In this document: positions 1 through 64,000 of the stretch, piece after piece | Layout: each line of letters starts with the position of its first letter | How positions within the stretch are numbered: the stretch's first letter is position 1 | NCBI GenBank assembly: GCA_944391715.1 | Contig: CALXUP010000001.1 | Coordinates: forward strand, 100,676-164,675 | Source: an uncultured Alphaproteobacteria bacterium | GTDB lineage: Bacteria; Pseudomonadota; Alphaproteobacteria; RF32; CAG-239 | Direction of reading: 5' to 3' | Length of the DNA stretch: 64,000 bases | Translations under genes and position numbers: made by a program | Notes under the pieces: model-generated | The model's database searches: none | Told to the model about the DNA's origin: nothing | The model's input: the letters and a program-made list of their open reading frames with translations, nothing else

Positions 1-1958
1 CTTAGAGCTTTGGGACCGAAATTGGCAGACAGTTCGTTGTATTTGAAGTCTAACGAATCTTTATCGAGTTTGAAACGGTAGTTTAAATCAAGGTACTGAC
101 TGGGAGAGGCGTTAATACGTCCGACATAATCGCTGAAACGGCCGCTTTGGTCATCGCTGGTGCTGAAACTGCTGGTCTTGTCGAAATTGTAGCTTTGGGC
201 AATGAAGGCTGAAGTCCGGCCGGTGCGGTTGCCGTAAGCACTCCAGTTTAATCCGTAGCTGATGCGGCTGCCGGTATCATTGCGATCATAACCGGCATAG
301 CGGTCGATATCCAAAATGTTGGTGTCGTCAAGTTCAACGTCCTGGCTGTCGTCATTGGGTATTTTGTCCAGTTTGTTTCCGCCGTTTGGGGCGGCAACGG
401 CGACAATCGTCGGCTCGATAATCTGGCGTGATGTTTCAGTGGCACGGATGAACGGCAATTTCCATTCTAAGCCCAATTGTGGGAAAACGCGAGCAACTCC
501 GCCGTCAAAGGTTTCTCCTTTGTAGTTTTTATAGTCATCTATGTTATATAAGTCGGATTTTACGGAAGCCATTAAGCGGTATTTTTCACCATATTCGCTG
601 GTATAAGGCAATACCCAGGAATTTATCATGGAAATACGCTGGCTGGAATTTTCATCGTCCCGGCTGATGACTGCACCATTGAACGTATTTTTGTTGTAAG
701 CGCCGTAAGGTCCGATTTCTCCGATATTTTCGTAATTGAACCACGGCATAATCAACGGTTTGTCGATTTCTTTTAAATCGTAGCTTAGAAGTTTATAGGT
801 GTAAGCTTCAATGGCAGCATAGTTTCGAAAATCAAAACCTTCGAGTTTGGCACTTGATGTCAGCCAGGCATCGTCTTTTTTGGGCAAAGACATATCTTTC
901 AGATATGCTCTGTCAGATGCATAGTTGATGTCAAGATTGCCGACCCAGTAATCGTTAAGTTCATAACGTCCGGTCATAAATAAACTGCCGCGCTGGCGGT
1001 CATCATCGTCATCTTTCAGGTAGGTTCCGGTCGCTTCAACTTCTCCGTTGGTAAAATACTGGCTATAGGTACCACTTTGAACAATTCCGTGGTCGCTGCT
1101 TAAAATCGGCGAGTAGAGAAAATTCTGGTTGGGGGAAATATCCCAAAAGTATTTTGGCTGAATAGCGGCTCCGAGATAAGAGTTGCTACGGAAACTTGGC
1201 ATTAAAAATCCACTGCGGCTTTTTACCGTCGGATCAGGATGCGAGAAAAACGGTGTGTAAAATATTGGAACACCTTTGAGCTCTATGGTTGCATTTTGGT
1301 AGTTAACATTTTTGGCTTCGGCATCATGTTGGACTTTGGTGGCTTTTATCTGCCAGAGGGGATCTTTGCCGGCACAGACGTCGCAAGGCGTGTAAACGGC
1401 GTTTGTCATCAGCTTGTTGTCTTTGGCAAGCCGGCGGAATTTGGTTGCGGCAATGCGGGCCTTGTTTTGCATAATAACTTTGATGTTATCCATTGACCCC
1501 TGGGTCATTTGATCCGTTAATTCAACATAATCGGAGAAAACAACGTTTCCGTCTTTTTCAACCAAAATGACGTTGCCGGTAGCAGTTACAATATCTTCTT
1601 TTTGATTGTAAATGACTTTATCGGCAATAAGGGTCAGATTGTTTCTGATGATGTTGACATTGCCTGTAGCAGTTACAACTTGCATTTCCTGGTTATTTTC
1701 AACTTCATCAGCGCTGAAATATATTTCGGTTTCTTCTTCTTTGTTTTTTTCTTCCGGTGTACTCAGTACCGACGTTATATTCATTTGAGGAGCTATGCTG
1801 GCCTGATAAGTCGGTTTTTCCGGCTTTTGCAAAACAGTTCCCGCTTCTTTTTTCAGCGGGTCTTTTTTATTTATCGAATCTTCCTCGGCAGAGGCATTGT
1901 TGCTTATGCAGGATAGTAAGGCCAGAGTGCATATCCAGAGAAGGCTTTTTTTAGGCAT
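1..1958 (-). CDS. lptD: LPS-assembly outer-membrane protein LptD (OstA), C-terminally truncated by the window edge. The ATG is at 1956-1958 on the minus strand, and the N-terminus MPKKSLLWICTLALLSCISNNASA is a signal peptide.
   Basis: Hand translation of the minus strand gives an uninterrupted ~650-aa Y/N/D/G-rich beta-barrel-like protein. It lies immediately downstream of an LptF/G-family permease (2-bp gap), the usual lptG-lptD arrangement. It is absent from the ORF track only because it runs off the window. Confidence 0.8.
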   Translation of the reverse strand, partial: MPKKSLLWICTLALLSCISNNASAEEDSINKKDPLKKEAGTVLQKPEKPTYQASIAPQMNITSVLSTPEEKNKEEETEIYFSADEVENNQEMQVVTATGNVNIIRNNLTLIADKVIYNQKEDIVTATGNVILVEKDGNVVFSDYVELTDQMTQGSMDNIKVIMQNKARIAATKFRRLAKDNKLMTNAVYTPCDVCAGKDPLWQIKATKVQHDAEAKNVNYQNATIELKGVPIFYTPFFSHPDPTVKSRSGFLMPSFRSNSYLGAAIQPKYFWDISPNQNFLYSPILSSDHGIVQSGTYSQYFTNGEVEATGTYLKDDDDDRQRGSLFMTGRYELNDYWVGNLDINYASDRAYLKDMSLPKKDDAWLTSSAKLEGFDFRNYAAIEAYTYKLLSYDLKEIDKPLIMPWFNYENIGEIGPYGAYNKNTFNGAVISRDDENSSQRISMINSWVLPYTSEYGEKYRLMASVKSDLYNIDDYKNYKGETFDGGVARVFPQLGLEWKLPFIRATETSRQIIEPTIVAVAAPNGGNKLDKIPNDDSQDVELDDTNILDIDRYAGYDRNDTGSRISYGLNWSAYGNRTGRTSAFIAQSYNFDKTSSFSTSDDQSGRFSDYVGRINASPSQYLDLNYRFKLDKDSLDFKYNELSANFGPKAL

Positions 1959-3096
1959 CGGCAATCTCCGGCGGATGGCGGCGTTTGGCAAACATTCCCG
2001 GTGTATAAAACAGCAGCAGGTAAACGCAGACGATAAAGGGAAGGATGAGGTTGATATACATCAACGGCAGCAGGCTGAGACTTTTGGCCGCAAGGTTGCC
2101 AAACGACAAATCCATAGCCTGTAGGAGAACCATGGCGATAATGCTGACGGAGATAATCCGGCTTTGTCCGCGGCGGTTGAAATTGCCGACCAGTAATCCG
2201 GTACAGCCCAAAAGAGCAAAAACGATATTATAAAAAGGGTTGATAATCCGGCGGTGTCCTTCGACAACGTAACGGCGTTGATCTTTGGGGGACAAAGAAG
2301 GATCGTTTTGGGCGTTCAAAAGTTCAAAAAAGCCTTTTTCCCGGGCGCTGGTGTCTTTGTCTTTTTTGTTGCCGCTCAATCCGAAATCTACGGAATAACG
2401 CTCAAAAGCCAAAGAAGAAAACTGGCTGCCGTTTTTGCTGAGCTCCTGGCGGGAACCGTTGACCATGATGATTTTGGGGCCTTTGTCGGTGTAAACAACA
2501 CGCCCTTTTTCAGCGGAGATGGTCGTCCGGTTTTGCGGATTACGTTCGTCATTTACCAAAATGCCGGACATTGAGCCGTCTTTTTCATGCGTGGTAATAA
2601 ATACGGTCAGGCCGTTTTGCAAATCAGTGAATTCGCCTTCGCGGAACATCAGGTGTGAAACGTCGTTTTTTATTTGCCATTCCAGTTCGTTAAAAGCCTT
2701 TTCGGCTGCCGGAATTCCGTAGTTATAGGTATAAACGTTGATGACGTATAAGAATATTCCGATTATCAGCGCCGGTTTGGCTCCCTGCCACGGGCTGATG
2801 CCGGCCGATTTGATGACAACAAGCTCCCGGTCGCCGAGCATCCGGTTATATACAAACAATACCGCAACAAAAGCGCATATCGGAGACAACAGCACAAACA
2901 AGCGCGGCATCAGCAGTGAAGTCAGTTTTACAAAAATTCCGACGGGGATGCCTTTGTTGGTGATCAAATCTACAAAGCGCAACGACTGCGTCAGCCATAA
3001 GATGGAGAGCAGCGAAAAAGTTACCAGCAGAAACCCGATAAAAATTTGTTTTACTATGTAGCGGTTTAGTTTTTTCATAAGCGGAATTATAAACAA
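1951..3096 (-). CDS. LptF/LptG-family LPS export permease (YjgP/YjgQ). Probably the lptG-like member, since it abuts lptD.
   Basis: 381-aa multi-TM protein. The N-terminus MKKLNRYIVKQIFIGFLLVTFSLLSILWL matches the family and a periplasmic beta-jellyroll insert is present. Synteny with lptD. Confidence 0.85.
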   Translation of the reverse strand: MFIIPLMKKLNRYIVKQIFIGFLLVTFSLLSILWLTQSLRFVDLITNKGIPVGIFVKLTSLLMPRLFVLLSPICAFVAVLFVYNRMLGDRELVVIKSAGISPWQGAKPALIIGIFLYVINVYTYNYGIPAAEKAFNELEWQIKNDVSHLMFREGEFTDLQNGLTVFITTHEKDGSMSGILVNDERNPQNRTTISAEKGRVVYTDKGPKIIMVNGSRQELSKNGSQFSSLAFERYSVDFGLSGNKKDKDTSAREKGFFELLNAQNDPSLSPKDQRRYVVEGHRRIINPFYNIVFALLGCTGLLVGNFNRRGQSRIISVSIIAMVLLQAMDLSFGNLAAKSLSLLPLMYINLILPFIVCVYLLLFYTPGMFAKRRHPPEIADA

Positions 3097-3154
3097 AATT
3101 ATTAATAAAAAAACAATTTTTTTTATCTTTTTTGTGTCTTTTCAGGTTTTTTTG

Positions 3155-4063
3155 CTATTTCTTGGAAACTTTTTCCGGCAAGCGGTTGTAAATCAGGCCG
3201 CTTAACCGTTCGGGAAGAACCGAAACCAGCCAGGCACCGAATCTGAGCGGCCAGGGAAAAGATATGAGTCCGATGTTTTTTTCAATCCGTTCCGCAATAA
3301 CGGCTGCGGCTTTTTCCGCCGGCATAAAAAACGGCATCGGGCAGGTGTTTTGGTCGGTAATCCGGGATTTTACGAATCCGGGGCAAATGACGCTGACATT
3401 TATGCCCAGAGGTTTCAAACGTCCCCGCAATGCAGCACCCCAAGCCTTGACGCAGGCTTTTGAGGCCGAGTAGGAAGGACAGGCCGACAAGCCGTGGTAT
3501 CCGGCAATCGAGCTGACGATTGCAATGGCTTTGCGGTCGCTTTTATATAGTTCACAACCAATGTCGCCAAGATATTTTTTGCTGAACATATCGCGGAAAA
3601 AGGCTCTTTTTTTGGCTTTTGTCCGGGCAATAAACTGATCCAGAGAAGAATTCTGGTTTTGTCTGGAAAGGCGTTCCCGACGGTCTTGATAAATTTTAAC
3701 GGCGGGAAGCACCGTGTTGATGACGCCGAAAATATTGATGTTAAATGTATTGTATATATTTTCTTCCGTTTCGGTAACGGCCGCGACTCCGGCGTTGGCG
3801 ATAACCAGATTGATGTCGGCGATTTTTTCGCATTGTTCCATCCAAGTCTTTGTTTGCAGTCGGTCGGTAACGTCTATGACGGAAGCATATACGGCAGTTT
3901 CATATTTTTGGCAAAGAACGCGAGTTTCATTGAGCCTTTCTTCGTTTCGTCCGCAGATAAAGAGGTTTTTGGCGCCGTTTTGGGCATAATAAAGCGCTAA
4001 AGCCCGGCCAATTCCGCTGCTGGCGCCGGTAATCAGAATATTTTGGCCTTTTTTAATCATATC
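3155..4063 (-). CDS. Short-chain dehydrogenase/reductase (SDR) family oxidoreductase. The likely start is the internal M at 4063 (MIKKGQNILITGASSGIGR).
   Basis: TGASSGIGR glycine-rich NAD(P) motif near the N-terminus, plus SDR catalytic signature context (S...YxASK: YSASKACV). Confidence 0.85.
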   Translation of the reverse strand, partial: DMIKKGQNILITGASSGIGRALALYYAQNGAKNLFICGRNEERLNETRVLCQKYETAVYASVIDVTDRLQTKTWMEQCEKIADINLVIANAGVAAVTETEENIYNTFNINIFGVINTVLPAVKIYQDRRERLSRQNQNSSLDQFIARTKAKKRAFFRDMFSKKYLGDIGCELYKSDRKAIAIVSSIAGYHGLSACPSYSASKACVKAWGAALRGRLKPLGINVSVICPGFVKSRITDQNTCPMPFFMPAEKAAAVIAERIEKNIGLISFPWPLRFGAWLVSVLPERLSGLIYNRLPEKVSKK

Positions 4064-4151
4064 TTCCTCAAAAAGTAAAAGCTTGTTAATGATTATCAGG
4101 TATATTATCAAAAAATTTTTAACAGGAGATTATATTTTGTATATATCCAGT

Positions 4152-5042
4152 ATGACCGGTTTTGCAAGAAAAAACAGCAGTTATTCCGCCGGTAAAATTG
4201 AATATTCCTGGATTTGGGAAATAAAGTCCGTTAACGGAAAAGCTTTGGACGTGAAAGCCAAATTGCCGGCGAATCTTGAAGGTTTGAGCCTTTTACTGAA
4301 AAATGCCGCCGGTGAGGTATTGCACCGGGGCAGTATCAGTGCCTTTTTGGAATTGTCGGCTGCCGGGAGTGAGCAGAATATCCGGATTAATAAAGATCTG
4401 ATGCGTGAGTTGGCGGCAGCAGCGGCGGATTTGTATGAAGAGAGCGAAGGCAGGCTGGAAAAGCCTTCCGCTTCGGATATTCTCGGTATTAAAGGCGTGG
4501 TGGAAATTGAGGAATATCTGCCGGATGAAGAAGAGCAGGAGAAACTGCAACAGGCTTTGCTGCAGTCTTTTACCGAAACTTGCCGGGATCTTCAAACGAA
4601 TCGGGAAGCTGAAGGAAACAGGATTAAGAATGTATTGTCGGGGATTTTGAGACAAATCCGAGAAAATGTCTTAAAAGCAGAAGAAATTGCTTCCGGTTTG
4701 CCGGATGTTTTGAAACAAAAATTAAAAGAGCAGATTTCTTTATTGCTGGAACCTTTGGAAGGAATCAGCGAAGACCGTTTGGCGCAGGAAGTTGTTTTGC
4801 TGGTGAACCGCAGTGACGTGAGAGAAGAACTTGACCGTCTGAAAGCTCATATCCGGGCGGCGGAAGAAATGTTGGAGCAAGGCGGCGTTGTCGGTCGGCG
4901 GTTGGATTTTTTATGCCAGGAACTTAACCGGGAAGCCAATACGCTGTGTTCAAAATCAGCGGATACCGGGCTGACGAATCTGGGAATGGATTTGAAGGTT
5001 CTGATTGAACAATTCAGGGAACAAGTGCAAAATATCGAATGA
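4152..5042 (+). CDS. yicC: YicC-family stress-induced protein. The ORF opens at 4083 but the family-typical start is MTGFARK at 4152.
   Basis: The N-terminus MTGFARK... is typical of YicC_N, the C-terminal half is coiled-coil, and it sits immediately upstream of gmk (classic yicC-gmk pair). Confidence 0.8.
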   Translation: MTGFARKNSSYSAGKIEYSWIWEIKSVNGKALDVKAKLPANLEGLSLLLKNAAGEVLHRGSISAFLELSAAGSEQNIRINKDLMRELAAAAADLYEESEGRLEKPSASDILGIKGVVEIEEYLPDEEEQEKLQQALLQSFTETCRDLQTNREAEGNRIKNVLSGILRQIRENVLKAEEIASGLPDVLKQKLKEQISLLLEPLEGISEDRLAQEVVLLVNRSDVREELDRLKAHIRAAEEMLEQGGVVGRRLDFLCQELNREANTLCSKSADTGLTNLGMDLKVLIEQFREQVQNIE

Positions 5043-5049
5043 GGTTAAT

Positions 5050-5715
5050 ATGTCTGAAGTTATAGAAAGATTGAAACAAGTCCGTAAGGGGGCAATGTTT
5101 ATTATTGAAGGGCCTTCGGGAATCGGCAAAGGAACGGTTGTCAAAGAGCTGTTAAAGCGTGACAGCAACATCAAGTTTTCCGTTTCGGTAACAACCCGGG
5201 AAAAACGGGTCGGAGAGCAAGACGGCGTGGATTATTATTTTATCAATGACCAGCAGTATGACGAATTTTTGGTGCAAGATGCTTTTTATGAATATGTCAA
5301 TTCGGAATACGGTCCGCGTTACGGGACGCTGCGTTCCGAAGTTGACAGTTTTATCAATGTCGGACAGGACGTGTTGTTTGACATGGACTGGCTCGGTGCC
5401 CGCCAGATGCGCGAAAAAGCCAAAGACGACGTGGTAACGATTTATCTTCTCCCTCCGTCGATTAAAGTTTTGCGTGAACGGCTGGAAAAGCGCGGGACAG
5501 ATTCAAAAGAGACAATAGAAAAGAGAATGAGCGTTCTTTTGGACAAGATGAGCCATTGGAATGAGTTTGATTATGTGATTGTAAACGAGAATCTGGAAGA
5601 TACGGTGTTTAAAATCCAAAAGATTATTTCCGGAGAAAGAATGAAGAGAGTCCGCCAGATAGGGCTGCCCGGTTTTGTTAAAGAACTGGTGGAAGAGGCC
5701 AAAGGCGGAAAATAG
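5050..5715 (+). CDS. gmk: Guanylate kinase
   Basis: P-loop EGPSGIGKGT, the TTREKRVGEQDGVDYYFI GMP-binding motif, an RBS-like GAGG 9 nt upstream of the ATG at 5050, and synteny with yicC. Confidence 0.9.
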   Translation: MSEVIERLKQVRKGAMFIIEGPSGIGKGTVVKELLKRDSNIKFSVSVTTREKRVGEQDGVDYYFINDQQYDEFLVQDAFYEYVNSEYGPRYGTLRSEVDSFINVGQDVLFDMDWLGARQMREKAKDDVVTIYLLPPSIKVLRERLEKRGTDSKETIEKRMSVLLDKMSHWNEFDYVIVNENLEDTVFKIQKIISGERMKRVRQIGLPGFVKELVEEAKGGK

Positions 5716-5718
5716 CGT

Positions 5719-6303
5719 TTATTGTCCGGTTTCTTCTTCCGGCGGAATGTATGCTTTAATCTGCTGCCGTTGTTCGGGTTTCATAACCTTATAAACAGCG
5801 GCGGCATTTTTTTCGGCTTCCGGAACTTTCAGAAAAATGGCTTGTTGATATAGATTAAATGCGTGAACCAAATCCTGAGGGATTCCGATGCCGCGGGCGT
5901 TCATCCAGGCATAAATCTCAACGGCGTGCGGGTCATTGTCGGCAACGCGCATCAGAATCTCGTCCAGCTCAACCGGTGTGACGCGGTTTTCTTTGACGGC
6001 GCGGATTGCATTGTCCCATTTACGCTGGCGGGCAATTCTGGCTTCTTCTTCAATTTTATATTTATCTATTAACGGGATTTGATAGGGTGAGATTGCCGGT
6101 TCTTCAGCTTTGATGGCAAGCGGCGTTTCGGTAATGCCGTCTTCAATTAAAACATCGGGAATTTTGCGGTTTTTTACATAAAGCGGCAGATAGCCTTCGT
6201 TATCGGATTTTACCAAGTCGCGGTAAATCTCGTCCAAACTGGTGCTGTGCGCCGGTTTGACGAACAAAAAGGCGAGAAGTGTAAGAAATGCCAGCTTTTT
6301 CAT
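5719..6303 (-). CDS. Secreted hypothetical protein with a Sel1/TPR-like repeat
   Basis: N-terminal signal peptide MKKLAFLTLLAFLFVKPAHS. The segment YAWMNARGIGIPQDLVHAFNLYQQAI resembles a Sel1 repeat. Confidence 0.55.
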   Translation of the reverse strand: MKKLAFLTLLAFLFVKPAHSTSLDEIYRDLVKSDNEGYLPLYVKNRKIPDVLIEDGITETPLAIKAEEPAISPYQIPLIDKYKIEEEARIARQRKWDNAIRAVKENRVTPVELDEILMRVADNDPHAVEIYAWMNARGIGIPQDLVHAFNLYQQAIFLKVPEAEKNAAAVYKVMKPEQRQQIKAYIPPEEETGQ

Positions 6304-6429
6304 TTTCCTTGTGTCTTTTTCCTTAATTTTATTGTAATACTACTCAAGACTTGCTACATATTAAAGCAATATTTATGGCTTATAAACAAGGCGCAATATG
6401 ATTTTTTATCAGGCCGCCGGGAGGTAAAA

Positions 6430-7359
6430 ATGAAAAAAATTTATAATTCGATTACGGAAATGGTCGGGCGTACACCGTTGCTCAAACTTTCCCGTTTGGC
6501 AAAGAAATATAAACTGAAAGCTCGTCTTTTGGGAAAATGTGAGGCTTATAACCCGGTATTTTCAATTAAAGACCGGGTGGCCAAACAAATGCTTGAAACG
6601 GCCGAAAAATCGGGAAAAGTCAATGCGGAGACCGTTTTTGTGGAGGCAACATCCGGCAATACCGGGATTGCTTTGGCGGCCATGTGTGCGGCAAAAGGGT
6701 ATAAGCTGGTGATTACCATGCCGGAGAATATGTCAAAAGAACGAATTATGTTGATGCGTCTGTTTGGAACGGAAGTGATATTGACTCCGGCGGAAGACGG
6801 AATGGCTGGTGCTATTGCCAAAGCTGATATGCTGGCGGAAAAGAATCGGAACGTTATTTTGCTGAGGCAATTTGAGAATCAGGCTAATCCGGATGCGCAC
6901 AAGTTTGGAACCGGTATTGAAATTTTTGAGGATACCGGCGGCGAAGTGGATGCGGTTGTTATTGCAGTCGGTACGGCCGGGACTTTAAACGGTGTGGCAT
7001 CAACTTTGAAGAGTTATAATCCGGAGCTTTTTGTGGCAGCTGTTGAGCCGAAAAGCAGTGCGGTATTGAGCGGAGGAGAAAAGGGCGCGCATAAAATTCC
7101 GGGTATCGGCGCCGGTTTTGTTCCGAAATTTTATGATGCGGGGTTGGTTGATGAAATTTTTGACATTTCTGATGAGGCGGCGGCCGAAACGGCCAAAGAA
7201 TGTGCCCGGACGGAAGGGCTGCCAATCGGCATTTCCGCCGGTGCGGCGCTGGCAGCAGCTCTTGAACTCGGACAGCGTGATGAGATGAAAGGCAAAGTAA
7301 TTGTTGCTATTTTGCCTGATTCTGCCGAAAGATATCTTTCAACCGGATTTTTGGATTAG
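6430..7359 (+). CDS. cysK: Cysteine synthase A (O-acetylserine sulfhydrylase). The real start is MKKIYNS at 6430; the listed ORF opens earlier.
   Basis: PLP-lysine motif SIKDR, a glycine-rich loop, full-length similarity to the CysK/CysM fold, and an RBS GGAGG upstream of 6430. Confidence 0.9.
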   Translation: MKKIYNSITEMVGRTPLLKLSRLAKKYKLKARLLGKCEAYNPVFSIKDRVAKQMLETAEKSGKVNAETVFVEATSGNTGIALAAMCAAKGYKLVITMPENMSKERIMLMRLFGTEVILTPAEDGMAGAIAKADMLAEKNRNVILLRQFENQANPDAHKFGTGIEIFEDTGGEVDAVVIAVGTAGTLNGVASTLKSYNPELFVAAVEPKSSAVLSGGEKGAHKIPGIGAGFVPKFYDAGLVDEIFDISDEAAAETAKECARTEGLPIGISAGAALAAALELGQRDEMKGKVIVAILPDSAERYLSTGFLD

Positions 7360-7369
7360 GAAGCAAAAT

Positions 7370-8296
7370 ATGTTATTTCACAGGGTTGCAATTGTCGGTA
7401 TCGGGCTGATCGGCTCGTCTTTGGCAAGAGTTCTTAAACATAACCGTTTGGCGGAAACAATAGTTGTTTACGACAAGAATCCGGAATATGGAAAAAAAGC
7501 CGTGGAAATCGGCGTTGCGGATGAAAATTCGGAAAGTGCGGCCGTAGCCGCTGCCGGAGCTGATCTTGTTGTTCTTTCAACCCCGGTCGGTGCTTATGGC
7601 GAAATCAGCAAAGAGATTATGCCGGTTTTGAAAAAAGGAACAATTGTTACCGATGTCGGTTCGGTTAAAAAATACGCCATTGCAGAAATAGAAAAGCATA
7701 TTCCGGCAGACAGAGGCATTGTTTATATTCCCGGGCATCCGGTAGCCGGTACGGAAAAATCCGGGCCGGAAGCCGGTTTTTTGGAATTGTTTGAAGGGCG
7801 CTGGTGCATTTTGACGCCCGGAAAATTTGCAACACCGGAGGCGCTGGAAAAAATTTCTGAAATGTGGCGGGCAGCCAAAATGAAAATTGATACCATGACG
7901 CCCGAACATCATGATAAGGTGATGGCGGCGGTTTCGCATCTTCCGCACCTGATTGCCTTTTCCATTGTCGGGACGGTGGCTGATTTGGAGGGCTATGAAC
8001 AGCAGGAAATTATTAAATATTCTGCTTCCGGTTTTCGGGATTTTACCCGTATTGCCGGTTCTGATCCGACAATGTGGCGGGATATTCTGCTGAATAATAA
8101 AGAAACAATTTTGGAGCTTATTCAACGCTTTGTTGAAGATTTGATTGCTTTGGAACGCAATATCCGCTGGGATGAAGGAAACAAACTGTTTGAGCTTTTT
8201 TCCCGGACGCAGAAAATCCGCAAAGAGGTTATTGAGGCCAAGCAAGACCAGCCGGAAATTGAGAAGAAGATTTTGGCCGAAATTAACCGCGAATAA
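7370..8296 (+). CDS. tyrA: Prephenate/cyclohexadienyl dehydrogenase (TyrA family)
   Basis: Rossmann motif VAIVGIGLIGSS at the N-terminus and a prephenate dehydrogenase C-terminal domain pattern (HDKVMAAVSHLPH). Confidence 0.85.
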   Translation: MLFHRVAIVGIGLIGSSLARVLKHNRLAETIVVYDKNPEYGKKAVEIGVADENSESAAVAAAGADLVVLSTPVGAYGEISKEIMPVLKKGTIVTDVGSVKKYAIAEIEKHIPADRGIVYIPGHPVAGTEKSGPEAGFLELFEGRWCILTPGKFATPEALEKISEMWRAAKMKIDTMTPEHHDKVMAAVSHLPHLIAFSIVGTVADLEGYEQQEIIKYSASGFRDFTRIAGSDPTMWRDILLNNKETILELIQRFVEDLIALERNIRWDEGNKLFELFSRTQKIRKEVIEAKQDQPEIEKKILAEINRE

Positions 8297-8360
8297 TAGT
8301 CTTGATAAATAAAAGATTATTTTATATTCTGAACAGAAACGAACTAACGATTGGATAACA

Positions 8361-9467
8361 ATGAACCCGCAGTCTATTCTTGGAAGATATCTGACCAAAC
8401 AGATTATTTACAATTTTCTTGCCGTTTTGCTGATGGTAATCGGAATTGTTATGCTGTTTGAAGTCGTTGAACTGTTGCGCCGGGCTTCCGGCCGGGACGA
8501 TGCGTCTTTCGGCCTGATTATGGAGATGGCTTTTACCAAACTGCCGAAAACCGTGGAAATGGTTTTTCCGTTTGTGATGATGATTGCGGCCATGATTACG
8601 TTTTGGAAACTCAGCAAAAGTAATGAATTTGTGATTATCCGGAGTGCGGGCGTGTCTATCTGGGGTTTTCTGGCGCCGGTTCTTTTGGCAACGTTTTTGG
8701 TCGGGGTGGTCAATGTTACGGTGGTTAATCCGATTTCTGCCCGGATGAATGAATTGTACGAGACGCTGAATTATCGTTTTAAAACACGTAATCCGAAAGC
8801 TGTTCTTTTTTCTGAAAAAGGGTTGTGGCTGCGGGAGGCAATCAGCGCCGATAAGTTTCTTTATCTGCAGGCAAAATCCGTCCGGCAGGAACAAGATACA
8901 TTATTTTTGCGCGGCGTAACGATTTTGGAGATGAGCAGGGAATCGCAGAATTTGCGCCGGATTGAGGCTTATGCCGCCAATTTGAAGGATGATGTGTTTG
9001 AACTGATTAACGTTAAAATTTATGAGCCCGGAAAGCCAACCGTGTCGCAAGACAGGCTTATGTATAAAACAACCTTGACAATAGAAAGGATAAAAGAAAA
9101 TTTTGTTGAGCCGGAATCTATCTCTTTTTGGGATTTGCCGGATACAATCCATTTTTATGAGATGTCGGGCTTTTCGGCGCAAAAACACCGACTGCGTTAT
9201 TTGTCCCTGCTGGCCTCGCCTTTTCTGCTTTGTTCCATGGTTTTGGTGGCGGCGGTTTTTGCCTTGCGGCCGAATAACCGGCGCGGCGGTGTGATGTATC
9301 TGATTGTCGGCGGGCTTTCTACCGGTTTTATCGTCTATTTTATGTCGCAAGTAATTTATGCTTTCGGAATCAATAATATTATCCCCGGTTTTTTGGCGGT
9401 TTGGACGCCGGCGCTGATTGTGATGATGATTAGCGTGTCGGTTCTCCTCCATCTCGAGGACGGGTAA
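8361..9467 (+). CDS. LptF/LptG-family LPS export permease, the second paralog
   Basis: 368 aa with the same YjgP/YjgQ architecture as 1951..3096 (N-terminal TM bundle, periplasmic domain, C-terminal TMs). Its stop codon is abutted by a MITE-like repeat. Confidence 0.85.
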   Translation: MNPQSILGRYLTKQIIYNFLAVLLMVIGIVMLFEVVELLRRASGRDDASFGLIMEMAFTKLPKTVEMVFPFVMMIAAMITFWKLSKSNEFVIIRSAGVSIWGFLAPVLLATFLVGVVNVTVVNPISARMNELYETLNYRFKTRNPKAVLFSEKGLWLREAISADKFLYLQAKSVRQEQDTLFLRGVTILEMSRESQNLRRIEAYAANLKDDVFELINVKIYEPGKPTVSQDRLMYKTTLTIERIKENFVEPESISFWDLPDTIHFYEMSGFSAQKHRLRYLSLLASPFLLCSMVLVAAVFALRPNNRRGGVMYLIVGGLSTGFIVYFMSQVIYAFGINNIIPGFLAVWTPALIVMMISVSVLLHLEDG

Positions 9468-9698
9468 AAACTGCGCAATACGGACGCCTAATACAGAAAA
9501 GGAAAATCCGGCTAAGTTACGTACGTCTATGTACGCGCCTGTCGCCGGATTTTCCTTTTCTTATTATCCGTCTTAGGTATCTAGGCGCGCTGCGGTTGCT
9601 AACGCTTTCCTAGCTTGCCAAGATGTTCCAAAGAGCTTGCAGACAAAAACAACCGGAGCAGCGGTTGTTTTTACTTAGCGCTTCTATCGCAGTTTTTA
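9465..9698. mobile_element. Complete MITE-like palindromic element, long form (R1+R2 modules, ~234 bp), bounded by the TIRs TAAAAACTGCG / CGCAGTTTTTA. Its first TAA is the lptF-like stop codon.
   Basis: Near-identical to the copy at 17832..18064. The 11-bp terminal inverted repeats are read directly. Internal hairpins sit at 9497-9558 and 9646-9673. Confidence 0.8.
9646..9673. terminator. Bidirectional rho-independent terminator-like hairpin carried inside the repeat (aaaaacaaccg-gagcag-cggttgttttt)
   Basis: 11-bp perfect stem and 6-nt loop, with A-run and T-run flanks giving U-tracts on both strands. The same hairpin recurs at ~9849-9876 and ~18017-18044. Confidence 0.6.
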
Positions 9699-10040
9699 CA
9701 GCGGCTTGAAGAGACGTTTGTTATGGAAAGTTTAAAGCTAACCTGTCGCTAAAATTCTTTTTTCTTATTATCTGACTTAGGCATCTAGGCGCGCTGCGGT
9801 TGCTAACGCTTTCCTTGCTTGCCAAGATGTTACAAAGAGCTTGCAGACAAAAACAACCGGAGCAGCGGTTGTTTTTGCTTAGCGCTTCTATCGCGTTTTT
9901 TACAGCGGCTTGAAAGGAGATTTAGTATGGAAATTTTTTAGGTGGCTAAGTTACGTACGTCTATACGCGCCTGTCGCCTTAAAGTTTTTTTCTTATTACC
10001 AGTCTCATTTTCTTTGTTTTTTACAGTGGCTTGAAGGAAG
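9699..10040. repeat. Degenerate tandem partial copies of the same element (R1 3' half, a second R2 module, then fragments of R1/R2), filling the convergent intergenic space.
   Basis: Recognisable blocks ttaggcatctaggcgcgctgcggttgctaacgc... and ggctaagttacgtacgtctatacgcgcctgtcgcc are shared with the other loci. Confidence 0.75.
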
Positions 10041-10044
10041 GTCG

Positions 10045-11412
10045 TTAACTTTCCAAAATGTTTAAGCTCTGGCTGGTTTTGGCGATATCGGTGGTTATTT
10101 TACGGGTTTCTTCAATATTATCAGCGTTTTCAAAGATATAGAGTGCATCGTGAAAATATTCCAAAGCTTCTTCCAGCAATGCTTTGTCTCCGGCGTTTTT
10201 GCCCAGGCGGTAATAGATTTCGCCGATGTGTTCCTGGCTTTTGGCCCATTCCATCGGTGCCCGCCGTTCGGTTATGACTTTTTGCTGGTTTTTATAGCTG
10301 GCAATGGCAAGTTCCGAGATTTCCTCGCTTTTGGTAAAGTTGCCGAGAAGGCCGAGCATATAGCCCAATTCGCCTTGGATTTGCGCCCAGAATTCCGGAA
10401 ACAAGGCAAGCGTATAAATTTTTTCCGCTTCCCGCAGTTGAAAAACGGCATCGCGCAAAGCCTGAATGTCTTCTTTATACAGCCAGTAGCTTAAAAACAA
10501 ATGGGATAATTTATAAGATATATAGCCGTAATCATACGGGTAATTATATTTGCTCAAATATCTTTGCGCCTGGCGGTAATAGTTAATGGCTTCCCGGAAA
10601 TGACGAGCCGATTGTTTGGGGATGTATTTGGTCGAGCAGTCATAGAGCTGTCCGAGGTGGTTGTAGATACAGCCGAGATGGATTGGTGCGGTTATCAAAT
10701 CCTGATGTTTCAGCGCCGTGTCGAAAAGGTTTTTTACGATTTTGAAGTCTTTGCCCTGGCCGCGGTCAAAACAATAACTGAGGTAAATGATACCCAGAAA
10801 GTTCATTATATAAGGCATATATTCGATGGAGAGGTTTTTGGCGGAATCGTCCTTTGAAAGAGAATTGATTATCCTTTTCAGCAAATATCTTTTTTGGATT
10901 TTCTTTTCTTTTGAAAAAGTATTGAGCGAGCTGACAACGGCGCCGTAAATCAAATTGCCGACGGCGGGCGGAATTTTGTTTCCGGAGGATAATAAATCAG
11001 CCGGGATGTATAAACTGTCCAAGAGTGAAACAAAAGCGCAGTCTTCGTTTTCATATTGTTTTTCGGTCTGAAAATTCAGACGGATCCTGCTGCCTTCGCG
11101 ATATCCCCAAATTAAAACGTCGGCCTGTGTCTTGTCCAAAATGGTTTGTCCCCGGTCAATCAGATCAAACAGTGTCCGGCTTTCCAGATTGAGAAAGGTT
11201 TTGGAGAAAGGTTCATCAAAATATGAGACTTCCAAACCGTCTTTGCCGCTTAACAGGCGTGCGATGACTTCACCGCTGTTGCTTTCTATATTTTCGGAAA
11301 ACTCAACGACGACGACCTTGAATTTTATCAAATCTATGGCATTGACCGCCAAATTCAGATTATCGGGGCGGGTATGAAAAATTTTATGAAAAAAATCGGT
11401 CAGCCGCATCAA
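10045..11412 (-). CDS. Hypothetical 455-aa protein with a TPR-like C-terminal half and an unrecognised N-terminal domain
   Basis: Long ORF with good coding texture and an ATGA start/stop overlap with the upstream gene. The C-terminal region is rich in helical repeats with Y/L/A periodicity (YYRQAQRYL, YYRLGKN). Confidence 0.6.
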   Translation of the reverse strand: MMRLTDFFHKIFHTRPDNLNLAVNAIDLIKFKVVVVEFSENIESNSGEVIARLLSGKDGLEVSYFDEPFSKTFLNLESRTLFDLIDRGQTILDKTQADVLIWGYREGSRIRLNFQTEKQYENEDCAFVSLLDSLYIPADLLSSGNKIPPAVGNLIYGAVVSSLNTFSKEKKIQKRYLLKRIINSLSKDDSAKNLSIEYMPYIMNFLGIIYLSYCFDRGQGKDFKIVKNLFDTALKHQDLITAPIHLGCIYNHLGQLYDCSTKYIPKQSARHFREAINYYRQAQRYLSKYNYPYDYGYISYKLSHLFLSYWLYKEDIQALRDAVFQLREAEKIYTLALFPEFWAQIQGELGYMLGLLGNFTKSEEISELAIASYKNQQKVITERRAPMEWAKSQEHIGEIYYRLGKNAGDKALLEEALEYFHDALYIFENADNIEETRKITTDIAKTSQSLNILES

Positions 11413-12503
11413 TTTCTTTTATCCTTATTTATATTGTCTTTAATGTCTTCAAAATTGCTTTTGATTTCGTTTATGACATTTCGGTTGATTTCGCGAAAAC
11501 TTTGATTAGCGGTTTGCCAGTGTTTCAGTTTGCTTAAATACCAGGCCGTGATTACGGCGCTTAATACCGGGATGGAATAGATATTCGGAGAATAGGCTTC
11601 GAAATATCCGAGAACAATCATGACAATTTCCAGGCGCAGAATGTTGTTGGCGATGTTATCGGGAGAAAGCCCGGAAATATTGGCCTGGAAATAAGCAGTG
11701 TTTGCCGTGATATCGGAATATTTGTCTCTTAAAGCCAGAGCTTGCAGTAAGGCCCAGGAAACTTCGATGATGAAAAACATATTGAAAATTATCAGACAGG
11801 GCGCTGCGCCTTCCGAGGCAGAGCGGAATATTAATCCGCCAAGCAAAAATCCCAGAGCCGTGCAGCCGGCGTCGGAAAGCTGCAAGCGGGCGGGATACCA
11901 GTTGAACAAGAGAAAGGCTCCCGTAACGGCAGCCAGAATCAGCGCCAGAGCGCCGAGCAGATGCGGAAGTGCAGCGGCCAGGGATAAGGTAAATATACCG
12001 AGTGCAACAGCAACCGTATGAAGACCGGCAACACTTTCGACCCCGTTTAAAAAACGGTACAAAAAGCTAAAAGCGAACCATAACAATACAGAGAGGAGCA
12101 GGCTTAACGGCGCCGGAATTTGAGGAAGCAACGGTTGGCTCTCCGGCATAAGGAAGGTCAAAACTGCCGTTCCGGACAGCACGGTCAGGGCGGCATATTT
12201 GGCTGAAAAACGTGAAGAAACATAAAAAATCAGAGCGGTTGCCGCGAGCAGAATCGGAAGTTCAAGCACGGAATATCCGCTGATAAAGTCATTGTCTTGT
12301 CTGAAAACAAATGCTGCAATCAGACCGAAAACGGCGAAAAAAACAAAAATAACGGCAAAAGGCGGAATTTGCCGTTCAAGCCGGGAAATTCTCTGTTGGT
12401 TCAGGACATAAAAACCGGCAAAGCTTAAGAAAAAGCTTGCAACAGCACAAATTGTCAAGAATGTATTGTCAAAATTCATTGCCTGTTTTCTCCGGTTTTC
12501 CAA
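11409..12503 (-). CDS. GT4-family (MraY/WecA-like) polyprenyl-phosphate sugar-phosphate transferase homolog. It is divergent, with an eroded catalytic motif.
   Basis: Multi-TM protein. LFNWYPARLQLSDAGCTALGFLLGG matches the MraY/WecA block FNxNPAKxFMGDxGSxxxGF. The upstream DGxDGL block is replaced by VESVAGL. Confidence 0.6.
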   Translation of the reverse strand: MENRRKQAMNFDNTFLTICAVASFFLSFAGFYVLNQQRISRLERQIPPFAVIFVFFAVFGLIAAFVFRQDNDFISGYSVLELPILLAATALIFYVSSRFSAKYAALTVLSGTAVLTFLMPESQPLLPQIPAPLSLLLSVLLWFAFSFLYRFLNGVESVAGLHTVAVALGIFTLSLAAALPHLLGALALILAAVTGAFLLFNWYPARLQLSDAGCTALGFLLGGLIFRSASEGAAPCLIIFNMFFIIEVSWALLQALALRDKYSDITANTAYFQANISGLSPDNIANNILRLEIVMIVLGYFEAYSPNIYSIPVLSAVITAWYLSKLKHWQTANQSFREINRNVINEIKSNFEDIKDNINKDKRN

Positions 12504-12548
12504 ACTATTGTAGTCGATTAATTTATTTGTTCAATAATCAATGTATTT

Positions 12549-13457
12549 TTATGCGGAGATATCTTTGGGAAGGATTTTTTTCAATGCCGGGATTGCAATA
12601 TCGTGGCGGCGGGCAAAATCCGAAACGGCCATATTGATGTTGTTGATTTCCCGGCGGGACGAATCTCCCGGCGTTTGAGTGTCATAAACATAATTTATCG
12701 GCGTGTTATATATTTTTTTTAATATTTCGGCGTTATCCAAAGAGACATTTTCGGCGGCGGCCAGGGAGCATATTTCATTGACGGCGTCTTCAATGTTGTT
12801 TTGTTTTTCTTTGTTCTTCAGTATGTTGAATATGCTTTGGCGGTAAAAGGCGGAAGCCAGGGCCGAGACGGCGTAGACCGAAAAAGCCTGCCAAAATACC
12901 TGGTTTTTGTCTTCGCAGGTTTGGCAGAGAATCTCGGAACTATGAAAATAACTTAATGCTTTCAGGGAATATTCCAGAGTGTTAAACGGTTTGGAAAGGG
13001 TAATCTGCGGTTCTCCGCCGAGAATGAAAATCTGGTTGTCTTTTGAGAGCAGCCAGCCGTCAAAATATGCCCGAATCGTACTGTGCCGCAACAGGCTTTC
13101 GATAATTCTGAAATCGGGGAGCATTGAAAATACAACAACCGGCGCATTTGAAAAATGAGATGACGAAAGCAGCATCAGTTCGGATTTTAAGTTGCGGCTT
13201 TGGGAGGTGATTATCAGCATTTTGGCTTTTTCGGAGGAATAATGCCGGCAGGGAACGTTTGTTTTTTGTTTTTTCAGGCTGTGTTCTTCCCGCAGGCTGA
13301 TTTCAATTTCGGAATCGCAGCTGTTTCGCGGCGCGATTATAACGGCATTTTCTCCTTTGGCGATGAATTTGGCGGCAAGATATCTGCCGAGAGGCGTGTT
13401 GCCGAGGATATATATCGGTGGTTTTGATACGGATGTTGTTTCTTGAGGTACGGGCAT
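12549..13457 (-). CDS. Ketopantoate reductase (PanE/ApbA) family protein, divergent
   Basis: C-terminal block SSRREINNINMAVSDFARRHDIAIPALKKIL aligns with the ApbA_C motif RRTEIDYINGYVVRLGRRHGVATPVNRAL. The N-terminal Rossmann glycine loop is degenerate (IYILGNTPLGRYLAA). Confidence 0.5.
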   Translation of the reverse strand: MPVPQETTSVSKPPIYILGNTPLGRYLAAKFIAKGENAVIIAPRNSCDSEIEISLREEHSLKKQKTNVPCRHYSSEKAKMLIITSQSRNLKSELMLLSSSHFSNAPVVVFSMLPDFRIIESLLRHSTIRAYFDGWLLSKDNQIFILGGEPQITLSKPFNTLEYSLKALSYFHSSEILCQTCEDKNQVFWQAFSVYAVSALASAFYRQSIFNILKNKEKQNNIEDAVNEICSLAAAENVSLDNAEILKKIYNTPINYVYDTQTPGDSSRREINNINMAVSDFARRHDIAIPALKKILPKDISA

Positions 13458-13460
13458 GGT

Positions 13461-14756
13461 TTATTTTGTCCTTTGCATTTTGGCAATGAAGAAAGAATCG
13501 GCTCCTCCGTAAGACTGCAAATGATACGGAAACGTGCGGATAAAGCCTTCGGCGGTAAATATTTCAGCAGGCATTGTACCGGAAAAATCGTTTGGCGACA
13601 ACGGAAACAGCCGGAATTCGGAATTGTTTTGCAGAAAAGCGGTTATTTGCCGTTCTCCTTCCTCTTTGGCAATGGAACAGGTGCAATATGTCAATTCTCC
13701 GCCGGGGCGCAGAACCCAGGTCGTTCGGTTGAGGATTTCTTTTTGCAGACCGGCCATTTTTTCAATATCCCGGGTATTTTTGATATGAACGATTTCCGGA
13801 TGGCGACGCAAGGTTCCGGTTGCCGAACAGGGGGCATCAAGCAAAACGGCGTCGTAACGGTCAGACGTTTCTTCCAGATATTTTGCGGCATCGGCACAAA
13901 TAATCCGCGGGGCCGGCAAGTTTAGACGACGGATGTTTTCAGCCAGTCTTTTCAAACGTTCCTCCGAAATGTCAAGCGAAACGACTTCCGCACCGGCAGC
14001 CAGAAGCTGGGCGGTTTTTCCGCCGGGTGCCGCACAAAGGTCCAAAATCTTTTTTCCGGCCGGGGCGCTTATGGTTTTGGCGGCGAGAGAGGCCGAGAAA
14101 TCCTGAACCCACCATTCGCCTTCCTTATAACCGGGAAGTTTTTCTATTTTTCCGTTGTTTTCCAGGCGGACGGAACCGTTCGGCAACAGTATTCCGTTTA
14201 ATTTTTTTGCCCACTCCGCCGCGTTTTCTTTGATCGTCAAATCAAGAGGCGGTTCATTCAGTGAGGCGGCTTCGATTAACGCCGTTTGTTTTTCGCCGTA
14301 GTCTTTTTCCAGGAGTTTTCGGAAACCGTCGGGAAAAAATATGCCGTTATCCGCTTTCAGGAGTTCTTCTTTGGCGGCGGCAATTTTGCGTAAAACGGCA
14401 TTGGCAAAACCGGCGACGTATTTGTCGTTTTGCTTTTTTATCAGGTTGACATAGCTGTTGAGTACGGCGTAATCAGGCGTATCAAGAAAAAGGATTTCGG
14501 CGGCGGCCAAAATCAGCGCATAACGGGCAAAGGCGTGTTTGGCCGGGAGTTTTTTGGCGGCAAAAGTCGAAATGACTTTTTGCAAGAAGACCAACCGGCG
14601 CAAAGCAGTGAGCACCAGCATATTTAAAAAAGCCGTATTTTGCTGTTCGGCAGGAGAAGAAATGTTTTTTATCTCGCTGAAAAAACAATGTTTTTCCAAT
14701 ATGTCCTGCAAGGTTTCGGCAGCCTGTTGACGCGGATCGATCATCCTTTTTTCCAA
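13461..14756 (-). CDS. rsmB: 16S rRNA m5C967 methyltransferase RsmB (Sun)
   Basis: NusB-like N-terminal domain and the SAM-binding motif DLCAAPGGKT, with catalytic cysteines in the PCS/TCS context (DAPCSATG, YCTCS). Confidence 0.9.
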   Translation of the reverse strand: MEKRMIDPRQQAAETLQDILEKHCFFSEIKNISSPAEQQNTAFLNMLVLTALRRLVFLQKVISTFAAKKLPAKHAFARYALILAAAEILFLDTPDYAVLNSYVNLIKKQNDKYVAGFANAVLRKIAAAKEELLKADNGIFFPDGFRKLLEKDYGEKQTALIEAASLNEPPLDLTIKENAAEWAKKLNGILLPNGSVRLENNGKIEKLPGYKEGEWWVQDFSASLAAKTISAPAGKKILDLCAAPGGKTAQLLAAGAEVVSLDISEERLKRLAENIRRLNLPAPRIICADAAKYLEETSDRYDAVLLDAPCSATGTLRRHPEIVHIKNTRDIEKMAGLQKEILNRTTWVLRPGGELTYCTCSIAKEEGERQITAFLQNNSEFRLFPLSPNDFSGTMPAEIFTAEGFIRTFPYHLQSYGGADSFFIAKMQRTK

Positions 14757-14890
14757 TATGTTTCGTTTTGTCGGTATTTTAGCGGATTGCCGCGGAAATA
14801 CAAGTGTGAAATTTTTATTTTGGACTCTTGTTTTTTGGATGATTTTATTATAACCTGAGCAAAGCTTTGTTTTTTTAAGGAATAGGACAG

Positions 14891-15325
14891 ATGAAAAAAA
14901 CGCTTTTGACTTTGTTGGCGGTTGTTGTTATGACCGGCGGCTGCTCGTATTTTTCGTGGATGAATCCCTGGGCTGACGATAAAAAACCGGAAAAGGTTAA
15001 CGAATTACCGGTAAATGAATTTTTATGGCAGGCTGCTTTGGACCGGATGAGTTTTACACCTTTAAAAACAAGGAATCCGGGAAAAGGGCTGATTGTAACA
15101 GACTGGTTCAGAATGGAAGGGTATCCGCGGGAGTTGTTTATGGTCAAAGTTCAGGTGTTGACCAAGGAACTGCGCAGCGACGGCGTTAAAGTCAGCGTCG
15201 AGAAAAGAGTGTTGCGCGACGGGAAATGGTATGACGAAGAGGCCGGCAGCCGACTGCAAAGCGGAATGGAAAACAGAATCCTCCTGAAAGCAAGGGAGTT
15301 ATACAGAGCAAGTTTATATAAATAA
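14891..15325 (+). CDS. DUF3576-like lipoprotein
   Basis: Signal peptide plus lipobox (LAVVVMTGGC). A small protein immediately upstream of leuS, the conserved position of DUF3576 lipoproteins in alphaproteobacteria. Confidence 0.65.
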   Translation: MKKTLLTLLAVVVMTGGCSYFSWMNPWADDKKPEKVNELPVNEFLWQAALDRMSFTPLKTRNPGKGLIVTDWFRMEGYPRELFMVKVQVLTKELRSDGVKVSVEKRVLRDGKWYDEEAGSRLQSGMENRILLKARELYRASLYK

Positions 15326-15356
15326 AAATTTTGAAAAACAGAATTGAGAACAAAAA

Positions 15357-17834
15357 ATGACTGACAGATATAATGGAAAAGGCTCATTTGAGGAATGGGC
15401 AAAAGAATGGGAAACGGAAGACCGCTATAATTTTAAAAAAATTGAAAAAAAGTGGCAGAGCATCTGGGATGAAAACAAGGCTTATAAGGTAGAAATCGAC
15501 AAGAATAAGGAAAAATATTATGTTCTGGTCGAATTTCCTTATCCGTCCGGCGCCGGTCTGCATGTGGGACATCCTCGCTCTTATACGGCATTGGATGTGG
15601 TAGCGCGCAAAAAGAGAATGCAGGGTTTTAACGTTTTGTATCCGATGGGCTTTGATGCTTTCGGTCTGCCGGCGGAGAATTATGCGATTAAAACCGGCGT
15701 TCATCCGGCAGTTTCCACTAAAGCCAATATTGAAAACTTTACCCGCCAGCTGAAGTCAATCGGATTCAGCTTTGACTGGGACAGAGCTTTTAATACCTGT
15801 GATCCGGAATATTATAAGTGGACGCAGTGGATGTTTATCAAACTTTTTGAAAAAGGTTTGGCATATAAAGACAAAATGGCAATCAACTGGTGCCCGTCCT
15901 GCAAAGTCGGTCTGGCTAATGAAGAGGTTGTCAACGGCTGCTGCGAACGTTGCGGTGCGCAGGTTGTTCGTAAGGACAAAGAGCAGTGGATGGTGGCAAT
16001 TACCAAATATGCCGACCGTTTGATTAACGATTTGGATGATTTGGATTTTATTGACCGGGTTAAAGCACAGCAGATTAACTGGATCGGGCGTTCGGAAGGT
16101 GCCGAGCTGGATTTTGATTTGGTTGACGTTCACGGTAATTCTTTGGACGGAAGAAAGCTTAAAGTCTTTACAACGCGTCCGGATACGGCCTTTGGCGTGA
16201 CTTATATGGTTATGGCGCCGGAGCATGCCTTTGTATCCGAGCTGATGCCGCAATTTGAAAATCCGGAAGAAATCAGAGCTTATGTGGCGGAAACGGCCAA
16301 AAAGTCTGATTTGCAGAGAACGATGGATGACAGCAAAACAGGTGTTGAACTGAAAGGGATTAAAGCAAAGAATCCGTTTAACGGAACGTTGATTCCGGTA
16401 TTTATTTCCGATTATGTGCTGACCGGTTACGGTACCGGCGCAATTATGGCGGTGCCGGCTCATGACCAACGCGACTATGATTTTGCCAAGGCTTTTAATC
16501 TGCCGATTATTCAGGTTCTGGCCGGCGGCGATATTGCCGAAAAGGCTTGGGAAGAAGACGGTGCACATATTAATTCCGGCTTTATGGACGGCATGAATAA
16601 AGATGAGGCGATGAAGGCTGCAATTGCTTTTGCCGAAAAGAACGGTTTTGGCAAATCGAAGGTTAATTTCAAACTGCGTGACTGGGTATTTTCACGTCAG
16701 CGTTATTGGGGCGAGCCTATTCCGATGGTCTATTGCGAGCATTGCGGCTGGCAGCCGGTTCCGGAAGACCAGCTCCCTCTGACTTTGCCGGAAGTTCCAG
16801 ATTATCTGCCGAATGATAACGGCGACTCTCCTTTGGCAAAGGCCACCGACTGGGTTAATACAACTTGTCCGAAATGCGGAGCTCCGGCACGCAGAGAGAC
16901 CGATGTTATGCCAAACTGGGCGGGTTCGTCATGGTATTTTCTGCGTTATTGTGATCCGCACAATGACAAAGAGTTTGCCTCTAAAGAAGCGTTGGATTAC
17001 TGGATGAATGTCGATTGGTATAACGGTGGTATGGAGCATACGACTTTACACCTGCTTTATTCGCGTTTTTGGCATAAGTTTTTGTATGACTGCGGTTATG
17101 TGCCGACCAAAGAACCCTATCAGCGCCGGACGTCGCATGGTATGATTTTGGCTGAGAACGGCGAGAAAATGTCAAAATCGCGCGGTAATGTGATTAATCC
17201 CGATGATATTGTTAATAATTACGGGGCAGACAGCTTCCGTCTGTATGAGATGTTTATCGGGCCGTTTGACCAGGTGGCAATGTGGTCCGATGACAGTCTG
17301 AACGGTGTATACCGTTTTGTCGGCAAGGTGTATAACCTGTTTAAGAAGGTTAATAAAAGTGCCAAGCCCTCGGCTAAAGATATTCAGATGATGCACAAGA
17401 CCATTCTTGAAGTTACCGAAAGAATTGATCAGATGAAGTTTAACACGGCGGTTTCTTCTTTGATGACCTATGTAAACCATTTGTCTTCTTTGGATGAGAT
17501 TGCTCCGGAGCTTTATGAAAATCTGCTGCTTTTGATGTGTCCGTTTACGCCGCATCTGGCAGAGGAAATGTGGGCAAGAATGGGGCATACGTCATTGATT
17601 ATTACGGAGCCCTGGCCGAAAGGCGATGCCAAACTGGCTGAGGAAAATACCGTTACTTATGCCGTTCAGATTTGCGGCAAAATGCGCGGTACAATCGATT
17701 TGCCGAAAGACGCACCGCGCGAAGAGGTTGAAAAAGCCGCATTATCGCTTGAAAATGTTAAGCGGCAGTTGGAAGGCAAAGAGGTTAAAAAGGTTATTGT
17801 GGTGCCTAATAAAATCATCAACCTTGTTGCGTAA
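15357..17834 (+). CDS. leuS: Leucyl-tRNA synthetase
   Basis: HIGH motif (HVGHPRSYT), KMSKS motif (KMSKSRGN), class I editing-domain context and leuS-lptE-holA synteny. Confidence 0.95.
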   Translation: MTDRYNGKGSFEEWAKEWETEDRYNFKKIEKKWQSIWDENKAYKVEIDKNKEKYYVLVEFPYPSGAGLHVGHPRSYTALDVVARKKRMQGFNVLYPMGFDAFGLPAENYAIKTGVHPAVSTKANIENFTRQLKSIGFSFDWDRAFNTCDPEYYKWTQWMFIKLFEKGLAYKDKMAINWCPSCKVGLANEEVVNGCCERCGAQVVRKDKEQWMVAITKYADRLINDLDDLDFIDRVKAQQINWIGRSEGAELDFDLVDVHGNSLDGRKLKVFTTRPDTAFGVTYMVMAPEHAFVSELMPQFENPEEIRAYVAETAKKSDLQRTMDDSKTGVELKGIKAKNPFNGTLIPVFISDYVLTGYGTGAIMAVPAHDQRDYDFAKAFNLPIIQVLAGGDIAEKAWEEDGAHINSGFMDGMNKDEAMKAAIAFAEKNGFGKSKVNFKLRDWVFSRQRYWGEPIPMVYCEHCGWQPVPEDQLPLTLPEVPDYLPNDNGDSPLAKATDWVNTTCPKCGAPARRETDVMPNWAGSSWYFLRYCDPHNDKEFASKEALDYWMNVDWYNGGMEHTTLHLLYSRFWHKFLYDCGYVPTKEPYQRRTSHGMILAENGEKMSKSRGNVINPDDIVNNYGADSFRLYEMFIGPFDQVAMWSDDSLNGVYRFVGKVYNLFKKVNKSAKPSAKDIQMMHKTILEVTERIDQMKFNTAVSSLMTYVNHLSSLDEIAPELYENLLLLMCPFTPHLAEEMWARMGHTSLIITEPWPKGDAKLAEENTVTYAVQICGKMRGTIDLPKDAPREEVEKAALSLENVKRQLEGKEVKKVIVVPNKIINLVA

Positions 17835-18064
17835 AAACTGCGCAATACGGACGCCTAATACAGAAAAGGAAAATCCGGCTAAGTTACGTACGTCTATGTA
17901 CGCGCCTGTCGCCGGATTTTCCTTTTCTTATTATCCGTCTTAGGTATCTAGGCGCGCTGCGGTTGCTAACGCTTTCCTAGCTTGCCAAGATGTTCCAAAG
18001 AGCTTGCAGACAAAAACAACCGGAGTAGCGGTTGTTTTTGCTTAGCGCTTCTATCGCAGTTTTT
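17832..18064. mobile_element. Complete MITE-like palindromic element, long form. Its first TAA is the leuS stop codon. The right TIR variant is CGCAGTTTTTG.
   Basis: About 98% identical over ~230 bp to 9465..9698. The same TIR and internal hairpins are read directly. Confidence 0.8.
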
Positions 18065-18195
18065 GCAGCGGCCTGAAGGGGCTTTGTTATTGCAGATGTT
18101 TTTCTTATTTGTGGGCTTTTCCGTAAAAAATTATGGACTTGTGGCGGAAATGCGGTTAAATTTGCTGTAAGTTAATTTTTTATAAAAGGACGAAT

Positions 18196-18744
18196 ATGAA
18201 AAAAGCAATCGGCGGGTTTTTGGCGTTATTTTGTATATCAGCCTGTGGTTTTGAGCCTCTGTATGCGCAGAGAGAAGATCCTTCGGGATGGTATTTCAGC
18301 GGAAATTTTGATACTTCAGTAACATCTGAAATGGCTAAAGTTAAAGTCGAGCCGATTGCCGATCGTTTTGGTCAGGAAATCAGAAACGAGCTTTTGGATT
18401 TGATTACGCCGAGAGGAATGCCTAAAAATCCGCAATATCGGCTGTTTGTAACCCTCCAGGATGAAGAAATCACGCAACAGGCGTTGCGTCGGGATATTAC
18501 GGCGACCCGCGAACGTGTTCGTTATTCCGTAAGATATGAACTGGTTTCGACAACAAGTAATGAAACGCTGGTAAACGGGGACAGTGTGTCTTTTGTGAGT
18601 TATGATATTTTAGCGAACCCTTATTCGACGACCATGGCGAAGAAAAAGACGCAGTCAGATGCGGCAAAAATTATTGCAAATGACATAGTTTTGCGGTTGG
18701 GTGCTTATTTTCACCGTGAAATGGGAATGCGGGGGAACTATTAG
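18196..18744 (+). CDS. lptE: LPS-assembly lipoprotein LptE (RlpB)
   Basis: Lipobox (LFCISAC), ~180 aa, and the conserved position between leuS and holA. Confidence 0.75.
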   Translation: MKKAIGGFLALFCISACGFEPLYAQREDPSGWYFSGNFDTSVTSEMAKVKVEPIADRFGQEIRNELLDLITPRGMPKNPQYRLFVTLQDEEITQQALRRDITATRERVRYSVRYELVSTTSNETLVNGDSVSFVSYDILANPYSTTMAKKKTQSDAAKIIANDIVLRLGAYFHREMGMRGNY

Positions 18745-19772
18745 TGATTTATAAACAGGCGCAAATTGAGAAATTCTGCAAAAAGCCCGATGAACAGATA
18801 AAATGTTTTCTGGTCTATGGCAGTAATGAAGGTTTGCAAGCTGAGTATGTGAAGAATCTGACCAAAAGCATTAGTCCTGATATTTATGATCCTTTTCAGG
18901 TCGTATATTTTAATTGTTCTGACATTCTTTCTGATATCGGCGCTTTGGCAGCGGAATATTCCAGCCAGTCGTTGATGGGCGGCCGGCGGGTGATTGTTAT
19001 TAAAGATGCCGATAATAACTTGACCAAACATTTGAAAGCTCTTTTGGATAATTCGGTCTCGGATACTTTGATTATTGTTTCTTCCGGAAGTTTGAATAAA
19101 AAGTCTTCTTTGGTTGCTTTGGGAGAATCACGGGAAGATATGGGGGTGATTGCCTGTTATGATGACCGGGACGAAGACGTGTTTTCTACTGTACGCGGAA
19201 AATTGAGCGAAAACGGCTACAGTATTAACAATGAGGCTTTGCAGCTTTTGTGTTCCCGCCTTTCCAATGACCGAAAAACCAATCTCGGTGAGATTGAAAA
19301 ACTGATAACTTATATGGGAGATAAAAAGGCTGTCGGCAGTGATGATGTTCGGGCGGTTATTTCGGATGCATCTGCGTCCAGCAGTGAAGATGTCTGTTAT
19401 TTTACGGCCGGCGGAGATAAGGAAAAGGCGCTGCGGGCTTATCAGAAGATGATTAATGAAGGGAATGAGCCGATTTCGATTGTGCGGACGCTGACTTATC
19501 ATTTTAATAAAATTCTGACGGCTTTGTCTTATATGGAAAGCGGCGACAGCGTGGAGCGGGCGATGGGACGGCTGATTCCGCGGATTATTTTCTTTCGTGA
19601 AGGAAGTTTCAAACGCCAGCTGAATATTTGGAACAAAAATAATGTTCTTGGTGTTATTGAGCTTTTGTATAAATGTGAACGGGATTGTAAAACGACAAAT
19701 ATGCCGGTTGAGGAGATTGTCAGTTATACGTTGATGCAGATATCTTCCAAAGCGGCAAGATTAATCCGTTAG
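18744..19772 (+). CDS. holA: DNA polymerase III delta subunit HolA (GTG start overlapping the lptE stop)
   Basis: About 340 aa with a clamp-loader delta N-terminal domain pattern (LVYGSNEGL...RVIVIKDAD), and synteny. Confidence 0.8.
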   Translation: MIYKQAQIEKFCKKPDEQIKCFLVYGSNEGLQAEYVKNLTKSISPDIYDPFQVVYFNCSDILSDIGALAAEYSSQSLMGGRRVIVIKDADNNLTKHLKALLDNSVSDTLIIVSSGSLNKKSSLVALGESREDMGVIACYDDRDEDVFSTVRGKLSENGYSINNEALQLLCSRLSNDRKTNLGEIEKLITYMGDKKAVGSDDVRAVISDASASSSEDVCYFTAGGDKEKALRAYQKMINEGNEPISIVRTLTYHFNKILTALSYMESGDSVERAMGRLIPRIIFFREGSFKRQLNIWNKNNVLGVIELLYKCERDCKTTNMPVEEIVSYTLMQISSKAARLIR

Positions 19773-19826
19773 GTTTTTAGTTCCCGGTATAGGTAAAATA
19801 TCGTTAATGTTTCAGCAGAAAAGGTT

Positions 19827-20900
19827 TTAGTTTTCTTTTCGGCAAAAACGGTTAAAAAATAAAGCCAGCTGCCGGATGAAAAAGATTGCGGCGATTGATG
19901 AAAAATGGAAGAACATAGCGCAGGCTCCAAAAATGGCCAGAACAGGGATCCATTTTCCCGAAAGTTCAAAATCCGAATAAAATACCGGAATTCCATAGCA
20001 TAAAGTTATGAATACATAAAGCATCAGCAGAAAGTAGATTATTCTTATTATCGGGCGGAGAATAAATTTTTTGAATTTTCCGCAGGGCTTGTTTTTTATG
20101 AATTTGCGTATTTTTTGCCACTGATACGGGGCAAAAATGTTTCCGCCGTATATTAAAAACATAATGCAAATAATATTGAGGAACATAAAATTTAGAAAAG
20201 CCTGACTACTGAAGGAAGGTGAGGCAAAAAAGGCGTCATTTATGAAATTAACAACGGCATTTTTATGCTCTATTCCCGGATTGCTGAGGTAAAGCGCATT
20301 TTGGCAATAAAGGATTATGTAAGCGAAGAACCCCAGAAAAAGAAGAAAACGGTCAATGAATACCTGATCGACAAATTTTCTGATTTTTAGAAGATGCTTT
20401 TCTTCTTCCGTGGAAAGCCGTTCAATTTTTCCGATGTTGGCAATGATGAAGAATTTATTGAAAAAAGTTTGTTTTATTTTTCTTCTGAATGAGATTTTTG
20501 TGCCGGTGTTTTGCTCTTTTGCTTGTTTCAGGGCACGGTTTATTACTGAATAAGTTTTGAAAAATAAAGTTATCTGCGGCAGGCAGTAAGGGGTAATTGG
20601 AGATTTTTTCCAGGTGATAACGGCAAAGGCATATACGGAAAACAGCATAATCATCATTGCCGGTGCCGAAGGATGTTTTTGGTACAGGGCGGATCCGGCA
20701 AAAAATGTCAGATAGGCAAGCCAGGCAAGGCATATTAATTTGAAAAGGATTCCGTTGTTTTGTTTGTTTTCAATATGTCTCAGCAGTTTTTTCAGCGGAT
20801 TGCCGGCCGCCAGCCGATCGGAGATTCTTAGTCCCGGAATCTGTTTTTGGAATTGTTCAAAATTTTCGGGCAGAAAGTCTTCGGGTGTTATGTCGGTCAT
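19827..20900 (-). CDS. Hypothetical polytopic membrane protein (357 aa) with no recognisable family, in a low-GC islet
   Basis: At least 8 predicted hydrophobic helices and an ATGA overlap with the upstream ORF. AT-rich codon usage distinct from the flanking genes. Confidence 0.55.
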   Translation of the reverse strand: MTDITPEDFLPENFEQFQKQIPGLRISDRLAAGNPLKKLLRHIENKQNNGILFKLICLAWLAYLTFFAGSALYQKHPSAPAMMIMLFSVYAFAVITWKKSPITPYCLPQITLFFKTYSVINRALKQAKEQNTGTKISFRRKIKQTFFNKFFIIANIGKIERLSTEEEKHLLKIRKFVDQVFIDRFLLFLGFFAYIILYCQNALYLSNPGIEHKNAVVNFINDAFFASPSFSSQAFLNFMFLNIICIMFLIYGGNIFAPYQWQKIRKFIKNKPCGKFKKFILRPIIRIIYFLLMLYVFITLCYGIPVFYSDFELSGKWIPVLAIFGACAMFFHFSSIAAIFFIRQLALFFNRFCRKEN

Positions 20901-21862
20901 TGCGTTTTTCCTTTTCCGTTTGTTGTTCGGAGATCGACGGCAAAAATCCTGTTATAAAGTTTGACGTAGAGTTTTGACGGATTTTTTCTCCGGTCGGCGC
21001 TCAGATGAAGAATTTGTTCCGGGTGTTCCGGGGCGGAGGATATTGTAAATTTTTGCGGATAAGGCGGGCAGCCTTCGTAAAAGCCTTTTTGTTTTTTATA
21101 TTTTTCCGGAATGTCTGCCAGTTTTATAGTATCTGAGAACTTTGGATAGGTGTCAATAAAACGGATGTAATTGGTTCCGCAATAGGTAAAGCGGTCTTTT
21201 TGCGGGCAGAAGTTCATTATGGAAACCGTGAAGAACCCTTTTTTATCTTTTAACGGAACGACCTCGTAACCGGCAGCATAAAGCCTGTAGTCTTTCTGGT
21301 CTTTGGTAATGAGCAGGTCAGAAGAGAACATCGGTCTGAAGAAAGGATATTTCCAGTAAGAAACGGCAATCGGAGATAAAATATTTTCGATTTTCGGCTG
21401 GCATTTATTTTTTGAATCAGGAAAGGTGATTTTTTGCAGTGAAAAAAACGGAAATTCCGTTTGGGGAAGATGCAGTTTTAATTTTTCGTACTGATCCGTG
21501 CGGGTAAGTGTGCCGGCAAAACCGCTGTTGATGATGCCGAAATTGTTTTCTTTTTTCAAATTTGTAAAGTCGGAGATTTCCGTATATGTGTTGGTTAATG
21601 TTATGGGCGATATGGACGTTGTTTCTTTTGTTGACGGCCGTTGTTGAAGTAATTCCGAGCTTTTTCGGGCATAATGGGAATCTTTATATTGATTGTCGAT
21701 GCAGGCGGTCAATTTATCTAAGGAAAGAGTGCTGCTGCACCAGAAAAGCGGTTGGGCTTCGAAAAAAAATTTATAATATTTGTTGTACAATTTGACATTT
21801 ATGACAATAAGCACGAGGACAAATATGAGAATAAGGATGCGGCGGAAATTGCTCAGAGGCAT
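20897..21862 (-). CDS. Hypothetical protein (321 aa), N-terminal membrane anchor plus an extracytoplasmic domain, unknown family
   Basis: TM helix ILILIFVLVLIVINV followed by a soluble Cys-containing domain. Translationally coupled to 19827..20900. Confidence 0.55.
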   Translation of the reverse strand: MPLSNFRRILILIFVLVLIVINVKLYNKYYKFFFEAQPLFWCSSTLSLDKLTACIDNQYKDSHYARKSSELLQQRPSTKETTSISPITLTNTYTEISDFTNLKKENNFGIINSGFAGTLTRTDQYEKLKLHLPQTEFPFFSLQKITFPDSKNKCQPKIENILSPIAVSYWKYPFFRPMFSSDLLITKDQKDYRLYAAGYEVVPLKDKKGFFTVSIMNFCPQKDRFTYCGTNYIRFIDTYPKFSDTIKLADIPEKYKKQKGFYEGCPPYPQKFTISSAPEHPEQILHLSADRRKNPSKLYVKLYNRIFAVDLRTTNGKGKTQ

Positions 21863-21964
21863 ACATTTCTCCTTTTTATAAAGGCGTTATATTGTTTGTA
21901 GTATAAAAAGGAGCTTATTTAAAAACAGTTAAAGGTTGTAAAAGGATAAGATTTTGATTGTAAT

Positions 21965-21999
21965 AAAAAAGCCCGCCGGGAAAATTCTCGGCGGTTTGT
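21965..21999 (-). terminator. Rho-independent terminator downstream of the DUF378 gene (hairpin ccgccg/cggcgg, then a T-run on the minus strand)
   Basis: 6-bp GC stem, 10-nt loop, U-tract on the minus-strand transcript. Confidence 0.55.
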
Positions 22000-22002
22000 T
22001 TT

Positions 22003-22209
22003 TTATTCTCCTATTTTTTCCCGACAATAAGGTAAATCCAGAATTGCAATAACAGCCGAAATTCCGACCAGCATATAAATAATCTGGGTCAGAATACCGG
22101 CCTCTCCAAAGATGAAAGAAACAAGATTAAATCCAAAGAACCCGATCAGTCCCCAGTTGATCCCTCCGATGATGGTTAAAATTAGAGCGATTTGCCGTAC
22201 AATGTTCAT
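22003..22209 (-). CDS. DUF378-family small membrane protein (68 aa from the internal start MNIVRQ at 22209; the ORF as listed opens at 22314)
   Basis: The GGINWGLIGFFGFNLV motif is typical of DUF378. An RBS GGAGAA precedes the internal ATG. Confidence 0.65.
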   Translation of the reverse strand: MNIVRQIALILTIIGGINWGLIGFFGFNLVSFIFGEAGILTQIIYMLVGISAVIAILDLPYCREKIGE

Positions 22210-22291
22210 TTTGCTTCTCCTGTAAATAAAAGTTGGCATTTTCTGCCAGTATGATATATATGCCATAAATGTTTTTTCAACGGAGAGAACC

Positions 22292-22990
22292 ATGTACAGC
22301 GAAAAATTTGCCAAAGCGGTTGAGATGCTGCAAAAAGATTTTGCTTTGGAAAGATCTATTGATGAAAAAATTTGTGCCGATCGGGACGGAAGGCCAATTC
22401 CCTGGTATACATTTCCGGCGATTGAGTATTTATCGCAATTTGATTATCGAAACAGAAAAATTTTTGAATACGGCTGCGGTTCTTCTTCGCATTTTTGGGC
22501 GGAGAGAGCCGAAAAGGTCATTAGTATTGAAGATAATCCGAAGTGGTTTGAGAAATGGCAGGCAGAAATGACGGAATCTAATCTGGAGGTTCGCTGGCGG
22601 GATGAAGGCGAGATTTATGAAAATGCCATTTTTGAACAGGAAGATTTGTTTGATGTTATTGTGGTTGACGGTAAAAGACGGGCGGAATGTTGTGCGGCGG
22701 CGGTGCAAAGACTGACTAAGGGCGGAATGATTATTCTTGATGACAGCGACAGGGTTAATACCAGCCAGGAATATCGAAAAGCGATTGCCATTCTTCGGGA
22801 AAGCGGATTGATTCAGGTGGATTTTTATGGTTTTTGCCCAATGAATTGTTATACCAAAACAACCAGTCTGTTTTTGAGCCGGGATTTTGATTTTGAATCA
22901 AAATATGAGGTTCAGCCGATAAACGGATTGGGAAATTTATGGTCGATGAGCCGACGAGAAAGAAAGGATTTTTATAAGAAAATGGCATAA
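22292..22990 (+). CDS. Putative class I SAM-dependent methyltransferase
   Basis: Motif I-like IFEYGCGSSSHFWA and an acidic motif II/post-I (VISIEDN), followed by VIVVDG...GGMIILDD, typical of the Rossmann MTase fold. A terminator follows. Confidence 0.55.
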   Translation: MYSEKFAKAVEMLQKDFALERSIDEKICADRDGRPIPWYTFPAIEYLSQFDYRNRKIFEYGCGSSSHFWAERAEKVISIEDNPKWFEKWQAEMTESNLEVRWRDEGEIYENAIFEQEDLFDVIVVDGKRRAECCAAAVQRLTKGGMIILDDSDRVNTSQEYRKAIAILRESGLIQVDFYGFCPMNCYTKTTSLFLSRDFDFESKYEVQPINGLGNLWSMSRRERKDFYKKMA

Positions 22991-22992
22991 AA

Positions 22993-23031
22993 AACAGGAT
23001 TGCGGTTTTTTACCGGAATCCTGTTTTTTTT
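22993..23031 (+). terminator. Rho-independent terminator after the methyltransferase gene
   Basis: Hairpin caggattgcgg/ccggaatcctg followed by TTTTTTTT. Confidence 0.6.
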
Positions 23032-23316
23032 GTATCAGTCATCATATCTGTTAACATTGCGGTATTTGTATATATCATACCACATTATCAGATATACAAA
23101 CACTGTAAATACGACCCAAATTAATCCTGTAATTTGCCAGCCGTTTAATGAAGCTAAAAAGTCGACCATAGTATTTTTTTATTTAATGGTTAATGAATTC
23201 AAAAAATTTATAAAAAAATGTATGCGAATTTTTGTTTCATAAAAGCAATATAATTAAAGTTAATAATAAATTTTGTGCTTTCCAATATATGCCAGAACGT
23301 CTTTGTAGTCAACAGA

Positions 23317-23961
23317 TTATTGAGCAAGGCCGGCAATCTCGGCCCGGAGTTCTTCCAGACCCAGCTTTTTTTCAGAGCTGGTTGCCAAAAGCCGGATATG
23401 AGCAGCACCGTGCTTTTTGATGTTTTCCTGAGTATCAAAAATAACTTTTTGCAGCTCTTTGGCGGAAATTTTATCTGTTTTGGTTAAGACAATCTGATAT
23501 GTAACGGCAGCGGCATCGAGCATTTTCATAATTTCTTCATCGACTTTTTTGATTCCGTGGCGCGAATCTATCAGCAGAAAAACGCGTTTCAGGTTTACCC
23601 GTCCCTGCAGATAGGCAAAAATCATTTTCTGCCATTGTCTGACCATATTTTCCGGCGCCTGGGCAAAGCCATAACCAGGTAAATCTACCATCAGCAGTTT
23701 GTTACCGAGATTAAAATAATTCAGCTGTTGGGTACGACCGGGTGTGTTGGAGGCTTTAGCCAGATTTTTTTGGCCGGTCAGGGCATTAATCAGGCTTGAT
23801 TTTCCAACGTTTGAACGTCCGGCAAAGGCAATTTCACCGAGTTCGGAAACCGGAAGCTGGTCTAAACGGGCTGCACCGAGCATAAAAGTGCAGGGGCCGG
23901 AGAGAAGCTTTCTTCCGGCGTCTATTTGTTCAGGGCTCAATTCTTCTGTTTTTGTTTCCAT
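23317..23961 (-). CDS. engB: Ribosome-biogenesis GTPase EngB/YihA
   Basis: G1 motif GRSNVGKSS, G3 DLPGYG, G4 TKTD, and the conserved position upstream of yidC. Confidence 0.9.
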   Translation of the reverse strand: METKTEELSPEQIDAGRKLLSGPCTFMLGAARLDQLPVSELGEIAFAGRSNVGKSSLINALTGQKNLAKASNTPGRTQQLNYFNLGNKLLMVDLPGYGFAQAPENMVRQWQKMIFAYLQGRVNLKRVFLLIDSRHGIKKVDEEIMKMLDAAAVTYQIVLTKTDKISAKELQKVIFDTQENIKKHGAAHIRLLATSSEKKLGLEELRAEIAGLAQ

Positions 23962-23964
23962 AAA

Positions 23965-25659
23965 TCAGACTCCGACTTTGCGCATAATGGCTTTTTGCTG
24001 GATGATGGAGAGCAGGTTGCTCAATGTCCAGTATATAACCAGTCCTGAAGCAAAATGTCCGAGCATAAAGGTGAAGATTAACGGAAGCAGAGCAAAAACG
24101 CGCGCTTGATCTTTATTGGCCGGTGCGGGATTCAGCTTTTGCTGGATATACATGCTGATGCCCATCAGAATCGGCCAAATGCCAATGTCCAGGATTCCGG
24201 GAATCGGAAGATGCGACCAAACCGAAATTGTCAGCGGATCCGGTGCGGAAAGGTCTTTAATCCAGCCGATAAACGGTGCGTGGCGAATCTCGATAGAGAT
24301 ATTCAGTACTTTATACAGAGAGAAGAATACCGGAATTTGGATCAGAACCGGCAGGCATCCGGCAGCGGGATTGATTTTTTCTTTGCGATAGAGGTTCATA
24401 ACTTCTTGCTGCATTTTTACCTTATCGTCTTTATATCTTTCTTGAATTTCCAGCATTTTAGGCTGAACTTTTTTCATTTTAGACATACTTTCGTAAGACT
24501 TGTTGGCAATCGGATACATCAGCAGCCGGAGCAGGGCGGCAAAGAGCAGAATCGCCCATCCCATATTGCCGATAATATGATATAAAAAGTCCAGAATGTA
24601 GAAGAACGGTTTGGTCAGGAAGTAGTACCAGCCGAAATCAACTGCCAAATCGAATTTGTCGATATTATATTTTTTGGTGTAGTTATCCAGCAGTTTGATT
24701 TCTTTGGCGCCGGAATAAAAGCGAATATTCTGGGTTCCGATGGAGCCCGGAGCGATGTTGGCAGCATCGCCGAGGTAGTCAACCTGATAAACGTTGTCCG
24801 CGGTTTTGCCGAACTTGACTTTGGCGTTTTGATTGTTGCCGAAGACCAGAGAACTGAACCAGTACCGGTCGCCGAATCCGACCCAGCCGCCGTTGGTTTT
24901 GAATTCTTCCTTTTCTCCTTGTTTTTTTAAGGAGGAGTATTTGATTTCTTTCAGCGAAGAATCGATGACGCCGAGCATTCCCTCATGAACAACGGCGTTT
25001 TGGGAACTTTGGTTTTGGTCGATTGTCCGGCTGATCAGCCCGTAAGGATAAAGGGTGATTTCTTTTCCGGTGTTGTTCTCGACAGACTGCTCAATATTGA
25101 ACATATAGTTTTTATCGAGGCTGATTTTACGGATAAAGCGCAGGCCCTGTCCATTGTTATATTCCAATACAAGCGGGGTTTCCGGTGTCAGTTCTTTGGT
25201 TTTGGCCTGCCATTCGGTTGAGTTGTCCGGTAATTTTAAATTCCGGTCATTGGAGAGCCAGCCGAACTCAGCATAATAGGGTTCGATTGTCCGGGTCGGA
25301 GACAAAAGTTCAACATCCGGGCTGTCTTTTTCCAGTCCGACTTTGTACTTGGAAAGGTAAAGTTCATCAAAACGGGCACCTTTCAAGCGGATGCTGCCGT
25401 GAACGGCATCATTGGAAAATTTTATGCGTTTTTCAGAAGCGACGGCTTCGGCCGTGGTCAGGGGCTTTTCATCAATTATGATTTTGCCTTCGTTTTGCGA
25501 ATCAGACAGTTTTTCTTCTGCAAGGCTGATTTCCGGTTCTGCTTTGTTTTGCGGGGCTGCAGGCGTTGTCGGAAACAGATAGTTGGTAACGAAAATGGCA
25601 ATAACGGATAGTATAACGGCGAGAAACAAGCCTCTGGTTTCTTCTTTCATAATGTGCAA
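23965..25659 (-). CDS. yidC: Membrane protein insertase YidC
   Basis: About 560 aa, a large periplasmic P1 domain, then the conserved C-terminal 5-TM core (PxxxKMQ...YKxxKINPxxGCLPxLIQIPVF). Confidence 0.95.
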   Translation of the reverse strand: MHIMKEETRGLFLAVILSVIAIFVTNYLFPTTPAAPQNKAEPEISLAEEKLSDSQNEGKIIIDEKPLTTAEAVASEKRIKFSNDAVHGSIRLKGARFDELYLSKYKVGLEKDSPDVELLSPTRTIEPYYAEFGWLSNDRNLKLPDNSTEWQAKTKELTPETPLVLEYNNGQGLRFIRKISLDKNYMFNIEQSVENNTGKEITLYPYGLISRTIDQNQSSQNAVVHEGMLGVIDSSLKEIKYSSLKKQGEKEEFKTNGGWVGFGDRYWFSSLVFGNNQNAKVKFGKTADNVYQVDYLGDAANIAPGSIGTQNIRFYSGAKEIKLLDNYTKKYNIDKFDLAVDFGWYYFLTKPFFYILDFLYHIIGNMGWAILLFAALLRLLMYPIANKSYESMSKMKKVQPKMLEIQERYKDDKVKMQQEVMNLYRKEKINPAAGCLPVLIQIPVFFSLYKVLNISIEIRHAPFIGWIKDLSAPDPLTISVWSHLPIPGILDIGIWPILMGISMYIQQKLNPAPANKDQARVFALLPLIFTFMLGHFASGLVIYWTLSNLLSIIQQKAIMRKVGV

Positions 25660-25750
25660 CAGCTCCTTTTGACTTTATCTTTCAGTTTTTTGCAATAAAA
25701 AATATTTTATAACATATTTAATCTATATTCCGGCGCAAAGCAAGCAATTA

Positions 25751-25996
25751 TCAATGATTATGCGGTTTTTCTTTTGGCGGAACAGGGTCGTATCCGCTGC
25801 CGCCCCAGGGGTGGCAGCGCAGTATTCTTTTTGTTCCGAGCCACAGGCCCTTGAAAATGCCGTGAATCCGAAGTGCCTCAATCATATATTGCGAGCAGGT
25901 CGGACGATAGCGGCAAACCCCGGGAAAAAGCGGAGAAATGAGGAATTGGTAAAGCTTAATCAGCAGAATCAGCGGCAGGGTCAGGAGTTTTTTCAT
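25751..25996 (-). CDS. yidD: Membrane protein insertion efficiency factor YidD
   Basis: 81 aa with the family motif YQxxISPLxxxxCRYxPTCSxY. Confidence 0.9.
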
Positions 25997-26369
25997 TGGC
26001 CGACTTCTCTTTTTTTAATATTTTATTGATGCGTTTCAGCGCGATAATCATTTCTTCTTTAAGCTTGGCAAAATTGCAGGAGGCCGTATTATGACGTCCG
26101 ATCAAAACATAAGAAACGCCGGGCAGGGAATGGCGGGGAAAAATCTCCCGGGCAGCGGCGCGCAGACGGCGTTTGGTCCGGTTGCGGACATGGGCTTTGC
26201 CGATTTTTTTTGTTACGGTATATCCCAAACCGGCGCCGCCGGAAATTGGTTTTACGGCAGGAATATGAAAAGCCGCCTGCAGAATCAAAGAAGATGATAC
26301 CATTTTTTGACCTTGCGAGGCGACTTTTACAAAATCTTTGCGTTTTTTTAAGATAAAAACTTCAGTCAT
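25956..26369 (-). CDS. rnpA: RNase P protein component
   Basis: Basic ~120-aa protein with the RNR-like motif ([13 protein letters not shown]), positioned between rpmH and yidD. Confidence 0.85.
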
Positions 26370-26388
26370 AGTTTGCTTTCAAAGAAAA

Positions 26389-26523
26389 CTAAGCAGAAAG
26401 TCTTTTACGTCCTTTCAAACGACGGGCAGCCAGAACTTTGCGGCCGCCGACAGTTGCCATACGGGTACGAAAGCCGTGACGGCGTGCTCTTACCAGCTTG
26501 CTGGGTTGATATGTACGTTTCAT
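26389..26523 (-). CDS. rpmH: 50S ribosomal protein L34 (44 aa)
   Basis: Hand translation gives [44 protein letters not shown], the canonical L34 sequence. It is below the 60-aa cutoff of the ORF track. Confidence 0.95.
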
Positions 26524-26740
26524 TTTGTTTCTCCGGTTTTTTAGTTATTTATTTAAAATTTTCAAAGCAAAACGCAGTGAAAATTCTCGGGTTACAGCCT
26601 CTTATAGACAGTTTTTGCCGGCAAGTCAATGATTTTTTTGAAAAAATTTGTTCTTGGTCTGGATATGCGAAAGTTTTATATATTTTGTTTTGTCGAGAAA
26701 ATGATTTACATTTTTTTATTTTCTGTTATCTGAAAATATT

Positions 26741-27670
26741 ATGAGTAAAGGTTATCTGCAAAAATTTATAAAAGTTGATGAAGTTCATACAGTTGCTTAC
26801 AGAGAATATGGCAGACCTGATGGAATTCCGGTTCTTATGCTGCATGGCGGACCAGGCGGCAAAATTGATTTTCGTATTTTGGATTTGATTGATTTAAATT
26901 TCTTTCGGGTCTTTACGATTGATCAGAGAGGTTGCGGGTTAAGTACTCCTAAAGGTGAGTTGCGTGCCAATACATTATTTCATCTCATATCTGATATAGA
27001 GAATATCCGGCAAAAGGAAAAACTAGGAAAATGTATTATTTTTGGACGTTCTTGGGGAACGGTGCTGGGATTAATGTATGCGTTAAAATATCCTCAAAAT
27101 TGTTTACATTTAATATTGCGTGGAATTTTTTTAGGACGAAATACGGATGAATTGTGGACGTTTGAACAATCAAAAGTTAAGTTTCCGCAACAATGGGCTG
27201 AATTTAGTGATGGTTTGACTTCTTTTAGGCCTTTGAATGAACAATTTTATGAAAAGGTTTTTTCGGAAAATAAAAAAATTGCATTATTTTATAGCTCTAA
27301 AATGACGCATTATTTTGATATCTTGGCGACTAATAATGTTGATATTCCGGTAGAACCTGAATCTGAAGAGAATTTAATTGCTAATAAAATTTTTCTTCAT
27401 TATAGTGTGCATCATTATTTTTTTGACGATGTTTTTTGGGAACAACATCTTGGAGAGCTTGATGTTAATGGTATTCATGGCGTTATTCTTCACGGTGGTA
27501 AAGACAATGATTGTTTGGTGGAGCAGGCTTATTATTTGCATAGCAAATGGAAAAAATCTACTTTGATTGTTGAACCTGATGTTTCCCATTGTGATAATCA
27601 ACCAGAAATTAGAAAACAAATTCAGAATATTTTTACGACATTAAAAATTTATTTTAGCCATCGTCTATAA
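26741..27670 (+). CDS. pip: Proline iminopeptidase (S33 prolyl aminopeptidase, alpha/beta hydrolase)
   Basis: LHGGPGG oxyanion motif and the GRSWGTVL nucleophile elbow (GxSxG). Very AT-rich compared with its neighbours. Confidence 0.8.
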   Translation: MSKGYLQKFIKVDEVHTVAYREYGRPDGIPVLMLHGGPGGKIDFRILDLIDLNFFRVFTIDQRGCGLSTPKGELRANTLFHLISDIENIRQKEKLGKCIIFGRSWGTVLGLMYALKYPQNCLHLILRGIFLGRNTDELWTFEQSKVKFPQQWAEFSDGLTSFRPLNEQFYEKVFSENKKIALFYSSKMTHYFDILATNNVDIPVEPESEENLIANKIFLHYSVHHYFFDDVFWEQHLGELDVNGIHGVILHGGKDNDCLVEQAYYLHSKWKKSTLIVEPDVSHCDNQPEIRKQIQNIFTTLKIYFSHRL

Positions 27671-27686
27671 ATACTTTTCAAAAAGA

Positions 27687-27733
27687 ATCAGTCTCTTGGG
27701 ATTTTTTTATCCGGTGGGAGACTGATTTTTTTA
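27687..27733. terminator. Bidirectional terminator-like hairpin between pip and the BI-1 gene
   Basis: 9-bp stem atcagtctc/gagactgat with a long loop, followed by TTTTTTT. Convergent gene ends flank it. Confidence 0.4.
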
Positions 27734-27758
27734 TCTTCATTAAAATGCTTGATGCAAA

Positions 27759-28487
27759 TTATTTTCTGTCGCCGATTAGCTGCAACAGGTGAATAAAGAT
27801 GTTGATGAAATCAAGATACAAAGACAAAGCACCGGCAATAGCTTTTTTGGAGGCTGTTTCGCTGTCTTCGTAATCAACGTACATGGCTTTGATGTTTTGA
27901 ATGTCATAAGCCGTCAGTCCGGTAAAGACCAAGACGCTTATGAAAGAGATGGCATAGGACATTCCGGTGCTTTTCAAAAAGAAAGCATTTACCAGTGAGG
28001 CAATGATTATGCCGATCAAGCCCATGAACAAAAAGCTTCCCATTCCGCTCAAGTCGCGTTTGGTTGTGTAGCCGTAAAGGCTCATGGCGCCAAAAGTTGC
28101 AGCCGTAATCAGGAAAACGCGGGTGATGCTTTCTCCGGTATACAACAGCAGAATCGGGCAAAGAGATACGCCCATCAGTGCGGAATAAAGCCAAAATACC
28201 CCTTTAACCTGGGCGGCAGTGCCGCGGTTGATGACCCAGCCAAAGGCAAAGACGATAACCAGCGGCGCGAGAAAAGCAAGCCATCCGAATCCGGAAAGGC
28301 TGGCGCCTTGCGGCGTGATGTTATAAAAAATGCGCAAAATCGAGGGATTGCTGATCATCAGCCAAGAGACCAGAGCCGTAATGCAGAGGCCGCCGGCCAT
28401 ATAATTGAATACCTTCATCAGGTATTGACGCAGACCTTCATTGACAACTGTCGTTTCGACAGGGGCAGTGTAAATTTTGTTTTCCAT
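27759..28487 (-). CDS. Bax inhibitor-1/YccA-family membrane protein
   Basis: 7-TM ~240-aa protein with a BI-1 family pattern (conserved C-terminal region and an acidic tail). Confidence 0.8.
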   Translation of the reverse strand: MENKIYTAPVETTVVNEGLRQYLMKVFNYMAGGLCITALVSWLMISNPSILRIFYNITPQGASLSGFGWLAFLAPLVIVFAFGWVINRGTAAQVKGVFWLYSALMGVSLCPILLLYTGESITRVFLITAATFGAMSLYGYTTKRDLSGMGSFLFMGLIGIIIASLVNAFFLKSTGMSYAISFISVLVFTGLTAYDIQNIKAMYVDYEDSETASKKAIAGALSLYLDFINIFIHLLQLIGDRK

Positions 28488-28567
28488 TAAGATATTTCTC
28501 CATGTTAAGTTATATCTGTTTTTAAATATAGAAATTCTTTACGGATTAATCAAGCTTGGCGGGAGAG

Positions 28568-29278
28568 TTATTCGTATATATACAATTCTTTGCCGTGTTC
28601 TTTCAGCCAGGCGCGGCCTTTCTCGCAACGAGGATTCAAAAAAGCGACGCAGTTCCAGAATTCTTCGGAATGATTCGGGTGGCGCAAATGGGCGACTTCG
28701 TGTGCAATCAGATATCTGATGACATAATCGGGAGCCAGAGAAATCCGCCAGTTGTAGTTGATGTTATTACGGTTTGAGCAGCTGCCCCAGCGGCTTTTGG
28801 TGTCTTTGATGCTCACGTCGTTGACCCGGCAGCCGATTTTTGCCGCCAGGCGCTGGGAGGCCTGATAGAATTTTTTTTGAGCCTGTTCTTTGATAAAATC
28901 GCGCAAGCGGCGGTGCAAAAATTCCCTTCCGCCGGAAACACAGACGGAATCGCCGTCAAAGAAAACGCCGGCGCGGGCTTTGGGCATGTGTCTGATTGTG
29001 TAGGTTTTGCCGAAAAGAGAGATTTGCTCGCCGTTTTGAAATTTTCTTATCTGCGGAAGCTTTTCTAAGCAGGAATCTATCCATCCCTGATTGCTGCGGA
29101 CAAATTCCAATGCGCGTTTGCTTGAACAATAGCGCGGAATGGTTAAAACAGGAATCCGTTCCTTGTTGTCTATTTTTAATATTAATTTGCTGGCGCGGGG
29201 CGACTTGACGACTTTGATGTCGTAGCCCAGAGCTTCGGCATAATTAAAGGTCCGGCCAGTCAATAATGTAATTTTCAT
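28568..29278 (-). CDS. YgjP-like metal-dependent hydrolase (DUF45 / M48 superfamily)
   Basis: WGSCS...HEVAHLRHPNHS..FW signature (HExxH zinc motif). Confidence 0.8.
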   Translation of the reverse strand: MKITLLTGRTFNYAEALGYDIKVVKSPRASKLILKIDNKERIPVLTIPRYCSSKRALEFVRSNQGWIDSCLEKLPQIRKFQNGEQISLFGKTYTIRHMPKARAGVFFDGDSVCVSGGREFLHRRLRDFIKEQAQKKFYQASQRLAAKIGCRVNDVSIKDTKSRWGSCSNRNNINYNWRISLAPDYVIRYLIAHEVAHLRHPNHSEEFWNCVAFLNPRCEKGRAWLKEHGKELYIYE

Positions 29279-29783
29279 AATCTTCTATTCCTGTTTCGGA
29301 GACGGTTTCTTTATCTTTTAACGACATTTTGGCCTGATGGACGCTGTCGGCGCGGCCGGTTTTCAGCGGATGCCAGTCCGGCAAATCGAATCCGTTGTCC
29401 AACAGCCAGTAAGCGCAGGTTTTGGGCAGCCAGCGGGGTTTTTCTCGAATGGCAGCGAGGTCAATGTCGCGGCAGTCGGGGACTTTTTCAAAGCGGTGAT
29501 AATAAATCCGGCACAAACAGCTTTGACAGTCCAAAAAGCGGCAGCGGGTGTTGGTAAACTTTATTTTTCCTTTTATTTCCAATTTGTTCAGACAGCATTT
29601 TCCGCAGCCGTCGCACAAAAGTTCCCATTCTTCTTTGCTCATTTCCGATAGTTTTTTCTTTTTCCAGAACTCAGGCTCGAATCGGGAAAGGTCTTCGTAT
29701 CGGGATTGAGGATCATAGCTGTTTTCTAAATTGTAATCTTTATTGCTCATTTCCGTCCTCGATAATATGGTCTTCAAGCTCAT
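29244..29783 (-). CDS. YcgN/UPF0260-family Cys-cluster protein, paralog 1 (possibly starting at the internal M at 29750)
   Basis: WELLCDGCGKCCLNKLE...CRFLD...C motif set diagnostic of UPF0260. Confidence 0.75.
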   Translation of the reverse strand: MSLKTILSRTEMSNKDYNLENSYDPQSRYEDLSRFEPEFWKKKKLSEMSKEEWELLCDGCGKCCLNKLEIKGKIKFTNTRCRFLDCQSCLCRIYYHRFEKVPDCRDIDLAAIREKPRWLPKTCAYWLLDNGFDLPDWHPLKTGRADSVHQAKMSLKDKETVSETGIEDYENYIIDWPDL

Positions 29784-30177
29784 CTTCTTTGACTTCGGTT
29801 TCCGGAATGCAGTGGTTTTTGATTGTATATTCGTCGGGAAGCCGTCCGTTGTTCAATAACGGATGCCAGGCCGGCAGTCCTTTGCCTTCTGCCAGGCAGC
29901 GATAGGCGCAGGTTTGCGGCATCCAGCTGATTTTATCGACATTTTCTTTGGTCAGTTTCAGGCAGGTCGGAACCAGTGTACAGCGCTCCTGATAGCGGGT
30001 GCAGCGACAGTTGCTCCGGTCAAAGTAGCGGCAGACGACATCCGTATAAAAGATTTCTCCGCTGTCTTCATCTTCCAGTTTGAGCAGGCAGCATTTTCCG
30101 CAGTTCATGCAAACGGCTTCCCACTCTTCTTCCGTAAAATCGGCGAGTTTTTTATGTTCCCAAAAGCGTTCCTGCAA
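29740..30177 (-). CDS. YcgN/UPF0260-family Cys-cluster protein, paralog 2
   Basis: WEAVCMNCGKCCLLKLE...CRYFD..C..C, the same family as the neighbouring gene (tandem paralogs). Confidence 0.75.
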   Translation of the reverse strand: MQERFWEHKKLADFTEEEWEAVCMNCGKCCLLKLEDEDSGEIFYTDVVCRYFDRSNCRCTRYQERCTLVPTCLKLTKENVDKISWMPQTCAYRCLAEGKGLPAWHPLLNNGRLPDEYTIKNHCIPETEVKEDELEDHIIEDGNEQ

Positions 30178-30242
30178 ATTTTTTCCTCTTTTTTAATGAA
30201 TTTCCGCTATAATACAATAAATGATTTCAAGGAGAAAGCAAA

Positions 30243-30626
30243 ATGTTCGGATGGCTGGCAAAAATGTTAATCTCTACCCCGATACAAGGCTCGGGATGCG
30301 CCTGTTGCGAAGGAAAAAAGAAAAGACTTGAAAAAATGCAGGAGGCGATAGCGGAAAGGCGGATTTTGGAAGAACCGGTTGCCGAATCGGGGAAATTGAG
30401 TTTTAGCTCCGGCAGTTTTTCGGCGCATTTTAATCCGGACGGCAGCGGCGAGTTTGAATATTATGCTAAGCCTCAGGCCGAAGATTCCTGTTGTTGCGGT
30501 GGCGGGGACGGATGTTCGTGCGGCGGAAACTGCGGAGATGACGATGTTTGCCATTGCGGGCGCGGCGATGACTGTTGCAAGAAAACCGGCAAAAAGCATG
30601 CCGTCTGCAAATGCGGAAAGCATTGA
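30243..30626 (+). CDS. Small protein with a Cys/Gly/Asp-rich metallothionein-like C-terminal tail
   Basis: C-terminal 45 aa: CCCGGGDGCSCGGNCGDDDVCHCGRGDDCCKKTGKKHAVCKCGKH (15 Cys). A GGAG RBS lies 8 nt upstream and a TATAAT -10 is nearby. Confidence 0.6.
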   Translation: MFGWLAKMLISTPIQGSGCACCEGKKKRLEKMQEAIAERRILEEPVAESGKLSFSSGSFSAHFNPDGSGEFEYYAKPQAEDSCCCGGGDGCSCGGNCGDDDVCHCGRGDDCCKKTGKKHAVCKCGKH

Positions 30627-30647
30627 TGACAAATTGAGGGCGAATTT

Positions 30648-32123
30648 TTAATCTCGTGCCTGTTCAGGTAGGTATTCGTCTTTGGCAAGGTTGCCGAATT
30701 GGGCAAATTCTCCGTTCCAGAAAAGCTGGACGGTTCCAGTTGAGCCGTGGCGCTGTTTGCCGATGATGACTTCACCGATATTTTTGGTACGGCGAACGCG
30801 TTCTTCCCATTCTTCCTGACGTTTTTGGAAATGTTCCGGCGTTTCTCCGGCTTTTTGTTTGGGTTCTTCGTTTTGAATGTAATAATTTTCGCGGTAGACA
30901 AACATAACGATATCGGCGTCTTGCTCAATAGAACCGGATTCACGCAGGTCGGACATGACGGGGCGTTTGTCGTCACGCTGCTCGACTCCGCGGTTTAACT
31001 GCGAAAGAGCGATAACCGGCACATTTAATTCTTTGGCGAGAATTTTTAAACCGCGGGAGATTTCGGAAAGTTCCTGAACGCGGTTGCCTTCGTTCTTTTT
31101 GCTGCCGGAACCGGTAATCAGCTGGATGTAGTCTATGACGATTGCTCCGAGCCCTTTGTTGCGGCGCAGGCGACGGGCACGTGTCCGGATGGTGTTGATG
31201 TTTAAACCCGGGGTGTCGTCAATATAAAGCGGAATTTGTTCCAGTTCCTGTACGGCGGCGGCAATTCGCATAAATTCGGCCTTGTCGAGTTCACCGTTGC
31301 GCATTTTTTTGCCGTTGGTCTGGGTAACGGTGGAAAGAATACGGCTGGCCAGCTGGTCAGCGGACATTTCCAGCGAAAAGAAAGCGACTCCGCGCATTTT
31401 GGGATCCAGGTTTTTATTATTGGCCATATATTCGGCAACATTATAAGCGATATTGGTAGCCAGAGCGGTTTTGCCCATGGCCGGACGGCCGGCGATGATT
31501 ATCAGGTCTGATTTGTTCAAGCCGCCGATCATATAGTCCAAAGCATCCAAAGAAGTCGGGAGTCCGGAGATTTTTCCGTCTTTTTCATAGGCTTCGGCAA
31601 TCAGGTGCAGAGAGTTGTTCAAAGCTTCGGAAAAGTCGATAAAACCACCGCGGGTATCGCCCTGATTGGAAAGCTCAAACAGTTTTTTCTCCGCGTTTTC
31701 TATTTGCTCAAATGCGTTGGTGTCCAGGTCTTCTTTGGTCGCTTCGTTTACGATTTCAAAACCGGTATTGATGAGTTCCCGGCGTAGGTATTTGTCGTAA
31801 ATAAACTGGGCATAATATTCGGCATTGGTCAGCGGAGAGGAACTGTCGGCCAACTGTATCAGATATTTGTAGCCGCCGACTTCGTCCAGTAATCCTTCCT
31901 GTTCGAAGTAATTTTTTAATGTGATGACGTCGGCGATGTGGCCTTTGCTGATGAGCTTGGAAATAATGTCATAAATTTTGGCATGGACAGGGTCGGCAAA
32001 ATGTTCTGGCCTTAAAAATTCGGAAACTTTTTCAAAGGCTTTGTTATTGGCGAGCAGGGCACCGAGCAGAGCTTGTTCGGCTTCAATATTCTGCGGCAGT
32101 TTTGCGGTATCAATGTTTTCCAT
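30648..32123 (-). CDS. dnaB: Replicative DNA helicase DnaB
   Basis: Walker A GRPAMGKTA, the DnaB N-terminal domain and the RecA-like C-terminal motifs. Confidence 0.95.
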   Translation of the reverse strand: MENIDTAKLPQNIEAEQALLGALLANNKAFEKVSEFLRPEHFADPVHAKIYDIISKLISKGHIADVITLKNYFEQEGLLDEVGGYKYLIQLADSSSPLTNAEYYAQFIYDKYLRRELINTGFEIVNEATKEDLDTNAFEQIENAEKKLFELSNQGDTRGGFIDFSEALNNSLHLIAEAYEKDGKISGLPTSLDALDYMIGGLNKSDLIIIAGRPAMGKTALATNIAYNVAEYMANNKNLDPKMRGVAFFSLEMSADQLASRILSTVTQTNGKKMRNGELDKAEFMRIAAAVQELEQIPLYIDDTPGLNINTIRTRARRLRRNKGLGAIVIDYIQLITGSGSKKNEGNRVQELSEISRGLKILAKELNVPVIALSQLNRGVEQRDDKRPVMSDLRESGSIEQDADIVMFVYRENYYIQNEEPKQKAGETPEHFQKRQEEWEERVRRTKNIGEVIIGKQRHGSTGTVQLFWNGEFAQFGNLAKDEYLPEQARD

Positions 32124-32231
32124 AATTTATGACAGTCCTGATGTTTTTTAATCTGACTTTTTATAGCGGAGATTTTTGCAAAATACAAAGAATTTTGGCG
32201 GAGATTTTGCACAGCCTGTTAATTATGGGGA

Positions 32232-32258
32232 TAAAAAAAGAACCTCCGGAGAGGTTCT
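32232..32258 (-). terminator. Rho-independent terminator downstream of rpmB
   Basis: Hairpin gaacctc-cgga-gaggttc followed by a U-tract on the minus-strand transcript. Confidence 0.6.
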
Positions 32259-32284
32259 TGTCTGAAATCTTCTGAGAGAAGCGT

Positions 32285-32578
32285 TTATTCAGCAGCAGCT
32301 GCCTTGCTTTTTGCAATTGATTTTTTGATTTTGATTGCTTCTTCAGTCAGTTTTGTATTAGAAGTAGCTTCCAAGTAAGCATCCAGACCGCCGTTGTGCT
32401 CAATAGAGCGCAGCGTTTTGGAGCAAACTTTAAGTTTGAAGATTTTGCCCAATGTTTCACTCAGCAAGGAAACATTCTGCAAATTCGGCAAAAAGCGGCG
32501 GCGGGTTTTGTTGTTAGCGTGGCTAACGTTGTTTCCGCTCATAGCGCCGGTTCCTGCGATATCACATTTTTTAGCCAT
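32285..32578 (-). CDS. rpmB: 50S ribosomal protein L28
   Basis: N-terminus MAKKCDIAGTGAMSGNNVSHANNKTRRRFLPNL matches the L28 signature. Confidence 0.85.
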   Translation of the reverse strand: MAKKCDIAGTGAMSGNNVSHANNKTRRRFLPNLQNVSLLSETLGKIFKLKVCSKTLRSIEHNGGLDAYLEATSNTKLTEEAIKIKKSIAKSKAAAAE

Positions 32579-32727
32579 TGTTATAATCCTTTGTCTTAAC
32601 CATAAAATAAACCTGTTGGCTTGTTAATAACTACAATTTTGCTAGAAGTCAAGAAAAAATTGAGATAAATGACTTTTTTTGTAGAATTATTGAAAATTTT
32701 GTTGTAATACTATTCGCGACAGTTTGT

Positions 32728-32804
32728 GTACCCGTAGCTCAGTTGGATAGAGTATCGGCCTCCGACGCCGAGAGTCGTGGGTTCGAATCCCTCCGGGTAC
32801 GCCA
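32728..32804 (+). tRNA. tRNA-Arg, anticodon CCG
   Basis: Cloverleaf read by hand: a 7-bp acceptor stem GTACCCG/CGGGTAC, the D-arm GCTCAGTTGGATAGAGT and the anticodon loop CU-CCG-AC with U33 and A37. The T-loop is TTCGAAT, with discriminator G and an encoded CCA. It closely parallels E. coli tRNA-Arg(CCG). One U-U mismatch sits in the T-stem. Confidence 0.85.
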
Positions 32805-32809
32805 TAAAT

Positions 32810-32841
32810 AAAAGCCACTCCTTTAGTGAGTGGCTTTTATT
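32810..32841 (+). terminator. Rho-independent terminator after the tRNA
   Basis: aaaagccactc-ctttagt-gagtggctttt hairpin followed by a T-run. Confidence 0.7.
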
Positions 32842-32899
32842 TATGTTGGGTGCCGGCGGATTTGAACTTACAGTTTTGTTTTCCGGTATCTTGTCTATA

Positions 32900-33406
32900 T
32901 TAAACCGGAAAATTGTTCAGATAAAAACTGGCAAGGAGCAGGAGGATGAGCGGTAAAACAACTTTTTCAAACGGAAAATGAGCATGTCCGCCGTTTCCGG
33001 CCTTCATCCACTGATAAAATTTTTGCGAATAAATATAAATGAGCATCCCGAGCAGAGCGCTGAACAAAATCGGATCAAGATAAAAAACATACCAGATAAT
33101 ATGCGGCTGATAATTGACCTCGCTAATATAGATAAAGCCAATCATCCCCACGGAAATCAGCATTAAAAGAAAATCACGCCCCCAAAAATGCCAGTTTTTA
33201 CTGTCGAAAAATTTGATGCACCAATAGCCGAGAAGTGTCAGCAGAGCTCCTGCCCACAAGCCGACGACAGAGTCTTCTATACCAAGTTTCCGGGCAATGC
33301 CGATTGATGCGCCAATGGCAACGGTACAGACGGCGCAGGCCGGATTAGCAAAGGCCTGTACCGGATACAAGATAAAAGCCAATAAGGATAATGTAAGATT
33401 TTTCAT
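32900..33406 (-). CDS. Hypothetical membrane protein (168 aa) with a signal peptide and a CxxC pair near the N-terminus
   Basis: A signal-like N-terminus (MKNLTLSLLAFILYPVQAFA) and four hydrophobic segments. No family recognised. Confidence 0.5.
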   Translation of the reverse strand: MKNLTLSLLAFILYPVQAFANPACAVCTVAIGASIGIARKLGIEDSVVGLWAGALLTLLGYWCIKFFDSKNWHFWGRDFLLMLISVGMIGFIYISEVNYQPHIIWYVFYLDPILFSALLGMLIYIYSQKFYQWMKAGNGGHAHFPFEKVVLPLILLLLASFYLNNFPV

Positions 33407-33566
33407 AATTGCCTCTTTTGTAATATATCAATTATAATACATATATTATATGCTATATATTATAATTGTCAAGATATAATTTTGTGACGCTTTCTCCTTG
33501 ACTCTTATGCAAAGAGCGGTAATTTTGTAATGTTTAACAGAATTATTAATTAACAAAAGTATCATT

Positions 33567-34277
33567 ATGGAAATTTATAAGGAAAATTTACCGCCTTGTT
33601 GGTGGGACGGGCGTTTTGGGAAATTTAACATAAAATGTTCTCTGTCGTATAGGATTTTGGCATTGGAAAAGGGTGCGGAAACTATGTGGCAGGAACGGCA
33701 ATGGTTTATTTTTACGGATAAGCTGACGCGAGTTTCTCTGCGTTCTTTTGTCATGATTGAAAAAGAAACTTTTACCGGGCATCCTTTTTTCAAACTGGTT
33801 ATTGAAAATGAGCCGGTTTCTGAAAGCGATTTTCCGGAAGATTCTTTGGTGTATGAAAGTTTTTATCAAGATCCGGTCGGATACGGTGCAACAGTCGGCA
33901 AGAACTTCTACAGCAGCTTTAGCGCCTTAATGCTTCCGCCCTTTCAAAATCAAACGGGATATTGTATTGGCGGTATATATTTTCGAACGGAACTTGATGA
34001 AGATTTTCAAAAAAAGAAAACAGATCGTTATCTGGTTACTCCGAAAGAATTTTGCGCAAAGGTTTCATGGAAACATCTGGTGAAATATGCCAAGCCGTAC
34101 AATGCTTGTTTTGCTGCAGCGCGGGTAAAGAAATATCCGGACAAGATTTTTGCCGGACGGAGAGTTGTTCCGTTGTATATTGCGGATATTTGTGTCGGGG
34201 CAGAGCTCCTTGGCAGTAAGGGAAAGCCAAATTGCCGAGAGTATATGTCTTTTGAAGACTATTTGTCCTTATTGTAA
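33567..34277 (+). CDS. Hypothetical protein (236 aa), no recognisable domain, low GC
   Basis: Long ORF with coding-like composition, AT-rich relative to its neighbours, preceded by a very AT-rich promoter-like region. Confidence 0.5.
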   Translation: MEIYKENLPPCWWDGRFGKFNIKCSLSYRILALEKGAETMWQERQWFIFTDKLTRVSLRSFVMIEKETFTGHPFFKLVIENEPVSESDFPEDSLVYESFYQDPVGYGATVGKNFYSSFSALMLPPFQNQTGYCIGGIYFRTELDEDFQKKKTDRYLVTPKEFCAKVSWKHLVKYAKPYNACFAAARVKKYPDKIFAGRRVVPLYIADICVGAELLGSKGKPNCREYMSFEDYLSLL

Positions 34278-34321
34278 ATAAAAAAAAGCCGGGAGTTTTT
34301 TACTTTCCGGCCTTTTTATTT

Positions 34322-35179
34322 TTAAGACAATTTTCGGAGGAGGATTTTGAGCTTTCCTTTTAACGTCAACCTTGCTTTCTCCCATTGGACAAACGAATAA
34401 AGAACCGGATAGAGCTTGTCATTGATCTGAAAAACACAATGATAATTTTTCAGTTTATATTTTCCTTCGTCAACCAGGTCAGCACATCCCTTAGATACAG
34501 CATAAAGCTTGGCATTGCCGCTTTCATCCAAAAGAAGATAAGCATTGTCAAAAGTAATAATGTTTTTTCCTTCTGCAAAAAATTTATAAGCCCCGACTTT
34601 GGGAACAAAACCGTAAATTTTCATCTTGTTATTACAATCATCAACGGTTATCAACTCTGCTTTAGCAGGACTGTCGTAACGATAAATATCAAAATATCCA
34701 TCACTTCTTTCAATAACAATCGTTTCATCACAGATAAAAAACGGTTTGCTATACTGTTTTTGAATAAGTTTAAAAGGGTCTGCTGTTAAAAAAGACATAG
34801 TATAATTTTCTTCCGGATAACTTTTCAGATAGAAACATTGTTTCGTTTTAAAAGAACCATAATTTTCGGCTTTTCCCAGACATTCATCTTTGCCCGAAAC
34901 GTTTTTCCGTCTCAGATACCAAAGCCCGTCTTTTTGATATATCAGGCATTTGTCATATTTTTTGATATCAGAACAGTACTGCGGGGTTTGATGCAGTTTG
35001 TCATCCTCAATCCAGAAAAAGCGAAAATTTTCCTCTGAATCTCCCGCTTTTGCCTCCGTCAAAGATTGATCAACCGTAACAGTAATACCCTCGTCCAGCT
35101 TTTCAAACTTTTCCAATTTACTGTCCCATAGCCACAAAATATTCAGGCCGGCAGCTTTTGTAATAATAAAATGTTTCAT
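34322..35179 (-). CDS. Hypothetical protein (~286 aa from MKHFII at 35179), no recognisable domain, low GC
   Basis: Long ORF convergent with 33567..34277. Cys-containing soluble protein. Confidence 0.5.
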   Translation of the reverse strand: MKHFIITKAAGLNILWLWDSKLEKFEKLDEGITVTVDQSLTEAKAGDSEENFRFFWIEDDKLHQTPQYCSDIKKYDKCLIYQKDGLWYLRRKNVSGKDECLGKAENYGSFKTKQCFYLKSYPEENYTMSFLTADPFKLIQKQYSKPFFICDETIVIERSDGYFDIYRYDSPAKAELITVDDCNNKMKIYGFVPKVGAYKFFAEGKNIITFDNAYLLLDESGNAKLYAVSKGCADLVDEGKYKLKNYHCVFQINDKLYPVLYSFVQWEKARLTLKGKLKILLRKLS

Positions 35180-35310
35180 GACATAAAAATATTTAATTTG
35201 ACATAATTTTATTTTGCCCGATGAAAGTAGCATAACGTGCCGGAGAAGTCAACAGATGCTTGAAACCGGAGAAGCGGGGGCTATATCTTTGTTGTTTTAA
35301 GGAGGGGAAA

Positions 35311-36285
35311 ATGAAAAAATTGTTTCTGATGAAAGGGGTTCGGGAGTTTATTGACAAGCTGGAAACCGGTAACGGCAAGCCGCTTTACGAACTTACGCCA
35401 GAAGAGGCCAGGAAAGTTTTGCTTGTGGCTCAGGATATTGACGTTGAAATTCCGGAAACCGATATTGAAACGTTTGAGATAACGTTGGAGAACGATCATC
35501 GGATTTTGGTAAAAATCGTGCGTCCGAAAGGGTGCGGGGAGAGATTGCCGGTCGTGTTTTATATTCACGGCGGGGGCTGGGTTATGGGAGATGATCACAC
35601 CCATGCCCGTTTAGTGGCGGAGTTGGCGGTGAAAATCCGGGCTGCCGTTGTTTTTCCGGTTTATACGCCTTCTCCGGAAGCGCAATTTCCCGCAACGACG
35701 GACGACTTGTTTGCCGTATTGCAGCGTATTGTCCTTTCTGCCGCTGATTATAATATTGATGCATCCCGCCTAGCCGTGGCCGGGGACAGCGTTGGCGGCA
35801 ATATGGCTATAGCCATGTGTCTGCTGGCAAAGGATAACGGAAATAATCCTAAAATTGCGTGTCAGGCGTTGTTTTATCCGGTAACGGATGCTGCTTTTGA
35901 AACAGAATCGTACTTAAAATTTGCCGATGGTCCCTGGCTGACCAAGAAAGCGATGGAATGGTTTTGGATGCAATATGCTCCGAATGAAAAAGACCGGCAG
36001 AATATTCTGGCCAGTCCGTTGCGGGCAAAGCCCGATGAGCTGGAAGGTCTGCCTCCGACTCTGGTTATTACGGATGAAAATGATGTTTTGCGCGACGAGG
36101 GCGAGGCTTTTGCTCATCGACTTAACACGGCCGGTGTTGATGTCGTTTCTTTGAGATTTGCCGGAACGATTCATGATTTTATGATGTTGAATGCGCTGGC
36201 AGATACCGCGCCGTCGAAAGCAGCGGTTTTGATGGCGGCGGCTTATTTGCGGCAAGGATTGGAGAATGAACCGGCAGAAAAATAA
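35311..36285 (+). CDS. Alpha/beta-hydrolase fold-3 esterase/lipase
   Basis: HGGGW oxyanion motif, the GDSVGG nucleophile elbow, and a GGAGG RBS 6 nt upstream of the ATG at 35311. Confidence 0.85.
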   Translation: MKKLFLMKGVREFIDKLETGNGKPLYELTPEEARKVLLVAQDIDVEIPETDIETFEITLENDHRILVKIVRPKGCGERLPVVFYIHGGGWVMGDDHTHARLVAELAVKIRAAVVFPVYTPSPEAQFPATTDDLFAVLQRIVLSAADYNIDASRLAVAGDSVGGNMAIAMCLLAKDNGNNPKIACQALFYPVTDAAFETESYLKFADGPWLTKKAMEWFWMQYAPNEKDRQNILASPLRAKPDELEGLPPTLVITDENDVLRDEGEAFAHRLNTAGVDVVSLRFAGTIHDFMMLNALADTAPSKAAVLMAAAYLRQGLENEPAEK

Positions 36286-36300
36286 ATATATTATTTTCTT

Positions 36301-36330
36301 AAAAAGCTCCCTTTTGCAAGGGAGCTTTTA
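36301..36330. terminator. Bidirectional rho-independent terminator between convergent genes
   Basis: agctccc-ttttgcaa-gggagct hairpin flanked by an A-run and a T-run. Confidence 0.7.
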
Positions 36331-36332
36331 TG

Positions 36333-36902
36333 TTATTGCAGGGTTATGATTTTTTTGGAAATTTGTTCTGCCATTTCTGCCAAAAGCAGGCTTTGAGCAG
36401 AGACAAATTCTTCATAGTTGTCTCCGGCCGGCCGAGACAGGCTTGTCTGTCCTCGGTAGATGATTTGTCCGTTACGATTTAGAATATACCACCAGGCTTC
36501 CAGTGTGGCATTTTTATCAAATTCGCCGTCCAGTCGGTTGATTTCCAGCGATATGGTGTAATTGTAGTTGTCGCTTATGATGCTGCTCGGTTTTATGAAC
36601 GATTTGGGCAGCAGATAAGCCATATCGGAGGCCAGTGTCCGACGGACGATGCCTGATAAGGGTGAACTCCAGCGGTTGAATTCCGATATATTGTATTCGA
36701 CCGTGTTTTCAATTGTTACAATTTGCGGACGCTTGATATATTCGGGAATCTGGACTTCCTGAATGCCGATGTTTAAGCGTGTCTGGCTTATCGGATCGGC
36801 CGGGACGGTTTTGAGCATGTAAAACTGAGACGGCGGGCTTTCCGTGAACCCGATACAGCCGCAAAGAAGAAAAAAGGCACACAGGCTTATTAATCTTTTC
36901 AT
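36333..36902 (-). CDS. ABC-transport auxiliary lipoprotein (DUF330/YmbA/PqiC-like) of the MCE operon
   Basis: Lipobox LLCGC, ~190 aa, last gene of the permease-ATPase-MCE operon. Confidence 0.65.
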   Translation of the reverse strand: MKRLISLCAFFLLCGCIGFTESPPSQFYMLKTVPADPISQTRLNIGIQEVQIPEYIKRPQIVTIENTVEYNISEFNRWSSPLSGIVRRTLASDMAYLLPKSFIKPSSIISDNYNYTISLEINRLDGEFDKNATLEAWWYILNRNGQIIYRGQTSLSRPAGDNYEEFVSAQSLLLAEMAEQISKKIITLQ

Positions 36903-37675
36903 TTCTCTTTTCCTTTCAAAAGGGCTTCCGGATGGCGTTCCAGGTAGTCTGTCAGGTTGCGGAAAGAATCGGACGCCTCGCGAATGCTGGTCATGGTTTG
37001 GTTGAGGTTATACAAAGTTCCGGTTACGGCGCGCGGGTTGTTGCCCATTAACGTATCAATTTTGTCAATGATGCTTTCAACCTGCGGCATTTGAGCGTTC
37101 AGGTTTGTAAAGAATTTGTTGAAGTTGTCAATGCTTTGTTTGACCGGCAGGCTTTGCAGGTCTCTGGACAGTTCGGCCAGCGACGACAAGGTTGTCGGTA
37201 CGACCAGATAACCCTGGCGGTTGGTTTGAGCAAAAGCCGAAGCATTGGGTAAAATGGTGAACTCGATCATCAGCTGGCCGGTTACGTAACTTTTGGTGGT
37301 TAAGCGGGCGCGGAGGCCTTTTTCTATCATTTTTTCGAGAAGTTTTTTCTTGTCGCGGTATTCTGCAATGGCTCTGATGTTCTGGTTACTCAGTTCAGCG
37401 TAGACGGCAATGCTGAAATCCATTGAATCCGGATTGGCAAAAATGCCGATTTTGGTGACGTTTCCGATTTCTACTCCTTTAAATATAACAGCGGAGCCAA
37501 CGTTTAGACCTTTAACGGATTCCTCAAAATACATTACGACGGTGTTTTGCTTATTACCGGACAGGCGGGTTTTGACATATATGCCGGCCGTGATGACAAT
37601 GATGGCAATACCGGCGGCAATAAAAAGGCCGATCAGGGGTTTGTTGGGTTGTTTAGGCATTTTTTTCTCCTCCAC
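36899..37675 (-). CDS. MCE-family substrate-binding protein (MlaD-like)
   Basis: N-terminal TM, then an MCE domain (VKGLNVGSAVIFKGVEIGNV). Confidence 0.8.
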   Translation of the reverse strand: MEEKKMPKQPNKPLIGLFIAAGIAIIVITAGIYVKTRLSGNKQNTVVMYFEESVKGLNVGSAVIFKGVEIGNVTKIGIFANPDSMDFSIAVYAELSNQNIRAIAEYRDKKKLLEKMIEKGLRARLTTKSYVTGQLMIEFTILPNASAFAQTNRQGYLVVPTTLSSLAELSRDLQSLPVKQSIDNFNKFFTNLNAQMPQVESIIDKIDTLMGNNPRAVTGTLYNLNQTMTSIREASDSFRNLTDYLERHPEALLKGKEK

Positions 37676-38417
37676 GCGTTAAAAATTCGCGAAGTTTGGG
37701 GTTTTGGGTGTTTTTTAATAGTTCTTTGGGATTGCCGCGGCCGGAGATCCCTTTGGTATCGGCATCCAGAAAGATTGAATTGTTACCAATGGCGAATATT
37801 GAATCGAGTTCGTGCGTAACAACGACAATGGTTGTGCCCAAGCTTTGATTGAGGTCCAAAATCAGATCGTCAAGCAGTTTGGAGCTTATCGGGTCAAGCC
37901 CGGCAGAAGGTTCGTCAAAATAAACGATTTCCGGGTCGAGAGCCAGGGCGCGGGCAAGTCCGGCGCGCTTTTTCATACCGCCGCTGATTTCCGAAGGGTA
38001 GTAGTCTTCAAACCCGGTCAGTCCGACAAGTGCCAGTTTCAAAGATACAAGTTCGTTGATTAATTTTGGCGAATAAGCGGTGTAGCGTTGCAGCGGCAAA
38101 GCGATGTTTTCTGCCAAAGTCATTGAACTGAACAAGGCTCCGCTCTGGTATAATATACCGCAACGTTGCATAATTTGGTTACGTTGCTGCGGCGAAGCTT
38201 TGGTAAAATCAGTGCCGCCGATGCGAATTTGTCCGCTAAACGGCTCCAATAATCCGGTCAGGGCTTTCAACAGGGTGCTTTTGCCGCCGCCGCTGGCACC
38301 CATAATGATGAAGATGTCGCCTTTGTTGACTTGAAAACTGATATCTTTCATCAGGGTAAAGTTTCCGTATCCCAAAGTCAGGTTGTTTACTTCTATTTCC
38401 GGCTGCTGTTTACTCAT
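37653..38417 (-). CDS. ABC transporter ATP-binding protein (MlaF-like)
   Basis: Walker A GASGGGKST, the signature LSGGMKKR and Walker B IVYFDE. Confidence 0.9.
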   Translation of the reverse strand: MSKQQPEIEVNNLTLGYGNFTLMKDISFQVNKGDIFIIMGASGGGKSTLLKALTGLLEPFSGQIRIGGTDFTKASPQQRNQIMQRCGILYQSGALFSSMTLAENIALPLQRYTAYSPKLINELVSLKLALVGLTGFEDYYPSEISGGMKKRAGLARALALDPEIVYFDEPSAGLDPISSKLLDDLILDLNQSLGTTIVVVTHELDSIFAIGNNSIFLDADTKGISGRGNPKELLKNTQNPKLREFLTRGGEKNA

Positions 38418-39520
38418 ATTCCCAAAACCTTAAAGATAAATGTAAGTATGCCGGTAACAACAATCATCCAGACGATTGCCGAAACAACGGCTTTGGTGGC
38501 GGCCATACCGACGCTGTCAGCATTGCGGCCGCTGTTGACGCCGTAATAACAGCCACAAAGCGAGATAATCATTCCGTATAAAAAACCGTGGAAGACGCCG
38601 ACCAGAAAATTGTCCAACTCAAAAGTATCAACCGAGTATTTGATATATTCCTGCAGAGAGATGTCAAGCATGACAGTTCCGACGAAAGTTCCGCCGAAGA
38701 TACCCATAAAATCGGCCAGAACCGTTAATACCGGCATGGTAATAAGAAGGCTTAAAGTGCGGGGCAGAACAAGAAAATCGGTAACCGGGATACCCATGGT
38801 TTTTAGGGCGTCTACTTCTTCGTTTACCTGCATCGTGCCGATGGCTGCGGCATAAGAAGCACCGGTGCGGCCGGCCATGATGATTCCGGCCATGATGGCA
38901 CCCATAATTCTGGTCATGCCGATGGTTACCAGACTGGCAACATAAATCTGCGCACCGAAAGTTTGCAGTTGGATGGCGCCGACAAAGGCCAGGATCAGCC
39001 CGACCATAAAACTGACCAGAGAAACAATTGCAACGGCGCGGTAACCGCAGTCTTCCAGGGCGAATAAAAAGTCTACCGGGCGCATAACGGCTTTTCCGGT
39101 CAGAAAACGCCCGATAGAGCTTAAAAGTCGTCCGAGAAATTTTAAACCGCTGACAAAACCCGTATATATGTTCAGTCCCCAACCGCCCAAGGCTTCCAGC
39201 CATGGTGTGGTACGGTCTGGCGGTGAAGGCGGGTTGCGGTCAACTTCCAAAGCCAGGGAAACCAAACGATGCAGGTTTTCGGGGAGAGAAGAGAAGTCAT
39301 AAGATATTTTCTGTCTTTCTGCACGTTTGGCAAGTTCATACAAAATTACGACCAGCGTGGAGTCCCAGCGTCCCAGACCGGATGTTTTTACCAAAATGTT
39401 TCTGGCTTTGGCAGCAGCGTTAAACAGAGCAGTTTTTTCAGTTTCATTGTCATAGCCCGAAAAATTTCCGCTGAGTTCCAGTTCCAAAGTTTGTTTTGTT
39501 AAATTAAATGTTAACGGCAT
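38414..39520 (-). CDS. MlaE-like ABC permease with a fused N-terminal STAS (anti-sigma-antagonist-like) domain
   Basis: The C-terminal 260 aa match the MlaE/TGD1 permease pattern. The N-terminal ~110 aa are a soluble alpha/beta domain with STAS-like features. Confidence 0.75.
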   Translation of the reverse strand: MPLTFNLTKQTLELELSGNFSGYDNETEKTALFNAAAKARNILVKTSGLGRWDSTLVVILYELAKRAERQKISYDFSSLPENLHRLVSLALEVDRNPPSPPDRTTPWLEALGGWGLNIYTGFVSGLKFLGRLLSSIGRFLTGKAVMRPVDFLFALEDCGYRAVAIVSLVSFMVGLILAFVGAIQLQTFGAQIYVASLVTIGMTRIMGAIMAGIIMAGRTGASYAAAIGTMQVNEEVDALKTMGIPVTDFLVLPRTLSLLITMPVLTVLADFMGIFGGTFVGTVMLDISLQEYIKYSVDTFELDNFLVGVFHGFLYGMIISLCGCYYGVNSGRNADSVGMAATKAVVSAIVWMIVVTGILTFIFKVLGI

Positions 39521-39608
39521 TTTGTTCTCTGAAAAAATTTTTTATTAGTATAAGATAATTCTTGGCAGGAATTTATCAAGACAGTATAATTTCTGGGGAT
39601 AAAAAGGT

Positions 39609-40301
39609 ATGAAAGCATATAAAGAACAAATCAGGGAAAATTTGGAGCAGCTGGCAGAAGACGGATATCGGAAATTTTCGGCGGCGCTGCTTCCGGGGGT
39701 TGAAAACGTTTTGGGTGTCAGACTTCCCAAATTGCGGAAACTGGCGCAGAAAATTGCGGCTGACGATTGGCAAGGCTATTTGGCCGACCCGGACGGGACT
39801 TATATGGAAAGTCTTATGCTGCAAGGAATGGTTATGGGATATGCCAAAGCGGAATGGGAGATTGTCCGGCCGTATATTGAAAATTTTGTGCCCAAAATTA
39901 ACAGTTGGTCTGTGTGCGACTGTTGTTGCTCGAGTTTTAAAGTTTTGAAGAAAAATCAAGAGGCCGGATGGATATGGCTGCAAAAATATCTGCTTTCGGA
40001 CAAAGAATTTGAAATCCGTTTCGGCCTGGTGGCGTTGCTTTGGTTTTTTATTGAAGAAAAATATCTCGGGCAGATATTTGAGATATTGGATAAAGCTGAG
40101 CCGGCAGGATATTATGTGAAAATGGCAAAGGCCTGGCTGGCGGCGGAATGTTTTATCAAATTTCCGGTACAAACGGCAGATTATTTGGAGAAATCAGGCC
40201 TGGATGACTGGAGTTTTAACAAAACTCTGCAAAAAATCTGCGAATCTTTCCGTGTTTTGCCGGAGGTTAAAGAACGAATCCGCAAAATGCGCCGAAAATA
40301 A
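39609..40301 (+). CDS. DNA alkylation repair enzyme (AlkD/AlkC-like HEAT-repeat glycosylase family)
   Basis: Size and helical-repeat pattern, with the conserved RLPKLRKLAQKI...DW motif region of pfam08713. Confidence 0.6.
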   Translation: MKAYKEQIRENLEQLAEDGYRKFSAALLPGVENVLGVRLPKLRKLAQKIAADDWQGYLADPDGTYMESLMLQGMVMGYAKAEWEIVRPYIENFVPKINSWSVCDCCCSSFKVLKKNQEAGWIWLQKYLLSDKEFEIRFGLVALLWFFIEEKYLGQIFEILDKAEPAGYYVKMAKAWLAAECFIKFPVQTADYLEKSGLDDWSFNKTLQKICESFRVLPEVKERIRKMRRK

Positions 40302-40343
40302 TCCGAATGAACTGCCGCTTTTTTTCGGCGGGAGAGACCGTGT

Positions 40344-40982
40344 TTATGTTAAATGAAACGGAAATGAAGACTGCGGGCAGAGCATTTCAACGTGTTTTTC
40401 CTGATTTAGTGTTTTAAGGGCTTTGTATTTTGTCATTGCCTTGAAGTATCCGGAGAACATTCCGGTAACCAGTACAGCAATGATAAGAAGTAAAGGAACG
40501 ACGTACATCAGGGTGAAAATAATCCGGGCGCCGACAGTGGCTTTTTCTGCCGTTTCAGGATGTTCTCTGGTGTCGCGGAGTAAAATATACAAGATATATA
40601 AGCTTATTAAAAGTTGAATAGTTTTAGCGCCGACGGCAGGTAAGACAAAAGGAACGCCGAAAGAGATTATTTGTAGCAGAAAAAGCGTCCAAATACTTTT
40701 GCCGGCATCATTGAAACGCCGGATTGTTATCGCGGCCATCGGAATCAGCATGAAAAGGCCATAGAGAACAGCTATGATAGTTAAAAGGGGAACTGTACGA
40801 GCGAAATATATTAATAAGAAGATAAATAAAATGTTTATCAGTGTGAAAGACCAAAATTCTTTACGGGCAGCATAACCGGAAATGTTAAAATAGCGGCGAA
40901 AAGCGTTTAGATAAGATTGCCATATTCCAGTTGGAACAGAGGTTGTCATTAATCGTCTCCCTATAACTATTTGTTTTACCAT
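40344..40982 (-). CDS. DUF805-family inner membrane protein
   Basis: ARKEFWSFTLINILF matches the DUF805 signature (RKEYW...L), and hydrophobic helices follow. Confidence 0.65.
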   Translation of the reverse strand: MVKQIVIGRRLMTTSVPTGIWQSYLNAFRRYFNISGYAARKEFWSFTLINILFIFLLIYFARTVPLLTIIAVLYGLFMLIPMAAITIRRFNDAGKSIWTLFLLQIISFGVPFVLPAVGAKTIQLLISLYILYILLRDTREHPETAEKATVGARIIFTLMYVVPLLLIIAVLVTGMFSGYFKAMTKYKALKTLNQEKHVEMLCPQSSFPFHLT

Positions 40983-41067
40983 ATGATAAAAGGATTGGGA
41001 GAAATGTCAATTTTTTTTTAAAGTAAGGGGAACTTTTTGATATATTTTAATTTTTAGAAATTTATGG

Positions 41068-41328
41068 TTATAATTTCAGACAATTGTTTATGTTTATGCC
41101 TTTGCTGCGGCAGATGGTTTCGCGGTCGCTGTCGGGCAGGTCTTCAAAGTCGCCGTAATTGAGCATATCTTTTTCAAATTCTTCTTCATCGTCCAGGCCG
41201 GCGGCCGTATCAATCAGTTTTTCTTCGGCAATGGTTTTTACAAAAAAGTTTTTTTCGTCGTCTTCCTGAAACGGACGGTTGGAAACATCTTTGATTTCTA
41301 CTTTGTCTCCCGGAGCCGGTGTGTACAT
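41068..41328 (-). CDS. Small acidic hypothetical protein (86 aa)
   Basis: ORF only; D/E-rich; no family recognised. Confidence 0.35.
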   Translation of the reverse strand: MYTPAPGDKVEIKDVSNRPFQEDDEKNFFVKTIAEEKLIDTAAGLDDEEEFEKDMLNYGDFEDLPDSDRETICRSKGININNCLKL

Positions 41329-41423
41329 TTTATTCTCCTTTTATTTGGGGTTATATTGGCTATATAGGGGCCGGAAGTAGAATCTCAACCTGTCTTTCCG
41401 GTCAGTATGGAGGATTAAAAACG

Positions 41424-42131
41424 TTATTTGTTTAAATCAAACAACAAAATATTGCTTTGCCGGTCAATGCCGTGGATTTGAATTTCGGTATTTTCGTCCC
41501 ATATGGCATAGCCGTCGCCGGCTACCAGCGGTTTGTTGTTCAAAGCAACGGAACCGGAGGCGATTTGCAGCCAGACGGCGCGGTCTGCAGAAATTTTGTA
41601 GCTGACGGATTGTTTTTCATCAAGCAAAGATTGCCAGATGCGGGCGTCCTGATGAATTTGGATTGAATTGTTTTCTTTATCTGGCGATACAATTAAGCAC
41701 AGACGGTTTTTTAATTCAGGTTCGGAGAAATTTTTTTGTTCATAATCCGGCCGCAAATCCCGTAAGTCCGGCATAAGCCATATTTGCAGAAAATGCGACG
41801 GTTCCGTGGCGGAAGGATTGAATTCACTGTGCAAAATGCCGCTTCCGGCTGTCATCTTTTGGATTTCTCCCGGGCGGATAACCGAGCCAGAGCCCAGGCT
41901 GTCTTTATGTTCCAAAGCACCGCTCAGTACGACCGTGATGATTTCCATGTTGTTATGCGGGTGCATTTCAAAACCCCGCCCGGGCTCAACAATATCGTCA
42001 TTAATAACGCGGAGGTCGCTGAACCCCATAAATTGCGGGTCATAATAGTTTCCGAAAGAAAAACTGTGATAACTGTCGAACCATTCGGTTTGAGTATGGC
42101 CGCGTTCGTCGGCCGGTCTTAAAAAATGCAT
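41424..42131 (-). CDS. Pirin-family protein (bicupin). The start is at the internal MHFLRP.
   Basis: HPHxxxE metal motif (HPHNNMEIITVVLSG) and pirin N/C cupin pattern. Confidence 0.8.
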   Translation of the reverse strand: MHFLRPADERGHTQTEWFDSYHSFSFGNYYDPQFMGFSDLRVINDDIVEPGRGFEMHPHNNMEIITVVLSGALEHKDSLGSGSVIRPGEIQKMTAGSGILHSEFNPSATEPSHFLQIWLMPDLRDLRPDYEQKNFSEPELKNRLCLIVSPDKENNSIQIHQDARIWQSLLDEKQSVSYKISADRAVWLQIASGSVALNNKPLVAGDGYAIWDENTEIQIHGIDRQSNILLFDLNK

Positions 42132-42211
42132 CTCTTTCTCCTTTGTTTTTGACGGATATAAGACGAGGATGAACTTTTTCAAGCTTATAACCATAAAGAC
42201 TATTGACTTTT

Positions 42212-42228
42212 ATACCGTGCCGGGGTAT
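42212..42228. promoter_or_regulatory. CsoR-type operator-like inverted repeat 1 (ATACCGTGCCGGGGTAT), lying in the spacer of a sigma70-like promoter (TTGACT at 42204-42209, TATATT at 42226-42231)
   Basis: 5-bp arms ATACC/GGTAT around a G/C core. A -35/-10 pair with a 16-bp spacer is read directly. Confidence 0.55.
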
Positions 42229-42238
42229 ATTGTAATTG

Positions 42239-42253
42239 TACCCTATGGGGGTA
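42239..42253. promoter_or_regulatory. CsoR-type operator-like inverted repeat 2 (TACCCTATGGGGGTA), just downstream of the -10
   Basis: Closely resembles the G/C-rich pseudo-palindromes bound by CsoR-family repressors. Positioned at about +1. Confidence 0.6.
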
Positions 42254-42276
42254 TGTGTCAAAATAAGGAGAAAAAG

Positions 42277-42462
42277 ATGAGAAACTGCAATAATCCGAAA
42301 TGTAAAAATCCGAACTGTACCTGCGGCGATAACTGTACATGTGATGAAACGCATCAGTGCGGAGAAGGCTGCGGATGCAACGAGCATTGTACCTGTGGCG
42401 ATGACTGCCATTGCAATGAAGAGCATAAATGCAGCGAGAAATGCTCTTGTCATAAGGGGTAA
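42277..42462 (+). CDS. Metallothionein-like Cys-rich small protein (61 aa; true start MRNCNNPK at 42277)
   Basis: 17 Cys in 61 aa in repeated CxCG[DN]xC units, AAGGAG RBS 8 nt upstream. Directly followed by a csoR-family gene. Confidence 0.75.
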   Translation: MRNCNNPKCKNPNCTCGDNCTCDETHQCGEGCGCNEHCTCGDDCHCNEEHKCSEKCSCHKG

Positions 42463-42466
42463 AAAG

Positions 42467-42757
42467 ATGACGGAAGGTCAAAGTTTTTCGGAACATCCGA
42501 ATCACGAATCCGAATTGCCGCGGCTGAACAGAATCCTCGGTCAGTTGGAAGGCGTAAAAAAAATGATTGCCGAACACCGGTATTGTCCGGAGATTTTAAT
42601 TCAGCTAAAGGCAATCCGGTCGGCAATCCGCGCCGTGGAAAGCAATATTCTGAACCGGCATTTGCAGGCTTGTGTGACACAGTCGTTTGACAGCGAAGAG
42701 GCCAAGGCCGAAAAAATTGCGGAATTGAAAATGCTTTTTGACCGTTTTGAAGAATAA
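42467..42757 (+). CDS. csoR: CsoR/RcnR/FrmR-family metal-sensing transcriptional repressor (96 aa; true start MTEGQ at 42467)
   Basis: LNRILGQLEGVKKMIAEHRYCPEILIQLKAIRSAIRAVESNILNRHLQAC carries the family W-X-Y-Z ligand positions (Cys in the RYC motif, then His and Cys downstream). Confidence 0.8.
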   Translation: MTEGQSFSEHPNHESELPRLNRILGQLEGVKKMIAEHRYCPEILIQLKAIRSAIRAVESNILNRHLQACVTQSFDSEEAKAEKIAELKMLFDRFEE

Positions 42758-42852
42758 TTACCGGGGCTGCGGCGGCAGCCCTTTTCTATTGATTCCCGTT
42801 AAGCTTTTTGCTATAATATTTCTAATATAAGCGAACAGCGGAGAAAGATTTT

Positions 42853-44424
42853 ATGAGCAAGAATGCCAAAGATATTCCCAATGATGCGGTCTCCCGTTTT
42901 TTGGCACAGGAGTATGCCAGATATAATATGACGCCGCAGGTTATTAAAATTAATAACCGGTCGGTGATTATTCCGTGTTTTTATATCAGAAATTTTTTAA
43001 CAATAGCCGATGCAAAGGAAAATTTTATCAGAGGCTATTTTAGCCGGCAATACAGGGATATTAAACGTTATAAAGAAGAGGGCATTACACCGCGTAAGAT
43101 TTTGTTTAACGGCGGAACTTTTGTTGTCCCCTTTAATAATCGTGACAGTGATAAAACGGACAGTGAGATGGTCGGCGAGATTATGCGTGCGGCTCATCGC
43201 GATTATCGGCGGGCGGCGGTTTATACCCGAAAGACAAACGAATGCGGAATCGGGGATGAGCGCCTGACTGAGCTCGGTTTGGACAATATTGAGGCAATGT
43301 CGGAAGCTTATAACCGTTATCTTGTGGAAAATGCAAAAGAAAAAGCTGCCGCATTTGCCGCGTTTTTGGCCAAAGGTGCCAGGTCGGCGTTTAACGGTGC
43401 AAAAATTTTGCTGGAAAATTCCGGCGGAACACGGAAAGTCAGACTTGAAACCCGGCGTTTTTGCGATTTGGCCAAGAAGACGGTTGTCGGAGCCGCTTTG
43501 ACAACTTTGACGCTGGGCGGCGGAATGTATGCAAGCCAGCAGTTGCAATCCAAACAAAAAGAAAAAGACAAGACGGAGAACTTCATCAGAGCTGAGAATC
43601 TGCCAGAAAATGAGGATATGGCAGAGTTTGCCGGGACAGAAGAGCTTTGGGAGGAAGAAGAAATTGTTCCGGAAACGAAGGAAGAGGCCAAACCGGTTGA
43701 AAAAGCCGTAGAAACCCCGAAAGCAAAAGAACATAAAAAGCCTGTGGCGGATGTTTCAAAAACGGGAAGACTTCCGGAAGAAATCAGAAAAAAATACGGT
43801 TTGGATGACGAAAAATTTCAGCGCTTTATGGGGATTATTTTCAAGCACGAAGGCGGTTATCGTAATGTGCCGTGGGATTATCCGACGCAGATGGGGATTA
43901 CCAGCGTTACGTTGAACAGCTTTTGGCGGAATAATAAGGAACTGGCCAGAAAACTTGATTTTCCGACGGCAAAAAATATTAAAAATCTGAATAAAGAGCA
44001 GTGTGAGCTGATTTATAAACGCGATTTTTATGACCATTACCGAATCGGCGATTTTAAAAATGAAAGCATAGCCTTGTTGTTGTTTGACATCCGGGTTAAC
44101 CATTCGTCAAAGACGGCGGCGGAAATTATTGCCAACGGGATTTATCAGGCGCGCGGACGCAAAAATGTTCGCAGTACGGATAAAATTCTGGAACTGGCCA
44201 ACGGTATTTCTGACAAGGCTTTGAATGAACAGTATTTTTATGACCATATGGTCAAAGCCCGGGTCGATTTTATTAATAAGAATCATAAAAAGAACGGCAG
44301 AAAAAGTAATGATTATAACGGGTTGATGAACCGGGCCAATAAGTTTAAGGGCAAATTTATGGCCACAAACCGCCAAAACAAAAACAGTTTGCGACTGGCG
44401 ATGAACAATGTGCGCGGCAGATAA
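42853..44424 (+). CDS. Membrane-anchored protein with a C-terminal GH108 lysozyme-like plus peptidoglycan-binding (PG_binding_3-like) module. The N-terminal 230 aa are unknown.
   Basis: HEGGYRNVPWDYPTQMGIT matches the GH108 N-terminal signature (EGGYxNxPxDxGGxTxxGIT). A hydrophobic segment TVVGAALTTLTLGGGMYA and an E/K-rich linker precede it. Confidence 0.7.
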   Translation: MSKNAKDIPNDAVSRFLAQEYARYNMTPQVIKINNRSVIIPCFYIRNFLTIADAKENFIRGYFSRQYRDIKRYKEEGITPRKILFNGGTFVVPFNNRDSDKTDSEMVGEIMRAAHRDYRRAAVYTRKTNECGIGDERLTELGLDNIEAMSEAYNRYLVENAKEKAAAFAAFLAKGARSAFNGAKILLENSGGTRKVRLETRRFCDLAKKTVVGAALTTLTLGGGMYASQQLQSKQKEKDKTENFIRAENLPENEDMAEFAGTEELWEEEEIVPETKEEAKPVEKAVETPKAKEHKKPVADVSKTGRLPEEIRKKYGLDDEKFQRFMGIIFKHEGGYRNVPWDYPTQMGITSVTLNSFWRNNKELARKLDFPTAKNIKNLNKEQCELIYKRDFYDHYRIGDFKNESIALLLFDIRVNHSSKTAAEIIANGIYQARGRKNVRSTDKILELANGISDKALNEQYFYDHMVKARVDFINKNHKKNGRKSNDYNGLMNRANKFKGKFMATNRQNKNSLRLAMNNVRGR

Positions 44425-44427
44425 AAT

Positions 44428-44458
44428 AAAATCCCGTTGAAACGGGATCTTATTTTTA
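44428..44458. terminator. Bidirectional terminator hairpin between convergent genes
   Basis: atcccgtt/aacgggat stem followed by CTTATTTTT. Confidence 0.55.
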
Positions 44459-44460
44459 AT

Positions 44461-44727
44461 TTATTGCGGACGTCTGTTTTCCTGTTTTAAGAAAACACTT
44501 TGGTTGCTGTCCTGACGGCCTTCGATTTCCAGTTTGGGGTTAACGAAAGAAGTTGATCCTTTTTCATAAAAGTAAAAATCGCGGCGAATGGCGGCTTTAT
44601 CTTTTATAGAAAGTTGATTCCATTCTTTTTCGTTCATGCCGTAGGGATAGGTTTCTTTGACTTTGGTTTCGGAAACAGCGCAGGCACTGACGGCAAACAG
44701 TAATCCCAGCATTAATAATTTTCTCAT
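44461..44727 (-). CDS. Small lipoprotein, hypothetical (start MRKLLMLG)
   Basis: Lipobox AVSAC after a signal peptide; ~88 aa. Confidence 0.45.
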   Translation of the reverse strand: MRKLLMLGLLFAVSACAVSETKVKETYPYGMNEKEWNQLSIKDKAAIRRDFYFYEKGSTSFVNPKLEIEGRQDSNQSVFLKQENRRPQ

Positions 44728-44956
44728 CTTTTCTCTCCTCAAAATCATACATTAATTATATTAACACGCCGGAGGGTTGATTCCAAAATAAATCTTTTTC
44801 TTTTCCAACAATATTTTTATAACCGGCCGAAAGAATGATATTTGCCGATTCTTAACCTATTGTTTAGAAAGAAATAATAAGATAACGGGCAGAACCACGG
44901 CGGGAATCCGTTTGGTTTCCGTTGGTTTGTTGGTATCAATCTATAAGGAAAATCAT

Positions 44957-47368
44957 ATGTTTGGTTTGAAAAATTTTAAGACTTTCGCCGGTGCCCTGAT
45001 GCTGGCGCTGGTCGGGGTGGTTCAAGGGGCGTATGCTTCAGAAATCGACCTCAAAATTCCGTCTTTGGACGTGGAATACAATATCTTCGGTTATTCCGTC
45101 CTGGGATCGCAGATTTTGTTTTATGGTATGAGCATCTGTGTTCTCGGTATGCTTTTTGGTTTGTATGAATTTCTTAAAATCAAAAAAATGCCGGCTCACG
45201 AAGCCATGCTGAAAGTATCGGAACTGATTTATGCGACCTGCAAAACCTATATGAAACAACAAGCTAAACTGCTTTTGCTTCTGGAATTGTTTATTGCGGT
45301 TTGTATTTTCTACTATTTCTATTATCTCAACGCAACGCCGATGCCGAAAGTGCTGACAATTCTTTCCTGGTCGGTTCTCGGTATTCTCGGGTCTTATTCG
45401 GTGGCCTGGTTCGGTATGCGCATTAACAATTATGCCAATGCCCGCACAGCCTTTTCTTCTTTGGAAGCCAAGGCTTATAAGGTTATGAGCCTGCCGCTGC
45501 GTTCCGGCATGTCTATCGGTGTTTTGCTGATTTGCGTTGAGCTGATTATGATGATTGCCATTCTTTTGTTTGTGCCGAAAGAAAGCGCAGGCGCCTGCTT
45601 TATCGGATTTGCCATCGGTGAATCTTTAGGTGCGGCGGCTTTGCGTATTTGCGGCGGTATCTTTACCAAGATTGCCGATATCGGTGCGGATTTGATGAAG
45701 ATTATTTTCAAAATCGGTGAAGATGATGCCCGCAATCCGGGTGTGATTGCCGACTGTACCGGTGATAATGCCGGCGACTCCGTCGGTCCGACCGCCGATG
45801 GTTTTGAGACTTACGGCGTTACCGGTGTGGCTCTTATCAGCTTTATCGTTCTGGGTGCCGGTATGATGTATGCCCCGAACGGTGATTTGACCCTGATGCC
45901 GAACGGTGTTGATTTTCAGGCTCGTCTGATTGTCTGGATTTTTGCAATGAGACTCCTGATGATTATTACTTCGCTGGTTTCTTACTGGCTTAATAACAAA
46001 GTTTCTTCCGCCCTTTACGGCAAAAAGGAATTTTTTGATTTTGAAAAACCGTTGACCAGCCTGATTTGGTTTACTTCCATTATCTCGATTGCCGTTACTT
46101 TCGGCGTTTCTTATGTGATGATCGGTGATCTCAGCCCGGATTTGTGGTGGAGACTTTCTCTGATTATCAGCTGTGGTACTTTGGCTGCGGCTTTGATTCC
46201 GGAATTTACCAAAATCTTTACTTCGTCAAAATCCCAACATGTTCAGGAAATTGTCAAATCCAGTCGTGAGGCCGGTGCTTCTCTGAACATTATTTCCGGT
46301 ATCGTTGCCGGTAATTTCTCGGCTTTTTGGCAGGGTATAGTTATGGTCGGCCTGATGGTGGTTGCGTTCTTTACCGCCCAATCCGGTTTGGACAGCTTTA
46401 TGGTTTATCCGACAGTCTTTGCTTTCGGTCTGGTAGCTTTCGGTATGCTCGGCATGGGGCCGGTTACGATTGCCGTAGACAGCTATGGCCCGGTAACCGA
46501 TAATGCCCAGTCTGTTTTTGAGCTTTCTCAGATTGAAGGTATTAAGAACGTTGACAAAGATATTGAGAAAAAATACGGCTTTAAACCGAATTTTGAGCAG
46601 GGCAAACATTTGCTCGAGGCCAATGACGGCGCCGGAAATACCTTTAAAGCAACGGCTAAGCCGGTGCTTATCGGTACGGCCGTTATCGGTGCTACAACGA
46701 TGATTTTCTCAATTATCCTGTTGCTTAACCTGAAACTGAATCTGCTGGATCCGCAAGTCCTGTTCGGCCTTATTCTCGGCGGTGCGGTGATTTACTGGTT
46801 CTCCGGCGCTTCAATGCAGGCGGTTTCGACCGGGGCTTATCGTGCAGTTGATTTTATTAAAAAACATATCAAACTGAGCGGTAAGAAAGCGGCTTCGCAG
46901 AAAGACTCTCAGGAAGTGGTCAAGATTTGCACAATTTATGCGCAAAAGGGTATGTTTAATATCTTTATCGTAATCTTTTCCTTTACGATTGCTTTTGCCT
47001 GCTTTGATGCAAATCTGTTTGCAAGCTATCTGATTTCAATTGCCGTATTTGGTTTGTTCCAAGCGCTGTTTATGGCAAATGCCGGCGGTGCATGGGATAA
47101 CGCCAAGAAAGTGGTTGAAGTTGATTTGAACGAGAAAGGTACGCCGCTGCATGACGCTACCGTTGTCGGCGATACGGTCGGTGATCCGTTCAAAGATACG
47201 TCTTCCGTTGCTCTCAACCCGATTATCAAATTTACAACCTTGTTTGGTTTGTTGGCGGTTGAGATGGCCGTAGCGGCTCCGAGATGTGTATCTCTGGGGC
47301 TGGGTATTTTCTTCTTATTGTTGGGGTTGGTATTTGTATATCGGTCTTTCTACAAGATGAAAATATAA
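44957..47368 (+). CDS. hppA: Membrane-bound proton-translocating pyrophosphatase (H+-PPase)
   Basis: About 800 aa and 15+ TM. The conserved GDNAGD and DxxGDxxGD motif region (CTGDNAGDSVGPTADGFETY) is present, and an AAGGAAAA RBS precedes the ATG at 44957. Confidence 0.9.
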   Translation: MFGLKNFKTFAGALMLALVGVVQGAYASEIDLKIPSLDVEYNIFGYSVLGSQILFYGMSICVLGMLFGLYEFLKIKKMPAHEAMLKVSELIYATCKTYMKQQAKLLLLLELFIAVCIFYYFYYLNATPMPKVLTILSWSVLGILGSYSVAWFGMRINNYANARTAFSSLEAKAYKVMSLPLRSGMSIGVLLICVELIMMIAILLFVPKESAGACFIGFAIGESLGAAALRICGGIFTKIADIGADLMKIIFKIGEDDARNPGVIADCTGDNAGDSVGPTADGFETYGVTGVALISFIVLGAGMMYAPNGDLTLMPNGVDFQARLIVWIFAMRLLMIITSLVSYWLNNKVSSALYGKKEFFDFEKPLTSLIWFTSIISIAVTFGVSYVMIGDLSPDLWWRLSLIISCGTLAAALIPEFTKIFTSSKSQHVQEIVKSSREAGASLNIISGIVAGNFSAFWQGIVMVGLMVVAFFTAQSGLDSFMVYPTVFAFGLVAFGMLGMGPVTIAVDSYGPVTDNAQSVFELSQIEGIKNVDKDIEKKYGFKPNFEQGKHLLEANDGAGNTFKATAKPVLIGTAVIGATTMIFSIILLLNLKLNLLDPQVLFGLILGGAVIYWFSGASMQAVSTGAYRAVDFIKKHIKLSGKKAASQKDSQEVVKICTIYAQKGMFNIFIVIFSFTIAFACFDANLFASYLISIAVFGLFQALFMANAGGAWDNAKKVVEVDLNEKGTPLHDATVVGDTVGDPFKDTSSVALNPIIKFTTLFGLLAVEMAVAAPRCVSLGLGIFFLLLGLVFVYRSFYKMKI

Positions 47369-47492
47369 AAACTGCGCAATACGGACGCCTAATACAGAAA
47401 AGGGAAATCCGGCTAAGTTACGTACGTTTATGTACGCGCCTGTTGCCGGATTTTCCTTTTCTTATTATCCGTCGCGTCTATCGCAGTTTTTA
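47366..47492. mobile_element. Complete MITE-like element, short form (R1 module joined directly to the right TIR, 127 bp). Its first TAA is the hppA stop codon.
   Basis: TIRs TAAAAACTGCG / CGCAGTTTTTA. The body is ~95% identical to the R1 module at 9465 and 17832. Confidence 0.8.
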
Positions 47493-47760
47493 CAGGGGTT
47501 TGAAAGGGCGTTTAGTATAGAAAGTTCTTAAGGCTAATCATGTACCACTACGTACACTCCTGTCGCTTTAAAGGTTTTTTCTTATTACTAGCCTCATTCT
47601 CCGTGATTTTTGGTAAAAACAGCGCTCTGTGGTCACCTAATACAGAAAAAAGAATTTTAGCTAAGTCATGTATGCTTTTATACACTCCTGTCGCTAAAAT
47701 TCTTTTTTCGTATTATCCGTCTTAGGTATTTAGGCGCGCTGCAATATGTTCCGAAGATAC
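47493..47760. repeat. Degenerate and partial copies of the same family, including a second left arm TAAAAACAGCGCTCTGTGGTCACCTAATACAG at 47614 and a truncated R2 5' end
   Basis: Shared blocks cctaatacagaaaa, cctgtcgc...cttattatccgtcttaggtat. Confidence 0.7.
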
Positions 47761-47775
47761 GGGGTTAATTATTAT

Positions 47776-48288
47776 TTATTTTGTCTGATGCTGATATTCG
47801 TTTAAGGCGTTGCGGAGAATATTGACAATCTCTTTGGGATCATCTTGAAAAATAAAGGTAGGAATTCGAATATGGTTTCCGAATAACGGCTTGTCTATTT
47901 TTTTATAAAATTGTTGGAATTTTGATAGTCTTTGTAAAATATTACTGAGGTCATAAACATTAATTTCTATCATTTTATTATTTTTATAGGTTATCAGTTC
48001 TATATTTATAATTTCGGAATAGTGGATAAAGCCATATTTGCAAAGGTTATCGATAATTCCTTGCGGGGTTATGCTTAAGATAGATTTTTTTTGATTTCCG
48101 AACTGTAAAAATTTTAAGCACTGATATGAGGAAAATAAACAAATAACGCCACAGAAAATGATATCTATGTTTTTTTTAGGATTTCCCGCGTAAAGAAAAA
48201 GAAGGATGCCACAAGAAAGAGCTGCTAAAAATGTTATAAAACTGATAGTGTAACAACGGAATTTAGAAACTTTGAATTCTCTCGTCAT
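47776..48288 (-). CDS. Hypothetical small membrane protein (170 aa; two N-terminal TM helices plus a soluble domain, possibly a bacterial PH-like domain)
   Basis: ORF with an AT-rich composition and two hydrophobic helices. No confident family. Confidence 0.45.
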   Translation of the reverse strand: MTREFKVSKFRCYTISFITFLAALSCGILLFLYAGNPKKNIDIIFCGVICLFSSYQCLKFLQFGNQKKSILSITPQGIIDNLCKYGFIHYSEIINIELITYKNNKMIEINVYDLSNILQRLSKFQQFYKKIDKPLFGNHIRIPTFIFQDDPKEIVNILRNALNEYQHQTK

Positions 48289-48323
48289 TGATTTTTCCTT
48301 GTTATTGGGATTGAAAAGTCGGA

Positions 48324-50609
48324 TTATCCTTCCAGAATTTCCCGTTTGCCGGCATGGTCGGGGGCGCTGATAATGCCGTCTTCTTCCATGCGTTCAATTA
48401 ATGTTGCCGCTTTGTTATACCCAATTCTCAGACGGCGTTGGACATAGCTGATGGAGGTTTTTTTATCGTTTTTGACAAGGGCAACGGCCTGAGCGTACAA
48501 ATCGTCTTCCCCGCCGCCGGCGCCTCCGCCGAAACTGCCTTTGTCAAAAACGGCACCGCTGTCTTTTTCGTTCAGCTGTCCTTCGGTTACGCCTTCAACA
48601 TATTCCGGTGCTTTTTGCGCTTTTAAGAACTCGACGATGCTTTCAATCTCACTGTCTTTAACGAATCCGGCGTGAACGCGCAACGGGCGTTGGCCGGCCG
48701 GCATATAGAGCATATCGCCCATGCCGAGCAGTTGTTCGGCGCCTTGTTCACCCAGAATGGTGCGGCTGTCGATTTTGGAAGTAACCTGAAAACTGATGCG
48801 GGTCGGGAAGTTGGCTTTAATCGTACCGGTGATGACGTCGACGGACGGCCTCTGGGTGGACATAATCAAATGCAGTCCGGCAGCACGCGCCATTTGAGCC
48901 AGGCGCTGGATAGCCGCCTCAACTTCTTTGCCGGCAACGAGCATCAGGTCGGCCATTTCATCAACAATGATAACAATATATGGCAGCGGCGTGAGATCCA
49001 GGTCTTGCTCTTCATAAATCGGAGCGCCGGTTTCGGCATCGAATCCGGTTTGTATCGTCCGCTTAATCTTTTGTCCGCTGGCTTTGAGCTCGCGCAGTTT
49101 CTGGTTATAACCGGAGATGTTGCGGACATTGAGCTGAGCCATGGCACGGTAGCGGTCTTCCATTTCCTTAACAGCCCATTTTAAGCCGATAACGGCCTTG
49201 GCCGGATCGGTTATCACCGGCGTCAACAGGTGCGGAATTCCGTTATATAACGAAAATTCAAGCATTTTCGGGTCAATCATAATGAGTTTGCATTCATCCG
49301 GGCGCATTTTGTAAAGCAGTGATAAAATCATCGTGTTAACACCGACGGATTTTCCGGAACCGGTTGTTCCGGCCACCAACAAGTGCGGCATTTTGGCCAG
49401 GTCGGCATAAATATTTTTGCCGCCGATGTCTTTGCCGAGCGTAACGGTTAATGCCCCTTTGGCATTTTTGAATTCCTCGCAGTCAAGCAATTCTCTTAAA
49501 TAAACAATCTCGCGGGTCGGGTTCGGCATTTCTATTCCGATGGTGTTGCTGCCCGGAACAACGGCAATACGAACGGAAACGGCGCTCATTGAGCGGGCAA
49601 TGTCGTCTGCCAGGCTGATGACGCGAGCGGTTTTGGTGCCGGGAGCGGGCTCCAGTTCATAAAGGGTAACGACCGGTCCGGGGCGGATTTTGACGATTTT
49701 GCCGTTAATGCCGAATTCCTGCAAAACGTTTTCCAAATCGAGTGCAATCTTGTCCAGTTCTTTCTGGCTGACATTATGGGTGCTCTTTTCTTTGGGTTTG
49801 GAAAGGATTTCCAGGCTTGGATACTGATAATCATCGCCGGCGGGCTCCGGTGTGTAGGGTTTGGACTTTTCAAAGCCCGGTTCCTTTTTATCTTCTTTGT
49901 CCTTGGTTGTTTTTTCTTTTTTGCGGCGCGGAGCTTTGTCTTTTGCCGTTTCTTTCAGTTTTTCTTCACGGCGGTGCGGCGCAAAGCTGAAAATGTAACG
50001 GAAGGCAGCGGCTGTCCATAAAGCGCCGGTTTTAATCCAGCCGGCCAGGCGGCGGCCGAAATCCAGCCAGTTGCGGCAGGTAATGCCGGCAGCAAAGTTG
50101 AAGAAAAAGACGGAGAACAGCAGCAAAACCGTGCCGAAAATCCAATCGGCATAGCCGTAGACGTAAAACTTTTTGAAGAGGGTCAGAATATGGCTGGCAA
50201 AAAGCGCGCCGACGGTTCCGCCGAGCCGGAAAGTGCCGGTAAAATCAGGCAGCAGGCTTAAGAACATGGAAAAGCTCAAAATGCCGAAAAGGAGAGAGAA
50301 AGTACGGTAAACCGGAAATTCTAGTTCTTTGGCGCGCACCAACTGCCAGCCCCAGATTATTATTGCACAGAGAAACGGAAAAAGCGCAATGCCGAAGTAG
50401 TTGAAAATAAATGCGGCCGTGTTTGCCCCGCCGCTTCCCAACAGGTTTTTGACCGGTGTGGCAGAGGCGGACAAAAAGGAGTTGTCGCCGATGTGGCAGA
50501 AAATGCAGCTGAGAAAAGCGTAGAGCGGGAAAATAATTAATGCCGCTCCGAAAATGCGCCACAAAATTCTGACGATAATGTTTTTTTCTTTTTTCTTTTT
50601 TCTTGCCAT
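48324..50609 (-). CDS. ftsK: DNA translocase FtsK
   Basis: N-terminal 4-TM domain, a Pro/Lys/Glu-rich linker, the FtsK motor with Walker A GTTGSGKS and a C-terminal gamma (winged-helix) domain. Confidence 0.95.
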   Translation of the reverse strand: MARKKKKEKNIIVRILWRIFGAALIIFPLYAFLSCIFCHIGDNSFLSASATPVKNLLGSGGANTAAFIFNYFGIALFPFLCAIIIWGWQLVRAKELEFPVYRTFSLLFGILSFSMFLSLLPDFTGTFRLGGTVGALFASHILTLFKKFYVYGYADWIFGTVLLLFSVFFFNFAAGITCRNWLDFGRRLAGWIKTGALWTAAAFRYIFSFAPHRREEKLKETAKDKAPRRKKEKTTKDKEDKKEPGFEKSKPYTPEPAGDDYQYPSLEILSKPKEKSTHNVSQKELDKIALDLENVLQEFGINGKIVKIRPGPVVTLYELEPAPGTKTARVISLADDIARSMSAVSVRIAVVPGSNTIGIEMPNPTREIVYLRELLDCEEFKNAKGALTVTLGKDIGGKNIYADLAKMPHLLVAGTTGSGKSVGVNTMILSLLYKMRPDECKLIMIDPKMLEFSLYNGIPHLLTPVITDPAKAVIGLKWAVKEMEDRYRAMAQLNVRNISGYNQKLRELKASGQKIKRTIQTGFDAETGAPIYEEQDLDLTPLPYIVIIVDEMADLMLVAGKEVEAAIQRLAQMARAAGLHLIMSTQRPSVDVITGTIKANFPTRISFQVTSKIDSRTILGEQGAEQLLGMGDMLYMPAGQRPLRVHAGFVKDSEIESIVEFLKAQKAPEYVEGVTEGQLNEKDSGAVFDKGSFGGGAGGGEDDLYAQAVALVKNDKKTSISYVQRRLRIGYNKAATLIERMEEDGIISAPDHAGKREILEG

Positions 50610-50671
50610 GTTTTTTATGTCCGTTTCTTTTCCCTCGGCCGGATTATATGCCTGAAATCCTCAAAGAATTC

Positions 50672-51100
50672 TTAATTTTGGCAATAAATTTCGTTGGTTT
50701 TTTCTTTTTCTATTGCGGCTTTGATGCGGGAAATTATCTTTTGTTTTTCTTCCGGAGCGTAGGGTTCCGAATGGTTGTTCCAAACGGTGGTCGGCCAGTC
50801 GGGATCACCTTCTTTGCGGCAGAGAATGTGGATGTGAAGCTGCGGCGTTTTATTGCCGATCATTGCCACGTTGGTCTGGTCATGCGGAAACAGTCCGGCC
50901 ATAACCTTTTCACAGAGCGCCATCTCGCGCATCAGCTGCAGGCGGTCTTCCATGCTCAGAAAGGTCATATTTTTGACGTTTTCCCGTTTGGGAACCAGAA
51001 AGATCCACGGATAAAAGCGATTGTCTTCAAACAAAACGGTGCAGAGTTTCAGGTCGGTAATGTGGGCTTTTTGCGCCAGTCCGGGAACGAGCTTGAACAT
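50672..51100 (-). CDS. HIT-family (histidine triad) protein
   Basis: HxHxHxx motif (QLHIHIL) near the C-terminal third; ~140 aa. Confidence 0.8.
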   Translation of the reverse strand: MFKLVPGLAQKAHITDLKLCTVLFEDNRFYPWIFLVPKRENVKNMTFLSMEDRLQLMREMALCEKVMAGLFPHDQTNVAMIGNKTPQLHIHILCRKEGDPDWPTTVWNNHSEPYAPEEKQKIISRIKAAIEKEKTNEIYCQN

Positions 51101-51202
51101 ATTATGTCTTCCTTTGCGATAGTATAAAATGGGTTTTTGTCTTGACTTTATGACAATAATCGATAAACCTTAACGCGATATTAATAGAATAAAGAGGTTT
51201 TA

Positions 51203-52147
51203 ATGAAATATGCTTTTGTGTTCCCGGGCCAAGGCTCGCAATTTGTGGGCATGGGCAAGGAATTAGCAGAGAATTTTAAATCGGCCAAAGATGTTTTTCA
51301 GGAAGTCAACGAAGCCCTTTCGCAGGATTTGTTTAAGATTATGTCTGAGGGGCCGGAAAGCGATTTGACGCTGACGACCAATGCTCAGCCGGCGTTGATG
51401 GCTCATTCTATGGCCGTGGTCAGAGTTTTGGAAAAAGAATTTGGCGTTCAGCTTAAAGATAAGGCCAGTTTTGTGGCAGGACATTCACTGGGTGAGTATT
51501 CCGCAGCCTGTGCTGCCGGCGTATTCTCACTGGCAGATACGGCCAGACTGCTCAGAACGCGCGGTGATGCCATGCAGAAGGCCGTGCCGGTCGGTGTCGG
51601 CGGAATGGCCGCCGTTATCGGCGTTTCTTTCAAGGACGTTGTGGCTCTGGCAGAAGCTTGTTCCGAGGGCGGATATACCTGTGTGGCGGCAAATGATAAT
51701 GCCGACGGACAGGTTGTGTTGAGCGGGCATATTCAGGCAATTGAAAAAGCTGTTGAAATTGCACCGGAATTTGGTGCCAAAAGATGTATCAAGCTGCCGG
51801 TCAGCGCACCTTTTCACAGCCCGTTGATGGGGCCGGCTGCTGAGGTTATGGCAAAGGCATTGGCCGAAGTAGAGGCTCATAAACCGCAGATTCCGCTGAT
51901 TGCCAATGTTTTGGCCGAGGCCGTTACGGACGAAAAAGAGATTGTCAAACATTTGGTTGAGCAGGTTACCGGATCTGTCCGTTGGCGCGAAACCGTTATT
52001 TATATGAAAGAGCAAGGCGTGACCAATGCCGTTGAGCTTGGCGCCGGTAAGGTTCTTTCGGGAATTATTAAGAGAAGCGACAAAGAAATCAGCGCTGTAT
52101 CGGTCGGTTCGCCTGCCGAAATTGAAGAACTCGCAAAAAGTTTTTAA
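51203..52147 (+). CDS. fabD: Malonyl-CoA:ACP transacylase
   Basis: GQGSQ and GHSLGEYSA active-site motifs. Confidence 0.95.
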   Translation: MKYAFVFPGQGSQFVGMGKELAENFKSAKDVFQEVNEALSQDLFKIMSEGPESDLTLTTNAQPALMAHSMAVVRVLEKEFGVQLKDKASFVAGHSLGEYSAACAAGVFSLADTARLLRTRGDAMQKAVPVGVGGMAAVIGVSFKDVVALAEACSEGGYTCVAANDNADGQVVLSGHIQAIEKAVEIAPEFGAKRCIKLPVSAPFHSPLMGPAAEVMAKALAEVEAHKPQIPLIANVLAEAVTDEKEIVKHLVEQVTGSVRWRETVIYMKEQGVTNAVELGAGKVLSGIIKRSDKEISAVSVGSPAEIEELAKSF

Positions 52148-52168
52148 CTCGTTATATGGAGAAAACAA

Positions 52169-52906
52169 ATGTTTAGATTAGATGGAAAAATTGCCCTGAT
52201 TACCGGTGCTGCCGGCGGTTTGGGGGATAAAATCGCCCGGACGCTGCATGCTCAGGGGGCAACATTGGCTTTGACCGATATGCGCGAAGAGCCGATGCTT
52301 AAACTGAAAGAAGAGCTCGGTTCCAATGTTGAGGTCTTTACGGCCAACCTGACGAATCCGGATGATGTTAAGTCTTTGGTAGAAAAAGTTGAGGCAAAAC
52401 TCGGCCGGATTGATATTTTGGTTAACAACGCCGGTTTGACCCGCGATAACCTTTTTATCAGAATGAGCGACGAAGACTGGCAGCTGGTTTTGGATGTTAA
52501 CCTTTCCGCCGGTTTCAAATTGGCAAAAGCTGCCGTTCGCGGTATGATGAAACGCCGTTACGGTCGTATTATCGGCATTGCCTCGGTTGTCGGCGTTACC
52601 GGAAATGCCGGTCAGGCCAACTATTCTGCCTCCAAGGCCGGTATGATTGCCATGAACAAATGTCTGGCTCAGGAAGTCGGCTCACGCGGCATTACCGTAA
52701 ACTCGATTGCGCCGGGCTTTATCCGCACGCCGATGACTGATGTTTTGCCGGAAGATGTTAAAAAAGCTCTGTTGGCGAAAATTCCGGAAGGCAAACTCGG
52801 TGAAGCTCAGGATATTGCCAATGTTGTAGCATTTTTGGCTTCCGATGAGGCGCAGTATATTACGGGACAGACTATTAATATCAATGGCGGAATGGCCATG
52901 ATTTAA
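52169..52906 (+). CDS. fabG: 3-oxoacyl-ACP reductase
   Basis: TGAAGGLG cofactor motif, the NNAG motif and the YSASKAG catalytic tetrad context. Confidence 0.95.
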   Translation: MFRLDGKIALITGAAGGLGDKIARTLHAQGATLALTDMREEPMLKLKEELGSNVEVFTANLTNPDDVKSLVEKVEAKLGRIDILVNNAGLTRDNLFIRMSDEDWQLVLDVNLSAGFKLAKAAVRGMMKRRYGRIIGIASVVGVTGNAGQANYSASKAGMIAMNKCLAQEVGSRGITVNSIAPGFIRTPMTDVLPEDVKKALLAKIPEGKLGEAQDIANVVAFLASDEAQYITGQTININGGMAMI

Positions 52907-52917
52907 AACTTGCAAAA

Positions 52918-52996
52918 GGCCGGTCATGCTTGTTTCTTTTCTCCTCGTGTACCTTTTTTGTACACGTCGTCGAAAAAAAACGGCGCAGCACCGGCC
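52918..52996. repeat. R3 palindromic module copy a (~79 bp; outer stem GGCCGGT/ACCGGCC, inner stem CGTGTAC/GTACACG)
   Basis: Directly repeated ~85% at 53149..53228; nested inverted repeats read directly. Confidence 0.7.
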
Positions 52997-53010
52997 TTTA
53001 TCAAGTTTTT

Positions 53011-53136
53011 TAAAACCGCGCTCTGTGGTCACCTAATACAGAAAAAGGAAATCCGGCTAAGTTATGTACGTTTATGTACGCGCCTGTCGCCGGATTTCCT
53101 TTTTCTTATTATCCGTCGCGTCTATCGCGGTTTTTA
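53011..53136. mobile_element. Complete MITE-like element, short form, with covarying TIR variant TAAAACCGCG / CGCGGTTTTTA
   Basis: Body ~90% identical to 47366..47492. Both TIR arms carry a compensatory T->C and A->G change relative to the other copies. Confidence 0.8.
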
Positions 53137-53148
53137 CAGCGGCTAAAA

Positions 53149-53228
53149 GGGCTGGTCATACTTGTTCCTTTTCTCCTCGTGTATCTGTTTGGTACACGTT
53201 GTTGGAAAGTAACTGCGTAGCACCAGCC
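53149..53228. repeat. R3 palindromic module copy b, followed by a degenerate left-arm fragment (aaaactgtgttttgtggttacctagtatat)
   Basis: Sequence similarity to 52918..52996. Confidence 0.7.
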
Positions 53229-53261
53229 TTTTATAAAACTGTGTTTTGTGGTTACCTAGTA

Positions 53262-53296
53262 TATAAAAAACTCCGGAAGTGTTTTCCGGAGTTTTA
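53262..53296 (-). terminator. Rho-independent terminator downstream of grpE
   Basis: actccgga/tccggagt hairpin with a U-tract on the minus-strand transcript. Confidence 0.6.
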
Positions 53297-53315
53297 CATT
53301 CTGAATTATTAACAG

Positions 53316-53915
53316 TCAGTTGCCGCCTTTGGTAACGACGACCATTGCCTCGCGCAAAATGCGGTCATTAATCATATACCCGGTTTGCAGTTCGGCAACA
53401 ATGGTACCGGCCGGTTTTTCTTTGTCTTCAACTTCCTGAATAACTCTTTGGTAATTTGGGTCAAAGACTTTTCCCAGGCTTTCTACTTTTTGAATGCCGA
53501 ATTTCTTAAAGACTTTCATTAACTCCGTTTCGGTCAGTTCAACACCTTTCAGCAGGTTTTTTGCCTCTTCGCATTTGGACTTTTCTGCATCCGGCAAGGC
53601 TTCAATCGCGCGGTGCAGGTTGTCGGCAACGTTCAGAAGGTCTTTAGCAAAAGATGAAATGGCATATTTGGTGTTTTTTTCAATTTCCTGAGCGCAGCGT
53701 TTTTTGGTATTTTCCGCATCGGCGTAAGCTCTTAAAAACTCATTTTTCAAAGAGAGGTTTTCGGCTTTCAGTTTTTCAATTTCCTGACTGAAATCAATGG
53801 CTTCTTCCTCTTGTTCTTCAATGTCTTTTCCGGTGGTTTCTTCGGTGTCTTCAATATCTTCCGGAGCTTGGATTTCCTCAGGATTTTGGTTATCAACTAT
53901 TTTTTCTTTTTTCAT
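53316..53915 (-). CDS. grpE: Nucleotide exchange factor GrpE. The start is at the internal MKKEKIV at 53915, with a GAGGAAAAG RBS.
   Basis: Acidic N-terminal tail, a coiled-coil, and the C-terminal GrpE signature (FDPNYQRVIQEVEDKE...TIVAELQTGYMINDRILREAMVVV). Confidence 0.9.
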   Translation of the reverse strand: MKKEKIVDNQNPEEIQAPEDIEDTEETTGKDIEEQEEEAIDFSQEIEKLKAENLSLKNEFLRAYADAENTKKRCAQEIEKNTKYAISSFAKDLLNVADNLHRAIEALPDAEKSKCEEAKNLLKGVELTETELMKVFKKFGIQKVESLGKVFDPNYQRVIQEVEDKEKPAGTIVAELQTGYMINDRILREAMVVVTKGGN

Positions 53916-53971
53916 CTTTTCCTCTTTAAAATTTAGGATATTGATTGTATATATAAGATATTTAGTAATTA

Positions 53972-56083
53972 TTGGCAGACAAGTCAATAGCAGAAGTCTC
54001 TGATGTCCAAAATATGGGGGATAAGCTGCATTGTGTCTGCCGGGTTGAGAGAGTAAAAATGAAGCACAAACCTGTGAAAGGAAAAATGGGTTCAAGTTTG
54101 TTGTCTAAACATAATTATCAGGACTATTTGAAATTTTTGCCGGAGCGCGTTGATAAGATTGAAGAATATCTAAAAGGGGTTGCAAAAGAGCAATGTATGT
54201 CTTTGAAAAAATGGCCGCAGATTGAAAAAATCGAAGCCTGGATGATTTCTTCCGAGACGGCAACCTTTATGAAAGTCGGGGGGCTTGGTGTTGTCGCCAC
54301 CGAACTTCCGGAAGCTTTTAACCGGGTGTTTGCTCCCGGAGGCGACAGAATTAGCGTTGTTACCCCCCTTTATACCGGCGATACTTCTCACAAAAAAGCC
54401 ACTCTCCGCAAAAATGTTTATACAGGTGCCGAAAATCGTTCGGTCAATATCACAAAAATTGGTGAAATTAATGTGCCGTTTGTCGGCAAAAACCGAGTTG
54501 TCCGCCGGTTTAGCGTGAAGGTTTATTCCGCTGACGACGGACGCTGCAGTTATATCTTTCTGGCTAACCGGCGCTTTTTTACCATTACAACGGATTATCG
54601 GAATCCGGGATGTCTGGACGGCTGCTATGTTTTTAATAAGCTCGGCGTTAATGAGGTTGAGCGTTTTGCATTTTTTTCAAAATGTGTTTTTGTTTTGCTT
54701 GAAAACATTTTGTCGGGAAAATTTCCGCAGCTTAATGTGCCAAACATTCTGATAGCCAATGACTGGCATAGCGGCGCGTTGGCCGGTTTGTGCAAATATC
54801 TGGCGGCTTATCGCGGTGCACAGGGACGGATGGATAAAGTTTTGGCAGACAAAATCTGCAATATTCCGATTATTCATCTGATTCATCATATGGGATATCA
54901 GGGCTGGGATTATGAAAATACCGTCAAAATTCTTAATTCCCTTTACGAAGACGCTGTTAAACCAATCCTTTTGTCGGCAGAACCTTGTCTGAAAAACAAT
55001 CCCCGCATTGAGAAAACTCTGGTTGTCAGCGATACTTATAATCAGGCCGGCTGCAATCTTCAACTGGCCGACCGCTTGGTGACGGTTTCAAAGAATTATG
55101 CGCAGGAGGTTTCTAAAAAAGAGTTTGGTTATGATTTTGCCGAACTGCTTGCTCAGCGTCAGAAAAACGGAAATTTCTTTGGCATTGTCAACGGGTATGA
55201 CAAAAAGCTGATCGCTCCGCTGGCCGATAAACTTGAGCGGATTAACCGTTATTTTGACGGAACCGATTTCAGATGTTATAGCGAAAAGGATGTCGGGGTC
55301 AAAAAGCATAATAAAAAAGAGTTTATCAAGCTGATTTCCAAGTTGGCGGCAGATGACGGATTTAAGCAGAAGACGTTGCCGCTGGTGGATTTTTATAAGT
55401 TTGACGATATTTCATCTTTGGCTGACAAATGTGCCGATATTCCGATGTTTTGCGCGACCAGCCGTTTGGTAGAACAAAAAGGTTATGATATTGCCGCGGA
55501 AGCGATTATCAAATTTTTGTCCGCGCGTAAATACCGGGAAGCGCCGATTTGGGTTTTGGGCGGTGCCGGAGATGCTCGTTATTTTGAATATTTGATCAGG
55601 TTGAAGGACTATGTGGCGGCGAAGGATCCGGAAGCGGCAAAGCGGATTTTTGTTTTTCGCGGTTATAAAGACGAATTTGCCTATGTTATTCAGCTGGCCA
55701 GCGATTTTTATATGATGCCCTGCCGTTTTGAGCCTTGCGGGCTTACCCAGATGGAAGCAATGGCAAAAGGAACATTACCGGCTGCAATGTCAACCGGCGG
55801 ATTGGTCGATACGATAGAAGACGGGGTTGACGGTTTCCGGACGCTGGTATTTTACGGCGAAAACGAGCAGGTTTTCGGGACGGAGAAAGATGCCAAAAAA
55901 CTCAAAAACAATGTTGACGCTTTTGCCGACGTTTTGAAAAAAAGTACGGAGGTTTTTGAACACGAGGCGGATAAGCTGCAGCAAATGGCTGTCAGAGCTA
56001 TGGAAAAAGATTTTAGCTGGGATGTGGAGAACGGCAGCGTATATAAATATTATCATTTGTTTAAAACCGGCAAGATAGCATAG
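53972..56083 (+). CDS. GT5-family glycogen/starch-synthase-like glycosyltransferase (GlgA-like), atypically long at 703 aa. The start is uncertain (alternatives at ~54059 or ~54196).
   Basis: N-terminal KVGGLGVVATELPEAF (GlgA KxGGL motif), NDWHSGALAG (GlgA DWH motif) and a C-terminal GT1 domain EPCGLTQMEAMAKGTLPAAMSTGGLVDTI. Large insertions between the motifs. Confidence 0.7.
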   Translation: MADKSIAEVSDVQNMGDKLHCVCRVERVKMKHKPVKGKMGSSLLSKHNYQDYLKFLPERVDKIEEYLKGVAKEQCMSLKKWPQIEKIEAWMISSETATFMKVGGLGVVATELPEAFNRVFAPGGDRISVVTPLYTGDTSHKKATLRKNVYTGAENRSVNITKIGEINVPFVGKNRVVRRFSVKVYSADDGRCSYIFLANRRFFTITTDYRNPGCLDGCYVFNKLGVNEVERFAFFSKCVFVLLENILSGKFPQLNVPNILIANDWHSGALAGLCKYLAAYRGAQGRMDKVLADKICNIPIIHLIHHMGYQGWDYENTVKILNSLYEDAVKPILLSAEPCLKNNPRIEKTLVVSDTYNQAGCNLQLADRLVTVSKNYAQEVSKKEFGYDFAELLAQRQKNGNFFGIVNGYDKKLIAPLADKLERINRYFDGTDFRCYSEKDVGVKKHNKKEFIKLISKLAADDGFKQKTLPLVDFYKFDDISSLADKCADIPMFCATSRLVEQKGYDIAAEAIIKFLSARKYREAPIWVLGGAGDARYFEYLIRLKDYVAAKDPEAAKRIFVFRGYKDEFAYVIQLASDFYMMPCRFEPCGLTQMEAMAKGTLPAAMSTGGLVDTIEDGVDGFRTLVFYGENEQVFGTEKDAKKLKNNVDAFADVLKKSTEVFEHEADKLQQMAVRAMEKDFSWDVENGSVYKYYHLFKTGKIA

Positions 56084-56089
56084 CCGTAA

Positions 56090-56821
56090 TTGTTAGGACT
56101 AAAAATTATGAGACATTCACAAAGAAAAAATGACGAAATCAGAGATGTGGAAATTATTCCGAATTTTAATCCGTATGCCGAAGGCTCCTGTTTGATAAAA
56201 TGCGGCGGGACGCATGTGGTTTGTACGGCCAGCGTGCAGGATAAGGTTCCGGCCTGGCTTAAGGGACAAAACCGCGGCTGGATTACGGCAGAATATGGTA
56301 TGCTGCCGCGTTCTACCCAAGTACGCGTGCCCCGGGAGACAACCAAACCGTCCGGGCGGACGCAGGAGATTCAGCGCCTGGTCGGCAGAGCGCTGCGTTC
56401 GGTGGTGGATTTGGAAAAATTAAAAGATATGTCCTTTTGCATTGACTGCGATGTTATTCAGGCTGATGGCGGAACCCGGACGGCTTCGATTACCGGCGGT
56501 TTTGTTGCTTTGTATCTGGCAATTGAGAAACTGCGCAAAGAGGGCAAACTTTTGGTTAATCCCATCAGGGAGTTTGTTGCGGCTATTTCTTGTGCCATTC
56601 ATAACGGAGAAGAAATTCTGGATGTGGATTATCTGGAAGATTCTTCGGCGCAGGCGGATATGAACTTTGTTTTGACCGAAAGCGGAAAAATTGTTGAAAT
56701 TCAGGGAACGGCAGAGGAAAAGCCTTTTGACGAGGCGCAATATGCCAAACTTTTCGGTCTGGCGAAAAAGGGAATTGCCGAGCTGATTGTCAAACAAAAA
56801 GAAGCTTTGGAGATTAAGTAA
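56090..56821 (+). CDS. rph: Ribonuclease PH
   Basis: [16 protein letters not shown] and the conserved PH-domain pattern, with rph-rdgB synteny. Confidence 0.9.
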
Positions 56822-57430
56822 ATGAATTTGCAAAAAATTGTCATTGCCTCGCATAATCAGGGCAAGGTTGCCGAGATTCGCAAGATGCTGGCACCTTTTC
56901 GGGTTGAGGTTGTTTCAGCCGATGAACTGAATCTGCCGGATGTTGAAGAGACCGGAACGACTTTTGAAGAAAATGCACGTCTGAAAGCGGAAACACTGGC
57001 AAAAATTTCCGGTTTTCCATGTCTCGGCGATGATTCCGGTTTGTGCGTTGATGCTCTGGACGGACGTCCGGGCGTCTATTCAGCCCGTTATGCTCCGAAA
57101 GATGCTAACGGTAAACGTGATTTTGACAAAGCGATGGACAAGCTTGTCGGCGAGTTGCAAAGCTGCGGAACGTCTGACTGGTCGGCACATTTTTCCTGTG
57201 TTCTGGCTTTGGCCGTTCCCGGGCAGGAAACAAAATTTTTTGAAGGCAGGGTTAACGGCAGAATCGTTCCCGAAAAAAGCGGTGACAAAGGGTTTGGTTT
57301 TGATCCGGTGTTCGTGCCTGATGGTTTTGACAAGACTTTTGCCAATTTTTTGCCCGATGAAAAAGCCAAAGTTTCTCATCGCGGTCGGGCGTTTGACAAG
57401 ATGATAGCAGCGTGTTTTGCGAAGGAATAG
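56822..57430 (+). CDS. rdgB: Non-canonical purine NTP pyrophosphatase (dITP/XTP pyrophosphatase, Ham1 family)
   Basis: IASHNQGKVAE N-terminus, DDSGLCVDALDGRPGVYSARY and FGFDPVF motifs. Confidence 0.9.
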   Translation: MNLQKIVIASHNQGKVAEIRKMLAPFRVEVVSADELNLPDVEETGTTFEENARLKAETLAKISGFPCLGDDSGLCVDALDGRPGVYSARYAPKDANGKRDFDKAMDKLVGELQSCGTSDWSAHFSCVLALAVPGQETKFFEGRVNGRIVPEKSGDKGFGFDPVFVPDGFDKTFANFLPDEKAKVSHRGRAFDKMIAACFAKE

Positions 57431-57433
57431 AAA

Positions 57434-58171
57434 ATGCCGGAAAAAATTATTCAAGCTTTTATTTTAGCGGCCGGGCGCGGCAAAAGAATGTTGCAACTGA
57501 CGGATGACAAGCCTAAACCGCTGGTCGAAGTTGCCGGAAAGGCTCTGATTGATTATAATGTCGAGCGTTTGCAGGAAGCAGGGATAAAAGATTGTATTGT
57601 TAATCTCTGTTATAAAGGCGAGATGATTAAAAATCATTTGCGGCAAAAGGGAGGCTTGAATTTTATTTTTTCGGAAGAAGAAGAGGCTTTGGAAACCGGC
57701 GGCGGTATAAAACATGCTTTGCCGAAAATGCGGCGGGAGGCCTTTGTGGTCGTTAACAGTGATGCTTTGTGGACAGAGGCGCCGGGGCATTGTCTGATTC
57801 AAGATATGATGAATGCCTGGGATGGTGAAAAATATGATATGATGTTAATGCTGCAACCGCTAGAAAATGCTTATGATACGGCCAGAAACGGCGATTATAA
57901 CATTAAAGCCGACGGCTCTTTGGAACGTCGGCGCGACCGGGAAGCTAAAGCCGCATATTTATACGGCGGTGTTTTGATTGTTCATCCGCGGGTTTTTGAT
58001 AATGAGCCGGAGGGGCGTTATTGGCTGATAGATATTTTTGACCGTTTGGAACGGGAAAAACGGCTGGGGTATTATATTCATCAGGGAAAATGGTTTCATG
58101 TCGGCAATCCGGAAGCGACGGCAATTGCCGAGGATTATTTTACCAAACTAAAACGGCGCTCCTGTGCGTAA
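57434..58171 (+). CDS. Nucleotidyltransferase (MurU / sugar-1-phosphate NTP-transferase-like)
   Basis: N-terminal LAAGRGKRM motif and KPLVEVAGKALIDY, typical of the NTP_transferase fold. Confidence 0.7.
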   Translation: MPEKIIQAFILAAGRGKRMLQLTDDKPKPLVEVAGKALIDYNVERLQEAGIKDCIVNLCYKGEMIKNHLRQKGGLNFIFSEEEEALETGGGIKHALPKMRREAFVVVNSDALWTEAPGHCLIQDMMNAWDGEKYDMMLMLQPLENAYDTARNGDYNIKADGSLERRRDREAKAAYLYGGVLIVHPRVFDNEPEGRYWLIDIFDRLEREKRLGYYIHQGKWFHVGNPEATAIAEDYFTKLKRRSCA

Positions 58172-58884
58172 GCATATTGGTTGGGAAGCAGAAAGATTGT
58201 GATTGTGCCGTTGGTGTGTTTGGTCAGGTCAAATTCATCGGCAACGATTTTTTCAACGTCAATGCCGAATTTGTCATCGAAATAGTCTCTTAAGGCAAAA
58301 GCTTTGTCTTCGTAGGAGAGTTTTTTTATCTTGTAAAATTGTTTGTTTTTATCAAGCCGCTGGCGGATACTGAGGATTTCTTTTCCGCGGGAGAACAAAT
58401 CGCCGAGCTGAATCAGCCGGTCATAATCGTTATATTCGATTTGTGACAGAAAGCCTTTGGTCTGGTTGAATAATGCCGGGCTGTAAGTCGGATAATCTCC
58501 CGGTTTGATGTCTTTATCGATAAAATTGTGGGTTAAACATATCGGAGCAGCTCCCGGATAACCGAGTTTGGTCAGGTAGCGGTAGCCTTCAATGCCGTGC
58601 GGCACCATGGTTACCGTTTCATCTTTAACACGTCCGACATCATGCAGGAGGCCCAAAATATAGGCTGTTTCGGGGTTTATTTCGCCGCCGGTTTCACGGG
58701 CGATGGCGCGGGCGATTTTGGCAACGTTGAAAACATGAACGCCGTGCTCATAAATGATTTTCGGGTTTGAGCCGTTGCGGATGCGTGTCTGCAGATATTC
58801 TCCGGCAATGCGAAGAGCCGCCAGCTTGGACGGGAGGCGGTTGTTTTCATAGTCGTTTATTTTTGAGTTGAAATCTTGTTGCAC
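58135..58884 (-). CDS. HD-domain phosphohydrolase
   Basis: H...HD motif (LGLLHDVGR) with downstream His/Asp ligands; ~250 aa. Confidence 0.75.
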   Translation of the reverse strand: MQQDFNSKINDYENNRLPSKLAALRIAGEYLQTRIRNGSNPKIIYEHGVHVFNVAKIARAIARETGGEINPETAYILGLLHDVGRVKDETVTMVPHGIEGYRYLTKLGYPGAAPICLTHNFIDKDIKPGDYPTYSPALFNQTKGFLSQIEYNDYDRLIQLGDLFSRGKEILSIRQRLDKNKQFYKIKKLSYEDKAFALRDYFDDKFGIDVEKIVADEFDLTKHTNGTITIFLLPNQYAYAQERRFSLVK

Positions 58885-59028
58885 TTAACTTTCCTTATCT
58901 GCTTTTTTTTATTCCATTCTTGCGGCAAAGGCAACCCTTTGTTTGGAAATTTTAATAAATTGTGCAGTATATTCAGGTTTTTTGTGTTTGGGGTTGACTA
59001 ATCGGGAATCTGTCTTAAACTTGCCGGT

Positions 59029-61908
59029 ATGAAAAGAAAAATTTATAATATTCCCGCCAGCTGCGGCTTTGTTGACGTTCTTGCTCGAAAATTTTTGCAA
59101 GAATATCAAAATGACAGAACGGCTTTGGCCGATGTCTTGTTTTTGCTGCCAAACCGCCGGGCCGTTAAGGCTCTGGCTGAGGCTTTTGTGCGGGAAGAGG
59201 GGCTCTCTCCGATGCTTTTGCCGCGGATGATGCCGCTCGGCGAGGCAGAAGAAGACGAGTTGTTTTTGACCGGTGGCGGCGGCCGGCAGTATTTGGCCGG
59301 GATGTTTCCGGCAGTCAGCGCAACAGAACGCAATCTTTTGTTTGCCAAGATTATTATGGTCAAGCCCGGCGATTTCGGAATGGAAAAAATGTCTTTGAAC
59401 CAGGCCTGTTATCTGGCGCAGGAACTTTCCGGGCTGATTGATCTGGCTGAAAATGAACAGCTTGACTTTTTGGAGCTGGAAAAGCTTGTGCCGGCGGATT
59501 ATGCCGAGCATTGGCAGGAAACTCTGAAATTTTTAAAGATTATTACCGAATATTGGCCGTTGATTTTACAAGAAAGGCAGGTTATTGACCCGGCCGAGCG
59601 ACGCAATCGGTTGTTGGAGGCGCAATGCGACATCTGGCAGCAGAACCGTCCGGCAAAAAGGATTGTTATTGCCGGAACAACGGCAACTTACCCGTTGATG
59701 AAAAAGCTGGTTAAGACGGTTCTTGATTTGCCGAACGGAGAACTCTGGTTATCGGCGCTGGACAGGAAACTTGACGATGAAAGCTGGAATGCCGTTGATG
59801 AAACACATCCGCAGTTTGAGCTTAAGCAGCTGTTGGAATATCTGGATATGCCGCGGGAATTGGTTGTTGACGTTTGCCCAGCCGAAAATACGCAACGGGA
59901 ATTATTTGTTTCAGAAGTTATGCGTCCGGCAAAGGTAACGGAGCGTTGGCTTGACATCGGGCAAAAAGGGTTGGACCGGCAGGCCTGGGAGCAGGTTAAT
60001 CTGTTAAATTGCACGGACTTGCGCGAAGAGGCACTGGCGATTGCTCTGATTATGCGCGAGGTTTTGGAAACGCCGGGAAAAACGGCGGCACTGGTTACGC
60101 CGGACAGAAATTTGGCCCGACGGACAGCGGCGGAATTGGAACGTTGGGATATTCAAGTGGATGATTCCGCCGGCCGGCCGTTAAGCCTTACGCCTGTCGG
60201 TATTTTTCTGCGGCTGGTTATTCAAGCGGCCGAAAACAAATCGCGGCTTAAGTTGTTAGCGTTGCTGAAACATCCGTTGCTTCGAATGGGCAGAGAAGCG
60301 TCGGATATCCGTCTTTACGTCAGAGATTTGGAAAAATGGTGGCGGAATGCCATAGCCGATGACGGCAGGCTTGAGGCTTTTCTTCATGAAACGTCTGAGC
60401 AACTGGCAGATTTGTCAGAGATGCTGAAAAATACAAAGAGCTCTTTGAAAGATTTGCTGGCATGTCATATAAAAACGGCTGAATTGTTGGCCCGGACGCC
60501 GGAGCAGGACGGTGAGCAGATTTTATGGCGGGGAGATGACGGTGAGGCGGCCGCACAGTTTGTTGCCGATTTGTATGAAAATGCCGAAGTTTTAGGCGAG
60601 ATTGAGACTTCTGATTACAGCGGTCTGCTGGAGGCTTTGATGACCGGGGTTAACGTTCGTCCGAAATTCGGAGGGCATCCGCGGTTGAAAATCCTCGGCC
60701 CGATAGAGGCACGGTTGAACAGTTTTGATGTTGTCATTGTCGGGGAGGTCAATGAAGGAAGCTGGCCCCGGCAGGTTTCTTCCGATCCGTGGATGTCCCG
60801 TCCGATGAAAAAAGATTTTGGCTTTCCTTTGCCGGAAAAGGCAATTGGGATTGCAGCGCTGGATTTTGCCCGTTTGTTATGCGGCAAAGAGGTTTATCTT
60901 ACGCGTGCCGAACGAGTCCAGGGAACACCGATGGTTAAATTGCGCTGGTGGCTGCGTTTGGAAACGGTGTTGAAGGCCTTAGGGCAGAAAATCGTTGAGC
61001 GGGAGCTTAAACCTTATGGCTATTGGGCAGAAAAACTTGACGAACCTGATGAATTTATCCGATTGAGACCGCCGGCTCCGCGGCCTCCGGTCAGACTGCG
61101 GCCGGATGCTTTGTCGGCAAGCGCGATTGAAAAATGGATGCGCGATCCTTATGAAATTTATGCCCGCTATATTTTAAAGCTTAAACCCTTGGAAGAAGTG
61201 GAGCAGAAACTTGATTTTTCCGATTACGGAACAATTGTTCATGCCGTTTTGCAGGCTTTTAACGAAAAATATCCCGGCCAGTTGCCGGAAAATGCCCGTG
61301 AAGAGCTGATGAGTCTTGGGGAGACTTATTTTGCCGAAAATCAGGTTGCACAGGAAACAAGGGCTTTCTGGTGGCCTAATTTTGAAAAATCGGTTGACTG
61401 GTTTTTGCGGCAGGAAAAATCTTACCGGCCGCAGATTGTGCAGGTTAATACCGAGGTTCCCGGTGCTTTGACGATTAAAACGGCCGGACGGGATTTTACG
61501 CTGAAAGCGATTGCCGACAGGGTGGACATTACCAAAGACGGAAAATTTAACATTATCGATTATAAAACCGGCCGGGCCAGAAAAGCAAAAGAAGTGCGAA
61601 CCGGAAAGGCGCCTCAGCTGCCGATAGAAGGCATTATTGCAGAGGGCGGCGGTTTTGAAAATCTTTCTGCCCGGAAAGTGGATAAATTGCTTTATTGGCA
61701 GCTCGGGCGGCAGGAAACGGAAATTTCCGGCGATACAGAGCAGGTTCTGAGCGATAATCTTGAAATCCTCCGCCAATATATCAGTGATTTTGAGTTTGAA
61801 ACAACAGCCTATGTCTGTCAGCCGAATCCCAAAAATATCCCGGAATATTCGGATTATGAGCATTTGGCAAGAATAAAAGAATGGTCGGTGAAAGACAATG
61901 ATGATTGA
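59029..61908 (+). CDS. addB: Double-strand break repair nuclease AddB (alphaproteobacterial type)
   Basis: 959 aa. C-terminal RecB-like PD-(D/E)xK nuclease motif (NIIDYKTGRA...QLPIE). The downstream gene overlaps by 11 nt and is addA. Confidence 0.85.
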   Translation: MKRKIYNIPASCGFVDVLARKFLQEYQNDRTALADVLFLLPNRRAVKALAEAFVREEGLSPMLLPRMMPLGEAEEDELFLTGGGGRQYLAGMFPAVSATERNLLFAKIIMVKPGDFGMEKMSLNQACYLAQELSGLIDLAENEQLDFLELEKLVPADYAEHWQETLKFLKIITEYWPLILQERQVIDPAERRNRLLEAQCDIWQQNRPAKRIVIAGTTATYPLMKKLVKTVLDLPNGELWLSALDRKLDDESWNAVDETHPQFELKQLLEYLDMPRELVVDVCPAENTQRELFVSEVMRPAKVTERWLDIGQKGLDRQAWEQVNLLNCTDLREEALAIALIMREVLETPGKTAALVTPDRNLARRTAAELERWDIQVDDSAGRPLSLTPVGIFLRLVIQAAENKSRLKLLALLKHPLLRMGREASDIRLYVRDLEKWWRNAIADDGRLEAFLHETSEQLADLSEMLKNTKSSLKDLLACHIKTAELLARTPEQDGEQILWRGDDGEAAAQFVADLYENAEVLGEIETSDYSGLLEALMTGVNVRPKFGGHPRLKILGPIEARLNSFDVVIVGEVNEGSWPRQVSSDPWMSRPMKKDFGFPLPEKAIGIAALDFARLLCGKEVYLTRAERVQGTPMVKLRWWLRLETVLKALGQKIVERELKPYGYWAEKLDEPDEFIRLRPPAPRPPVRLRPDALSASAIEKWMRDPYEIYARYILKLKPLEEVEQKLDFSDYGTIVHAVLQAFNEKYPGQLPENAREELMSLGETYFAENQVAQETRAFWWPNFEKSVDWFLRQEKSYRPQIVQVNTEVPGALTIKTAGRDFTLKAIADRVDITKDGKFNIIDYKTGRARKAKEVRTGKAPQLPIEGIIAEGGGFENLSARKVDKLLYWQLGRQETEISGDTEQVLSDNLEILRQYISDFEFETTAYVCQPNPKNIPEYSDYEHLARIKEWSVKDNDD

Positions 61909-64000
61909 GCAGGAAAGAGAAAATCGCGGCAGACGGGCGACCGAACAGCAACGCCGGGCGGCGAATCCGCAAAAGTCTGTCTGGGTGCAGGCTTCGGCCG
62001 GTACCGGAAAGACCAAAGTGCTTTCCGACCGGGTTTTGCGTATTTTGCTGGGCGGCGGGAATCCGGGGCGGATTTTGTGCCTGACTTATACCAAAGCGGC
62101 GGCGGTCGAAATGAGTTCGCGTATTTCCGAAAGATTGAGCAAGTGGGCGGTTATGCCGCAGAAAGAGCTTTTTGCGGAATTGGAGGCCTTGCTCGGCAAA
62201 CTGCCGGAAGATAAAGAAAAGCTTGAAAAACTGGAGGCTTCCGCCCGTCGGTTGTTTGCTGTTTTGCTGGATACGCCGGGCGGGATGAAAATTCAGACCA
62301 TTCATTCTTTTTGTCAGGAAATTTTAAAGCGTTTTCCGCTGGAGGCTCATATTTCTCCTTATTTTGAGGTGATGGACGACCGGGCGGCGGCGGAAGCACT
62401 GGCAGATATTCAGTCGCAGCTGCTGAAGAAAATCGAGGCGGAGCCAGACAGCCGCGCCGGTCAGGCATTGAGCTTTTTGACCCGGAAAGTCAGCGAATTT
62501 TCTTTTCCGGAGATTATGAATACGATTGCGGCGAACCGGAATAAAATTGCCCAAATGTTTGAGCAATATAAAAATGCGGAAAATGTTTTTGCAGAATTGA
62601 TGACGAGGCTTAATCTGCCGGAGAATTGCAGCGAGGAAGCGGTTAAAAGGGAATTTATTGCGGGGTTTGAGCGTGATAAAGCCGTCCGGTTAATGCAGGG
62701 TTGGGCAGTCGGCGGAGTAAAGGAAAAAGAAAAAGCCGAAACTTTGGCCGGGCTGTTGGAACGGCCGTTGCAGGAAGACGATTTTGACGCGTATGCCGGA
62801 TGTTTTTTTAACAAAGACGGAACCATTCCGGCGAAAGCGGCAACAAAAGCGGTTTTGGCGGCGGATCCGGAGTTTGAGAATGTCTTTTTGGGTGAGGCGG
62901 ACAGGCTTGACGGGCTCAAAAGAAAGATGGCGGCCGTGCGTCTGGCTTCCAGCACAAAAGCGATTTTGTTTTTGGCAGAAGATTTGATTTCGGCCTATAC
63001 CCATTTTAAACGCGTCCGTTCCAAGATGGATTATGAAGATCTTATTGTTACGGCCCGGCGGCTGCTGGAGAATAAAGGTGTGCCGCAATGGGTGATGTTT
63101 AAGCTGGACGGCGGTATTGACAATATTTTAATTGACGAAGCACAAGATACTTCGCCGGATCAGTGGGCTATTATCCGGGCATTGACGGAACAGTTTTTTG
63201 ATGATGTCGGTGCCGGAAATGTTCGGAAAACGGTGTTTGCCGTCGGGGATAAAAAACAGTCGATTTACAGCTTTCAGGGAGCCGATCCCAAAGGTTTTGC
63301 CGAGATGCAGACATATTTTTCCGAAGCAGTAAACCGTGAAATTCCGGGCGGCTTTGATAAGATAAATCTGGAGGTTTCTTTCCGGTCAACGGCGGCAGTT
63401 TTAGAGACGGTTAATCATATTTTCCGCAATTCTCCCGGACGAGACGGCGTGGCAGACGAGGGTGAAGATATTACGCATATTCCTTTTCGGGCAGGAGAGG
63501 CCGGCAGGGTTGAACTTTGGCCGCTGACTGAGCCGGAAGAGGGTGAAAACCGCGATGTCTGGCTGCCGTCCATGGAACGTATCAGTGTCGAATCGACCAG
63601 TTCCCGTTTGGCCAGGCAGATTGCCGAACGGATTAAAACAATGGTGGAAAGCCGGCAAGAACTGAAGTCTCAGAAACGTCCGGTCAGATACAAAGATTTT
63701 ATGATTCTGGTGCAACGCCGCAACAGCTTTGTCGAAGAACTGGTCAGAGCCTGTAAAAATGCCGATGTTAATATTGCCGGGGTTGATAAGATTAAGCTGC
63801 TGGAGCAAATTGCCGTGCAGGATTTGGTTTCTCTCGGCAAGTTTCTGCTGTTGCCGACAGATGATTTGACACTGGCTGAAGTATTAAAATCTCCGTTGTT
63901 CGGTCTGGATGACAAGGATTTGGAAAAATTGTGCTGCGAACGGGGAAAAGGAGTCAGTCTGTGGAGCCGGCTGAAAGATGAGCCGGAATATGCCGAAACT
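61898..64000 (+). CDS. addA: Double-strand break repair helicase AddA (UvrD/Rep superfamily 1), truncated at the window end
   Basis: Hand translation from ATG 61898: MMIEQERENRGRRATEQQRRAANPQKSVWVQASAGTGKTKVLSDRV (Walker A ASAGTGKT), plus the later motifs TIHSFCQ and IDEAQDTSP. It runs off the window and is therefore absent from the ORF track. Confidence 0.85.
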   Translation, partial: MMIEQERENRGRRATEQQRRAANPQKSVWVQASAGTGKTKVLSDRVLRILLGGGNPGRILCLTYTKAAAVEMSSRISERLSKWAVMPQKELFAELEALLGKLPEDKEKLEKLEASARRLFAVLLDTPGGMKIQTIHSFCQEILKRFPLEAHISPYFEVMDDRAAAEALADIQSQLLKKIEAEPDSRAGQALSFLTRKVSEFSFPEIMNTIAANRNKIAQMFEQYKNAENVFAELMTRLNLPENCSEEAVKREFIAGFERDKAVRLMQGWAVGGVKEKEKAETLAGLLERPLQEDDFDAYAGCFFNKDGTIPAKAATKAVLAADPEFENVFLGEADRLDGLKRKMAAVRLASSTKAILFLAEDLISAYTHFKRVRSKMDYEDLIVTARRLLENKGVPQWVMFKLDGGIDNILIDEAQDTSPDQWAIIRALTEQFFDDVGAGNVRKTVFAVGDKKQSIYSFQGADPKGFAEMQTYFSEAVNREIPGGFDKINLEVSFRSTAAVLETVNHIFRNSPGRDGVADEGEDITHIPFRAGEAGRVELWPLTEPEEGENRDVWLPSMERISVESTSSRLARQIAERIKTMVESRQELKSQKRPVRYKDFMILVQRRNSFVEELVRACKNADVNIAGVDKIKLLEQIAVQDLVSLGKFLLLPTDDLTLAEVLKSPLFGLDDKDLEKLCCERGKGVSLWSRLKDEPEYAET

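Follow-up and report, generated by a model that had tools for sequence, protein, structure and literature searches.

Hairpin repeats that begin on the stop codons of lptG, leuS, hppA and fabG in an uncultured alphaproteobacterium

Here, we observe that the stop codons of four core genes in a 64-kb stretch of alphaproteobacterial DNA, analysed as a whole and called the window in the following, are at the same time the first three nucleotides of long hairpin repeats. The repeats are best read as copies of a non-autonomous hairpin family carried by an uncultured alphaproteobacterial lineage of gut and rumen. Their position at the stop is beyond chance, their orientation is tied to replication, and the proteins in front of them keep their native ends.

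Anatomy of the units and their position at the stop codons

The preliminary description of the window had placed the stops of four genes within repeats, and re-reading of the sequence and of the ORF coordinates confirms this at all four. The 3' ends read GGG-TAA-AAACTGCGC (lptG, 9465), GCG-TAA-AAACTGCGC (leuS, 17832), ATA-TAA-AAACTGCGC (hppA, 47366) and ATT-TAA-AACTTGCAAAAGG (fabG, 52904). Similarity from copy to copy starts at the T of the stop. The NCBIfam identities of the proteins are LptG (TIGR04408), LeuS, a membrane pyrophosphatase (hppA) and FabG; leuS, hppA and fabG had been named correctly, and the gene called lptF-like is lptG. Also as described, the fabG stop is adjoined by the R3 module, a different hairpin with the same kind of ends. 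The features are listed in Table 1; a walk past both window ends gave no additional unit.

Table 1. Repeat units and the stop codons they share in the 64-kb window.
Feature	Position	Strand	Basis
lptG stop TAA, first 3 nt of unit A1	9465..9467	+	sequence, ORF 8361..9467, profile identity
Unit A1: long-form type I hairpin, TAAAAACTGCG...CGCAGTTTTTA, nested 107-nt module 9573-9679	9465..9698	+	
Unit A2: type II head (CAGCGGCTTGAAG...), apical loop deleted, second copy of the 107-nt module 9777-9883	9699..9902	+	
Unit A3: type II (9903-10023), followed by the beginning of another type II head (10024-10041)	9903..10041	+	
leuS stop TAA, first 3 nt of unit B1; flagged site	17832..17834	+	ORF 15357..17834, profile, orthologs
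Unit B1: long-form type I, nested 107-nt module 17940-18046	17832..18065	+	
Partial type II unit, CAGCGGCCTGAAGGGGC...TTTCTTATTTGTGGG; also at the orthologous site in L122	18066..18115	+	
Unit C1: short-form type I, 127 nt; first 3 nt are the hppA stop	47366..47492	+	ORF 44912..47368
Unit C2: type II, left arm rich in G-U pairs	47493..47613	+	
Unit C3: type I (TAAAAACAGCG...), broken off within a partial copy of the 107-nt module	47614..47742	+	
R3 hairpin module, TAAAACTTG...CAAGTTTTTTA; first 3 nt are the fabG stop	52904..53012	+	ORF 52169..52906
Unit D1: type I, TAAAACCGCGC...CGCGGTTTTTA; shares TA with the end of R3	53011..53136	+	
Second R3-like module, type II-like head	53137..53243	+	

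Each unit is an imperfect palindrome throughout and forms a single long imperfect hairpin, of approximately 125-135 nt in the short form and approximately 234 nt in the long form, the latter with a nested 107-nt module. The termini are inverted repeats (TAAAAACTGCG / CGCAGTTTTTA). On its left side the base consists of T-R-R, an A-tract and a GC stem; on its right side a GC stem is followed by a T-tract and an A. The tip is conserved and asymmetric (GCTAAGTYAYGTAC...GTACRC.CCTGTCGC). As the base opens with T-R-R, every unit starts with a stop codon of its own.

The fold is well supported. Unit C1 reaches -60.8 kcal/mol (z = -8.3), with the T of the stop paired to the last A of the unit. Within the hairpin alignment, 95.2% of the cells are paired, versus 79% in shuffles and less than 54% when the partners are slid, and compensatory changes occur in 24 of 48 pairs. 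This strong covariation includes the second base of the stop, which changes together with its partner (e.g., TGAAAATGCG/CGCATTTTCA). Folding of the two strands yields no consistent strand signal, and neither the energies nor the pair counts speak clearly for strand-specific selection on an RNA. Type I units are symmetric or favour the bottom strand, which folds slightly better, and their G-U pairs are not in excess over A-C (20 vs. approximately 16); type II units fold on the top (RNA-sense) strand only, via G-U pairs, as seen for unit C2 (-29.4 vs. -21.2 kcal/mol).

An Rfam search of the whole window at the gathering threshold returned the tRNA at 32728-32801 as sole match, and at E <= 10 no match attained the gathering score of its family; the units belong to no known RNA family in this search. 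A simple promoter/terminator scan says nothing on the units, because their loops and stems exceed its limits.

The lptG array, whose unit A1 is 97-99% identical to the leuS copy, stops 3 nt short of the stop of a convergent gene on the - strand (TTA, 10045-10047). The leuS repeats are followed by the lptE start at 18196, the hppA array has a ragged right end from its truncated last unit, and 3' of the second R3-like module at fabG come a native-looking terminator (approximately 53264-53296) and the grpE stop (53316-53318). A stretch of 255 nt recurs with 97% identity behind genes that are unrelated, and such near-identical copies suggest recent spread or homogenisation.

Relatives were located by a metagenome scan with an internal motif, which is unbiased as to position. 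The resulting census covers 18 gene-adjacent loci with 17 different genes on related gut and rumen metagenome contigs. At twelve of the 18 loci the unit is flush with the stop, at three it leaves a gap of 1-2 nt, and at three the ORF reads 4-5 codons into it and terminates at a TAA internal to the unit; at no locus does the unit begin farther than 2 nt past the stop. The near-flush loci retain two TAAs (e.g., TAA-AA-TAAAAAAACG). Taking the non-coding DNA of the window as null, stops of + strand genes make up 8% of the + strand TAA sites and 4% of the TA sites, and by our own arithmetic the probability of at least 12 of 18 at 8% is approximately 1e-9. The strong positional preference for stop codons that had been suspected from the four window genes thus extends over genes, strains and species. 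Other scans added little: in a genome collection, nearly all matches to a 14-mer (CCTAATACAGAAAA), which is too short, were due to chance, L027 being the only genuine one, and a 19-base motif gave one chance match only in viral contigs.

It had also been proposed that these insertions define the C-termini of the four genes, and here ortholog ends and profile matches point the other way. The four window proteins reach to 0-6 positions of the family-profile end (NCBIfam). Most of 120 LeuS orthologs end in ...N[IL]VA before the stop, as the window LeuS does, and relatives free of the element at leuS end at the same residue with TAA in the same position. The host proteins of the relatives likewise end natively, e.g., ThyA at 264/264. 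Tails encoded by the element are a minority of 4-5 codons in three genes of relatives (TrmL ...KKRV, RlmN ...KKLV and one unnamed protein ...EKLV, each before the stop), with normal overall protein length. The unit shares the stop triplet, and native C-terminus and stop position are kept. Since the host proteins keep their normal ends, we are dealing with an unusually precise mobile repeat of terminator shape and not with a rewriting of essential genes.

Orientation and variation among strains

Along the whole window, GC skew on the + strand ranges from +0.08 to +0.20, and it is positive whether the genes lie on + or on -. Although 28 genes lie on the + and 32 on the - strand, every unit is on the + strand behind a + gene, and none of the 32 - strand genes has one. 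Taking all loci together, the G-rich (leading) strand carries the unit's top strand in 32/33. The G-rich orientation holds even for a unit within the loop of a permuted tmRNA gene, which is antisense to ssrA. Right ends are never flush with antisense stops, those of arrays are ragged, and no reversed copy flush with an antisense stop occurs among the examined loci.

At one and the same stop, different strains carry different first units, and the stop is TAA, TAG or TGA. Alleles of the same species read TAA-AAACTGCG, TAA-AAAATCACG and TAG-GG-TAAAACCGCG at hppA; TAA-AACTTGC with R3, TAA-AACTTGC with a unit and TAG-TTTTCAGCCG at fabG; and TAA-AAACTGCGC and TAA-AAAACGCGC at lptG. A relative of 94% identity has another unit at leuS, again flush. 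Behind the genes, units of type I and type II alternate in arrays of up to 5, and their number and identity vary among strains whose flanking proteins are identical. Some alleles are loop-to-loop recombinants, chimeric alleles that do not pair exist, and at hppA direct TAAAAA repeats delimit an extra front unit that is present in some alleles and absent from others. The TAG allele of fabG has a T-run on the left, an A-run on the right and no TA on its right side; it is not terminator-shaped, and a terminator function is therefore not universal. Units sit behind leuS and hppA in more than one species, and many of the boundaries may therefore be of old date rather than freshly targeted. A clean pair of empty and filled sites for a fresh single insertion was not found among the loci compared.

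Two other readings were rejected. The idea that a mobile core entered native terminator stems already in place does not apply to the recent copies, in which the basal stem moves with the unit: lptG, leuS and hppA have this stem in identical form, and alleles of one locus differ in it. Homologous gene conversion as the sole source of allele diversity fails for the leftmost part, where alleles diverge from unit base 7 and the TAG and TAA alleles have only TA in common.

Candidate explanations

We put about even confidence in the reading that the repeat is a strand-specific mobile hairpin, probably moving as single-stranded DNA, that fills the terminator slot behind leading-strand genes. The unit would move while single-stranded and folded, on the template of the lagging strand, mobilised by a putative enzyme of HUH/Y1 or functionally similar type. 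Integration would have a fixed polarity, with the TAA/A-tract end of the unit toward the 3' end of a co-oriented gene; a precedent is IS608 (PMC5027513), where the left end is invariably placed on the 3' side of a short target in the template of the lagging strand. Native terminators of the window show the same start of TAA and A-tract as the units. A target of 3 nt (TAA or TRR) would by itself be insufficient for the observed precision, given the null of 8%, and the surviving copies would be those with their TAA on the stop, at most 2 nt past it, or a few codons before it with rescue by an in-frame TAA. Once colonised, a site could gain, lose and swap units via recombination between the conserved loops and by further events at TAAAAA microhomology, which would hold the boundary on the stop. 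The unit would be co-transcribed and serve as a 3' hairpin or terminator, with the ribosome terminating on its base. Part of the flushness could stem from later compaction or microhomology deletions. No transposase or recombinase was found in the related sequence; a tblastn search of 583 kb of it with an IS200 TnpA query, a weak test on a small sample, gave no hit.

A further-reaching version is possible, if doubtful: a new kind of mobile hairpin that is integrated strand-specifically at the fork and aimed at the stops of leading-strand genes, whose polar arrays grow at the stop-proximal side and which supplies or replaces the terminators of core genes.

Rather unlikely as the main cause, compaction would make the flushness a by-product: units would land anywhere in the short 3' spacer or replace a native terminator, and deletion bias together with slippage between the TAAAA at the stop and that of the unit would trim the spacer, as in the case of native terminators, with no targeting of stops. 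Of approximately ten clear native terminators in the window, four begin 0-1 nt from the stop; as native terminators often begin on the stop, flushness is partly a general property of 3' ends in a compact genome. Convergent spacers measure approximately 20-90 nt, near-flush loci with two TAAs have the look of intermediates, the extra front unit at hppA is flanked by direct TAAAAA repeats, and sites common to several species are old enough for trimming. Yet the units are far tighter than native terminators: 18/18 lie within 2 nt of the stop or are read into, compared with 4/10 (Fisher p approximately 0.001 by our own arithmetic, the choice of terminators being subjective). In addition, the TAG alleles of hppA and fabG cannot be produced by TAAAA slippage, copies of 97-99% identity are flush already, and the orientation lock to replication is left unexplained.

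Alternatively, the unit might be a structured 3' UTR RNA under host selection, acting in termination, in stabilisation or coupled to translation, that needs to start at the stop in order to work. The flushness would then be a matter of function instead of insertion, and mobility would be incidental or extinct. This would fit the strong covariation, the conserved apical motif, the sense orientation of the unit to the protein gene in front, and the type II fold on the RNA-sense strand by G-U pairs. Liang, Rudd and Deutscher reportedly found in 2015 that REPs near stop codons affect translation. SPRITE repeats, moreover, are thought to be co-opted terminators (PMC3049150). We nevertheless regard a host RNA as quite unlikely, since the orientation tracks replication and not transcription (the tmRNA unit is antisense to ssrA, and 0/32 - strand genes have a unit) and since strains with identical flanking proteins differ in unit number and identity. 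Arrays of up to 5 units, chimeric non-pairing alleles, the balance of G-U and A-C and the slightly better bottom-strand fold in type I, and the lack of an Rfam match argue in the same direction.

It is very unlikely that the units are ordinary TA-targeting MITEs (IS630/Tc1-mariner type, like Correia or RUP), inserting at any TA with duplication of the TA, all other insertions being purged by selection. MITEs specific for TA are a familiar class (PMC2229807), the units end in inverted repeats with T-A at both extremities in most copies, empty orthologous sites carry TAA in the same position, and insertion into the TA of a stop would be harmless because the element starts with A and rebuilds TAA. 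However, symmetric termini would also rebuild TAA when reversed, and the reversed orientation is never seen; the informative termini are inverted rather than direct and behave as stem pairs (TG...CA in L171, G...C in L156); single units end in TTTTTC (L133) or TTTTTTG (L140) with no TA on the right, which the TAG allele of fabG also lacks; and no copy lies more than 2 nt past a stop, although stops of + genes are just 4% of intergenic TAs. TA...TA cannot tell a duplication from an inverted repeat, because TA is self-complementary; no direct repeat surrounds the single units L133, L140, L132 and L168, and no full-length IS with the same ends was seen in approximately 580 kb of related loci. From the earlier suggestion of TA targeting at stops, the preference for stops stands and TA targeting is not established.

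Relation to known repeats

The units share traits with several described systems. SPRITE is likewise a small interspersed repeat with AAAA/TTTT termini and a long stem followed by a T-rich tract; it is enriched near gene 3' ends and in the spacers of convergent genes, neither a transposase nor a target duplication has been identified for it, and it has been proposed as a co-opted terminator. In contrast, it occurs in Firmicutes, its leading-strand bias is just 63% and mirrors the gene bias, and neither a start on the stop codon nor arrays of alternating unit types have been described. We know of no sequence relation between SPRITE and the present units.

REP, BIME and REPIN elements are extragenic hairpins downstream of genes in mosaic arrays of alternating types (PMC3333891, PMC3116915, PMC6006769, PMC3733652). 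These elements are co-transcribed with the upstream gene and thought to be mobile as single-stranded DNA via the Y1 enzyme RAYT (TnpA-REP); REPINs are long hairpins of approximately 100 nt. However, a REPIN is made of two inverted REPs of 20-40 nt, and the present unit folds into a single hairpin whose conserved tip is asymmetric. Its foot lacks the conserved unpaired tetranucleotide GT[AG]G (or CGTC) defined for REPs (PMC6006769, PMC3733652); it begins on the left with T-R-R and an A-tract, and the preceding 4 nt show no conservation. Strict replication-locked orientation and abutment to stop codons have not been described for REPs. Among the related loci retrieved, neither a RAYT gene nor an inverted unit pair around an ORF was seen. 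CGTC-tagged alphaproteobacterial REPs (PMC3733652) were considered and rejected, as stems of 8-9 bp with loops of 4-5 nt and the terminal tag are missing.

IS200/IS605 elements and the ORF-less PATEs have a fixed polarity, a left end always adjacent to a short specific sequence, no target duplication and a dependence on hairpins (PMC5027513, PMC3597680). Their orientation is strongly biased, the active strand lying on the template of the lagging strand, and the G-rich orientation of 32/33 loci parallels this. They differ in their separate subterminal hairpins at the left and right ends and their target of 4-5 nt; the unit is one full-length hairpin, and its left boundary has at most T-R-R in common, paired with the right end, with no duplication seen. 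Left and right ends might be mimicked by a type I unit paired with one of type II, but units of type I are also found singly.

Correia/NEMIS, RUP and ERIC elements are similar in length (100-170 nt), terminal inverted repeats, T-A ends and RNA hairpins if co-transcribed (PMC2229807). In contrast, they occur in both orientations, duplicate TA and lie at variable distance from genes, whereas the present units have a fixed orientation, covarying termini and a position locked to the stop.

Integron attC sites often overlap the stop codon of their ORF. They are imperfect palindromes of approximately 60-140 nt directly behind an ORF that recombine as folded single strands, all co-oriented and in a fixed relation to replication (PMC5371416). 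The units, in contrast, have no RYYYAAC/GTTRRRY core sites, their ends being TAAAAAC...GTTTTTA, and their hosts are core housekeeping genes dispersed along the chromosome (leuS, lptG, fabG, hppA, thyA and others) instead of cassettes; neither integrase nor attI was seen in the gene lists examined.

Finally, most units have the GC-rich stem between A-tract and T-tract of native bidirectional terminators, as found at 22990, 22003 and 34277/34322; the fabG TAG allele does not have that shape. In most copies the basal stem may thus serve as a terminator.

From a biological point of view, the further-reaching version would, if true, describe a mobile terminator that opens with the stop codon of its host gene. 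If the two rules held genome-wide, the end of translation would set the position of a repeat to the nucleotide and replication would set its orientation, and neither rule has been reported for REP, Correia, ERIC, RUP or SPRITE. The units offer a natural system for studying the confinement of a DNA element to the terminator slot. They could reveal whether mobile hairpins supply terminators to core genes (leuS, lptG, fabG, hppA, thyA, ppdK) and how single-strand-specific mobility influences compact genomes. In practical terms, the units interrupt the assembly of these gut MAGs from short reads, can append element-encoded tails of 4-5 residues to proteins, and yield strain-level length polymorphisms that are usable for typing.

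Repeats at stop codons and the ends of the host proteins

Directly at the stop codons of four genes in the window we find hairpin repeats, namely units of approximately 125-135 nt (short form) or 234 nt (long form) and, at fabG, the different R3 module, and all four junctions read as first described: ..GGG TAA AAACTGCGC (9465), ..GCG TAA AAACTGCGC (17832), ..ATA TAA AAACTGCGC (47366) and ..ATT TAA AACTTGCAAAAGG (52904). A long ORF ends at each of these TAAs. NCBIfam assigns the products to LptG (TIGR04408), LeuS, a membrane pyrophosphatase (gene hppA) and FabG; the gene formerly called lptF-like is lptG. Repeat finding places the start of similarity between copies at the T of the stop, and the lptG and leuS copies share 97-99% identity across 255 nt, yet the two genes are unrelated. 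The right-arm motif of the unit has eight matches in the window, on the + strand only (shuffles: 0.1). Together, the four arrays take up approximately 2.5% of the window.

Coordinates of arrays, modules and related features (L-numbers denote metagenome loci from the same species or relatives)
Feature	Location	Strand	Remark
lptG array	window 9465-10041	+	
leuS array	window 17832-18115	+	
hppA array	window 47366-47742	+	
fabG array	window 52904-53243	+	
107-nt module	window 9573-9679, 9777-9883, 17940-18046		truncated copy 47722-47742
R3 module	window 52904-53012, 53146-53231		
Native bidirectional terminators	window 34275-34324, 22003-22060, 22988-23030		A-tract starting on stop
Read-in gene	L150 1743-2219	-	no in-frame stop at unit start
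Read-in gene	L156 301-1428	-	no in-frame stop at unit start
Read-in gene	L123 17011-18075	+	no in-frame stop at unit start
tmRNA gene	L136 12366-12868	+	Rfam RF01849, 202.9 bits, ~150-nt insertion; alphaproteobacterial, permuted
Unit inside tmRNA loop	L136 12525-12660	-	antisense to ssrA

The preliminary description considered that the element might define the C-termini of these proteins, which we reject for the window genes. Profile alignments end at 350/351 (LptG), 841/843 (LeuS), 801/807 (pyrophosphatase) and 245/245 (FabG), so that all four proteins stop within 0-6 positions of the family profile end. Among the best 120 LeuS relatives (82-94% identical) the C-terminus is mostly ...N[IL]VA*, the same as in the window copy. 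In two relatives (L123, L125) no repeat stands behind leuS; there the TAA keeps its position and an ordinary terminator comes next. Hosts at repeat-bearing loci of relatives are complete as well (ThyA 264/264, MacB-like permease 646/648, pyrophosphatase 804/807, PPDK 865/865). As the proteins end natively with and without the repeat, the stop triplet alone is common to gene and unit.

Beyond the window, scanning metagenomes for an internal 19-base motif that is neutral as to position located the hairpin family in human-gut and rumen contigs. Exact-protein look-ups yielded nine to ten same-species strains for all four loci, plus relatives, and further copies were found with R1, the covariance model of the unit. 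Counting distinct upstream genes, 18 loci lie behind protein genes, and the stop adjacency extends to them. Twelve are flush (lptG, leuS, hppA, fabG, ppdK, thyA, MacB-like, a glycosyltransferase and four unnamed genes), with TAA, TAG and TGA all represented. Three have a gap of 1-2 nt and a second TAA (TAA-AA-TAAAAAAACG, TAG-T-TAAAAGCG, TAA-AG-TAAAAGTG); one hppA allele, TAG-GG-TAAAACC, is gapped too. The remaining three (TrmL, RlmN, one unnamed) read into the unit and end after 4-5 codons at its internal TAA (GTA-TAA-YGG), with tails KKRV, KKLV and EKLV and a total protein length that is still normal. In five-A units the first TAA and this internal one share a reading frame, so that the latter provides a tandem back-up stop. 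No first unit at the 18 loci starts more than 2 nt downstream of the stop. Only one unit has no protein gene in front of it; its site is a permuted tmRNA gene, where it occupies the intervening loop.

In the non-coding DNA of the window, stops of + genes make up 8% of the + strand TAA sites and 4% of the TA sites; at 8%, at least 12 flush loci out of 18 have by arithmetic a probability of ~1e-9. Native 3' ends are a fairer comparison than this chance rate. Convergent spacers in the window are short (~20-90 nt), and TAA, A-tract and stem together are a native design in this genome: four of approximately ten clear native terminators start 0-1 nt from the stop (e.g., TAAAAAACAGGATT...AATCCTGTTTTTTTT at 22988) and the others at 6-19 nt, and one bidirectional terminator is common to two convergent genes, flush with both stops. 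The units (18/18 within 2 nt or read in) are tighter than the native terminators (4/10; Fisher p ~0.001, the latter chosen subjectively). The stop-codon association is real, unusually precise and polar, though how it arises is understood only in part; to this extent a positional preference as proposed earlier is supported.

Anatomy of the units

The short-form unit 47366-47492 folds into a single hairpin (-60.8 kcal/mol, z = -8.3), in which the stop's U is paired to the unit's last A. In an alignment of 19 different copies, 95.2% of cells are paired, against 79% after shuffling and <54% with slid partners, and 24 of 48 pairs show compensatory changes. The stem base also compensates (TAAGACAGCG/CACTGTCTTA and TGAAAATGCG/CGCATTTTCA). 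Conserved boxes (CTAATACAGAAAA/TTTTCTTATTA) are present, and the conserved tip, GCTAAGTYAYGTAC...GTACRC.CCTGTCGC, gives the unit a defined orientation. An Rfam search of the window returned no family matching the units.

Long-form units carry in their right arm, between ..ATCCGTC and GCGTCTATCGC, a nested 107-nt module (TTAGGTATCTAGGCGCGCTGCGG...CAAAAACAACCGGAGCAGCGGTTGTTTTT..CTTAGC) with its own canonical, terminator-like hairpin; it looks like a separate element inserting into units. Type II units start with CAGCGGCTTGAAGG, come after type I units and rely largely on G-U pairing, which in the left arm replaces A-U and G-C pairs (47493-47613, 9903-10023). Good folding is confined to their top (RNA-sense) strand (-29.4 vs -21.2 and -32.8 vs -20.0 kcal/mol, top vs bottom), a dependence absent from type I. 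R3, a distinct 109-nt hairpin, has ends of the same kind (TAAAACTTG...CAAGTTTTTTA; top strand -46, bottom strand -55 kcal/mol); at the fabG stop of other same-species strains (L175, L179), ordinary units replace it. In type II heads (9915-9950; also L176, L179), AAGGAGATTTAGTATGGAAATTTTTTAG can be read as a Shine-Dalgarno sequence with a four-codon mini-ORF, MEIF*, which is probably merely the complement of the CTCATTCTCC arm.

Polarity and turnover between strains

The stop association is one-sided: right ends lie 34-300 nt from antisense stops, and arrays end raggedly in truncated modules. All window units are on the + strand, behind + genes. This strand is G-rich across the whole window (GC skew +0.08 to +0.20, overall +0.13; +0.19 over + genes, +0.09 over - genes), with components of ~0.14 for replication and ~0.05 for the coding strand; with 28 + and 32 - genes there is no leading-strand gene bias. 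Of 33 loci, 32 have the unit's top strand on the G-rich strand; the exception is a fragment of 1.5 kb, and its ortholog is positive. Even the unit in the tmRNA loop, antisense to ssrA, keeps the G-rich orientation. Unit orientation follows replication rather than transcription.

Unit number and identity vary between strains with identical flanking proteins. Behind hppA the number of units ranges from two to five, and the first of them takes three different forms; at fabG the first unit is again of three kinds, including an allele, TAG-TTTTCAGCCG...CGGCTGAAAAC, with inverted A/T-run polarity; and lptG has two first units, plus a 145-nt chimera joining the left arm of the first array unit (A1) to the right arm of the third (A3) at the conserved loop. 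Short alleles fused at the CCTGTCGC loop (L185, L187, L188, L192 for lptG; L175 for hppA) join one unit's left arm and loop to the right arm of a later one. Their arms no longer pair, which shows deletion, and thus array contraction, by loop-to-loop recombination. An extra hppA unit separates the stop from the previous first unit, with TAAAAA on both sides. The leftmost allele differences start at unit base 7 or at base 3 of the stop, so homologous conversion alone is insufficient. Units occupy the leuS and hppA sites in at least two species, which makes some sites old or recurrent. In this species, Logan short-read contigs L121, L190, L191 and L193 break off 26-60 nt inside the first unit that follows lptG or leuS, i.e., the repeats fragment assemblies of these MAGs.

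Possible mechanism and related families

An explanation has to cover fixed polarity, replication lock, lack of target duplication, stem-paired termini, stop precision and rapid turnover. The best fit is a folded single strand that integrates strand-specifically at the replication fork. Purifying selection would then tolerate nothing but a TAA in frame or an internal stop reached quickly (other frames run at least 35 codons into the unit), and boundary-preserving turnover would come after it. IS608 offers a precedent for such polar integration: on the lagging-strand template, a short target always precedes its left end on the 5' side (PMC5027513). A tblastn search of 583 kb of related sequence with an IS200 TnpA sequence gave no transposase match, the examined loci contained no fresh insertion junction, and a 3-nt target alone cannot account for the stop precision; we therefore infer, rather than observe, the targeting step. 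Compaction may contribute to the flushness.

A purely RNA-level function of the units does not explain all features, as it accounts neither for the replication lock nor for the antisense tmRNA copy. Ordinary TA targeting by a TA-duplicating DDE MITE is unlikely: it accounts for few of the features, and it predicts both orientations and a TA on the right side, whereas we see a single orientation and no target duplication.

In their working, the units most resemble SPRITE (PMC3049150), a terminator-like repeat that has AAAA/TTTT ends and lies near 3' ends, REP/REPIN and IS200/IS605, the latter two in being hairpin, single-strand and polar. Unlike REPs (PMC6006769, PMC3733652), they lack a foot of the GT[AG]G or CGTC type; unlike IS200/IS605, they have no separate left-end and right-end hairpins; unlike TIR MITEs, no duplication and only one orientation; and unlike attC sites, no core sites, their host genes being core genes. 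In the literature searched, we found no repeat family locked to both stop codons and replication direction.

Elsewhere in the window (32728-32868), a terminator hairpin comes after tRNA-Arg(CCG), and next to it lies the 3' part of another tRNA in inverted orientation (GTTCAAATCCGCCGGCACCCAAC, - strand, ~32846-32868); this could be an integration-site remnant.

What the first reader, a model, noticed from the sequence alone, without database searches (positions are those of the whole stretch)
19800..23316. Low-GC 3.5-kb islet between holA and engB: a coupled pair of novel membrane proteins, a DUF378 gene and a SAM-methyltransferase
The islet interrupts housekeeping synteny between holA and engB and is visibly more AT-rich than its flanks. 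It holds four elements. The first is a 321-aa protein with an N-terminal anchor and an extracytoplasmic Cys-containing domain. The second is translationally coupled to it (ATGA overlap): a 357-aa protein with 8 or more TM helices and no recognisable family. The third is a 68-aa DUF378 membrane protein with its own terminator. The fourth is a divergently oriented class-I SAM methyltransferase. None of these is core metabolism. The coupled pair looks like a dedicated two-component membrane machine, for example a polymerase/ligase-like or transporter-like system, and it is the best candidate in the window for an undescribed system.
Basis: partly seen in the sequence, partly recalled or inferred. 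Interest (0 to 1): 0.65.

Follow-up and report, generated by a model that had tools for sequence, protein, structure and literature searches.

The report
Fast-evolving orphan membrane protein pair
Two overlapping genes of an uncultured gut alphaproteobacterium encode a membrane-anchored periplasmic protein and a six-helix membrane protein that always occur together, match no known family and change far faster than their neighbours, but the proposed four-gene "islet" is not one unit and the pair's function is unknown.

Summary

**Not an islet.** DUF378 and the methyltransferase-like gene are not foreign. They form a divergent pair next to holA in 35 of 37 related loci. Only the 2.1-kb p321–p357 pair (19827–21862, minus strand) is variable. 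Among six congeneric species it is present in two and absent from four.

**A genuine module.** The pair occurs in 8 lineages and 3 genomic contexts: holA/DUF378, mutS/rplM and queH/MIP. The order is always p321 then p357, overlapping or 2 nt apart.

**The proteins.**
- p321 has an N-terminal signal anchor and a ~290-aa periplasmic domain with four invariant cysteines plus a further pair lost together in one lineage.
- p357 has 6 TM helices, not ≥8, with tiny periplasmic loops.
- Neither matches Pfam, NCBIfam, PADLOC, PHROGs or PDB.
- The p357 family has only 26 cluster representatives among 1.84 billion.

**Evolution.** The pair is 27–52% identical where flanking genes are 84–94% identical. 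Between sister species it is under purifying selection (ω≈0.1).

**Function.** Unknown. My best guess, at low confidence, is an accessory envelope-protection (immunity or exclusion-like) complex. Shorter p357 relatives sit in type-I-secretion/RTX and glycine-zipper neighbourhoods. A Wzy/WaaL-like reading is not supported.

Interest is moderate to low.

The parts
20897..21862 (-). p321: 321-aa bitopic protein. It has an N-terminal signal anchor (about residues 8-27, preceded by RR) and a ~290-aa beta-rich periplasmic domain. Four cysteines are invariant (C42, C54, C154, C265). C219 and C228 are conserved except in one lineage, where both are replaced together.
   Evidence: ORF. Hydropathy. 7-lineage alignment; in L080 both C219 and C228 are Ser, which suggests a C219-C228 disulfide. 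dN/dS is 0.13 against the sister species. No family match.
19827..20900 (-). p357: 357-aa polytopic inner-membrane protein. It has 6 TM helices and is predicted N-in/C-in. It has a conserved 48-aa cytoplasmic N-terminus (LPENFE...IP.LKIS...NPLK...ENK), an 81-aa basic cytoplasmic loop (residues 98-178) and very short periplasmic loops. Its start overlaps the p321 stop (ATGA at 20897-20900).
   Evidence: ORF. Overlap. Topology. Family of only 26 representatives among 1.84 billion. Alignments. dN/dS 0.095. No family match.
21869..21913 (-). Leader hairpin of the p321-p357 transcript. A perfect 12-bp stem (CUCCUUUUUAUA / UAUAAAAAGGAG) carries the Shine-Dalgarno AAGGAG (21874-21869) in its 3' arm, 6 nt before the ATG at 21862.
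   Evidence: Inverted repeat I8. Fold -16.4 kcal/mol, z=-2.5. The L010 leader forms an SD-sequestering hairpin with a different stem sequence, z=-4.6. Sequence read. A regulatory role is inferred, not shown.
21973..21994 (.). GC-rich hairpin with T-runs on both sides. It is the intrinsic terminator of DUF378 and separates that gene from the p321-p357 unit. It also marks the right-hand junction of the pair indel.
   Evidence: Terminator scan. Sequence. The same hairpin directly follows the spacer after holA or DUF2062 in species that lack the pair.
19773..19826 (.). Left junction: the spacer between the holA stop and the p357 stop. Nucleotide identity to the related species L010 falls from about 85% to 50-65% here.
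   Evidence: Junction alignments. Sliding identity profile. The empty site in L006 is a 110-bp spacer. It contains a 19-nt stretch that matches the p357 3' end at 14 of 19 positions. This may be a deletion scar, but it is statistically weak.
22003..22209 (-). DUF378 small membrane protein (68 aa). It is a conserved neighbour and not part of the variable pair.
   Evidence: Pfam PF04070, E=1e-21, 76.9 bits against a cutoff of 25. Adjacent and divergent to the MT-like gene in 35 of 37 loci. 82% identical to the L001 orthologue.
22292..22990 (+). 232-aa Rossmann-type methyltransferase-like protein with a motif-I-like EYGCGSS. It is divergent from DUF378 and is a conserved neighbour, not part of the variable pair.
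   Evidence: Methyltransf_24 E=1.3e-3, 20 bits, below the 26.3 cutoff. A 14-sequence profile hits 3cvo (E=0.006) and 1vbf (E=0.017). 84% identical to the L001 orthologue.
23035..23169 (-). Previously unnoted 44-aa single-TM ORF (MVDFLASLNGWQITGLIWVVFTVFVYLIMWYDIYKYRNVNRYDD). It lies downstream of engB on the same strand.
   Evidence: tblastn gives 48% identity over 42 aa to a conserved 55-aa ORF at the same position in L007-L010. A 44-aa gene is called at the equivalent place in L002.

Best explanation
**What it is.** p321 and p357 form a self-contained, translationally coupled two-gene module found only in a few lineages of uncultured, mostly gut-associated bacteria.
- p321 is anchored in the inner membrane by its N-terminus. 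It exposes a disulfide-bonded, beta-rich domain to the periplasm.
- p357 is a six-helix inner-membrane protein. Its conserved parts are the cytoplasmic N-terminal motif and TM1-TM2/TM4.

**What is shown.** The anatomy, the pairing, the restricted distribution, the fast evolution under purifying selection, and the absence of any known family.

**What is inferred.** I infer from the obligate co-occurrence, fixed order and ORF overlap that the two proteins form a complex in the inner membrane.

**Proposed function (low confidence).** The complex is an accessory envelope-protection device: an immunity or exclusion-like module. It would neutralise or block membrane-targeting agents from competitors, such as bacteriocins or RTX proteins exported by type I secretion. 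In that reading p357 acts in the membrane and p321 is its periplasmic partner. This would explain three things:
- the pair is dispensable, being lost in four of six congeneric species;
- it diverges 4-10 times faster than its neighbours;
- it moves between genomic locations.
For: **Pairing**
- The order p321 then p357, with overlapping or 2-nt-spaced ORFs, is seen in three contexts.
- At holA/DUF378: the window and L001/L010.
- At mutS/rplM: L071, L072/73, L078/79 and L080.
- At queH/MIP: L088.
- Pairwise identities of the two proteins across lineages correlate (r=0.95 over all 21 pairs; 0.43 among the 18 distant pairs).

**Real genes**
- dN/dS is 0.095 and 0.13 against L005, with dS equal to the flanks.

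**Fast evolution**
- Window against L001: flanks are 82-94% identical, p357 49% and p321 52%.
- Within the mutS-linked genus: mutS is 84-91% identical, p321 37-46% and p357 27-44%.

**Dispensability**
- The pair is absent from L006-L009, including L009, which differs from the pair-bearing L010 by only 2.7% in flank proteins.

**Topology**
-.

**Conflict-type neighbourhoods of shorter p357 relatives**
- P0012 and P0014 lie immediately upstream of homologous large RTX proteins. Beside P0012 there are also a C39-peptidase ABC exporter, secreted ankyrin proteins and a Tlde1-domain protein.
- L085 carries a tandem array of family paralogues plus the same secreted ankyrin protein.
- P0018 is followed by a protein with a C-terminal glycine-zipper segment.

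**Precedent**
- CdzI is a homologue-less, multi-TM inner-membrane immunity protein to bacteriocins exported by type I secretion (PMC5380434).
Against: - No toxin, secretion system or mobile-element gene lies next to the pair in the window or in any of the three long-form contexts.
- In the mutS-linked genus the pair is present in every sampled species, like a core gene.
- Short-term dN/dS (about 0.1) shows no positive selection.
- Within the species the pair is 99% conserved across many samples.
- The RTX association rests on essentially one homologous locus type, plus two short contigs from 25-27% GC organisms. It concerns a shorter subfamily that lacks the p321 partner.
- PADLOC and PHROGs give nothing.
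- No usable structure exists. AlphaFold2 mean pLDDT was 44 for p357 and 37 for p321, so no fold-level support is available.
- Physical interaction of the two proteins is untested.
Confidence: 0.3

Rival explanations
1. The pair is a lineage-specific envelope housekeeping or biogenesis complex, for example a membrane-protein or cell-surface assembly factor or a small transporter with a periplasmic partner. It evolves fast only because constraint is weak, and there is no conflict-driven role.
For: - The pair is fixed downstream of mutS, 10-18 nt after its stop, in all sampled species of one genus.
- dN/dS is about 0.1 with no sign of positive selection.
- Synonymous divergence at 4-fold sites is not clearly deeper than in the flanks (0.53-0.58 against 0.42-0.58). 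Vertical descent with a high dN is therefore sufficient.
- There are no toxin or mobile genes nearby.
- GC3 is typical of the genome.
Against: - Four of six congeneric species do without it, so it is not essential.
- Its distribution is extremely narrow: 26 representatives among 1.84 billion.
- Shorter relatives sit in toxin and secretion loci.
- There is no similarity to any transporter or biogenesis family.
Confidence: 0.3
2. The pair is a toxin-immunity module. p321 would be a periplasm-acting toxin or effector and p357 its cognate membrane immunity protein, in the usual order of toxin first and immunity second, translationally coupled.
For: - Gene order, ORF overlap, parallel rapid divergence and patchy presence fit.
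- The SD-sequestering leader hairpin, conserved in structure but not in sequence, recalls the tight translational control of toxic membrane proteins.
Against: - p321 has no recognisable toxin or delivery domain (no PAAR, Rhs, LXG, MIX or CdiA-type region), and no secretion system lies nearby.
- It keeps an uncleaved-looking N-terminal anchor, so it would stay in the producer's own membrane.
- In one genus it is co-transcribed with mutS without a leader.
- Shorter p357 relatives pair with ankyrin proteins instead of p321.
Confidence: 0.1
3. The pair is a phage superinfection-exclusion or abortive-infection module acting at the inner membrane. This is analogous in layout to T4 Imm (membrane) plus Sp (periplasm-anchored); that analogy is recalled from my own knowledge, not tested here.
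For: The pair is patchy, dispensable, fast-evolving, located in the envelope and relocates between loci.
Against: - There are no hits in PADLOC or PHROGs.
- There are no homologues in 50,697 phage records, in the two IMG/VR pattern scans or in 72,556 plasmids.
- No other defence genes or prophage remnants lie alongside.
Confidence: 0.1
4. This is the first reader's reading: a horizontally acquired four-gene low-GC islet whose coupled pair is a polymerase/ligase-like (Wzy/WaaL-type) or transporter-like machine.
For: - The interval is about 6 percentage points lower in GC than the window (0.38 against 0.447).
- The pair is indeed an indel between close species.
Against: - DUF378 and the MT-like gene are conserved next to holA in 35 of 37 loci, with normal divergence.
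- GC3 is within 1 sd of the genome.
- There is no tRNA, integrase or flanking direct repeat.
- p357 has 6 TM helices and periplasmic loops of at most about 24 residues. Wzy/WaaL-type proteins, from established knowledge of those families, have 10 or more TM helices and a large periplasmic loop.
- There is no Pfam match of any kind.
Confidence: 0.05

Closest known systems
CdzI and other inner-membrane immunity proteins to pore-forming or type-I-secreted bacteriocins (Caulobacter Cdz system, PMC5380434)
   Same: - Both are polytopic inner-membrane proteins with no sequence homologues in characterised families.
- Both are accessory and patchily distributed.
- Shorter relatives of p357 lie beside a C39-peptidase ABC exporter, RTX proteins and a glycine-zipper protein.
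   Different: - There is no sequence similarity.
- CdzI is small with 3 predicted TM helices; p357 has 357 aa, 6 TM helices and a conserved cytoplasmic N-terminal motif.
- p357 has an obligate periplasmic partner.
- No toxin or exporter lies near the pair in the window.
- Immunity activity is untested.
   Same: Both are polytopic membrane proteins of roughly 350-400 aa encoded in a variable locus.
   Different: - There is no Pfam hit.
- p357 has 6 rather than 10 or more TM helices.
- Its largest periplasmic loop is about 24 aa.
- Its long loops are basic and predicted cytoplasmic.
- No glycosyltransferase or flippase genes are adjacent.
FrpD-FrpC of Neisseria meningitidis: an accessory gene immediately upstream of an RTX protein carrying a self-processing module (recalled from my own knowledge)
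   Same: Short p357 relatives P0012 and P0014 sit directly upstream of RTX proteins carrying PF26745 (SPM), which I take from memory to be the FrpC-type self-processing module, plus RTX repeats. P0014 ends only 4 nt before the RTX gene starts.
   Different: - FrpD is an outer-membrane lipoprotein, not a 6-TM protein, and there is no homology.
- The window's pair has no RTX neighbour.
DUF378 (PF04070) and Methyltransf_24-like class I methyltransferase folds, for the two neighbouring genes
   Same: - The 68-aa protein is a clear DUF378 member (E=1e-21).
- The 232-aa protein has a motif-I-like EYGCGSS. It also gives weak profile matches to the Rossmann methyltransferase folds 3cvo and 1vbf.
   Different: - The MT-like protein scores below Pfam's threshold.
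- Neither gene belongs to the variable pair. Together they form their own conserved divergent module next to holA. Its function is unknown.

Membership tests
Wzy/WaaL-type O-antigen polymerase/ligase | Sequence match to the family profile (Pfam Wzy_C or a related model) | tested here: not met
   No Pfam or NCBIfam family at E<=1 for p357. None of 18 family members hits such a model at E<=5.
Wzy/WaaL-type O-antigen polymerase/ligase | Ten or more TM helices with a large periplasmic loop carrying the catalytic residues (established knowledge of the family) | tested here: not met
   Hydropathy gives 6 TM segments in three divergent homologues. Periplasmic loops are about 3, 24 and 3-7 aa. The 81-aa loop has 18 K+R residues and is predicted cytoplasmic.
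Horizontally acquired genomic island | Atypical composition or codon usage relative to the host genome | tested here: not met
   GC is 0.384 and 0.404 against 0.452 +/- 0.042. GC3 is 0.43 and 0.46 against 0.489 +/- 0.07. The deficit lies in GC1, so it reflects amino-acid composition.
Horizontally acquired genomic island | Integration signature: tRNA, integrase or transposase, or flanking direct repeats | tested here: not met
   No tRNA in 15000-28000. No flanking repeats beyond chance-level short matches. No mobility gene in the interval. No plasmid or phage homologues.
Horizontally acquired genomic island | Presence/absence polymorphism among close relatives | tested here: met
   This holds for the p321-p357 pair only. 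It is present in the window/L005 species and in L010, and absent in L006-L009. It does not hold for DUF378 and the MT-like gene, which are conserved.
Toxin-immunity / polymorphic toxin system | A recognisable toxin domain, with or without a delivery domain, next to the immunity gene | tested here: not met
   p321 and all neighbours lack any toxin or delivery domain in Pfam, NCBIfam and PADLOC.
Toxin-immunity / polymorphic toxin system | Cognate pairs that co-diverge rapidly and are variably present | tested here: met
   Identities are 27-52% against 84-94% for the flanks. Divergence of the two proteins runs in parallel (r=0.95). Presence is patchy.
Toxin-immunity / polymorphic toxin system | Toxicity of one partner neutralised by the other | not testable with these tools
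   Requires expression experiments.
Known anti-phage defence systems (PADLOC-DB) | Match to a defence-system protein model | tested here: not met
   No PADLOC hit for p321, p357 or their L071 homologues at E<=1.
DUF378 (PF04070), neighbouring 68-aa gene | Score above Pfam's gathering threshold | tested here: met
   76.9 bits against a cutoff of 25, E=1.1e-21, covering profile positions 2-57 of 60.
Class I SAM-dependent methyltransferase, neighbouring 232-aa gene | Score above the threshold of a methyltransferase family model | tested here: inconclusive
   Methyltransf_24 scores 20 bits against a 26.3 cutoff (E=1.3e-3). NCBIfam gives only E>=0.012. A 14-sequence profile against PDB hits 3cvo (E=0.006) and 1vbf PIMT (E=0.017).
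Class I SAM-dependent methyltransferase, neighbouring 232-aa gene | Glycine-rich motif I followed by an acidic residue at the end of strand beta-2 | tested here: met
   Invariant E59-x-G61-C-G63-x-S65-S66 and E80-D81 in the 14-sequence alignment. This is read from the sequence. SAM binding is untested.

The most novel reading that the evidence does not exclude
p321 and p357 found a previously undescribed class of two-part envelope immunity or exclusion modules. A disulfide-bonded periplasmic partner (p321, or a secreted ankyrin protein in other lineages) works with a six-helix inner-membrane protein that carries a conserved cytoplasmic N-terminal motif. Together they protect uncultured gut bacteria against membrane-targeting toxins exported by type I secretion (RTX-type or glycine-zipper). 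Orphan copies such as the one in this window would act as acquired defence against neighbours' toxins.
Probability: 0.2. Interest if true: 0.6.

Novelty: new variant of a known kind. Interest (0 to 1): 0.38.

Why it matters
If the pair is an envelope-protection module, it would add a new protein family to the little-known repertoire of immunity against type-I-secreted and RTX-type toxins. It would do so in a group of uncultured gut Alphaproteobacteria about which almost nothing functional is known. It would also give a ready marker of inter-bacterial conflict in gut metagenomes.

If the pair is just a fast-evolving lineage-specific envelope complex, it is ordinary. A large share of genes in such genomes are orphans.

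Two results stand either way. The four-gene "islet" reading is corrected. And the pair is a clean example of a syntenic locus diverging to 27-52% identity between species whose neighbouring genes are 84-94% identical.

Tried and rejected
1. **Structure route.** AlphaFold2 on the only admissible alignments (4 and 3 sequences) gave mean pLDDT 43.8 for p357 and 37.1 for p321. Foldseek against PDB on these models gave nothing (best E=0.38 and 1.6, probability <=0.18). I treat this as meaningless.

2. **Sequence and profile searches.** All were negative for both proteins and their relatives: Pfam, NCBIfam, PADLOC, PHROGs and PDB.

3. **Deeper synonymous divergence.** I first read the higher Nei-Gojobori pS of the pair (0.74-0.79 against 0.52-0.57) as evidence for ancient alleles swapped by recombination. 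A cleaner test looked at 4-fold sites at conserved residues. It showed no clear excess (0.53-0.58 against 0.42-0.58; in the second genus the flanks are already near saturation). I dropped that claim. Only 2/3-fold sites show a modest excess (0.40 against 0.245).

4. **A spurious hit.** jackhmmer flagged window 11409-12503 as DUF378-related. Pfam shows it is an MraY-like Glycos_transf_4 protein, so the hit was profile drift.

5. **Mobile-element origin.** There are no homologues in IMG/VR pattern scans, 50,697 phage records or 72,556 plasmids. There is no tRNA and there are no flanking repeats.

6. **Metagenome scans.** JGI metagenome scans added only one short contig of the L001 type. Broader alignments were too divergent for the pattern-based locus finder.

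7. **Other architectures.** An LptC/LptFG-like layout was considered because lptE is nearby. I rejected it because the large p357 loop lies between TM2 and TM3, is basic and is predicted cytoplasmic, and there is no profile match.

8. **Lipoprotein reading of p321.** Rejected. The first Cys is at residue 42, far from the hydrophobic segment, and there is no lipobox.

9. **Literature on DUF378.** The search returned nothing functional; the top hit concerned DUF3780.

Full report
**1. What is in the interval**

- p357 lies at 19827-20900(-) and p321 at 20897-21862(-). They share an ATGA stop/start overlap.
- A DUF378 gene lies at 22003-22209(-) (PF04070, E=1e-21). It is followed by a GC-rich hairpin terminator at 21973-21994.
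- A divergent 232-aa gene lies at 22292-22990(+).
- The flanks are lptE-holA on one side and engB-yidC-yidD-rnpA on the other.
It is 48% identical to a conserved 55-aa ORF at the same place in related species.

**2. Not one islet**

I fetched the holA neighbourhood from 66 species-representative genomes, all uncultured gut or rumen Alphaproteobacteria MAGs.
- The order holA - DUF378(-) - MT(+) - engB - yidC recurs in the window's genus and its sister genus.
- The divergent DUF378/MT pair is adjacent in 35 of 37 loci that have the MT gene. This holds even where the downstream genes differ.
- Against the related species L001/L010, DUF378 is 82% and MT 84% identical, like the flanks at 82-94%.
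- Only the p321-p357 pair is variable. It is present in the window's species (L002-L004, 99% identical), its sister L005 and L010 (the same contig as L001).
- It is absent from L006-L009. L009 differs from L010 by only 2.7% in concatenated flank proteins.
- In pair-less species the spacer after holA, or after an extra DUF2062 gene, runs straight into the DUF378 terminator.
- L006 keeps a 19-nt stretch resembling the p357 3' end (14 of 19 matches). This hints at deletion but is weak evidence.

**3. Composition**

- The interval has GC 0.38 against 0.447 for the window.
- Per gene, p357 (0.384) and p321 (0.404) are 1.1-1.6 sd below the gene mean. Their GC3 (0.43, 0.46) is within 1 sd of 0.489. 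The deficit is at codon position 1, so it reflects K/N/I/F-rich proteins.
- Three other genes in the window are far stronger outliers.
- There is no tRNA, no Rfam family, no mobility gene and no flanking repeat.
- Compositional evidence for recent import is therefore lacking.

**4. The pair is a genuine, portable module**

Searches of 5.8 billion proteins found only near-identical copies plus one 52% relative of p321. A profile search then found a 37% relative of p357. An exhaustive HMM search of 1.84 billion cluster representatives found just 26 p357-family proteins at E<=1e-3. Looking up their contigs gave three independent contexts:
- holA/DUF378: the window and L001;
- mutS -> p321-like -> p357-like -> (variable gene) -> rplM-rpsI, in L071, L072/73, L078/79 and L080, starting 10-18 nt after the mutS stop;
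- queH - oxidoreductase -> p321-like -> p357-like -> MIP, in L088.

In all eight lineages the order is p321 then p357, and the ORFs overlap or are 2 nt apart.

**5. The proteins**

*p321*
- It has an RR-preceded hydrophobic anchor (about residues 8-27), no lipobox and a ~290-aa periplasmic domain.
- Four cysteines (C42, C54, C154, C265) are invariant. C219 and C228 are conserved except in L080, where both are replaced together, which suggests a C219-C228 disulfide.
- The linker at residues 61-90 is the most variable part. Residues 151-240 and 271-300 are the most conserved.

*p357*
- It has six TM segments in three divergent homologues, not eight or more.
- By the positive-inside rule it is N-in/C-in.
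- It has a 48-aa cytoplasmic N-terminus, an 81-aa loop with 18 K+R between TM2 and TM3, and periplasmic loops of about 3, 24 and 3-7 residues.
- The N-terminal motif (LPENFE...IP.LKIS...NPLK...ENK), TM1-TM2 and TM4 (ending in ...NIF.PYE) are the best conserved parts across the family. The C-terminal half is the least conserved.

*Searches*
- Neither protein, nor any of 18 and 7 relatives respectively, matches Pfam, NCBIfam, PADLOC, PHROGs or PDB sequences.
- AlphaFold2 models from the shallow admissible alignments were unusable (pLDDT 44 and 37). Fold searches on them gave nothing.

**6. Evolution**

- Against the sister species L005 (flank dS about 0.4), the pair has the same dS and dN/dS of 0.095 and 0.13. 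Flanks have 0.03-0.08. This is clear purifying selection, only mildly relaxed.
- At the next level the picture changes sharply. Against L001, dN is 0.35-0.39 for the pair and 0.03-0.09 for the flanks. Nucleotide identity drops from about 85% to 50-70% exactly at the holA stop and recovers through DUF378.
- In the mutS-linked genus, mutS is 84-91% identical while p321 is 37-46% and p357 27-44%.
- The two proteins diverge in parallel (r=0.95).
- I first took the higher Nei-Gojobori pS as a sign of ancient alleles. The cleaner 4-fold-site test does not support a clearly deeper coalescence. Vertical descent with a very high long-term amino-acid rate, plus repeated loss, is therefore adequate.
- Independent acquisition at the same spot cannot be excluded.

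**7. Leads on function**

The long-form pair has no informative neighbours. Shorter family members (260-310 aa, lacking the big cytoplasmic loop) are more telling.
- P0012 and P0014 sit directly upstream of homologous large RTX proteins. These carry HemolysinCabind and HCBP_related domains, with PF26745 (SPM) recorded for them. Beside P0012 there are also a C39-peptidase ABC exporter, an AprE-type adaptor, a signal-peptide-bearing ankyrin protein and a Tlde1-domain protein.
- L085 carries a tandem array of family paralogues plus the same ankyrin protein.
- P0018 is followed by a protein with a glycine-zipper C-terminus.

This recalls inner-membrane immunity proteins to bacteriocins exported by type I secretion, such as CdzI. 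That protein likewise has no homologues (PMC5380434). The evidence is thin: essentially one locus type plus two short contigs. It also concerns a subfamily without p321.

**8. Leader**

- The DUF378 terminator isolates the pair as its own unit.
- Its ~100-nt leader folds into a perfect 12-bp hairpin whose 3' arm is the Shine-Dalgarno sequence.
- The L010 leader does the same with a different stem sequence.
- Translational control is plausible but untested. The mutS-linked copies have no leader.

**9. Verdict**

The errors are the TM count, the strength of the GC signal, the firmness of the methyltransferase call and the missed small ORF.

It is a dedicated, co-inherited pair of undescribed membrane proteins. 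It is not a four-gene islet, and it is not polymerase/ligase-like.

My best mechanistic reading is an accessory inner-membrane/periplasm complex with an envelope-protection (immunity or exclusion-like) role. I hold it at about 0.3. It is essentially tied with a plain, fast-evolving lineage-specific envelope complex.

Orphan membrane gene pairs are common in poorly studied lineages. The main points of interest are the extreme divergence at a syntenic site and the possible link to immunity against type-I-secreted toxins.

Noticed in passing
window 23035-23169 (-): An unannotated-looking 44-aa single-TM ORF lies downstream of engB on the same strand. It is 48% identical to a conserved 55-aa ORF at the same position in L007-L010. 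The sister genus carries 53-74-aa small TM proteins there. It may be the last gene of the rnpA-yidD-yidC-engB operon.
   Followed up: partly
window 22003-22990; 35 of 37 related loci (e.g. L011, L022, L024): DUF378 and the 232-aa methyltransferase-like gene form a conserved divergent two-gene module. It stays next to holA even where the downstream genes change, and it is inverted as a unit in L024 and L027. This functional link between a DUF378 membrane protein and a Rossmann-fold protein appears undescribed.
   Followed up: partly
window 21869-21913 (-); L010 about 13625-13660 (-): An SD-sequestering hairpin sits in the p321 leader. The structure is conserved in a related species but the stem sequence differs. 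It may be a translational switch or an RNA-thermometer-like element. It has no Rfam match.
   Followed up: partly
window 26741-27670 (+): An alpha/beta-hydrolase gene is the strongest compositional outlier near the finding (GC 0.332, GC3 0.236). In L001 a TrbC-like gene occupies this position instead. This spot, between rpmH/rnpA and the Bax1-I gene, is therefore a better candidate for recent gene exchange than the reported islet.
   Followed up: partly
window 34322-35233 (-) and 47776-48288 (-): Two further low-GC ORFs have no Pfam match: 303 aa with GC 0.352, and 170 aa with GC 0.300. Both are more deviant in composition than the finding.
   Followed up: no
L072 7123-9327 (-), L080 7100-9223 (-): In the mutS-linked genus, a convergent 707-734-aa protein with no Pfam match lies just downstream of the pair. 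It is only 37% identical between species whose mutS is 84% identical, and it is replaced by a 78-aa gene in L078. The whole mutS-rplM interval is therefore hypervariable there.
   Followed up: partly
L007-L010 (e.g. L010 11094-11591): A DUF2062 gene lies between holA and DUF378 in one subclade of the genus but is absent from the window's subclade. The holA-DUF378 spacer is thus a recurrent site of gene gain and loss.
   Followed up: partly
L074-L077, L081, L085: Loci from other low-GC uncultured bacteria combine several elements:
- FrpC-like RTX proteins;
- a C39-peptidase ABC exporter;
- secreted ankyrin-repeat proteins;
- tandem arrays of polytopic membrane proteins, including p357-family paralogues.

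This looks like an uncharacterised toxin/immunity-type locus.
   Followed up: partly

Follow-up and report, generated by a model that had tools for sequence, protein, structure and literature searches.

A conserved Cys-rich gene between ycgN and dnaB

The 64-kb window (the whole stretch of DNA that was analysed) harbors, with tandem YcgN paralogues on one side and dnaB on the other, an open reading frame whose product ends in a Cys-rich tail, which raises the questions of whether this frame is a real gene and what a protein of such composition might do. The frame at 30243..30626 of the + strand (ATG to TGA, stop codon included; hereafter the 30243 gene) encodes 127 residues of 13.5 kDa with 15 Cys and 4 His, and its exact translation is the 127-aa protein, tail included, that was quoted in the first-pass annotation. 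The orthologues display abundant synonymous variation and a low dN/dS ratio; the frame is a genuine gene under selection. Its present status is that of a well-supported orphan-gene annotation, with a function proposed from sequence.

The gene was also credited with a TATAAT element and a ribosome-binding site of its own; both are present in the sequence and recur in orthologues. The -10 element lies inside a 65-bp divergent intergenic region common to the 30243 gene and ycgN, and a TATAAT-like -10 at the same spacing was found in most of 25 orthologous upstream regions, as was a Shine-Dalgarno sequence (AAGGAG or AAGGA, again at the same spacing) in most of the 25 loci. A full sigma-70 promoter was not called by a consensus promoter scan, because a good -35 element is absent. 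Conservation of the 5' leader among orthologues is limited to the -10 and Shine-Dalgarno elements, no Rfam family reaches significance in 29500-31200, and no inverted repeat was found in 30140-30300. The CsoR-type box (TACC-N(4-10)-GGTA) has five matches in the window, none of them less than 1.8 kb from the gene. No operator for a metal-sensing regulator was therefore seen at the gene by such scans, which non-palindromic or unfamiliar motifs would escape. The lack of an operator-like inverted repeat or CsoR box, together with the unconserved leader, suggests constitutive expression.

The divergent neighbor ycgN is the first gene of a ycgN-ycgN'-ygjP operon, in which the ends of ycgN' (168 aa in its orthologues) overlap ycgN and the third gene, ygjP. 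On the other side, 21 nt separate the stop codons of the 30243 gene and dnaB (Table 1). A hairpin considered as a dual-use dnaB terminator (- strand, 30587-30603, inside the 3' end of the 30243 gene) was rejected, being confined to the three closest relatives.

Table 1. Features of the 30243 gene, its product and its neighbors (window coordinates)
Feature	Position	Strand	Basis
ygjP-like metallopeptidase gene, 236 aa	28568..29278	-	PF01863 E 1e-50
ycgN', second YcgN paralogue, 39% identical to ycgN	29244..29783	-	NCBIfam YcgN E 6e-51
ycgN, 145 aa, TTG start, divergent from the 30243 gene	29740..30177	-	PF03692 E 1.7e-8; NCBIfam YcgN E 7e-53
TATAAT, -10 element of the 30243 promoter	30208..30213	+	Read from sequence
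AAGGAG, Shine-Dalgarno, 8 nt before ATG	30229..30234	+	Read from sequence
Residues 1-37, family-defining N-terminal domain	30243..30353	+	Alignments A1-A3, dN/dS, AlphaFold2
Cys triad C19-A-C21-C22 (CxCC), start of helix 2	30297..30308	+	Alignment of family
Residues 38-50, variable acidic linker	30354..30392	+	Poor conservation, low pLDDT
Residues 51-76, beta module KLSFSSGSFSAHFNPDGSGEFEYYAK, three strands	30393..30470	+	AlphaFold2, alignments
Residues 83-127, metallothionein-like tail	30489..30623	+	Composition, dN/dS, clade alignment
Residues 103-114, CHCGRGDDCCKK, best-conserved tail core	30549..30584	+	12-member clade alignment
dnaB, convergent with the 30243 gene	30648..32123	-	Pfam DnaB / DnaB_C on orthologues

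A small family from uncultured gut Alphaproteobacteria

Three homologue searches returned 18, 61 and 52 matches, all of which align from residue 1. The last of these figures comes from an exhaustive HMM search, with a query built on the full-length alignment A3, in which 1.84 billion protein representatives yielded only 52 clusters, none of them carrying a functional name. The family signature is the N-terminus MFGWLAKML..PVQGSGCxCCEGKKxxLxKMQ, and the window protein fits exactly the consensus M-F-x-W-L-x(3)-L..P-x(3-5)-C-x-C-C-E-x-K-x(3)-L-x(2)-M from residue 1. Scans against Pfam, NCBIfam, PHROGs and PADLOC gave no match to the protein at E <= 1, and searches of the PDB with the single sequence or the profile were empty at E <= 10.

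Gut Alphaproteobacteria are common in human and animal guts and have never been cultured. All identifiable sources of the 52 clusters are metagenome-assembled genomes (MAGs) of uncultured gut Alphaproteobacteria, and all 23 species-level genome matches are MAGs of uncultured Alphaproteobacteria, for which any recorded source is a human, mouse, deer or chicken gut. Nothing in this distribution favors the intracellular or metal-stressed niche that had been proposed for the organism. One member (P0059) carries a 'Firmicutes' MAG label, and transfer to that phylum was considered and rejected: its contig (L039) probably has a chimeric junction within dnaB, since identity to an alphaproteobacterial DnaB is about 80% over the last 120 residues of the protein and 22-52% over the rest, and the GC content falls from 0.47 to 0.37. 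Another member, P0069, occurs in 806 indexed blocks of the assembly collection.

The N-terminal domain and the beta module

The N-terminal part of the protein had been set aside as an unrelated domain, yet it is the conserved, family-defining region. Residues 1-37 comprise a hydrophobic helix (MFGWLAKMLI), a TPxQGSG loop and a second helix, CCEGKKKRLEKMQEAIA; their dN/dS is 0.06-0.08, with dS up to saturation, and six residues (M1, W4, L5, C19, L29 and M32) are invariant in 63 sequences. Within the Cys triad, C19 never varies, and conservation is at least 90% at C21 and C22; 104 of 115 family members have CxCC, and the remaining 11 have CxxC or CxC. In the middle region dN/dS rises to 0.2-0.39. 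Y73, in the beta module, is invariant in alignment A1, and its stretch aligns with the C-terminal TSYHYEL of short family members. The N-terminal domain of this family is conserved and previously undescribed.

The earlier description of the N-terminal 80 residues as probably helical does not fully agree with the AlphaFold2 models, which predict two helices (residues 3-11 and 20-37, pLDDT about 65-72) followed by a three-stranded beta meander at 52-73. The beta module is the best-predicted part (pLDDT 78-83) in two runs of low overall confidence (mean pLDDT 56 and 63, pTM 0.25-0.30). A Foldseek comparison of the model with the PDB returned no meaningful match (best E 0.8, TM-scores <=0.3).

The short hydrophobic stretch and the G-S-G small residues that precede the invariant C19 raise the alternative of a lipoprotein or secreted protein, in which MFGWLAKMLISTPIQGSG, ending right before C19, would be a signal peptide with a lipobox, C19 would be lipidated and the tail would be periplasmic. 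However, there is no positively charged N-region, and the hydrophobic stretch of about 9 residues is broken by Lys or Asp at position 7. The residue at -3 to C19 is Gly in the window protein, which does not match the lipobox pattern [LVI][ASTVI][GAS]C, or Gln elsewhere, rather than Leu, Val or Ile; position -1 can be Gly or Ser, but also Thr, Arg, Asn or Pro in several members (QGTC, GSRC, QGNC, PPPCC). Moreover, M1, F2, W4, L5, L9 and P13 are the most conserved residues, the opposite of what is seen in signal peptides. We therefore regard export as extremely improbable. The interrupted hydrophobic stretch and the Thr, Arg or Asn found right before C19 in some members make this N-terminus unlike a signal peptide or lipobox, so that a cytoplasmic location is most likely.

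A metallothionein-like tail under purifying selection

Metallothioneins are proteins of low molecular weight and high Cys content that lack aromatic residues and form metal-thiolate clusters through CxC, CC and CxxC motifs. The tail of the window protein, which had been likened to the metallothionein-like protein at 42277, agrees with this description in composition. Its 45 residues (4.5 kDa) include 12 Cys, 11 Gly, 6 Asp, 6 Lys and 3 His; a count of 15 Cys holds for the whole protein, with C19, C21 and C22 included, and not for the tail. Cys makes up 26.7% of the tail, arranged as CCC, CSC, CHC, CC and CKC, within the range of about 15-35% (as CxC, CC and CxxC) typical of metallothioneins, and 11.8% of the whole protein. 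The eight aromatic residues (Phe, Trp or Tyr) all lie within residues 1-82. By size and aromatic content (<~10 kDa, none) the tail alone would pass as a metallothionein, whereas the whole protein, with 13.5 kDa and 8 aromatics, does not. Both AlphaFold2 runs predict the tail to be disordered.

Cys makes up 1.55% of the window's long open frames, and against this background the Cys density of the tail has a binomial probability of 3e-12. A six-frame scan of the 64 kb identified only one denser 45-residue stretch, in the open reading frame at 42277 (14 Cys per 45), and the next-densest stretches contain 8 Cys each, two of these stretches lying in the YcgN proteins. The first-pass annotation conceded that a low-complexity frameshift artefact would undo its reading. 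Such an artefact is ruled out by the tail dN/dS of 0.04-0.15 in the closest relatives (dS around 0.3-1.6) and by the Cys columns, 8 of which (out of 12) show no variation among 12 clade members. Mean conservation is 0.90 for Cys and 0.73 for non-Cys columns. Conservation peaks in the tail core, residues 103-114, whose columns are 75-100% identical (10 of 12 at >=92%). The proposed C-x-C-G-G/D-N-C units survive only as a loose recurrence of CxC and CC pairs, not as a repeat array. Tandem Repeats Finder detected nothing in the tail DNA, and an origin as a DNA repeat or slippage array was rejected, since only weak internal similarities of 9-23 nt exist (the best, 23 nt, with 74% identity).

The interpretation that we favor, although we consider it about evenly balanced between right and wrong, is a constitutive cytoplasmic metal-thiolate protein that combines a folded handle with a metallothionein-like tail. 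Residues 1-76 would form the handle, found nowhere else, as a helical hairpin with CxCC followed by the three-stranded beta meander, and residues 83-127 would be an intrinsically disordered tail whose 12 Cys and 3 His are arranged as CxC, CC and CxH pairs. The tail thiolates would wrap several soft metal ions into metal-thiolate clusters, for which 12 Cys would accommodate some 4 divalent ions, for instance Zn(II), or close to 6 Cu(I). In this way the protein would provide the cell with a standing buffer or reservoir of metal. Oligomerization or partner docking would fall to the handle, which has three Cys of its own; this proposed role could explain why the handle is under tighter constraint than a plain metallothionein needs. 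Metal binding is inferred from composition, and the identity of the metal, the stoichiometry, the cytoplasmic location and the role as buffer or donor are likewise proposals; that the Cys-rich tail binds several metal ions is probable.

Variation in Cys content across the family

Cys counts across 115 members of at least 60 aa showed that the number of Cys downstream of the N-terminus ranges from 0 to 16, with a median of 4. In roughly half of the members (63 of 115), some 15-residue stretch of this downstream part holds 4 Cys or more. The Cys-rich stretches contain 26% Cys, 20% Gly, 20% Asp+Glu, 5% His and <1.5% aromatic residues, and their position varies: before the beta module, after it, or on both sides. 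A CxCG..CC pattern is present in 31 of 115 members, distant ones carrying shorter versions than CHCGRGDDCCKK, and the 45-aa tail with 12 Cys is restricted to the clade of the window. In that clade alone, a shorter CxCG..CC motif has been expanded into this tail. As to whether the tail is a recent acquisition, the 12-Cys form is thus found in the clade only, and a Cys cluster of some size and position occurs in about half of the family.

This variation bears on whether the Cys form a metal store at all. The family may instead consist of thiol redox proteins, Fe-S proteins or small structural zinc-finger regulators, in which the N-terminal CxCC and a distal CxC..CC make up a single site (Fe(Cys)4, [2Fe-2S] or [4Fe-4S], Zn(Cys)4, or a reversible disulfide switch) and the extra Cys of the window's clade are secondary. 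A typical member, with the CxCC triad and about 4 downstream Cys, would indeed suit one site better than a multi-metal cluster; CxC-x(1-5)-CxC or CxCG..CC patterns occur in 31-34 of 115 members, and the hosts are gut bacteria, probably anaerobic, in which Fe-S proteins are common. Nevertheless, neither the number (0-16) nor the spacing of the downstream Cys is conserved and the cluster moves relative to the beta module, a variability that would be unusual in a defined site of the Fe-S or zinc-finger type. The protein matches no family model of either type, and all the Cys added in the window's clade are under purifying selection. A single site consequently appears to us rather unlikely.

Under the metal-thiolate reading, capacity would be an evolvable trait, and the window's tail would have been enlarged from an ancestral 4-Cys CxCG..CC site. 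Cys-rich stretches that recur at differing positions suggest that thiolate capacity, and not a fixed fold, was selected repeatedly, and the purifying selection on the added Cys of the window's clade indicates that they are functional and not the product of drift. Full-length members with just 1-2 downstream Cys also exist (for example P0025, P0033, P0041 and P0069). Together with the N-terminal domain being the most conserved part, they raise the possibility that the tail is accessory and that the core function of the family may lie in the N-terminal domain. Buffering alone leaves the N-terminal 37 residues, as the most conserved part, unexplained.

Gene neighborhood and the YcgN proteins

Synteny across the family loci is very strong overall, with DnaB 80-96% identical, and adjacency of ycgN to the family gene is kept in nearly all relatives. 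Three arrangements were distinguished: (a) in the window and most relatives, the family gene is flanked by dnaB and ycgN; (b) trbC takes the place of dnaB, and the family gene still adjoins ycgN; (c) in two loci (L034 and L039), the family gene is flanked by ycgN and ycgN'. In arrangements (a) and (b), the family gene is always divergent from ycgN, with start codons ~65-135 bp apart. Pfam annotation of ~12 kb on either side of the gene revealed only housekeeping genes, the two YcgN genes, YgjP and Bax1-I.

The CxxCxxCC proteins of the YcgN family (PF03692) share with the 30243 protein a Cys-rich composition, a predicted chelation of metal or Fe-S and the genetic adjacency. They are not homologous to it, however: the 30243 protein has no PF03692 or NCBIfam YcgN match and differs in Cys pattern and size. 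A literature search for the UPF0260 protein YcgN returned nothing relevant, the matches concerning an unrelated Bacillus gene of the same name.

The neighborhood suggests a dedicated partner of YcgN-type proteins, whose N-terminal handle docks onto YcgN and/or YcgN' and whose Cys triad and tail deliver or hold a metal or Fe-S cofactor needed by them; this proposal overlaps with the metal-thiolate reading. Adjacency to ycgN survives the three differing arrangements, the strong constraint on the N-terminal domain fits a specific interaction, and the tandem of ycgN, ycgN' and ygjP is itself lineage-specific, being found in only 2 of 80 environmental ycgN loci, both from human gut. All loci come from one bacterial lineage, though, and with synteny this strong the adjacency may be simple inheritance. 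Two loci of a related human-gut lineage (L070 and L071, dnaB>ycgN>..>ycgN'>ygjP) keep both paralogues with the family member absent at the locus. The most divergent member (P0116) has no ycgN in its vicinity and follows a gene for an iron-containing alcohol dehydrogenase (Pfam Fe-ADH), and neither a family match nor a credible analogous small Cys-rich ORF was found beside ycgN in 80 metagenomic loci from other lineages. On balance, we consider a dedicated YcgN partnership unlikely. The fuller version, in which the CxCC handle docks onto YcgN (UPF0260), the evolvable tail is a metal or Fe-S reservoir that loads YcgN and the protein founds a new modular class, is a doubtful one. If true, it would provide both a new metallothionein-like family and a first functional handle on YcgN/PF03692, and adjacency to the tandem genes could also offer a first lead on the widespread YcgN family.

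The same operon, with two uncharacterized Cys-cluster proteins and a metallopeptidase, could be read as the machinery of a RiPP, the N-terminus of the 30243 protein being the leader and its hypervariable Cys-rich C-terminus a modified and cleaved core, with YcgN proteins and YgjP perhaps performing the modification or cleavage. A conserved leader followed by a variable Cys-rich core is the classic precursor pattern, which is superficially present here. Nevertheless, no maturase (radical SAM/SPASM, YcaO, lanthipeptide synthetase or MNIO) and no exporter is encoded within ~12 kb on either side, and many Proteobacteria carry YcgN and YgjP with no peptide of this kind (0 of 80 loci). Moreover, the supposed leader and core are separated by a beta module that is conserved and predicted to fold, and in many members the Cys-rich stretch is internal and followed by the conserved C-terminal TSYHYEL. 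A RiPP precursor is accordingly a very improbable identity for this protein.

Comparison with known metal-binding proteins

We know of few bacterial metallothionein families, and of none from gut Alphaproteobacteria. One close likeness is to SmtA/BmtA (PF02069), which are similarly small and Cys/His-rich, with CxC motifs and a Cys-rich part devoid of aromatics; they presumably buffer Zn, Cd or Cu in the cytoplasm through metal-thiolate clusters, a function that resembles the one proposed here. Nevertheless, the 30243 protein matches neither PF02069 nor any other Pfam metallothionein profile at E <= 1. SmtA, of about 55 aa, is under the control of SmtB, and its entire chain folds around a Zn4Cys9His2 cluster. 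In the 30243 protein, on the other hand, the Cys-rich part is a tail of 45 aa that follows a conserved domain of 82 aa, and a regulator operator was not seen; control by a metal regulator is usual, though not strict, among bacterial metallothioneins.

SlyD, HypB, UreE, CooJ and Hpn, metallochaperones and storage proteins, combine a conserved folded domain, which performs the specific task, with a disordered Cys/His-rich tail of variable length that binds several metal ions and diverges strongly among species; these tails are mostly His-dominated. The likeness of the 30243 protein to them is one of architecture only, a folded domain with a variable tail: its tail is Cys-dominated, its folded domain is unrelated to theirs (no family match), and no hyp, ure, coo or nik genes (hydrogenase, urease and CO-dehydrogenase maturation) are present in the ~12-kb neighborhood.

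A similar layout was reported for 'TrxA' of Runella aurantiaca, a thioredoxin-metallothionein chimera in which a linker connects the folded N-terminal domain to a metallothionein domain at the C-terminus that is modelled poorly by AlphaFold (PMC13578184). Its metallothionein part is 98% identical to Synechococcus SmtA and its thioredoxin part 96% identical to enterobacterial TrxA (PMC13578184), and this near-identity marks it as a fusion of two known families, which may derive from an expression vector. Unlike this chimera, neither part of the 30243 protein has any known relative. The 30243 family is a plausible candidate for a new kind of bacterial metal-binding protein. Should the proposed function hold, it would represent a new sequence family of metal-thiolate proteins and a natural series, with 0-16 downstream Cys, in which capacity was grown and moved repeatedly on a fixed scaffold.

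The second Cys-rich protein reported for the window, at 42277, is real and conserved in a relative. The similarity in style that had been noted between the two is one of composition only; the two are not homologous (BLASTP, 17 bits), and the genetic contexts differ. The 42277 gene has two TACC-N7-GGTA operators upstream and a CsoR/RicR-family repressor gene directly downstream, 12 kb from the 30243 gene, which itself has no TACC-N7-GGTA operator, inverted repeat or linked csoR-family gene. MymT, the mycobacterial Cu(I) metallothionein of the RicR (CsoR-family) regulon (PMC3944814), is, like the 30243 protein, small, lineage-restricted and Cys-rich, with CxC and CxH; its regulatory logic fits the 42277 gene, with its CsoR boxes and repressor gene, but not the 30243 gene. 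Known bacterial metallothioneins are usually metal-regulated, and the 30243 gene shows nothing comparable to the 42277 operators, an observation that counts against a metallothionein-like buffer. If that function is nonetheless correct, this lineage would keep two differently regulated Cys-rich proteins, the 30243 protein and the CsoR-controlled 42277 protein.

A Cys-rich gene under purifying selection

The 127-residue protein quoted in the first-pass annotation matches exactly the translation of 30243..30626 on the forward strand, and the neighbours are as described there, with two YcgN-family (UPF0260) genes on the reverse strand on one side and dnaB on the other. Its C-terminal tail (residues 83-127, 45 aa) is Cys-rich as claimed, with 12 Cys and 3 His; the 15 Cys ascribed to the tail are the total for the whole protein, since C19, C21 and C22 lie outside it. 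In the window's long open frames, 1.55% of residues are Cys, and the density of the tail is not due to chance (12 of 45 residues, binomial P = 3e-12). When all six frames of the window were scanned, the ORF at 42277 alone proved denser (14 Cys per 45 aa), and the next-densest segments hold 8 Cys per 45, two of them inside the YcgN proteins. At the DNA level the tail is no repeat array.

On comparative sequence evidence, the ORF is a real gene. A search of 5.8 billion proteins returned 18 homologues (34-91% identity), and a scan of one genome per species revealed 23 loci carrying the family. Most of 25 orthologue upstream regions contain an AAGGAG-type Shine-Dalgarno sequence and a TATAAT-like -10 element at equal spacing, and over the first 20 codons of the orthologues the peptide is almost constant, with abundant synonymous changes. 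Within the window's clade, dN/dS values (Nei-Gojobori) were 0.06-0.08 for residues 1-38, 0.15-0.39 for residues 39-81 and 0.04-0.15 for the tail, where dS ranged from 0.26 to saturation. Compared across 12 clade members, 8 of the 12 Cys columns in the tail never vary and 10 reach a conservation of at least 92%; the core DDDVCHCG[RK]GDDCCKKTGKK is almost fixed. The possibility that the tail is a frameshift or low-complexity artefact, which the first-pass annotation had named as what would refute its reading, is thus excluded by purifying selection and Cys conservation.

Features of the Cys-rich gene, its neighbourhood and predicted protein, and of the loci compared with it
Feature	Position	Strand	Description
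Main ORF	30243..30626	+	ATG to TGA, 127 aa; read from sequence
TATAAT hexamer (-10)	30208-30213	+	Read from sequence
AAGGAG (Shine-Dalgarno)	30229-30234	+	8 nt before ATG; read from sequence
ycgN	29740..30177	-	YcgN-family
ycgN'	29244..29783	-	YcgN-family
dnaB	30648..32123	-	Convergent with main gene
Other Cys-rich ORF (42277)	42277..42462		61 aa, 16 Cys, 5 His, no aromatic residues
CsoR/RicR-family repressor gene	42467..42757		96 aa, 4 nt after 42277 ORF stop; PF02583, E 2.9e-24
Two adjacent CsoR-type boxes	42213-42227, 42239-42253		TACC-N7-GGTA, before 42277 ORF
Predicted helix	residues 3-11		AlphaFold2
Predicted helix	residues 20-37		Starts at Cys triad; AlphaFold2
Predicted three-stranded beta meander	residues 52-73		Best-predicted part (pLDDT 78-83); AlphaFold2
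Locus L039 (GCA_029218545.1, contig JAQXRN010000200.1)	about 4565-5980		Probable chimeric join inside dnaB

A conserved N-terminal domain with a variable Cys-rich region

The conserved part of the family is its N-terminus, not the tail, with the consensus MFGWLAKMLxxTPVQGSGCxCCEGKKxxLxKMQxAI; among 63 sequences, M1, W4, L5, C19, L29 and M32 are invariant, and F2, P13, S17, C21, C22 and E23 are each at least 90% conserved. The homologue search with this domain that the first-pass annotation proposed, run as a profile of the first 45 residues against the 5.8-billion-protein set, matched 61 further proteins, mostly of 60-80 aa. When 1.84 billion cluster representatives were searched exhaustively with HMMER, just 52 clusters matched, all aligning from residue 1 and none with a domain fusion; the last match, P0117, is a repeat protein and was rejected as spurious. 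None of the family matches bears a functional name, and the family, its N-terminal domain and its thiolate region had no match among the family libraries searched.

The 127 unique sequences gathered (39-141 aa, median 79) contain 0 to 16 Cys beyond residue 26 (median 4). Motif counts are based on the 115 members with 60 aa or more: 104 carry an N-terminal CxCC and the other 11 a CxxC or CxC, 63 have at least four Cys within 15 residues somewhere downstream, and 25 end in a YHYxL-type motif; the terminal TSYHYEL of family members aligns with EFEYYAK of the window protein. Of the 115, 31 contain a shorter CxCG..CC motif, among them relatives outside the window's clade, which makes the 12-Cys tail look like a clade-specific enlargement of this motif. 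The place of the Cys-rich stretch relative to the FSSGSYSA..Y beta module, which lies between N-terminal part and tail in the window protein, differs among members: it follows the module in the window's clade, P0080 and P0082, precedes it in P0099 (as tandem ECRCGDxC[RH]C units), P0089, P0114 and P0115, and flanks it on both sides in P0008 and P0084. Pooled, these stretches consist of 26% Cys, 20% Gly, 20% Asp+Glu and 5% His, with less than 1.5% aromatic residues.

Predicted structure and putative function

Two AlphaFold2 runs, with 19 and 63 aligned sequences, gave low-scoring models (mean pLDDT 56 and 63; pTM 0.25-0.30) of identical topology, with the tail predicted to be disordered in both; a Foldseek comparison of the model with the PDB found no meaningful match. 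The hydrophobic helix of residues 1-11 has a mean hydrophobicity of 0.56 and a moment of 0.34, and the spacing of L29, M32 and I36 on the second helix could allow packing against it. Judging from the model, the two helices of the N-terminal part presumably form a hairpin. We consider it unlikely that this N-terminus belongs to a lipoprotein.

We propose a two-part cytoplasmic metal-thiolate protein, in which a folded, conserved handle bears the CxCC triad and the thiolates of a metallothionein-like tail would bind several soft metal ions. The findings on sequence and evolution are established by the comparisons above; metal binding, the identity of the metal and a buffer or donor role are inferred from the tail's composition, predicted disorder and Cys-specific conservation, and from the repeated, position-independent gain of Cys-rich stretches by family members. 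The N-terminal domain is tightly constrained and some members have very few downstream Cys, which suggests a specific job for the handle, such as oligomerisation or partner docking. A single-site Fe-S, zinc or redox protein is a rival explanation. A RiPP precursor is unlikely; only housekeeping genes lie within about 12 kb on each side of the gene, and none of them encodes a maturase, a metal transporter or a metalloenzyme maturation protein.

Cys-rich metal-binding proteins and tails are already known as a general type, and it is the N-terminal domain and the modular, expanding thiolate region that appear to set this family apart. The reported 'thioredoxin-metallothionein chimera' of Runella aurantiaca (PMC13578184) has an N-terminal part 96% identical to Citrobacter TrxA, a 56-aa linker and a C-terminal part 98% identical to Synechococcus SmtA. 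This pattern may be that expected of a Trx-tag expression construct, in which case it would be a weak precedent for a folded domain joined to a metallothionein in nature. Our results provide a solid description of an orphan family with a plausible function, in a host lineage that is uncultured but common in the gut; the mechanism so far holds nothing surprising.

Two unrelated Cys-rich proteins

The window does contain two Cys-rich proteins, as first annotated, but the supposed likeness of their tails did not hold: the alignment scores 17 bits and composition alone is in common. The pairing of a 42277-type gene with a repressor gene also occurs in a relative (L007, 11690..12167), and the region 42204-42757 looks, by analogy, like an autoregulated, copper-responsive metallothionein operon. 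MymT under RicR is an analogous copper-responsive arrangement (PMC3944814), and the likeness belongs to the 42277 gene, with its CsoR-type boxes and CsoR/RicR-family repressor gene; neither a TACC-N7-GGTA box nor an inverted repeat was found upstream of the main gene. The poor alignment and the differing upstream regions indicate that the lineage keeps two unrelated Cys-rich proteins, of which the 42277 protein is visibly metal-regulated; the main gene is probably constitutive and has no recognisable metal-regulator site.

Hosts and genomic setting

All 23 species-level matches are uncultured Alphaproteobacteria MAGs, from human, mouse, deer and chicken gut where a source is named, and Candidatus Scatocola is the only named taxon; we take the host lineage to be probably GTDB order RF32. 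An apparent occurrence in a MAG labelled 'Firmicutes' (L039) is an artefact of a probably chimeric contig: in DnaB, residues 351-471 share about 80% identity with an alphaproteobacterial DnaB and residues 1-350 only 22-52%, GC content falls from about 0.47 to 0.37, and rplI, gdpP and parB are found on the far side.

Past the two YcgN-family genes come a YgjP-like metallopeptidase gene and a Bax1-I gene, giving the reverse-strand order dnaB, ycgN, ycgN', ygjP, Bax1-I. The main gene is always on the strand opposite to this co-directional backbone and occupies either of two slots. In the window and most relatives it separates dnaB from ycgN; in L034 (6001-6264) and L039 (3848-4075), a clade of short forms ending in YHYEL, it stands between ycgN and ycgN'. 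Two unrelated genes fill the latter slot in L070 and L071, and in one clade trbC takes the place of dnaB, with the main gene still adjoining ycgN. This adjacency is suggestive, weak evidence, because the lineage is strongly syntenic overall (DnaB 80-96% identical), a related human-gut lineage shares the backbone but has other genes, none of them a family member, in the slot, the most divergent family member lies elsewhere in its genome, and none of 80 ycgN loci from other environments has a homologue or credible analogue of the main gene beside ycgN. The YcgN paralogues are the only candidate partners that the data, weakly, indicate.

YcgN and YcgN' are 39% identical to each other; across the lineage YcgN' is the better conserved of the two (74-81%, against 52-66% for YcgN). 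The ends of ycgN, ycgN' and ygjP overlap (28568-30177, reverse strand), and the three are therefore probably translationally coupled. A second ycgN paralogue and ygjP occur in just two of the 80 environmental loci, both from human gut, and by this comparison both the duplication of ycgN and its linkage with ygjP are peculiar to the present gut lineage.

Some relatives carry an extra small ORF (66-76 aa) on the dnaB strand between the Cys-rich gene and dnaB (L009, 6283-6483; L036, 6213-6443), which has no NCBIfam match and is absent from the window. Seven window ORFs of 356, 320, 232, 236, 302, 197 and 167 aa (regions 19827-22990, 33567-35233, 39576-40172 and 32900-33406) have no Pfam match at E <= 1e-5 (1e-3 for the 167-aa ORF), a further sign that the lineage is poorly annotated. 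A tRNA-Arg (CCG) gene at 32728-32804, downstream of rpmB (L28, 32285..32578), explains the spurious ORFs called around it. A terminator-like hairpin with a T-run (30587-30603, reverse strand), within the KKTGKKHAV codons of the Cys-rich gene, could be the dnaB terminator; it is confined to the window and the two relatives closest to it, and L004 has a clean intergenic hairpin instead.
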